A stretch of 64,000 bases of DNA. Origin: Lytechinus pictus. Lineage: Eukaryota. Of the stretch, positions 1 to 64,000 are shown piece after piece. Location of the stretch: positions 33,730,001-33,794,000 of the forward strand of contig NC_087245.1 in NCBI RefSeq assembly GCF_037042905.1. Direction: 5' to 3'. The translations under genes were made by a program, and so were the position numbers. Position 1 is the stretch's first letter. Every line of letters starts with the position of its first letter. The notes beneath the pieces were generated by a model. The model was not told where the DNA came from and did no database searches. It saw only the letters and a list, made by a program, of their open reading frames with translations.

Positions 1-18
1 TGTGTTTGCCAGCATTAA

Positions 19-3000
19 AGTATACATCCAAAGAAAATTCACGAAAGTGATGATTATAGACAAATTATATATGAATGGAAAGGTCTTGTCTTTTTATACA
101 CAAATATGTCACTAAAAAGTCTTATTGATGTCGTGGAAATGCAAGAAATGAAATTATTAGAGACCCTTCTCAGCCCCCCAGCCGCCCCCAGACCGACAGT
201 TCACGCAGTGAAAACAGTCGAGAATAATGACGTCACACAATCATCGAGCTCATTATCCCTCTGTGCATAATACACTGAATCACCTTACTGACCTCTTCAA
301 TATCTTCCGAATTTACCGTTTTCTTCATGTAATGTGACATCCGAATTCTGTTTTCGACAACTTCAGACTATAAGGGAACCAGAACTGTGTTATTTTGCCC
401 GTTTTTTATTGAATTGTGAACTGGAAAGATCGATTTTGTCCACTCGACAGTCTTCGTTGTGTTGCTCTACTAACTATTGAAAAACTCCAAGCTGCACGGT
501 CCCATTCACTTGCTCCCGATGCATGTTGCAGGCTACGCTGTTTGATCTAGTCAAAAGTCAAGGTAAGCATGTTTGGAAACTGTACTTGTTCTGACGAGGC
601 ATTCAGGTCAGATGACAGATACAGATCTGATATAAGTTTAGAATCATGCATTTTGGCATAACTACTATTAAAATTAAAAAGTTTTTATTTTAGAAATAAT
701 GTTTTTTCACAATTCCACCCAAGCCAAGGGTTCATTACATGCCGCCACGCACAGAAAAATCAAGCCATAGAAGTCGTGTGTTGTGGACCCAAGAAGTGAG
801 ATCCCAGACGCCTCCAGGCTAAGCACGCGCGACCCACTAGTTAGAAATCCACTGCCAAACGCGGTTCGTGGTGCGAGGTTAGTATACTAATACGTGTGAG
901 TGGCACAATTCCAGCAGATTTTTTCTTCAGATTTCTAAAACTGGTCAGGACTCAGGCAGGCGATTAAATTATTTAAATTATTTAGGAGCACTGAGTGGTA
1001 TGGACCATGGCTGAAAATCTGCTGTTTCAGAGGAATGTTTAAGTTTTTATTATACACAGAATTATATCACCATGATGCCGATGTCATGAAGCCAGACAAA
1101 TTTTCAGCAGTGATTACCCTGATTCCTGGCCAAAATCACTCACACGTATTGCGAGGTTAGTATACTAACCTCGCATGTTGTGTGAGTGAGTATTAGTATA
1201 CTACTAGTAGGTATTGCGAGGTTAGTATTAGTATACTAAACACGAACCGCGTTTGGCAGTGGATTTCTAACTAGTGGGTCGCGCGTGCTGGGATCTCACT
1301 TCTTGGGTCCACGACTTCTATGGCTTGAATTTTCTGTGCGCGGCGGCATGTAATGAACCCTTGGGTGGGCCAAAATTAGAGTCTGGTGTTTCTTTCTGAT
1401 TAGAGTGTTGCTGCATATATGTATGCGTAATGCCTTCAACAATGAAGATAAATGCAATCTTTGTAATGACACAGAGACTCAGAGAGCACCGTACCTCAAG
1501 TGATGTTCGTGTAGTCTCCACTTCACTACTGGAGTACTGCTACAGCCTACACTACGCTACACACCTACCCGGGTAGGTGTGGCGTACATGTACGGTAGTG
1601 TAGCGGTAGTGAAGTGGAGTGGGGCCTACACAAACATCACTTGAGGTAGAGCACCAGTGTTCTGAGTGGAACTTTTCAGGTGTCTAAACCTACTATCGTT
1701 TGTTGTTGACCGGAAATTACATGCCACCGCAAGTCATCAATCATCACGATAATTAAATTCATACTTTGATTTGATTATTTAAACTATTTCTTTTTTTCTC
1801 TCTTCTACACACAGATCTGCACACTTGCTGACTCTGGTGACTTCTGGTCTCTGCTTGCTACCTCAATCTGGGAGGTTCCATCATGTCCTTTTACTATGAT
1901 TTGGGTATAGCCATTTTATTCTTCACTCTTTCCAGGACCTACGGTTTGCAAGTTGTGGACTGATAATGATACAAAAGAAAAATTTTCTTTATCAATCTTG
2001 GAAACAATTTTGAGCACAGTTTTGGAGAGAACTAAGAAATTTGACTTGGACAGGAATATAGCTTGTCAAAAATTATAACACACAATTTAAACGAAAGAAC
2101 AATTTTAATGTTACTCGGGCATTTTGCGAGAAATGTTATACTCAATCACACGTCCCAAATCAAGGGTAAGTCCTTTGATTAAACATGTAGTTGAATTGCG
2201 ATTGCAACTCGACCTTATTACGCTTGAATTTGAATTTAAGACTTACGCTTGATTTGCAATTGAACATTAGTTTCTTGCAGTGCCCCATAATTATGTTTTG
2301 TTATCAGATATTTAACGTGCTGATTTTTCTCGAAAGGTATAATATATTTGTCCTTTTAAACGCTATTTGAATATGGGTACGCCTTTTATTTGTTTTCCAC
2401 AATATTTATTGCATGTATGAACAGAAGTGAAATATTTATTGTGAAGCACTGTGAATGTTGTGTGATGGTTCATCATGTTTGTTATAAGACTGAAAGCCTG
2501 GTGGATGTGAGGAAGTGGCCTGGATGAAAGAAAAGTGAACATGTGTCCAATTACTGATTTGCATATTCTAAGACAATTTTGTTTCTGGATAAATTTTGCT
2601 ATGCATTCCCTACATTAAGAGTAAAGGAGAAGTCCACGCAATCAAAAATTCATTTGAATTTAAAGAAAAATAACAAGATATTGCAGGAAATTTCATAAAA
2701 ACTTTGTTTCAAATTTATATAATTACTATTTTAACAGTTCCATAAATATAACCTATTGTGATCAGATGAAGAGTTTCCTATCGTCAAATCTGCAAAGAAT
2801 AAAAAACAAAATGCCACAAAAAATAGAAACGAATGTGATGTGAGTGACAACTCTAATTTGCATATCATTGTTTTGTGTATATGACTGTTTTGAGTAAAAA
2901 CAACAAGGGAAATTACTCTATTCAAATAATTTTTAGTTGATGTGGACTTGACTTTTAACTCTACCCCTCCCATCCCAAATAAGAGTAGAAATAATCTAAT

Positions 3001-3908
3001 CAAGAACTTGAAAATCAAAAGCAGCAATTAAAAAGCAAGATTTGATAAATACAGGTCTGAATAGAATTTCACAAGAATATAAAAAGAGAAAAAAAAGATG
3101 GGTAGGGACGGGGAAGGAATAAAAAAAAAATACCCAGAAAAAAAAAATCCGAGTTTCGAACCAGGGTCCTCGCACATGACAAAACAATGGCCAACGCATT
3201 TGGCCACAGACCATCGCCCTAACGGGAAGGCATTTTTAAGATATATGAAAGAAAGTCCGCTCGCCGCTGTTTCCTAATAATGCTTCGGCAATTCAACTGC
3301 AATTTCAGTCATTTCGCGATGGATATTGCCGTGTTTTTTTTTGTGGTTCCTGACTTTGCTACTAAATGAAATTTCATAATTTTTGTTCAGTCATAAAGAA
3401 GAATATCTATGCATTATATTGACTATAACATTAATGTGACGCAAGTGTGATTTCTACGTGAAAAAAATATGCTTTGTTTATTCACATATATTTCTTTTAA
3501 AAAAAAAAATTCTAAGCTAAATATCGGTTACCAAAATACGTTAAATGTGCACTTTTTTTCACTGTTCAGTAAATTCAAACTTTTATCTGTATAACAAGAC
3601 CAATCTTAAGAGGAATAAACAATTCTAAGAGCAAAAAACGCTGATTGGAAAGATCGTCTCCAATGGGCTGCTGTCAGCTCAGCTGCTCACTGCTCATTGT
3701 GTGACGTCACTCAGCTGGAGCTCGCAAGAGGACCGGTGGAAGGCAGAAATATGGCATGAAAATCAATCATTTTTGAGAGCTGATTTCTGCAATCTCTGAT
3801 CACTATTTTGAAAAGTGAAGTTATATATCTGATCAGTAATACTTCCCCTTTACAATGATGACCACATAAAGTCATTATAAAATACTTTTGATTCTTTGGA
3901 TGTATACT
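19..3908. mobile_element. Non-autonomous Kolobok-like DNA transposon (~3.9 kb)
   Basis: TIR AGTATACATCCAAAGAA (19-35) / TTCTTTGGATGTATACT (3892-3908); flanks TTAA / TTAT; AG...CT termini; subterminal inverted TGACGTCACACAAT at ~228 and ~3697. Confidence 0.7.
715..1368. repeat. Long imperfect inverted repeat (arms ~715-870 and 1241-1368) with inner palindromes
   Basis: ccaagggttcattacatgccgcc...ccaaacgcggttcgtg vs cacgaaccgcgtttgg...ggcggcatgtaatgaacccttgg; palindrome gcgaggttagtatactaacctcgc at 1151. Confidence 0.9.
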
Positions 3909-4542
3909 TTATTAAGGCAATGATGCCATGCAGGCTGCACCCCCAATCGATGGATACAATAGATATACATGTAGCTATGGTATGCTGCTTCATACAACAA
4001 AATATGAACCCATTGTGCAGATTGAGAATTGTGATTATACTGTTAATGAATATATCTTGAGTGGAAGAAGCATATTTAGTTACAGTGATTTTTCATTTTA
4101 AAATACATGCATAGCCTTTTCCATTTCTGAAAACTTATGCATGTAATTCTGTTTCAAACTTGATCTTGAAGGGAAATTCTGTTTCGTGATAGAAAATGCA
4201 CACAGCTAATACATGAATTAAGTATTGCAAAGGTATATTTAATGACTATTCACCAGAAAAATAAGAACCAAAACAGATCTTATATTTTAATTTATTGGTA
4301 AAAGGAAAATCACTTTCCCTACATGTTCCCGTAATTTGTGTTGTTTTTTACTTAAAAGTTTTATATGCTAAGGAGACAACCTATGCATATTCTATCCTTC
4401 ATGAAATTGTGAAATTCTATCGTAAATTAATGGCCTTGTAATTCATATATTGGTAATGATAATAACAATTATAACGGCAAGAATAAAAATATACTAATTT
4501 GGTCGTTTGCTGCGTACATTTCTAAATGTGTTTTATTTCTAG

Positions 4543-39569
<35,027 letters not shown>

Positions 39570-39599
<30 letters not shown>

Positions 39600-40355
39600 G
39601 CTATCGTTCCTTGGAGTGGAAGCTTTCACATCCGAGGCAAAGAGTGAGTTATTATTGCTCAAACTGGAAGCTTTCGTATCTGGAGAAATCTGAAATTGAT
39701 GAGGATTTTTTAAGCTTAAGCATGCCATATTAATTTACCCTGTTACTATAATGATGAGACAGTAATGGATTATACCCAGAGTGAGTTATCGATTCTTAGA
39801 AAGGAAGCCTTCGTGTCTGAGGAAATATGAAATTGATGAGGATATCTGGACATCCAGGACGCCATCTTGATTGACCCTGTTATCATGATATGAAATGGTT
39901 TATACTCTAGAGTGAGTTACCATTTGGAGTGGAAGCTTTCATATCTGAGCAAATCTTATTTTGATTAGGACTCTAATAAGGATTTCTGGATCTTCAAGAC
40001 GCCATGTTGATTGACCCTGTTACCGTAATGATAAGACAGTCATGGATTATACCCAGGGTGAGTTATCAATTCTTGGAGAGGAAGCCTTCGTATCTGAGGA
40101 AATCTGAAATTGATGAGGATATTTGGAGCTTAAGGACGCCATATTGATCAACCCTGTTACCATAATGATAGGATATGAATGAATTATACTCAATGAGTGA
40201 ATTATCATTCCTTGGGGTGGAAGCCTTCATATCTAAGCAAATTTGTAATTGATGAGGATTTTCGAAGCTTCAGGATGCCAAATTGATTAAACCTCTTACC
40301 ATCATGATAAGACAGGGATGAAATGTACTGAAGCAGTGAGTTATTGATTAGGAGC
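39570..40355 (+). repeat. Degenerate ~138-bp tandem repeat in PITRM1 3'UTR (about 5 full units plus partials)
   Basis: Motif (g)agtgagtta...ggaagc(c/t)ttc(g/a)tatctgag...ttgatgagga recurs at 39642, 39779, 39910, 40056, 40195 and 40334. Confidence 0.9.
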
Positions 40356-42807
40356 GGAGGCTACTATTCCCAAGGGAATATCATATTAATGGGCATTCCA
40401 CATCCTGCCGTTGCTGTAGTCATCAAAATGTGAAGGAAACAAGATCAAAAACAATTTTTCAAGAGAGAGGAATGAACATCTTGACCTGTATTTCTGAGAA
40501 TATTAGCTCCATTCCATTCTATATGGAAAAAAATAGATGACAAGTATCTAACTATTCAAATAGAATGTTCCAATCCTCTCTCTTTTTTGTAGTGATATGA
40601 TGTCATCTTATTTAGAGTCCATTCTTTATAAGAAAATTGCATATTTCATATCTATATTTATAATCAAATCATATTTATTTTTCAATCAGATTGAAATTCA
40701 ATTTTTTCATGCATATGAAATCCAATCTTTCAAAGCAAAGTCGAATTTGAACCGTTGGATTTCTATCTTTCCAACCAAATTGGATTCCAGTTGGATTTCA
40801 ATCTTTTTTCAAAAAAATTATGATGCCCAACTGCCCCAACAGTATAGTTTCTATCTCCACAAATGAAGTCAATTCTAAGCAGTTGATTTTCTTTTCCTTT
40901 AATTTCATCTTTATTTCACAAGCCAACTGAAAATGCTCATTAAAATACATAAAATACAGTATAAACAGTTATGAAAGACGGACAATATCCAAGATTTGCT
41001 TTTTATGTCTTTATTTCAGGATGTTGTATTGATCAGGGGCCAGTCTCAGAGGCTCAGCAGCCAATCACAATCCAGGTGGGTGTTTCATAAAGCTGTTCGT
41101 AAAGTTACGCACAACTTTACGAACGACTGGAACATGTTCTTAGGTCATAAATCAATTATACAAGGAATCATCTAGCATAAGAAAGGATCACCAGTTGTCC
41201 GTAAAGTCATTCGTATCTTACAAACAGCTTTATGAAACACCCACCAGGCCTCCCTGGTAGTTACAATGATGATAAAGATACCTTAATCATAATTTTTTAA
41301 TGAAATTGAGCCCACAGTGTTTGACGTTGATCTTAAACGAGTAAAATTACAAACTTTGTAAGGAATGTAAGCTCCGATATCTTGCCTATCACTTTGGATA
41401 CATGCATGTCTACTTTCATATCGATTTTTCCTATGAAGTGAAAAAGAATAAAGCTACTTCTTGTTGTCAATAAACAAATCGCAATGACAGAGAGTTGAAG
41501 ACTGGTAATGTTAGTTCAATAAGAGTGGTAGGAAATGTATGTGTAGAATTAATGACTATGCATCTTTATCAGGATGTGAATTTGGTACTGAAACCTGGGG
41601 ATATTTTCTTCAACATTTTTTCTGACAAGTTGTCAGATCTTCCTTTGATTCTGGTTTGGCTAAGAGGCACTACTACTGTCATGGTATTACTGTCAGATAA
41701 AACAGGACTTGTCAGATAAAAAGTCCGAAAACTCCTTTCATGAAATGCTCCCCAGAACCTCTCACTTTCCCATGCATTGTCAATCAGAAGAAGAGGATCA
41801 GGGGTCTGTTTTATAGAGTCTCACAAATATGGTAACTATTGTTACTACCATGGAAACCTTAATTGTGATTGACTGATGGGTCCTGTTACCAAGGTTGTTG
41901 TCATAAAGGCACAGTTACCATAATTGTAGCTGTCAATGAAGCAGGTCCCCTAAACTGTAACCTTTCCAAGTTATTGTTAGTGGTTACGGTACATAACTTT
42001 GCCCCTTTCTGTACTGAATATACACAGATGAGATATGAAATGCAGCCATTTTATGTACTCATTTTTCTGCTGAAAGGTGGTATCTTCCTAAGCTATGAAA
42101 TATAAAGTTATTGTATGAATTCACAATTTTTTTTAGTACACAAATATATATCATATTAATTATGATACATTCATAAATCGTTCATAAATTTGTGTGGAAT
42201 TTTATTTATTTTAAATGTTAAAATCATATGGAGCGTAAAGGTGTATGTTTTTTGACACATGGCATGAGCGTGTTCAGTGACAAATGTCAGCAATATTTCT
42301 TTGTAAAATAAAATGAAATTCAATGAATTTTGAACAGGCAAGAGACATTCTTTTTTTTTTTACTGCAAAACTATAGAAAATGATATGTGTTAAAACCTTG
42401 TGTATTTTTCTTTGTCCAAACTCGTGAAAAAAAATTCATGGCATCACAAAAAAAAACATGATGTGATGAGTGTTTTCCCTGCATGAAGCAAGGTTAACTT
42501 GCATTGCTTAAGTTACCCCTAGGTAAACTTGCATTGATAAGTTTACTTTGGCCAAACGTTTATCGAGATAAAAAGTGACCTGTTAGTAAGGACCACTTAT
42601 CCGCAGAGATGATATTTACTATTCTCCTTGAATATGTGATAAATGTATATTTTGAGCAAGTTTGCAAGAACCTGTCTCTAATGACCACCTGCCGTAACGT
42701 AAAGGCAAATTTAAATCTTTGGGGTTCTTTATAGACAGTTTCAACGGCACCTACAAAGTTAGAAATCCAAATTGTTTTCTATGTAATATATTACAAAGAC
42801 CTATTGC

Positions 42808-43049
42808 CTACATGTATGTACTTGTATCGGCGCCATCCATCTGAATAATAGTAGAAAATGCTACAAGGAATTGAGTCAGGGTGAAACCGATGATGCCACC
42901 TGCGACAGCGTCCGGGAGATAGTCTTCAAGGAACTTGAGCTGTGGGTATAAGGATGTAACCTGTCCTGGATCTCCCTTAATGAGAAAGAATATGAGGCAT
43001 GGTACCAGGTCATCTCCGCCTACTTGGTAATCATCGACACCCATTTTAC
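42808..43049 (-). CDS. Last coding exon of a VPS9-domain (Rab5-family GEF, VPS9D1-like) protein
   Basis: caacAG|GT AAA ATG; translation ...QVGGDDLVPCLIFFLIKG...LKFLEDYLPDAVAGGIIGFTLTQFLVAF matches the VPS9 pattern G(A/G)DDLLP...L..LE.F......G..GY.LT; TAG at 42810-42808. Confidence 0.82.
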
Positions 43050-43345
43050 CTGTTGATCATAATGAAAGTATCAGGAATAATGATTACCAAAACCAGACAC
43101 CAAATCGTCTTGACTGATATAGGAATTAGAGTGTGCATGGTAACTATATAGAAGGCATGGTCTTGAACTAGAAAGAGAAGTGAGGAATGAAAAGAGGACT
43201 TATTTGATAATCAGAGAACAGATAGATTGCTTTAAGCAATGTGGTTGCCGTTTGAATTACCGACCGTACATCAAGTTGGTGAAATTGGAAAAGATATCAT
43301 AATACAATATAGTTATAATATCAGTGAATAACTTGTAACACTTAC

Positions 43346-43994
43346 GTGAGACCTGTTCTTTGACCGACTCAGTCAGAGCTTGAAGACACATGACCAACCA
43401 GCGAAGCTTTGCCAAAGGAAACCTTTCTTGTAACACCATCCTCAGACAACAGTATGGCTGGCTGAACATCTCTTCAAAAGTCAAGGGTCCTTCCAGCAAA
43501 CTGTTTGTGCTATACCTCTCTTGTCCAGGATTAGGAAGGGTGCCCTGTCTTTCAGAATGCCCGTTTCGGAATTCTGCCATGATGACAGAGAAATCATCGA
43601 TATCTGGCGAAAAAAGTGTCACATCACGCAAGAATGGGTACAAGTTTTCCATCTCCTCAACCAGATTTGATGTCACAGATGTAAGTGAGATACTGTCCGC
43701 ATTTACGTCACGTTCCCCTACATCTTCACAGCTGGCATCCTCTTTTACCTTCTGGCTACTGACCTGACGAAGATCTTCCACTGTCGTTGATTCTCTGTTA
43801 AATTCATGTATAGATGATTTGTAAGACACTGGCCTAGTGGAATCTTCATCAGTTTGGGTAGTCTTTTGTGTGATTTGTGATGTAGAGATTTCGAGAGAAG
43901 ACTGGTTTATCTCAATAACTCGTACACTTCTTTGCTTCCTTTTCCTGGGATCATCTCGTGAGTGGCGCAGCTTTACCTCGCTGTCATATTCGAG
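43346..43994 (-). CDS. Large internal exon of the VPS9-domain gene (copy 1, complete)
   Basis: ttcatgcAG|CTC GAA TAT; open for 649 nt; donor C|GTAAGT (phase 1) joins the next exon as CGT; ends in the VPS9 N-terminal helices (QPYCCLRMVLQERFPLAKLRWLVMCL). Confidence 0.78.
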
Positions 43995-44888
43995 CTGCAT
44001 GAATGTGGTATTGGACATTCATGATTGCATAATGCATTTGATATTTCTAAACTTTATCCGTCACAGCATGCATAGAAATATGACCCTAAGTTGAATATTT
44101 GCCTTACTTTTCTCTGTCCGCTTTCCCCTATTTCTCATTCTTTTACTTTCGTTTCCCAAAAACTCCCCTAATTTTGTGATTAGTCATCACAATAGAGTGG
44201 TAAAATATGAATTTCAGTGGCGGCACCTGGAGGAAGGGGGGGGGGGGGGACGGTCAGAACCTTTGCTGCCTAGAAAAAATATGTATAGTAACAAGCATGT
44301 AGTCTTTAACCCTAAAAGTAGAGGGTGGGCTGAATCCACCCCCCCCCCTCTACATTTTTTCACGATAAATCCGCCGAGTGAAAATTTTTCAACCGCGCCG
44401 CTTACTGACTTTTTACTTTCAAATCTTGTTCAACTTTTGAGACCAAATTTGCGATGCCCGAGTACGCGGTTACGAAATTATTCAACATTTTGTAAGTGCA
44501 CTGCATGTCAGACTCAAAACTGCTCAAAAACGTGAATTCTTGAACAAATTCAATGCAAATCGCGTATTTAGCCAAAATTCGTAAATGTATCATTATTTCT
44601 ACTTTTATTGATTAAACTGAATTACTTTTGTCTTGTTTATCATCAGGGTCATATTTACCAAGTATGATTATAACTGATGTAGAAATAAAGCAAACTGAAC
44701 AAAAGACTAACAATTTTGTAACAGACTAATACCGCTTTCAGTAACTCACGATTCTTCGTTCCGCATCAAGCCCAAACTTACATAGTCGGCACCACGTACA
44801 TGATGTAATAAAAATCGCGATCAGTAACTATAGCAGAGCCGCTCTACCTTTATGATCACCCATTCTAAAACTTGGGCACATAAGGGGT

Positions 44889-45147
44889 AGCTTGCATCCT
44901 CATTTACCTTCTGGCTACTGACCTGACGAAGATCTTCCAATGTCGTTAATTCTCTGTTAAACGTGTGTATAGATGATGGGACAGACAGTGGCCTGATGGA
45001 ATCTTCATCAGCAGCCTTCTCTGTGATTTGTGGTGTAGAGATTATAAGAGAAGCCTGGCCTGTGTCAATGACTTGTAGACTTCTTCGCTTCCTTTTCCTG
45101 GGATCATCTTGTGAGTGGCGCAGCTTTACCTCGCCTTCATATTCGAG
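44889..45147 (-). pseudogene. Truncated duplicate (copy 2) of the VPS9-gene large exon
   Basis: LEYEGEVKLRHSQDDPRKRK...LRQVSSQKVNEDAS is nearly identical to copy 1; same acceptor; ends abruptly at a repeat junction near 44889. Confidence 0.8.
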
Positions 45148-45772
45148 CTGCATGAATGTGGAATTTGACATTCATGATTAAATAATGCATTTGATATTTC
45201 AAAAATTTATCAATCACAGCATGCATAGAAATATGACCCTAAGTTGAATATATATGCCTTCTCTCTGTCCGTTTTCCCCTATTTCTCATTCTTTTACTTT
45301 CGTTTCCAAAACACTCCCCTAATTTTGTGATTAGTCATCACAATAGAGTGGTAAAATATGAATTTCAGTGGCGGCACCTTGAGGAAGGGGGGGGGGGGGT
45401 CGGTCAGAACCTTTGCTGCCTAGAAAAAAAAAATATGTATAGTTACAAGCATGTAGTCTTTTAAGCTGTCACAAGCAGCTGTCAAGTAATTTAAAAATTC
45501 ACTACTGTTCAAAGCTACAAATTTTCTCATTCGATTGCTAAGCTCTCTTGGATTAAAAAAAAAATGTTTCAATCATAGGGGCATTAGGAGAGCTCCCCAG
45601 TTTGAATCTCTGTCCTATATTTGTCCACCCTACTATAGAAATCGTGGTGCCTCTACTGATGAAGTTGTGTTGGGATACCCGACCCCCAACTACGGAAAAA
45701 GAATTTAATGGTTTTGAGTGAGTAGCCAAATATCTGACAACTAATTTTTACCCCTACATATGATTACGATGT

Positions 45773-46264
45773 TTATATTTTTAATAATTTTAAATGACTG
45801 AACACCTTCTGCAGCTGGGGACTAGAAGGGATGCACTGTTTTCCAGATTGAGACTCCTGTACAGGTTGGTCATCAGGAATATCTCTCTGATCCGTTGCTT
45901 CAAGATCCACATCATTGAGGAATGGGTAGAGGTTTTCCATCTCCCTAACCAGATTTGAAGACACGGATCGATAGAATGCACTATTCTGCTCTAAATCTTC
46001 ACCACTGAGAGCCTCACTTTGGTCATGATCTTTATGCGTATCAGCTGCAGCTCCTTCTGCTTGGTTGATGGAGCCTTGCGTTGATATTGAGCTGGTACCT
46101 CCGGTAGATGTACCATAATATTCTTCTATAAATGATATTGGATCAACTTCTGGAATTCCAGACTGAAGAATATCAATGACCCTTTCACCACTCAAATTCA
46201 TGTTTCTTGGATCAGCCGAAGGGAGGAGCATCTGAAGTAGCTTCGCTTCAGCATCATATGCGAG
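45773..46264 (-). CDS. Diverged paralogous copy (copy 3) of the VPS9-gene large exon; alternative/terminal exon or relic
   Basis: ttctctgcAG|CTC GCA TAT GAT; LAYDAEAKL...DPR...SVSSNLVREMENLYPFLNDV vs copy 1 LEYDSEVKL...DPR...SVTSNLVEEMENLYPFLRDV; open to TAA at 45773; only a weak phase-0 donor (AAG|GTGTTC at 45806). Confidence 0.6.
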   Translation of the reverse strand, partial: LAYDAEAKLLQMLLPSADPRNMNLSGERVIDILQSGIPEVDPISFIEEYYGTSTGGTSSISTQGSINQAEGAAADTHKDHDQSEALSGEDLEQNSAFYRSVSSNLVREMENLYPFLNDVDLEATDQRDIPDDQPVQESQSGKQCIPSSPQLQKVFSHLKLLKI

Positions 46265-48400
46265 CTGCAGAGAATTAGAATTTGTTCATAGAATAACATC
46301 AACAAATGTTATTCAAAAAAGATGGTTCATGAACCACATTCTTGCCTGATTTTTTTCAATCAAAATATGCGAAATTATCTTTTTACGCATAGATGGCCTC
46401 TAACTTAATGATCCTCATGAATACACTTGTATTACCCAATAATTATCTGTACCAACTCTCATCAAAATTGAACTAGAGACAAAGAAATTAGAGCAAGTTT
46501 ATACAACCTTTTGACCCCTAGATGACCTTTGACCCCATCACACTCATGAACACACATGTGGTATATACCCAGGATCATATGTACCAAGTGTGAACATAAT
46601 TGATGCACAAATAAAGAAATGAGAACGAGTTGAACAAACACTGACCTTTTGACCCCTAGATGACTTTTGACCCCATCACACTCATATGTGTTATTACCCA
46701 AGGATCACATGTACCTAGTGTGAAGATAATTTATGCACAAATAAAGAAATGAGAACAAGTTTAACAAAACCTTGACCTTTTGACCCTGGATGACATTTGA
46801 CCCCATCATCGTCAACAATACACATGTGGTATTACCATGCAAGGATCATTTAAACCAAGTGTGATAAAAAGTGATGCAGAAATGAATAAATGAGAGCAAG
46901 TTGAACAAAAACTTCAAAAAGGATGGACAGACCTCATTTGACCTTTTGACCCCTAGATGATCTTTGACCTCATCATTCTCATGGGTCTCACATGTAATAT
47001 TACCAAAGGGTCATATTTACCAAGTATATCATAACTGACGTAGAAATAAAGCAAAATGAACAAAAAACTAACAATTTTGTAACGACTAATACCGCTTTCA
47101 GTAACTCACGATTCTTCGGTCCGCACCAAGCCCACTAAAATAGTCTGCACCACGTAATAAAAAAATGCGTTCAGCAACTATAGCAGAGCCGCGCTACCTT
47201 TACGATCACCCATTCTAAAACTCGGCACATAAGGGGTAACTGTCAACACGCCATTTATCTATTTGACATTTTCTGAACCTAGAAATGTTCTGATTATTTT
47301 TTTTTCTTGATTCGTCTTCGCATGGGGTCCTAGAACAAGCTCAGCTTGGTAGCTCAAATGCCAACTTTGGGCAATTTTTGTAGTTTGCATAAATCCTAAA
47401 TGGCCGCCAGATGCAATCTTGAAAACTTAACTTTCGAACCCCTTGCCCCAGCATGATGAGGGATGCCTCTTTTTAGGGGTTCTGTAGTGTGTAGAATAAA
47501 TTTCTATTACTGTTTTCGCAATATAAGGTTATATTCAGGTCAAATCCAAGATGGTCGCCAGACGTACGCCATCTTGAAAATTGTCTTTTGAAACCTTTGC
47601 CCCAGAATCATGAATGATACCTCTTTGTATGTATGAGTTATTTGGTGTGTTGATTCAATTGCTGTTCTTGATTGTGCAATATATAGGATCATCTTAAGAT
47701 CAAATCCAAAATCCAAACAATTTACTATCCGAGTGTATTAGCTCATATAAGGATTTTTTTGGTAAGAATGATTATGGTTGCCAGATTTCGTCATTAAGCG
47801 CTCATATTCAAATGAAACCTCTATAGGTCTGCATGGGCTATGGTAAATTTTTGGTGATTTTATCAACGTTTTCTGTCCATCCATACTTTTTTAGGCACTA
47901 CTGAATAGACCTCAAATTATTATTTGAATTAAAAAGTGTTTTATCGATATTTTTCAGAAATCAAAGTGTCCAATGATAGGTATAGGCATACGTTCGTCTC
48001 GAAAGACGATGGTGTACCGCTATAAAGGTCTTACACATTTTTAGAGTAGTTGTAGAGCCCCACTCTAGAGTGGCAATCTCTGGCAGATGAATGAGGATGG
48101 CGCTGAGATAGGTTTAGATAGGGATGCTGCCCCGCCTTCCTCCTAGCTCTTTCTGTTTATAGTTCTGCCATCTTGACACCTACAACAAGAGTAACTCTCC
48201 ATAGATACTACAATGAGCTACATCTTCCCAAGTGTTAAGTTCTATGGCGGCAGGTTTCATGTCACGTTTGCAAGTGCCTCTATAACGGAGGTGTGGTCTA
48301 CCGATGGCGAGACCCATCACGCAGCTCATATTACAGCATGTCTTCTGGGATACGCCCAGGGTTCATGCGGCGAACAAGCCCCCAACCAATTGATCTTAGG

Positions 48401-49818
48401 CAGGCGCGTAGCCAGGGGGGGCGGTGGGGGCGGTCGCCCCCCCCCCCAAAACGTCCCCAAAAAGAAAAAAAAAAGGGAAAAAGAGGAAAAAAGGAAAAGG
48501 GAAGGGAGGAAAGGGAAGAAAGGTAGCTTTGTCGGTTTTTTTTTTCTTTTTATTCTTTATTTTTTTTCTCAAAAGAGAAACTCCTTCACTCTTGCTTTCA
48601 ATTTATATATGAATTTTGCTTCCGCGCTGCGCGCGGTTAAATGACAATATTGAAGTTCTCCATTGTTTCCCCCACCCTTTCTCTAACTCTGCTTTTCCAC
48701 CTCAGCTATATGTGTTTGTTGCCAGTTAAAGTTCAAATGTATAGATTAGGGCATGGAATTAGAGTAAGGTTAGGCCGAAGTATATGAAGTTATCTTTTTT
48801 TTTATTGATCGCGCAACTTCTGGTCGGGTCGGCTCCGGCGGGTAAAATCTTTATATCAATTTCTGCCGTCACCTCCATAAAGTCAACTTCTCCCGCTTTT
48901 CAGGTCATTACTAAACAACCATAATTTGGGGCAAACAGGTTCCTAATTGAAGAGGAATGTATAAAATTCGTGTCGTATTAAATAAAAAAGTACAATATTT
49001 TTTTTCAAATTCTATTAATCTTCATGTTATTTCCCTGCACATTCATCTCCTGTCCTGTTTTGCGCCCTCAGTTTGAAATTTTGAATGACACTTAGGTTTC
49101 TTTATAATTAAAAATGAAGCGCTTCAGGATAAGTCAAAGAAATTAGGCATCCTTTTTTATATTATTTTAATAAATCACAGAAGTTTCAACTTTTTGCGCA
49201 CTATTTTCCTTGTAATGAAGTTCAATAATCTTAGGAAATCAATTGAATTAGAGCCGATGGGGTATTAGATATATCTGCATTTGATGAAACGTCCGCCCTT
49301 TGAAATTTCAGAGTTTTATTGCTCTGCGCGGGGAGGAATATCTTCCTCCCGGCATATACACTTCTTCTCCTCTGTTTTGCGAGTTAAAGATATGCACTGT
49401 CGCTAAATTGTTTGTAATCAAATCTGATATTTCCAAGGAAGTATTCAATATATCTTTGAGAATACCCTTTTCTCGGGACCCTTTTCATGGCAAAAAAAAT
49501 TGATAAAACGCTTTAGCTTCCGCGCTTCGCGCGGGGTTATAATTTCCTCCATTGTATTCCTTTTTGTGCGTTCACAATCACTTTTAAAAACAAGTTCAAA
49601 ATCACAATAAAGTCAACTGAATTGGAGCTGATATAGGTACTAGAGACAAGAGAGACGGTTCCTTTTCATTTTAATTTATGAAACACCAAAAGCTTCGCGC
49701 GGGAGGGGGAAACTCCCCCTCCCTGCACCCACCCCCTAGGGAGCGCGCTCTGTAAGTGTTGGCACGCTTCGCGTGCATTTACCGCCCCCTCCAAAATGAA
49801 ATCCTGGCTACGCGGTTG
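48401..49818. mobile_element. hAT-type non-autonomous element inserted in the LINE
   Basis: 8-bp TSD ATCTTAGG (48393-48400 / 49819-49826); TIR caggcgcgtagccag / ctggctacgcggttg. Confidence 0.9.
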
Positions 49819-51042
49819 ATCTTAGGTGCCTTTGACTAAGGAGTGAGAATAAGCTGATGACACCAGCTCGCTGAATGACCGCTATAGGCCTATTTGTCAC
49901 TCTGTCCTGTCACTTAATGTGCTGGAGACGTTTGCGGTAGCTGAAATGGAAGGTGTTTAGCTGATTTTCCTAACTGACGTACGTTGTCCAGGACTCACTT
50001 CCGTACAAGATGATGCTCAAGGGACACTGTTCCGCTGAGTGCACAGTTTGGTATTCTGGGTCAGCTGGTTGTTGCTAAAAACGCGTTTATTAAACTTGGC
50101 CATGACTTTGGCAGATTTCACTGTCTTGGTGCTTATCTCTTTGTCCAGTGAGAGGAAGCTGGAGAAAATGGTGAAGGAGTCCACCACCTTTAGACGAGTG
50201 CTGTTGGTAGAGATATCTGGGGGAGAGTCACAGGGACCTGAAAAGCGGGGGTGCTGAAGCACCCCCAGAAATTTTCATGGGGGTGCTGCGTGTATTATCT
50301 TCCATAGGCAGCACCCCCTACGAAATCAGGTTCCTCCTGAATTTTTTTTAAATATGTTATAATGTACATAATTATCACATCCGACAATCGCAAATAATTT
50401 ACATAGTCTTTCACATATTCCAATAGCATCCCTCCTATAACGCGACTCAATCAAGCTCCGGCACTCCGATACAAACGTGGTCGCGCGCGATACGTGATAA
50501 CTATAGTTTACACACTACTCGTTAGCAGGAGGGACATATGGGATATGGGTGTGGTTGGACTTGAAATTGAACTTCCAGGTTTTATGTCGAGTCAAGTGTG
50601 CGCGCGCCCGACCGCCCGTGTTTTGCATAAACAATTACAAGTCAGACAGTAGAAATCAAATTTCACAGTCTTTTTCACCCTGCCCCATGGCCCTGGGTAG
50701 CGGGGTGCTGGGGGTGAAGCACCCCCAAAATTTGGGGGTGCTGCATGTGTTATTTTCCATAGGCAGCACCTGGAAATCTAGTGGTAGGTATAATAGATGA
50801 CAGAAATATAATGAAAATGAACGATGTTTTGTAGACCCCCCCCCCCCCCACTACAGAATTTTCCGACATAGTACTTAAAATATTGTTTAAATTCACCATT
50901 TTTTCAGATCGGAATATCAAATATTTTCTGCTCGCGCGTCGCGATCGCATTATTGATTGTTATAATAAAAAAAATGTATTTAGAATGCCCAGATACTGGG
51001 TCTAACTCTAAACACGCGCACGCATGTTTATTCAGATAGGAG

Positions 51043-53249
51043 GGCTTATTATAATCACTCGGGTCGCGTTCGCGTTCGAAATCACTCGGGTCGCGTTCGT
51101 AATCACTCGGGTTTTGGATTTTTGGCGATTTTTTTTATTTCGATGCGATTTGATGTCTTCAATGGGACAAACACGCTGGGAAAATGAAATTAAATTGAAA
51201 TTCTAGTTTCGTGTTAAGCTGACAAGTGCCTCAAATAAAATGCACCCGCCTACTGCTTAACATAACAAACAAGCAAATCAGCCATGTGGCTCAACTATCC
51301 TAGAATACATCCAGACTTCTACTATTTTTATACGAGGACTCCGAGTCGGAACTTGCCATATCTGCCACATCGATATGACATCGCAGGGGCCGCGGAACAG
51401 TTTTCAAAGTGGGGGGGCTGAGCCAAAAGTGGGGGGGGGGGGCTGACCATGCAAAAAATCACAATCATATGGTAATTTTTACGTTTTTGTACACGGTTTT
51501 GGAAAAAAGTGGGGGGGCTGAAGCCCCCTCAGCCCCCCCCCCACTTCCGCGGCCCCTGCATCGTCATTCCCATGTGCGGACATGCATGCCTGCATGCAAT
51601 GGCCCCAAGGCGGAACCCGGCCACGGTTGGACACGGCGTGCATCGGTAGCATGGAGCAAGGTAACGTGAGTCGAGCCGAGTTAGATCCCACGTTACAGTG
51701 CCAGTCAGTCCGCAGCTCGTCCAAAAGTATTTAATTCAGCGGTATGCATAGCCAGCCATCCGTGGTTTAATGCATATATACGTAATTAGACCAAGAGCTT
51801 CGGTCTCTGCAATGTACGTTGTTCCGCTAAACTCCGTTAGCTCCACTCACCAATACAGAGACGGAAGTTCTAGCTCGATCTGTACAGGGACTCAATGGCC
51901 ATATGTTATGCATTAAGTTCCAATAAAACGGGGAAGTGAAGTTGCGCGACAGCCGAAGCAATTAGTTACTGTTGTTTCCCCTTTTAAGTTTATTTTCCCT
52001 TTTTTTGGTGCATTTTAGGACAAAACGGAATAATAATCTTTATTTGATACAGTTCTTTTCATATATTTTTATGAAATAAAGACAAAAATCGATGAGCGCC
52101 GTCTGGGGGATTTTGCATTGTTAACCCCGTAATGATGGTTGCACCATAGCGAGCCGTCTGTGTACGAGGAGAAATAAAAATGTTAAAAAACTCGAAACAG
52201 ACGGCTGCCAGCTGTCTAATACGTAATGAACTTTGAGGACGATCTTTCCGATAGGCGTTTAAAAATTCTGCTCTTAATTACTGTCCATTTCTCATAAAAT
52301 TTGTCTTATTTTATAGATAAAATGGCCATATCATGTTTTAAGTAACTGGAGACTTAAAAATTTCCCTACCTAAATTCTCGAAACATTGCATTAGGTGATG
52401 TGCTTAATTGATCTTCTTTGTGCTCGCGTGCCAAACGTATACGTTGAGCTGAACGGGGATCAGTCTTTCTCTCTCTCTGTCTCTCCTACCTTTCCGAAAT
52501 TAAAACGGTCCCTCGATCGGACATAGTTATTTAGACGCAGGACAAATAATGCTCTGACAACCAAACTAACTTTTCGTCAGCATCAGTAAAAATGTGAATG
52601 GGCTTTTAAAAACTAATACTAAAACTGATCTAAAATTGATCTTAGATCGATCTTAAAATTGATTTTGGAAATCGATTTTAAATTAATTTTAAAATCGTAA
52701 TTGTACCTGTTCTAATTAACCGATTTTAAAATCGGCTCCCGATTTTACCACAATCGGCGATCACCTGCCAATCTTCGATCATGCCCCTTGAAGGGAAAAT
52801 CGGATATAAAATATCGGCGTAGATCACGTTACCTTGCTCCATGCTACCGATGCACGCTGTGTCCGACCGTGGCCGGGTCCCGCCTTGGGGCCATTGCATG
52901 CAGGCATGCATGTCCGCACATGGGAATGATGATGTAATATCGATGTGGCAGATATGGCAAGTTCCGACTCGGAGTCCTCGTATAAAAACAGTAGAAGTCT
53001 GGATGTATTCTAGGATAGTTGAGCCACATGGCTGATTTGCTTGTTTGTTATGTTAAGCAGTAGGCGAGTGCATTTTATTTAAAGCACTTGCCGGCTTAAC
53101 ACGAAACTAGAATTTCAATTTCATTTCATTTTCCCAGCGTGTTTGTCCCATTGAAGACATCAAATCGCATCGAAATAAAAAAAATCGCCAAAAATCCAAA
53201 ACCCGAGTGATTTCGAACGCGAACGCGACCCGAGTGATTATAATAAGCC
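51043..53249. mobile_element. Foldback/long-TIR element (arms 51043-51669 and 52824-53249, ~430 bp near identity)
   Basis: ggcttattataatcactcgggtcgcgttc...ggagcaaggtaacgtga is inverted at 52824-53249; no TSD visible. Confidence 0.85.
51384..51558. mobile_element. 175-bp MITE with 5-bp TSD inside the left foldback arm
   Basis: CATCG|CAGGGGCCGCGGAA ... TTCCGCGGCCCCTG|CATCG; absent from the right arm. Confidence 0.88.
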
Positions 53250-53431
53250 ACGCAGCTTGTTTTGGGGGTACTCCGGGCTAAAAATATTTATATCAAATAC
53301 ATTTTATCAAAATAAATAAATTTTATGAAAATCTGATAACAAATAGTTAAGTTATTTAATTCTAAAGTTTAGCAATATTTTATGAAAATGGTGATATGCA
53401 TGTCGTCATGAATATTTAATAGGTGGGTTGA

Positions 53432-53764
53432 CATAGACGGAAATCTGTCTCCAAAGGTAGGGGGGACCAGGGCCTGGAAAATTTGACAAGCAAAAAAAAA
53501 AAGGTTATCACCCTAAATGTAAGGTCATTTTAACCCTAACAAAATTTGACAAGCCCCCCCCCCCCCAAAAAAAAAAAAAAAAAAGGTTTTCACCCAACAT
53601 GTAAGGTCATTTAGTCCAAAATACATGTATTTTGATTGTGAAGTGATGTATTTTTCTCCATCATGAAAGACCAAAAATAGTAGGGGGACATCTGACATTG
53701 TGTCCCCTACTATTTTTGGTAGGGGGGACACGTCCCCCTGTCCCCTCTGGGATTTCCGCCCATG
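53432..53764. mobile_element. hAT-type MITE
   Basis: 8-bp TSD TGGGTTGA; TIR catagacggaaatc / gatttccgcccatg. Confidence 0.85.
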
Positions 53765-56700
53765 TGGGTTGAAGATGTCACATCCCCACTATCCTGTTTC
53801 TTGTTTAATTACATAAAAATTGTTTTAATTGTTTCATACCAGTGTGAATGATATGTCTCCCTTATAATGAAATAAGTTGCAACAAAGAATATCTAATGGA
53901 CTAAATCAGTTGTCAATTCAACTGTTTTTGGTTCTTGAAGGGAAAGTATTGAATAAAACTAACTTTATATGATAAAATACAAAAGAACAAGTGGGGATAT
54001 GACAGCATCAGTTTGCTCAATGAATATTAATGAAGACATGCATAAAACTGTTTTCACCGGAATAATGCTAACGTGGCGCTCAAAGAGTTAAGGAATCGAA
54101 TGGGAGGCTTATGCAGTATGTGAACCAGGCCAATACCTTCAATACTATCATGATTAAGTCACACTCAAGTTACAGATGGCAGGCATGAACAAGTAGGTTG
54201 TTGGATTTGGTGTTCTGCAATGTTGCCTCATACTCCGGGATGTGATATAGAATGGCTGCAGCAGTGTATGCCATAAGAGCAAATCGGCGTTCATTGAAGA
54301 GGCTGTTCTTCTTGTTTTGCCTGCAGATGCAACCTCACACTCGAAGGTCTCCCACATGGATGACTTGTGTCCGGCATAACTTACTAGTTATGTCAGTGCC
54401 TGTAATGCTGCTATGACCACACTCTTCTTGAGGAAGAATTTCAGGGCATGTATGCAATTAACTTTTCACGAAGCCCTAACTTGACTTCATGCAGAACAAG
54501 GGTAGAGATATTACTTGCATCAAATACCTCACATGTGTGGCTCACAGACAACAAGTGTAGAAGGATGTGCTGACTGTTAAGGGATGCTGATATTTTATGC
54601 TTGTAGTAATGAGTAGATCGAGTGGTAATAGTGATACATGTACATTACATGCGATGATGAAGGGAGCTGTGCTGTAACTACTTGTCCATACTTTCAAACA
54701 AAGCAAAGTGGATATAAGATTTGGGATAATGGGCATGAGACAAGAAGGGAAAAAAGGAAGGCTTAAACTGTTGATTGTGATGCACACGTCATCTATAAGA
54801 ATCAATATTGTAAGAATTCGCATAAATTGGAGAAAATAAGTAGAAATTTGATTAAATAATAATATAACATGAATATTAACACTAATATATGAAAATGAAT
54901 ACTATAAATGGGTTCAGTGACCCCCAAAACATAGGTTTAGGCACCAAAACTAGGCTAAGGGATGAAAAAATGACTGAGTTATGGCCAAAAACATGTTTTT
55001 TTTGGCAATCCGGCGGCCATCTTGGATTTTCGGGTTTTTCGGCCAGGGCACCCTGGATTTCGCATTTTTTTCATTTTTTTTTCTGATTATGGTGTCAGTG
55101 TGCACTAATTCATCAAACTAAGGTGTGATGAGCATGTTCTGAAAATGTCACCCTCTATAGCCCACCTCTATTGAGATGTCCCGTTTTTAGGTCTGAAATT
55201 TCATTTTTATTTCAGCTCGCATCAATTGTATAGTTATACACCTATCCTCTTCATGATTAGAAAAGTGCTTAGAATGTCTCGTTTTTTAGTATGAAATCTC
55301 AATTTTGTTTCTGCTCGCGCTTCGCTCTCGCATCGATTGTATAGTTATAGTTATATATCCTGTTCATGATAACAAAAAGTGCTTAGAATGTCCAGTATTT
55401 AGGTCGGAATGTCAATTTTTTTATTAATAGGAAAACTAGGAATTACAAGCTCTGCTTTTTAATAGTTTGCCCTTCATATCCTCATCTAATTGATATATCT
55501 GTCTCCAATCCGAACGTAATTCAGTTGTATAACATTTGTCTTATTTATTATTATGAATAATGGTGATGTATTGTATTATTTTATTATTAATGATTTACTG
55601 TCTTTCGATGGACGTTACATCAGCACAAAATACATTAAATCCATTTAAATACATTTAAAAAAATAGCTCGCGCTTCGCGCTCGAGTTATCTAATTATGTA
55701 TCTATGTTATTTTATAAGAAGAAAGCTAAAAAGTGACTGTCATATATATATATGTGTGTGTGTATGTTGGTTGGTGGGTGTGTGTGTGGTGCCCTTAGAG
55801 GTGTGTGTGTAATTATGGAAAACTCACTTGTGCCCCCCCCCCCACCTCTGAGGAGAGATTTCAGCACCCCACTGACAAAATCGTTCCCAGGTCCCTGGAG
55901 AGTCAGTGCCCGGAGCCAGTGCCTTGAGTCAGGATTTCTGTCTCCTTCGGGTTAATGATTAATCCAAACTCATTACATGTACTACAAGACATAAGCCTGA
56001 CTAGGGCTTGCAGTCCTGCTTCTGCGTTAGAGGCAAGGGTGGCGTCATCGGCGTACATCTCACTAAATGAGAACCTTCCTGGCCATTGTTCTGGCACGGA
56101 GTTGGGCAATATTGAAGAGTTTCCCATCTACTAGGGTAAAAAATAGCTGCCTTCTGTGCAATCGCCAAATGCATACTGGAGAAGAATGGATGATATCCCA
56201 AAGAGTTTCAGCCTTGCTTCACGGCAATATGATCTAAGGGAAGGCATCAGATGTTGCAGCGTTGTAGCAAACTGTGCTGTGCATGTCCTCATTTAATGAT
56301 ATGACCATCTGTAACAGTCTTGATCGGGACAGCCTTTCTTCTGCAGGAGACTCAATATTCATTTCCTGACCAAATCAAATGCTTTTGTCAGGTCTAAAAG
56401 TCCAATGATAGAAAGGAAGGTAATTAAGAAATTAAAATACACCATATTCCTACCTTATTCGAGTTTTCGTCTTAGTTCTAGAAAGTTATTAATTCATTAG
56501 TTTATTATTTGAAATACAATAATGGCCGGATTCTATGTAACTAGTCGTATTGGTCCCCAGAATAGCCAGTAAACTGTGTCACAAAGTGAACAGGAATGTT
56601 AATCTCAGAAGCATTTTAAATAAAGGGAATAGGAGTCTCAGAAATCCGACCAATCCTAGCTAGCCCAAGGGAACAATAGGCTCTCAGGTTAGAGTGCTCT

Positions 56701-56899
56701 GGTGGAATATGAGAGGTATATGTTGTGAATGTTGTGTGCTGGGCAGTGATACATGGTACAATGAGCCATGCATGAATGCTTGCTGTATGTTGTATGGGCT
56801 TGCCACTCGGCAGAGCAGCTTTGACACTGGTCATAACCGGACCTATGCGCTGAGTGAGTGAATGAGGAGGGGTTGAGATGTGCAGCACCTAACTACTTA

Positions 56900-57060
56900 T
56901 ACCTCGGTCACATTTGCTCTACGGCGGCCGTACGGCGAGTCGAAAACAGCCGTTTTAACATTTTTCAACCAGCTAAATATAGGTGGTTTGAATAAATATG
57001 AATAAAACGGCTGTTTTCGACTCGCCGTACGGCCGCCGTAGAGCAAATGTGACCGAGTTA
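56900..57060. mobile_element. Hairpin MITE (~55-bp near-perfect arms)
   Basis: ctcggtcacatttgctctacggcggccgtacggcgagtcgaaaacagccgtttta and its exact reverse complement; TTA/TCA flanks. Confidence 0.85.
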
Positions 57061-60000
57061 TCACTTTTGGTTGGCATCGAAGTTGAATTCGGGCAAGACA
57101 GGCCAGGAGAAGACTGCTCTTAGCTCCACATCATGACTCTGAGACCAGTAAGTTATATTTTAGTAATATACATGTATCTCATGATTCATAAAAAAAAATT
57201 ATATGATATATACCACTCAGAATTTAGGGTGTGGCACCTGAACTAAACTCAAGATTCATTATGGGCAATTGTTTAAGTTTATATTTTGCTTATAGATAAC
57301 TGGAATTGATCATCGGATTAATTCATATTTTTGATCATTTGATGTATTTTATATTTTTGCTATACATGTATATATTTATATCCTTTTACCATAAAGAAGT
57401 CAATTGACCGGCTTAATTGGTTGATGTTCTGTATTAAAAATAAAAAAGAGATAACAATGTGCCCTGATCATAAGTAAGAACGGGCTCTACAGCAAATGTT
57501 TAGTTTTCCTTCTTAGATATTGGAAAATAGGGTGATTTAATTTATCAATTATTGTCTCGCCTGCATAACAGAGCGAGACTATACGCGCCGCTTTCCCGAC
57601 GGCGGCGTCGTCAACATTGAAATCTTAACCAAGGTTAAGTTTTTGAAATGTCATGATAACTTAGAAGGTATATAGACCTAGTTCATAAAACTTGGACATT
57701 AGGGTAATCAAGTATTACTGAACATCCTGCCTGAGTTTCAGGTCACATGACCACGGTCAAAGGTCATTTAGAGTCAATGAACTTAAACCATGTTGTGGGA
57801 CTCGGTCGAAATTTTAACCAAGGTTAAGTTTTTGAAATGTCATCATAACTTAGAAAGTATATGAACCTAGTTCATAAAACTTTAGACCGAAGGGTAATAG
57901 TGTATATCACTGAACATCCTGCCTGAGTTTTAGGTCACATGATTAAGGTCACGGTCAACAAACTTTGGCCATGTTGGGGTTATTTGAGGAATTGTCATCA
58001 TAACTTTAAAAGTTTAGAGATCTAGTTCATGATAAACTTGGACATGAGAGCAACCATGTATCCCTAAATACCATGTGCGAGTTTCAGGTCACATGACCAA
58101 GGTCAAAGGTCACTTGGGCTCAACGAACTTTGGCCATGGTGGGGTTATTTGAGGAATTGTCATCACAACTTTAAAAGTTTATGGATCTAGTTAATGAAAC
58201 TTGGCCATAGGAGCAACCATGTATCCCTGAATATCATGTGGGACTCGGTCGAAATCTTAACCAAGGTGAAGATTTTGAAATGTCATCATAACCTAGAAGG
58301 TATATGAACCTAGTTCATAAAACTTAGACATAAGGGTAATAGTGTATCACTGAACATCCTGCCTGAGTTTTAGGTCACATGATTAAAGTTACTTACGGTC
58401 AACGAACTTTGGCCATGTTGGGGTTATTTGAGGAATTGTCATAACTTTAAAAGTTTAGAGATCTAGTTCATGATAAACTTGGACACGAGAGCAACCATCT
58501 ATCCCTAAATATCATGTGCGAGTTTCAGATTTGAATATATATCAATGCATTGAATTTGATTTATTATTGTTGTGTAAATTCTTAGCCAACATATCTATAT
58601 AAGGAGAGGAGCATCTATCGCCAGACATTGCAAAACCGTGCATAGATCTGACAAACTGAGACACTCTAGGAGCACACAAAAAACTCATTTATGTATACCC
58701 CAACTAAGATTTTATTTCACAGTCCATCTCGAAGCACTCATTGGACACTCTTATTTAAAAAAAGTATATAGAGAAAACATTTTTGTCTCGCCCGAACGAA
58801 GTTCGGTCGAGACGTAGTAATCACTTTTCCTGTTGGTCCGTTAGTCTGTTCCAAAATGTTTAAGTTTCTGTTCAACTTGCTCTCATTTCATTATTTCTGC
58901 ATCAATTAAATTCATACTTGATACATATGATCCTTGGGTATACATCATATGTGTTCATGAAGGTTATGGGGTCAAAGGTCATCTATGGTCAAAAGGTCAA
59001 ATGATATGTGGTCGTGTCTGTTCTTAAAATGTTTTTTTTTTCAACTAACTTATTTCTTTATTTCTGCATCAATTATGTTGCCACTTGGTTCATATGATCC
59101 TTGGGTAATACCACATATGTGTCTATGAGGATGATGGGGGTCAAATGTCATCTAGAGGTCAAAAGGTCGACTATACAGAGCGGAAGTGCTTCGTATTTTT
59201 ACCTTTGAGAGGAATTTTGATTGGGGCCTAGTGTTGAGTACTATCGTTAAAAAACTGTTTGGTCAGCCCCTAGTGCGGGTCTGGCGCTGGCCTTGTGCTG
59301 ATAAAAGACGCACCCAAATAGCCCGCGCCATTCATAAACTCAAAATTTTACGACTTAGCCCGGGCCTGATCTAGACCAGCGAGTTACTGAAAGGGGTATA
59401 ACAGACTAACAGGAAAAGTGTTCACTTGGTCTCTGCCGAACTTGTTCAGGTGAGACAAAAATTGTCATTCGTTTCCTTTATCTTCCCCTTCTTCTTTTTA
59501 TTCTCCTCCATCACTCCTGTTTCTCATCTTTCTCTTCCTCTCCCCTCCTTCCCATTCTCCTCCTCCTACTTCTGCTTCTTCTTTCAATTCTCCTCTACCT
59601 CCTGCTCGTCCTCTTCCTCTCCCCCTCCTTTTTCTCCTTCTTCTTCTTCCTCTTCTTCTCTTGCGTTTTCCCTTTTCTTCTTCCTCTGGGAATGATGATG
59701 GTGATGATTATGATATTGATAATGGGCCCCCAACATATTGGCGCCCCTCATCATAATCCCAATTGTTGTTTCGCCAACCGGACGTTAACTCGATCGAGAA
59801 GGATACCGTTTTCCGTAACTTTTGTTGTTGTTTTTTACTCGCACCAAGCCCGCGCTAAAATTGTCCTTACCATTGCGTTCAGTAACTATTGCAGATCCGA
59901 CGCTAATTTCACGATCACCCATTAAAAAAGTCGGGCACGCGAGCCTGGCGTTGGTCTGGTGCTGATAAAAGCAGCGTAAAAAAGCCTGCGCCAATGATGG

Positions 60001-61083
60001 CCAATCATAAATTCATTTTTTTTTACTTAGCACGAGACTGGTCCGGATCAGCGAGTTACTGAATAAAGGGGTATAAGGGATCCACGTGTCGATCCTACCG
60101 CCACAAACATTATGACGAATAACTTTGCATCCGCAAGTCACTTTTCAAACAAACTTAAGTTGTAGATGTCCTTGGGTACCGGAAAGCTATGTGTGCAGTC
60201 GGAGCTAGGTAACATGGTAAGGTCATAGGTCATTTTAAGTCAAACGTTAAAATCTACCTGCAAGACTCTCGTGACACGTAATTCTGCAACAGTGTCTCAC
60301 TTTTCAACCTAACAGTGGTTGGAGATGAACTAGAGGACCTGCAGGTTTGTTATAGTGTAATCTGAGGTCACATGGTAACGTCAAAGGTCATTTCTAGTCA
60401 AACGTTGAATTCACCTGCAAGACTCTCTTATGACACTTAACTTTACAACCACGCTCTGCTACTGTGTCTCACTTTTCAACCAAATTTAGGTTGTATAGAT
60501 GTACTAACGGGACCGACATACGTTATGGTGCAATACAGAGCAATGTTTTATACATAGCAATGTTTTCCCGGCTTTCAGCCAGGAGGTCAAATGTCATTTC
60601 AGGTCAAATGTTAAAGTTTACGTGCGAGACTCTCTTATGATGCATAACTCTGCAACCATGTCTCACTTTTCAACCAAACTTGGGTTGTAGATGCACTAGT
60701 ACGTGACCTACGTGTATGGTACAGCCAGAGGTCACATGGTAAGGTCAAAGGTCATTTCAGGTCAATCTTTAAAGTTTACCTGCAAGACTTTCGTATGACA
60801 AATAACTTGTCAACCGTCACTCACTTTTAACTGAACTAGGGTTGTATGCACTAAAGGGATCTGCATACACGATGCCGTAGGAGTTCATGTAACAAGGTCG
60901 AAGGTCAATTGAGTTCATATGTAAAAGTTGTTTTGAAATGTTGAGTTTTCCTTTTCTCTAAATTACACTTAGTAGGTGTGAATATCCAACTCCTCCCCTT
61001 TTATGGTATTTATCTATCCACGTTTAAAAGAAAACGACACAATCATGACATTTCCTAAGGAATTTTATGGAACGGTGACTCAC

Positions 61084-61206
61084 CACATAAACCTTTAAAA
61101 TATCTGATAGCGTTGAGGAGAAGAATAAGGCTTCATACGATGCCCAAATTTCTGTTTCAATTTGGTTATTCCATTGGCCCAGGAGTTCAGTCATCTTTTC
61201 AACAAC
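61084..61206 (-). CDS. Upstream exon of the VPS9-domain gene (VVEKMTELLGQW...YEALFFSSTLSDILKVYV); may extend to 61441 with two nonsense codons
   Basis: Strong donor GTG|GTGAGT in phase 0 matches the phase-0 acceptors at 46264/45147/43994; joined peptide EALFFS..L..ILKVYV|LAYDAE resembles the VPS9D1 segment E.PFFSPLWPLLLALYR. Confidence 0.55.
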
Positions 61207-62219
61207 CTGATATCCAATTAAGAAAATCATGAAATCATGGCAGTTATATTCAATTGGGTCATATACAATCGGCAATTGGGTAATATATGAGTCAGAAAAA
61301 TGTCCCATAACTTGAAGTTATGAACATTTAATCATTGATTTATTGATATGTCCTGGTATAGACTTATCCTCTCTGCATAATTTATGTTGGTACCATTTTC
61401 ATAAGGATCTTTGCAGGAATGACTGACTACGAGACAATGTCCTAAAGGTCGTAAAATTTCAGTTGCGCCAAGTTGCTGGTGAAGATGAAAAACAAGTTAT
61501 TGCATGCAGAAAGACACCCATCATTCTAACCCTCGGACACATGACACATTACCTCTATCGCCCACACACATTCACCCATCCATTCATACTCCCTCCCCTA
61601 CCCACAACGCTTTCTAAATACTTCATGAACTCTTCATATAGCAGTGTTTAAATTTCGTAATTTTCTCTATAATCTCATTGGTTATTGGTCTTTCGTTGAT
61701 CAGAAACGGCCGTTGCCCCATTGTTTAGCTTCAAAATGGCATGTCTGGTATGGAGGCACTTACCTAAGTTGAGCCCTTCACAAGTGTGGGTGGGTGTGTG
61801 GGAGATGTCGTGTGTGAGCCTGGTGATGTGTTGTTTAAGGGTGTGTAACGGTAGGTGTCTTTCTGTCTGCTTTGTTTCATTCTTTACCCAACAACTTGGC
61901 GCAACTGCGATTTTACGTACTTCTCTTTTTATACATATAAATATATATATATACACACACACACAAACACCTCACACGCATACCCGCTCACACACACGCA
62001 CACATGTATATATGGTTTTCTTTCGGCACTATTGCTTTTATAGGGGAAATAAATTAGTTCAAATTAGGCTTAGGCTCATAGTTGATTCATTTGAATAAAC
62101 TTACGGTGGACATCACCTTTAATTATAACTACCTCACAGCTCCCACATGATCTGATGGACTCGGCGACTATTTAGTGGTAATAGAATATTATGAAATAAG
62201 GACCATTATATTTGCTTAC

Positions 62220-62330
62220 CTCTGAGAAGTGACTCCTTATTTTGAAGGTAGTGGTTTGGGCGCAAGATTGATAATTCGTTAATGATGAAAACCAGTCCTT
62301 AGCTCCAGATGAGCGACGTTGCTTTGATTT
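62220..62330 (-). CDS. Candidate further upstream exon (unassigned)
   Basis: tactAG|AAATCA ... GAG|GTAAGC, 111 nt open in phase 0; no recognisable homology. Similar minus-strand GTAAG donors near 62104 and 63756. Confidence 0.25.
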
Positions 62331-62999
62331 CTAGTATAAGCATATATAATTAGGAAACATCACTCTTATTCAATAATATACACATTTTCATTTACTGTAA
62401 GAATTTAAAAAATGTAGTCATAGTCTGAAAAAAGTCTTAAAGTTGGAAAATGTTTTCATTAAAAGATTAGTAAGTTGCGCTTTCAAGTGAAAGTTTTGAT
62501 TGTTGCAGGTGCTACATGTTATTTAAAAATGGCCCTTTCATCTAGTTATTTTTACCTACATTGTTTTGAACAATAATAGTAATAATAATAATCCGCGTTT
62601 ATATAGCGCTTAACACATCGGAACGACGTCACTAATCGCTTTGCAGAAATATTATTATCACCCCGGTCATCGGATCCTTGCATGCCCGCATACAATGTAT
62701 GTACCTTCTCCACTCCCTGGGGAGCATTCCAACAAGAGTTCCAAGACCAATTGCTAAGCGTACTACATAGGCTTTCACATTATACCAGGTACCCATTTAA
62801 CACCTGGGTGGAGAGTGGCAAATTGTAGATTGACGCCATGCCAAAGGACGCTAGGCCAAGGTGGGATTCGAACTCACGACCCTCTGATTACAAGGCAAGA
62901 GTCAGAACCGCTACACCACGGCGCTTCCAAAGAGTGCATTTTCATGAAAGCTGTTGTAAATTTTAGAATTAAAATGCATTGTATTTCTTCCATTTTTCC

Positions 63000-63490
63000 T
63001 TCTCAAAGGAAAAGGAACGAAGGGGGAGAAAGGGAAGGGAAAAGGGAAAGGGAGAGAAAAGGATAAGGGAAGAAAGGAGCGGAACAAGAAGAAAAGGTAG
63101 GAGAGGAAAAGGGAAAAGAAAAGGAACGAAAGGGAAGGGAGAAAAAAGAGAAAAATATAAAAGGAAAGGAAGGGAAATGCGAGAGAAAAACAGAAGAAAA
63201 ACAAGGGGAAAAGAGAGAAAGAAAAAAAGGGGAGAGAAAAAGAGAAGGATATAGCGAAAAAGTGAAGAGAGAGAAGAACATTTTAAGGCGAGAGAAGGTA
63301 GAGGAGAGAGAAAAGGAAGGGAAAAGAAGAGAAGGAAATGAAAGAAAAGGGAAAGGGGAAGGAATGGATACGATTAGAAAAAGGGAGAAGAAAGGGGACG
63401 AAAAAATAGAAAGTGAAGGAAAAAATAGGAATGGGATAGGAAAAAAGGGGAAAGCGACAAATAAAGATGGGAAGAAAGAGGCCCAAGGAG
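63000..63490 (+). repeat. Purine-rich (GA) low-complexity tract; pyrimidine-rich counterpart at 59470-59690
   Basis: Direct reading. Confidence 0.9.
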
Positions 63491-63569
63491 AAGTGGACCC
63501 CCCCAAAAAAAAAAGTTTTTCTTTTAGTGATGAGCTCTTGCTTCTGCTTTTTTCCAATCTGTTGAATGG

Positions 63570-63712
63570 AAACTCGAAATGTAGACTTGAAACTCAAACT
63601 GTTGACTTGAAACTCCAAAGTTAGACTTGAAACTCGAACTGTTGACTTGAATCTCGAAATTTAGACTTGAAACTCGAACTTTTGACTTGAAACTCAAAAT
63701 GCAGACTCGAAA
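63570..63712 (+). repeat. ~20-bp minisatellite (gacttgaaactc core)
   Basis: gacttgaaactc(g/a)aa repeated about 6-7 times. Confidence 0.85.
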
Positions 63713-64000
63713 CGCGAAGAAATATAACACTTTCAGAACTGAATCACCCAACTTACCAGCCTTGGTCTCGGTGCAGTATGTTCGGATAAAAAGTTTATTG
63801 AGGTTTGATTGCATGTATCCAGCACTTCAAGAATCAGAGAATGATGTGCCATCTTCATGGTGATATCGCTCTGCAATTTCTTCAACAAAGTGAAAAAATA
63901 AGAGATAGGTTTGGCTTTTGAGCTTACAGTTTCTGAAGATTCAAATTCACGTGTTTGGAAAATGAAAACAAATTAATTTCAGCGATTATCTGAGTCTTAA

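Follow-up and report, generated by a model that had tools for sequence, protein, structure and literature searches.

Organisation of the locus

The window analysed here, a stretch of 64,000 nucleotides, contains on its minus strand the Lytechinus pictus gene LOC129261368, in which a large exon lies in three tandem copies ahead of a last coding exon with the catalytic helices of a VPS9 domain. We number the copies by their acceptors, with copy 1 at 43994, copy 2 at 45147 and copy 3 at 46264. In the direction of the minus strand, the features of the locus are:

63757..63870, minus strand: upstream coding exon e1; phase 0-0, canonical AG/GT sites, open; 37/38 identical to the LOC135155690 protein
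62220..62330, minus strand: upstream coding exon e2; phase 0-0, AG/GT sites, open; 35/37 identical to the LOC135155690 protein
61084..61206, minus strand: upstream exon with donor GTG/gtgagt at 61084; 40/41 identical to the LOC135155690 protein
45806..46264, minus strand: copy 3; 459 nt, 153 codons, phase 0-0, donor AAG/gtgttc at 45806
45148..45461, minus strand: duplicated intron flank before copy 2; differs from 43995-44307 at 14 of 308 aligned nt
44923..45147, minus strand: copy 2; 225 nt, 75 codons, phase 0-0, donor CAG/gtcagt at 44923
44645..44892, no strand assigned: dispersed repeat; 88% like 47007-47241, partly like 59872-59938
43995..44307, minus strand: duplicated intron flank before copy 1, paired with the copy 2 flank
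43346..43994, minus strand: copy 1; 649 nt, phase 0-1; decayed block A (see below), polar insert and first VPS9 helices
42808..43049, minus strand: last coding exon with the VPS9 catalytic helices; Pfam VPS9 at 1.6e-07; joint to 43346 in read contigs

The first-pass annotation of this DNA had described three minus-strand tandem copies behind the same phase-0 acceptor, and all of them were recovered: tgcag/CTCG, in phase 0 each time, is present at 46264, 45147 and 43994. The open frames behind these acceptors run for 163 codons in copy 3, 108 in copy 2 and 245 in copy 1, and the in-frame stops end at 45773 (copy 3) and 44821 (copy 2). Copy 1 is complete, as had been claimed, with its donor at 43346 leading to 43049 and hence into the exon with the Pfam VPS9 match. 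Copy 2 is indeed truncated, meets the repeat and can be read to the stop at 44821, but there is no need for the exon to end at this stop: the donor at 44923 and a second in-frame donor, AAG/gtaaat at 44908, which yields an exon of 240 nt and 80 codons, had been missed. The match of copy 2 to copy 1 extends as far as 44889, where it meets the border of the dispersed repeat. Copy 3 proved to be diverged from copy 1, open for 163 codons, devoid of the VPS9 helices and still in possession of the SNLV..MENLYPFL motif, all as described; what had been overlooked is that its 5' end is the nearest of all to the ancestral exon.

Copy 2 and copy 1 can be aligned over 582 nt at 88%, of which about 310 nt belong to the intron flank. 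For copy 3 against copy 1, whose proteins are about 33% identical, the Smith-Waterman score is 140, which none of 1000 shuffles attained (maximum 59). As a test of chance, the 374 YAG sites of the 14.8-kb upstream intron were inspected, and not one of them opens a frame of 153 codons. An alignment of the 60 nt ahead of the acceptors of copies 3 and 2 likewise gives a score matched by 0 of 1000 shuffles, while the score for the 60 nt ahead of the copy 1 acceptor was matched in 49 of 1000. The three exon copies are real. A tblastn search of the 64,000-nt window returned no fourth copy, a search for a VPS9-helix remnant in the intron 3' of copy 3 found none (score 27; shuffles up to 31), and the copies taken on their own give Pfam matches below the cut-off.

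The RefSeq model of the locus is without the upstream exons (61084-63870), and the link of e1 and e2 to it is one that we infer. In the LOC135155690 protein, the equivalent of 61084..61206 is joined to a copy-3-type exon; by this precedent a joint 61084>46264, if used, would remove an intron of 14,819 nt.

Joining of the copies in gene models

The L. pictus protein XP_054755412.2 (LOC129261368, 513 aa) consists of copy 3 from Met12, copy 2, copy 1 and the last exon. It uses the donors 45806 and 44923 and matches the window letter for letter, with codons 12-153 of copy 3, up to donor 45806, and the whole of copy 1 represented exactly. Thus, a public model of this very locus joins the copies in series. 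The internal-repeat isoform through the 45806 donor, which had been proposed as one of several products, is thereby present in public gene models. The public annotation already follows the serial reading, which is one of ordinary tandem exon duplication and of no new splicing system.

For comparison, 20 sea urchin proteins were gathered by homology searches and cluster look-ups, a set beside which other isoforms may exist. In all eight multi-copy proteins among these automated models the copy-3-type exon is joined to the following copy, and wherever the upstream exon is present (six proteins) it is joined to the copy-3 type, never to copy 2 or 1. The four isoforms of LOC135155690 contain the upstream exons, a copy-3-type exon, a truncated copy and a full copy, of which the truncated copy ends at the first donor in X2 and X3, at the second in X1, and is absent in X4. 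LOC129261368 has a single model, with copy 2 included, and inclusion together with skipping is modelled only in LOC135155690. LOC135155692 and the L. variegatus gene LOC121418324 (X1-X2) combine a copy-3-type exon with a full copy.

The reading frame was followed along several splice paths. Upstream exon, copy 3 and last exon; upstream exon, copy 2 and last exon; and upstream exon, copies 3 and 2 and last exon all result in a frameshift, while all five tested paths through copy 1 are open. Taken together, the seven exons from e1 to the last form a stop-free frame of 640 codons with canonical sites.

In its headline, the first-pass annotation had proposed an array of mutually exclusive or truncating exons: the upstream exon would select one of the copies, with copies 3 and 2 yielding proteins without the VPS9 domain. 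This reading draws on the likeness of the three acceptors, all in phase 0, and on the open frames of copies 3 and 2, which continue as far as stops at 45773 and 44821. According to PMC5740500, mutually exclusive exons are similar in length, keep the frame, show no in-frame joints between copies and show bridging joints. The present copies are homologous neighbouring exons with equal 5' phase and in this respect resemble Dscam-type clusters. In contrast to such clusters, they are unequal in length (459, 225 or 240, and 649 nt) and 3' phase (0, 0 and 1), and the gene models of all eight multi-copy proteins join them together in frame, which breaks the no-joining rule. With 3' ends in phase 0 for copies 3 and 2 but in phase 1 for copy 1, the copies cannot stand in for one another. 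The claim that the upstream exon can join any of the copies stands with regard to the donor at 61084 and the phase 0 fit, but a join to copy 2 or copy 1 is seen in 0 of 6 proteins. Upstream exon plus copy 1, and upstream exon plus copies 2 and 1, are both in frame, and judged by frame such products may occur as minor forms. All in all, we regard an array of mutually exclusive or alternative terminal exons as very unlikely, and the headline lacks support: the models join the copies, and copy 3 or 2 needs copy 1 for the frame. Serial tandem duplication implies a single ancestral exon that was copied together with its acceptor, to which the single-copy relatives and the homologous acceptor flanks correspond, and copies that stand together in one open frame, as they do in the gene model XP_054755412.2.

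The serial joins are those of automated gene models, whose versions have changed over time and to which the 5' half is added by inference in the case of LOC129261368. An earlier model of the locus (P0018) comprised copy 1 and the last exon only, starting from an intronic ATG, and the present XP_054755412.2 takes a Met within copy 3 as its start and omits the upstream exons. Near-identical paralogues may, moreover, mislead the read mapping that underlies such models. With this in mind, we consider it probable that the copies are internal repeats joined serially (3, 2, 1, last exon), which likely lengthen a disordered insert, and are not alternatives to each other.

Evidence from reads

Reads of run X1 (kind unrecorded; 0.39 of words) were aligned to 42720-62700 at 90% likeness, and their depth is not taken as a measure of expression. 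In the resulting contigs the intron between copy 1 and the last exon is removed (43346>43049, depth 70). They also contain another GT-AG joint, 43342>43022, at a depth of 64.9, whose frame would stop after four codons; a further contig, with a depth of 28.2, crosses the last intron unspliced. Among the joints listed (15 of 194, mostly intron repeats) none is of the type 3>2, 2>1, 3>1 or upstream exon to any copy. The letters of the run at 45064, 45054, 44915, 43765 and 42918 encode the residues of LOC135155690, so that the contigs mix paralogues and their joints cannot be assigned to the locus.

A contig of this run at 44595-44952 (depth 28) spans the junction of copy 2 and the repeat, passing the copy 2 donors unspliced; with 13 of 358 letters differing, it may derive from a paralogue. 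It could represent RNA that terminates in copy 2, as an alternative-terminal array would have it. The contig across the last intron is unspliced as well, however, and contigs of this kind fit pre-mRNA or DNA. Proteins with a truncated VPS9 domain do occur in the set: P0007 arises through another acceptor, and the L. variegatus proteins P0004 and P0009 through read-through of the last donor. In these proteins, the truncation arises at the last intron and is not due to copy 2 or 3 serving as the terminal exon.

In another contig of the run, 56918 is joined to 47150, out of order within the upstream intron. Back-splicing was considered as its origin and rejected, as the ends are not canonical on both sides.

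That the tandem arrangement is an artefact, with allelic or paralogous pieces strung together wrongly in the assembly, might be suspected from the existence of highly similar paralogues, the mosaic pattern described below and the out-of-order contig. However, an identity of about 33% between the copy 3 and copy 1 proteins lies far past allelic distance, and a layout with copy 3 followed by copy 1 is modelled in L. variegatus (P0004, P0009), too. The junction of copy 2 and the repeat is found in the contig mentioned above, which may be that of the paralogue. We therefore give an assembly or haplotype artefact next to no credence.

Ancestral exon and complementary retention of its ends

The content of the exon is present in a single copy in 10 of the 20 proteins, namely in a Lytechinus paralogue (both species), S. 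purpuratus, a close relative and two Diadema species. Besides these and the eight multi-copy proteins, the set holds a C-terminal fragment and the older model of the locus with copy 1 alone. In the single-exon relatives, the exon consists of block A, about 200-230 polar residues and the VPS9 helices. Block A is defined here as the first 32 residues of the exon and block E as the VPS9 helices.

Block A is almost invariant from Lytechinus to Diadema. Compared to the single-exon Lytechinus paralogue (P0012), copy 3 retains 27 of 32 residues of this block, and copies 2 and 1 retain 14 of 29 (Fisher p=0.006). The same order is obtained with S. purpuratus (copy 3, 26/32; others, 13/29) and with Diadema (copy 3, 22/32; other copies, 10/29 and 8/29). 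Among the copies, block E is found in copy 1 only, where 36 of 44 residues are identical to P0012. Judged from these comparisons, the start of the ancestral exon was retained by copy 3 and its end by copy 1. This disposes of the view of copy 3 as a decayed remnant that was coding until recently, given that the start of the ancestral exon is best kept in this very copy (27/32).

Between block A and the VPS9 helices lie 196-230 residues in all six single-exon proteins measured, 394-483 residues in all four multi-copy proteins measured and 399 in the protein of the window. The parts of the insert contain 68-70% polar or proline residues, compared to 46-50% in blocks A and E. The net effect of the duplications, as far as the residue counts indicate, is likely a doubling of the polar insert from about 200 to 400-480 residues. 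We take the insert to be disordered and block A to lie in a helical bundle or in the first VPS9 helix. Structure predictions for P0012 (8 sequences) and the LOC135155690 protein (11 sequences) gave mean pLDDT values of 33 and 31 and were unusable. Among the Atlas feature matches for the Diadema counterpart of the upstream exon are clusters of DUF5601 and of the alsin helical array at 0.90, which we treat as a lead; the upstream exon 61084..61206 is likely part of a helical bundle ahead of the VPS9 core.

Substitution rates and mosaic ancestry

Over 86 codons, copy 2 and copy 1 differ by 7 synonymous and 28 non-synonymous changes, corresponding to a dN/dS of 1.17. This value is indistinguishable from 1, with a bootstrap interval of dN-dS that spans 0, and positive selection on copy 2 relative to copy 1 was accordingly rejected. 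The first-pass annotation had named a ratio near 1, in combination with a lack of transcripts using copies 2 or 3, as grounds against the array; the ratio does lie near 1, but this fits an unconstrained linker equally. Neutral evolution of copy 2 would fit an unconstrained linker, a tolerated passenger without function or a dead exon. For the motif shared by copies 3 and 1, dN/dS came to 0.23/0.41 over 21 codons, which had been picked as conserved and are too few to be used.

The exons of copies 2 and 1 are more diverged than their flanks (35/259 vs 14/308, p=0.0002), and the same applies to the synonymous sites (7/58, p=0.03). Flanks that are more alike than the exons would fit a homogenisation of the flanks or a mosaic origin. 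At informative residues, copy 2 sides with LOC135155690 at 16 of 21 and copy 1 with LOC135155692 at 16 of 21. For copy 3, 26 marked sites agree with LOC135155690 at 14 and with LOC135155692 at 7, and for the 3' part, 27 marked sites agree with LOC135155692 at 17 and with LOC135155690 at 3. This pattern of residues means that copy 2 is no simple recent duplicate of its neighbour. A mosaic generated by crossing-over or conversion among tandem paralogues is likely, as far as can be judged from proteins only. Hence, the alternative that had been offered to the array, namely remnants of tandem paralogues, has support as a history of paralogue origin but fails for copy 3, which is no decayed remnant.

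The relatives comprise LOC135155690, LOC135155692 and the single-exon paralogue LOC129266104 in L. pictus and LOC121418324, LOC121431201 and LOC121431497 in L. variegatus. The records of LOC129261368 and of these relatives all read 'uncharacterized protein' and name no function, and the homology matches listed in our word-based searches are sea urchin proteins only.

VPS9 domain and exchange activity

The spliced product was checked with the Pfam VPS9 model (PF02204), as had been proposed, and scores 43.1 bits against a cut-off of 27. In XP_054755412.2 the match extends over residues 400-505 and starts within the copy 1 exon. An alignment with Rabex-5 is weak (E 0.07), and in it D, P, E, Y and T are spaced in agreement with residues 313, 317, 351, 354 and 357. 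These are the Rabex-5 residues Asp313, Pro317, Tyr354 and Thr357 of PMC3096779 and Glu351 of PMC4379102. Like the helical bundle-VPS9 core of Rabex-5 (PDB 1txu, 2ot3), the window protein shows the Pfam VPS9 match and keeps the positions of Asp313, Pro317 and Thr357. In contrast to Rabex-5, Glu351 is replaced by Ile and Tyr354 by Phe, and a long polar insert precedes the Pfam region. The set of catalytic residues of an active exchange factor of the Rabex-5 type is thus incomplete. Phe occupies the position of Tyr354 in all 16 family proteins that contain the region (4 of the 20 are without it), with Glu351 kept in 2 of the 16 and Thr357 in 6. In another VPS9-like exchange factor, the Tyr-to-Phe exchange at this position strongly reduced activity, according to PMC4379102. 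The designation as a full GEF in the first-pass annotation is consequently doubtful, and from the residues present the exchange activity may be weak, altered or absent. The exchange of Tyr for Phe is common to the family back to Diadema and is therefore no sign of recent decay.

This bears on a further reading of the locus, by which LOC129261368 would be a paralogue that has lost its 5' part or a transcribed pseudogene, serially spliced but with a non-working product, while the upstream exons belong to a separate transcript. Two proteins, XP_054755412.2 and P0002, start at a Met inside copy 3, and the mosaic ancestry, the dN/dS of about 1 in the insert and the failure to retain Glu351 and Tyr354 of Rabex-5 would all be compatible with such a gene, as would the frame-ending joint 43342>43022, whose depth of 64.9 comes close to the 70 of the normal joint. 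Yet all seven exons have canonical sites and share the stop-free frame of 640 codons, the upstream exons share 95-98% identity with their LOC135155690 counterparts, which are modelled as joined to copy 3, and the Tyr-to-Phe exchange is family-wide. We consider a gene without 5' part or a pseudogene unlikely and retain serial joining in a protein that would include the upstream exons.

Proposed history

Before the split of L. pictus and L. variegatus, the exon would have been duplicated together with its acceptor. The upstream copy would then have lost the 3' part with the VPS9 helices and acquired the donor at 45806. This copy kept block A, and the downstream copy kept the VPS9 helices while its block A decayed, a pattern that is seen in the present copies and for which the process can be surmised. 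Because block A and the VPS9 helices are retained in a complementary manner, the whole protein likely needs both copies. A later duplication may have given rise to copy 2, which was cut at the repeat and presumably rescued by donors latent in the parent exon: copy 1 still contains, at 43764 and 43749, the donors that correspond to those used by copy 2, and these are unused in gene models. With 225 or 240 nt and phase 0-0 in either case, copy 2 leaves the frame intact whether it is spliced in or passed over. The mosaic locus could subsequently have been produced by unequal crossing-over or conversion among tandem paralogues. Such a gene would encode an HB-VPS9-like protein with a minimum of 640 residues, which probably acts as a weak or atypical exchange factor of the Rab5 family or as a Rab binder.

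Tandemly duplicated exons are found in about 10% of animal genes, as cited in PMC9013439, and an imprecise gain of introns via latent donors after tandem duplication is described in PMC3443670. As in known tandem exon duplications, the acceptor was copied, new donors lie in former exon sequence and coding sequence was added. The present case differs in that the copies keep complementary ends of the parent exon and in that the duplicated unit is large (about 220-290 codons) and resides in an array of paralogues with varying copy numbers. In the literature accessible to the searches, we found no paper on the gene or on a VPS9 duplication in sea urchins. The titles and abstracts listed for intragenic duplication with subfunctionalization contained no like case.

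Tentatively, and as a possibility that we hold to be the less probable one, a catalytic core to which copy 3 contributes its first part and copy 1 its last would lock both copies in place. Crossing-over would then vary the number of half-exons, and with it a loop of 200-480 residues, in an echinoid-specific, Rab-binding pseudo-exchange factor.

On a small scale, the locus shows clearly how a duplicated exon can become fixed, with each copy keeping a different end of the parent, and how an incomplete copy can be made into a frame-keeping cassette by latent donors. As single-exon and multi-copy paralogues exist within one genus, the steps are testable. The points that merit keeping are the complementary manner in which the copies decayed and the family-wide loss of the catalytic tyrosine, and the latter raises the question of whether echinoid VPS9 proteins are exchange factors at all.

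Probable upstream exons of the VPS9 gene

Three intact upstream coding exons, sharing 95-98% identity with the L. pictus paralogue LOC135155690, lie at 61084-63870. The RefSeq model of the VPS9 locus does not include them and is likely 5'-incomplete. Between two of these upstream exons (62220-62330 and 61084-61206) lies the following stretch, for which no counterpart was noticed in the relatives and which is perhaps due to chance:

61392-61474, minus strand, short open stretch bounded by AG...GT

An out-of-order contig and other features of the window

In X1, a sequencing run of unrecorded kind, a single contig of 2492 nt fuses 56918 directly to 47150, in an order that departs from that of the window. 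It covers two segments:

47150-48389, 3 letters differing from the window
55803-56918, 5 letters differing from the window

The junction adjoins two elements, one of them palindromic (56899-57061), the other a dispersed repeat (47007-47241), and canonical splice sites are absent from its ends. The contig may represent a structural variant, the intron of a paralogue or a local assembly error. Elsewhere, the window holds the following features:

57548-58528 and 21029-21877, two blocks of a very high-copy repeat, with the highest contig depth in the X1 mapping
23571-24627, trinucleotide microsatellite of about 1 kb, resulting in long homopolymer frames
about 25944-33558, plus strand, exons of a peptidase M16C gene, with Pfam M16C_assoc in two stretches

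The latter gene, presumably encoding presequence protease, is oriented tail-to-tail with the VPS9 gene.

Last intron and catalytic residues

The X1 contigs contain a second GT-AG joint of the last intron (43022-43342), located 4 nt beyond the normal donor and found at about the depth of the normal joint; its use would stop the frame after four codons, with loss of the catalytic helices. In the last coding exon (42808-43049), all echinoid relatives that hold the region (16/16; this exon and P0001-P0020, sea urchin proteins from homology searches and cluster look-ups) carry Phe at the position of the catalytic Tyr354 of Rabex-5. Among P0001-P0020, Glu351 (Rabex-5 numbering) is retained in Diadema only, and the single-exon proteins have either Ala or Met in place of Thr357. 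The echinoid VPS9 relatives possibly constitute a pseudo-GEF family.
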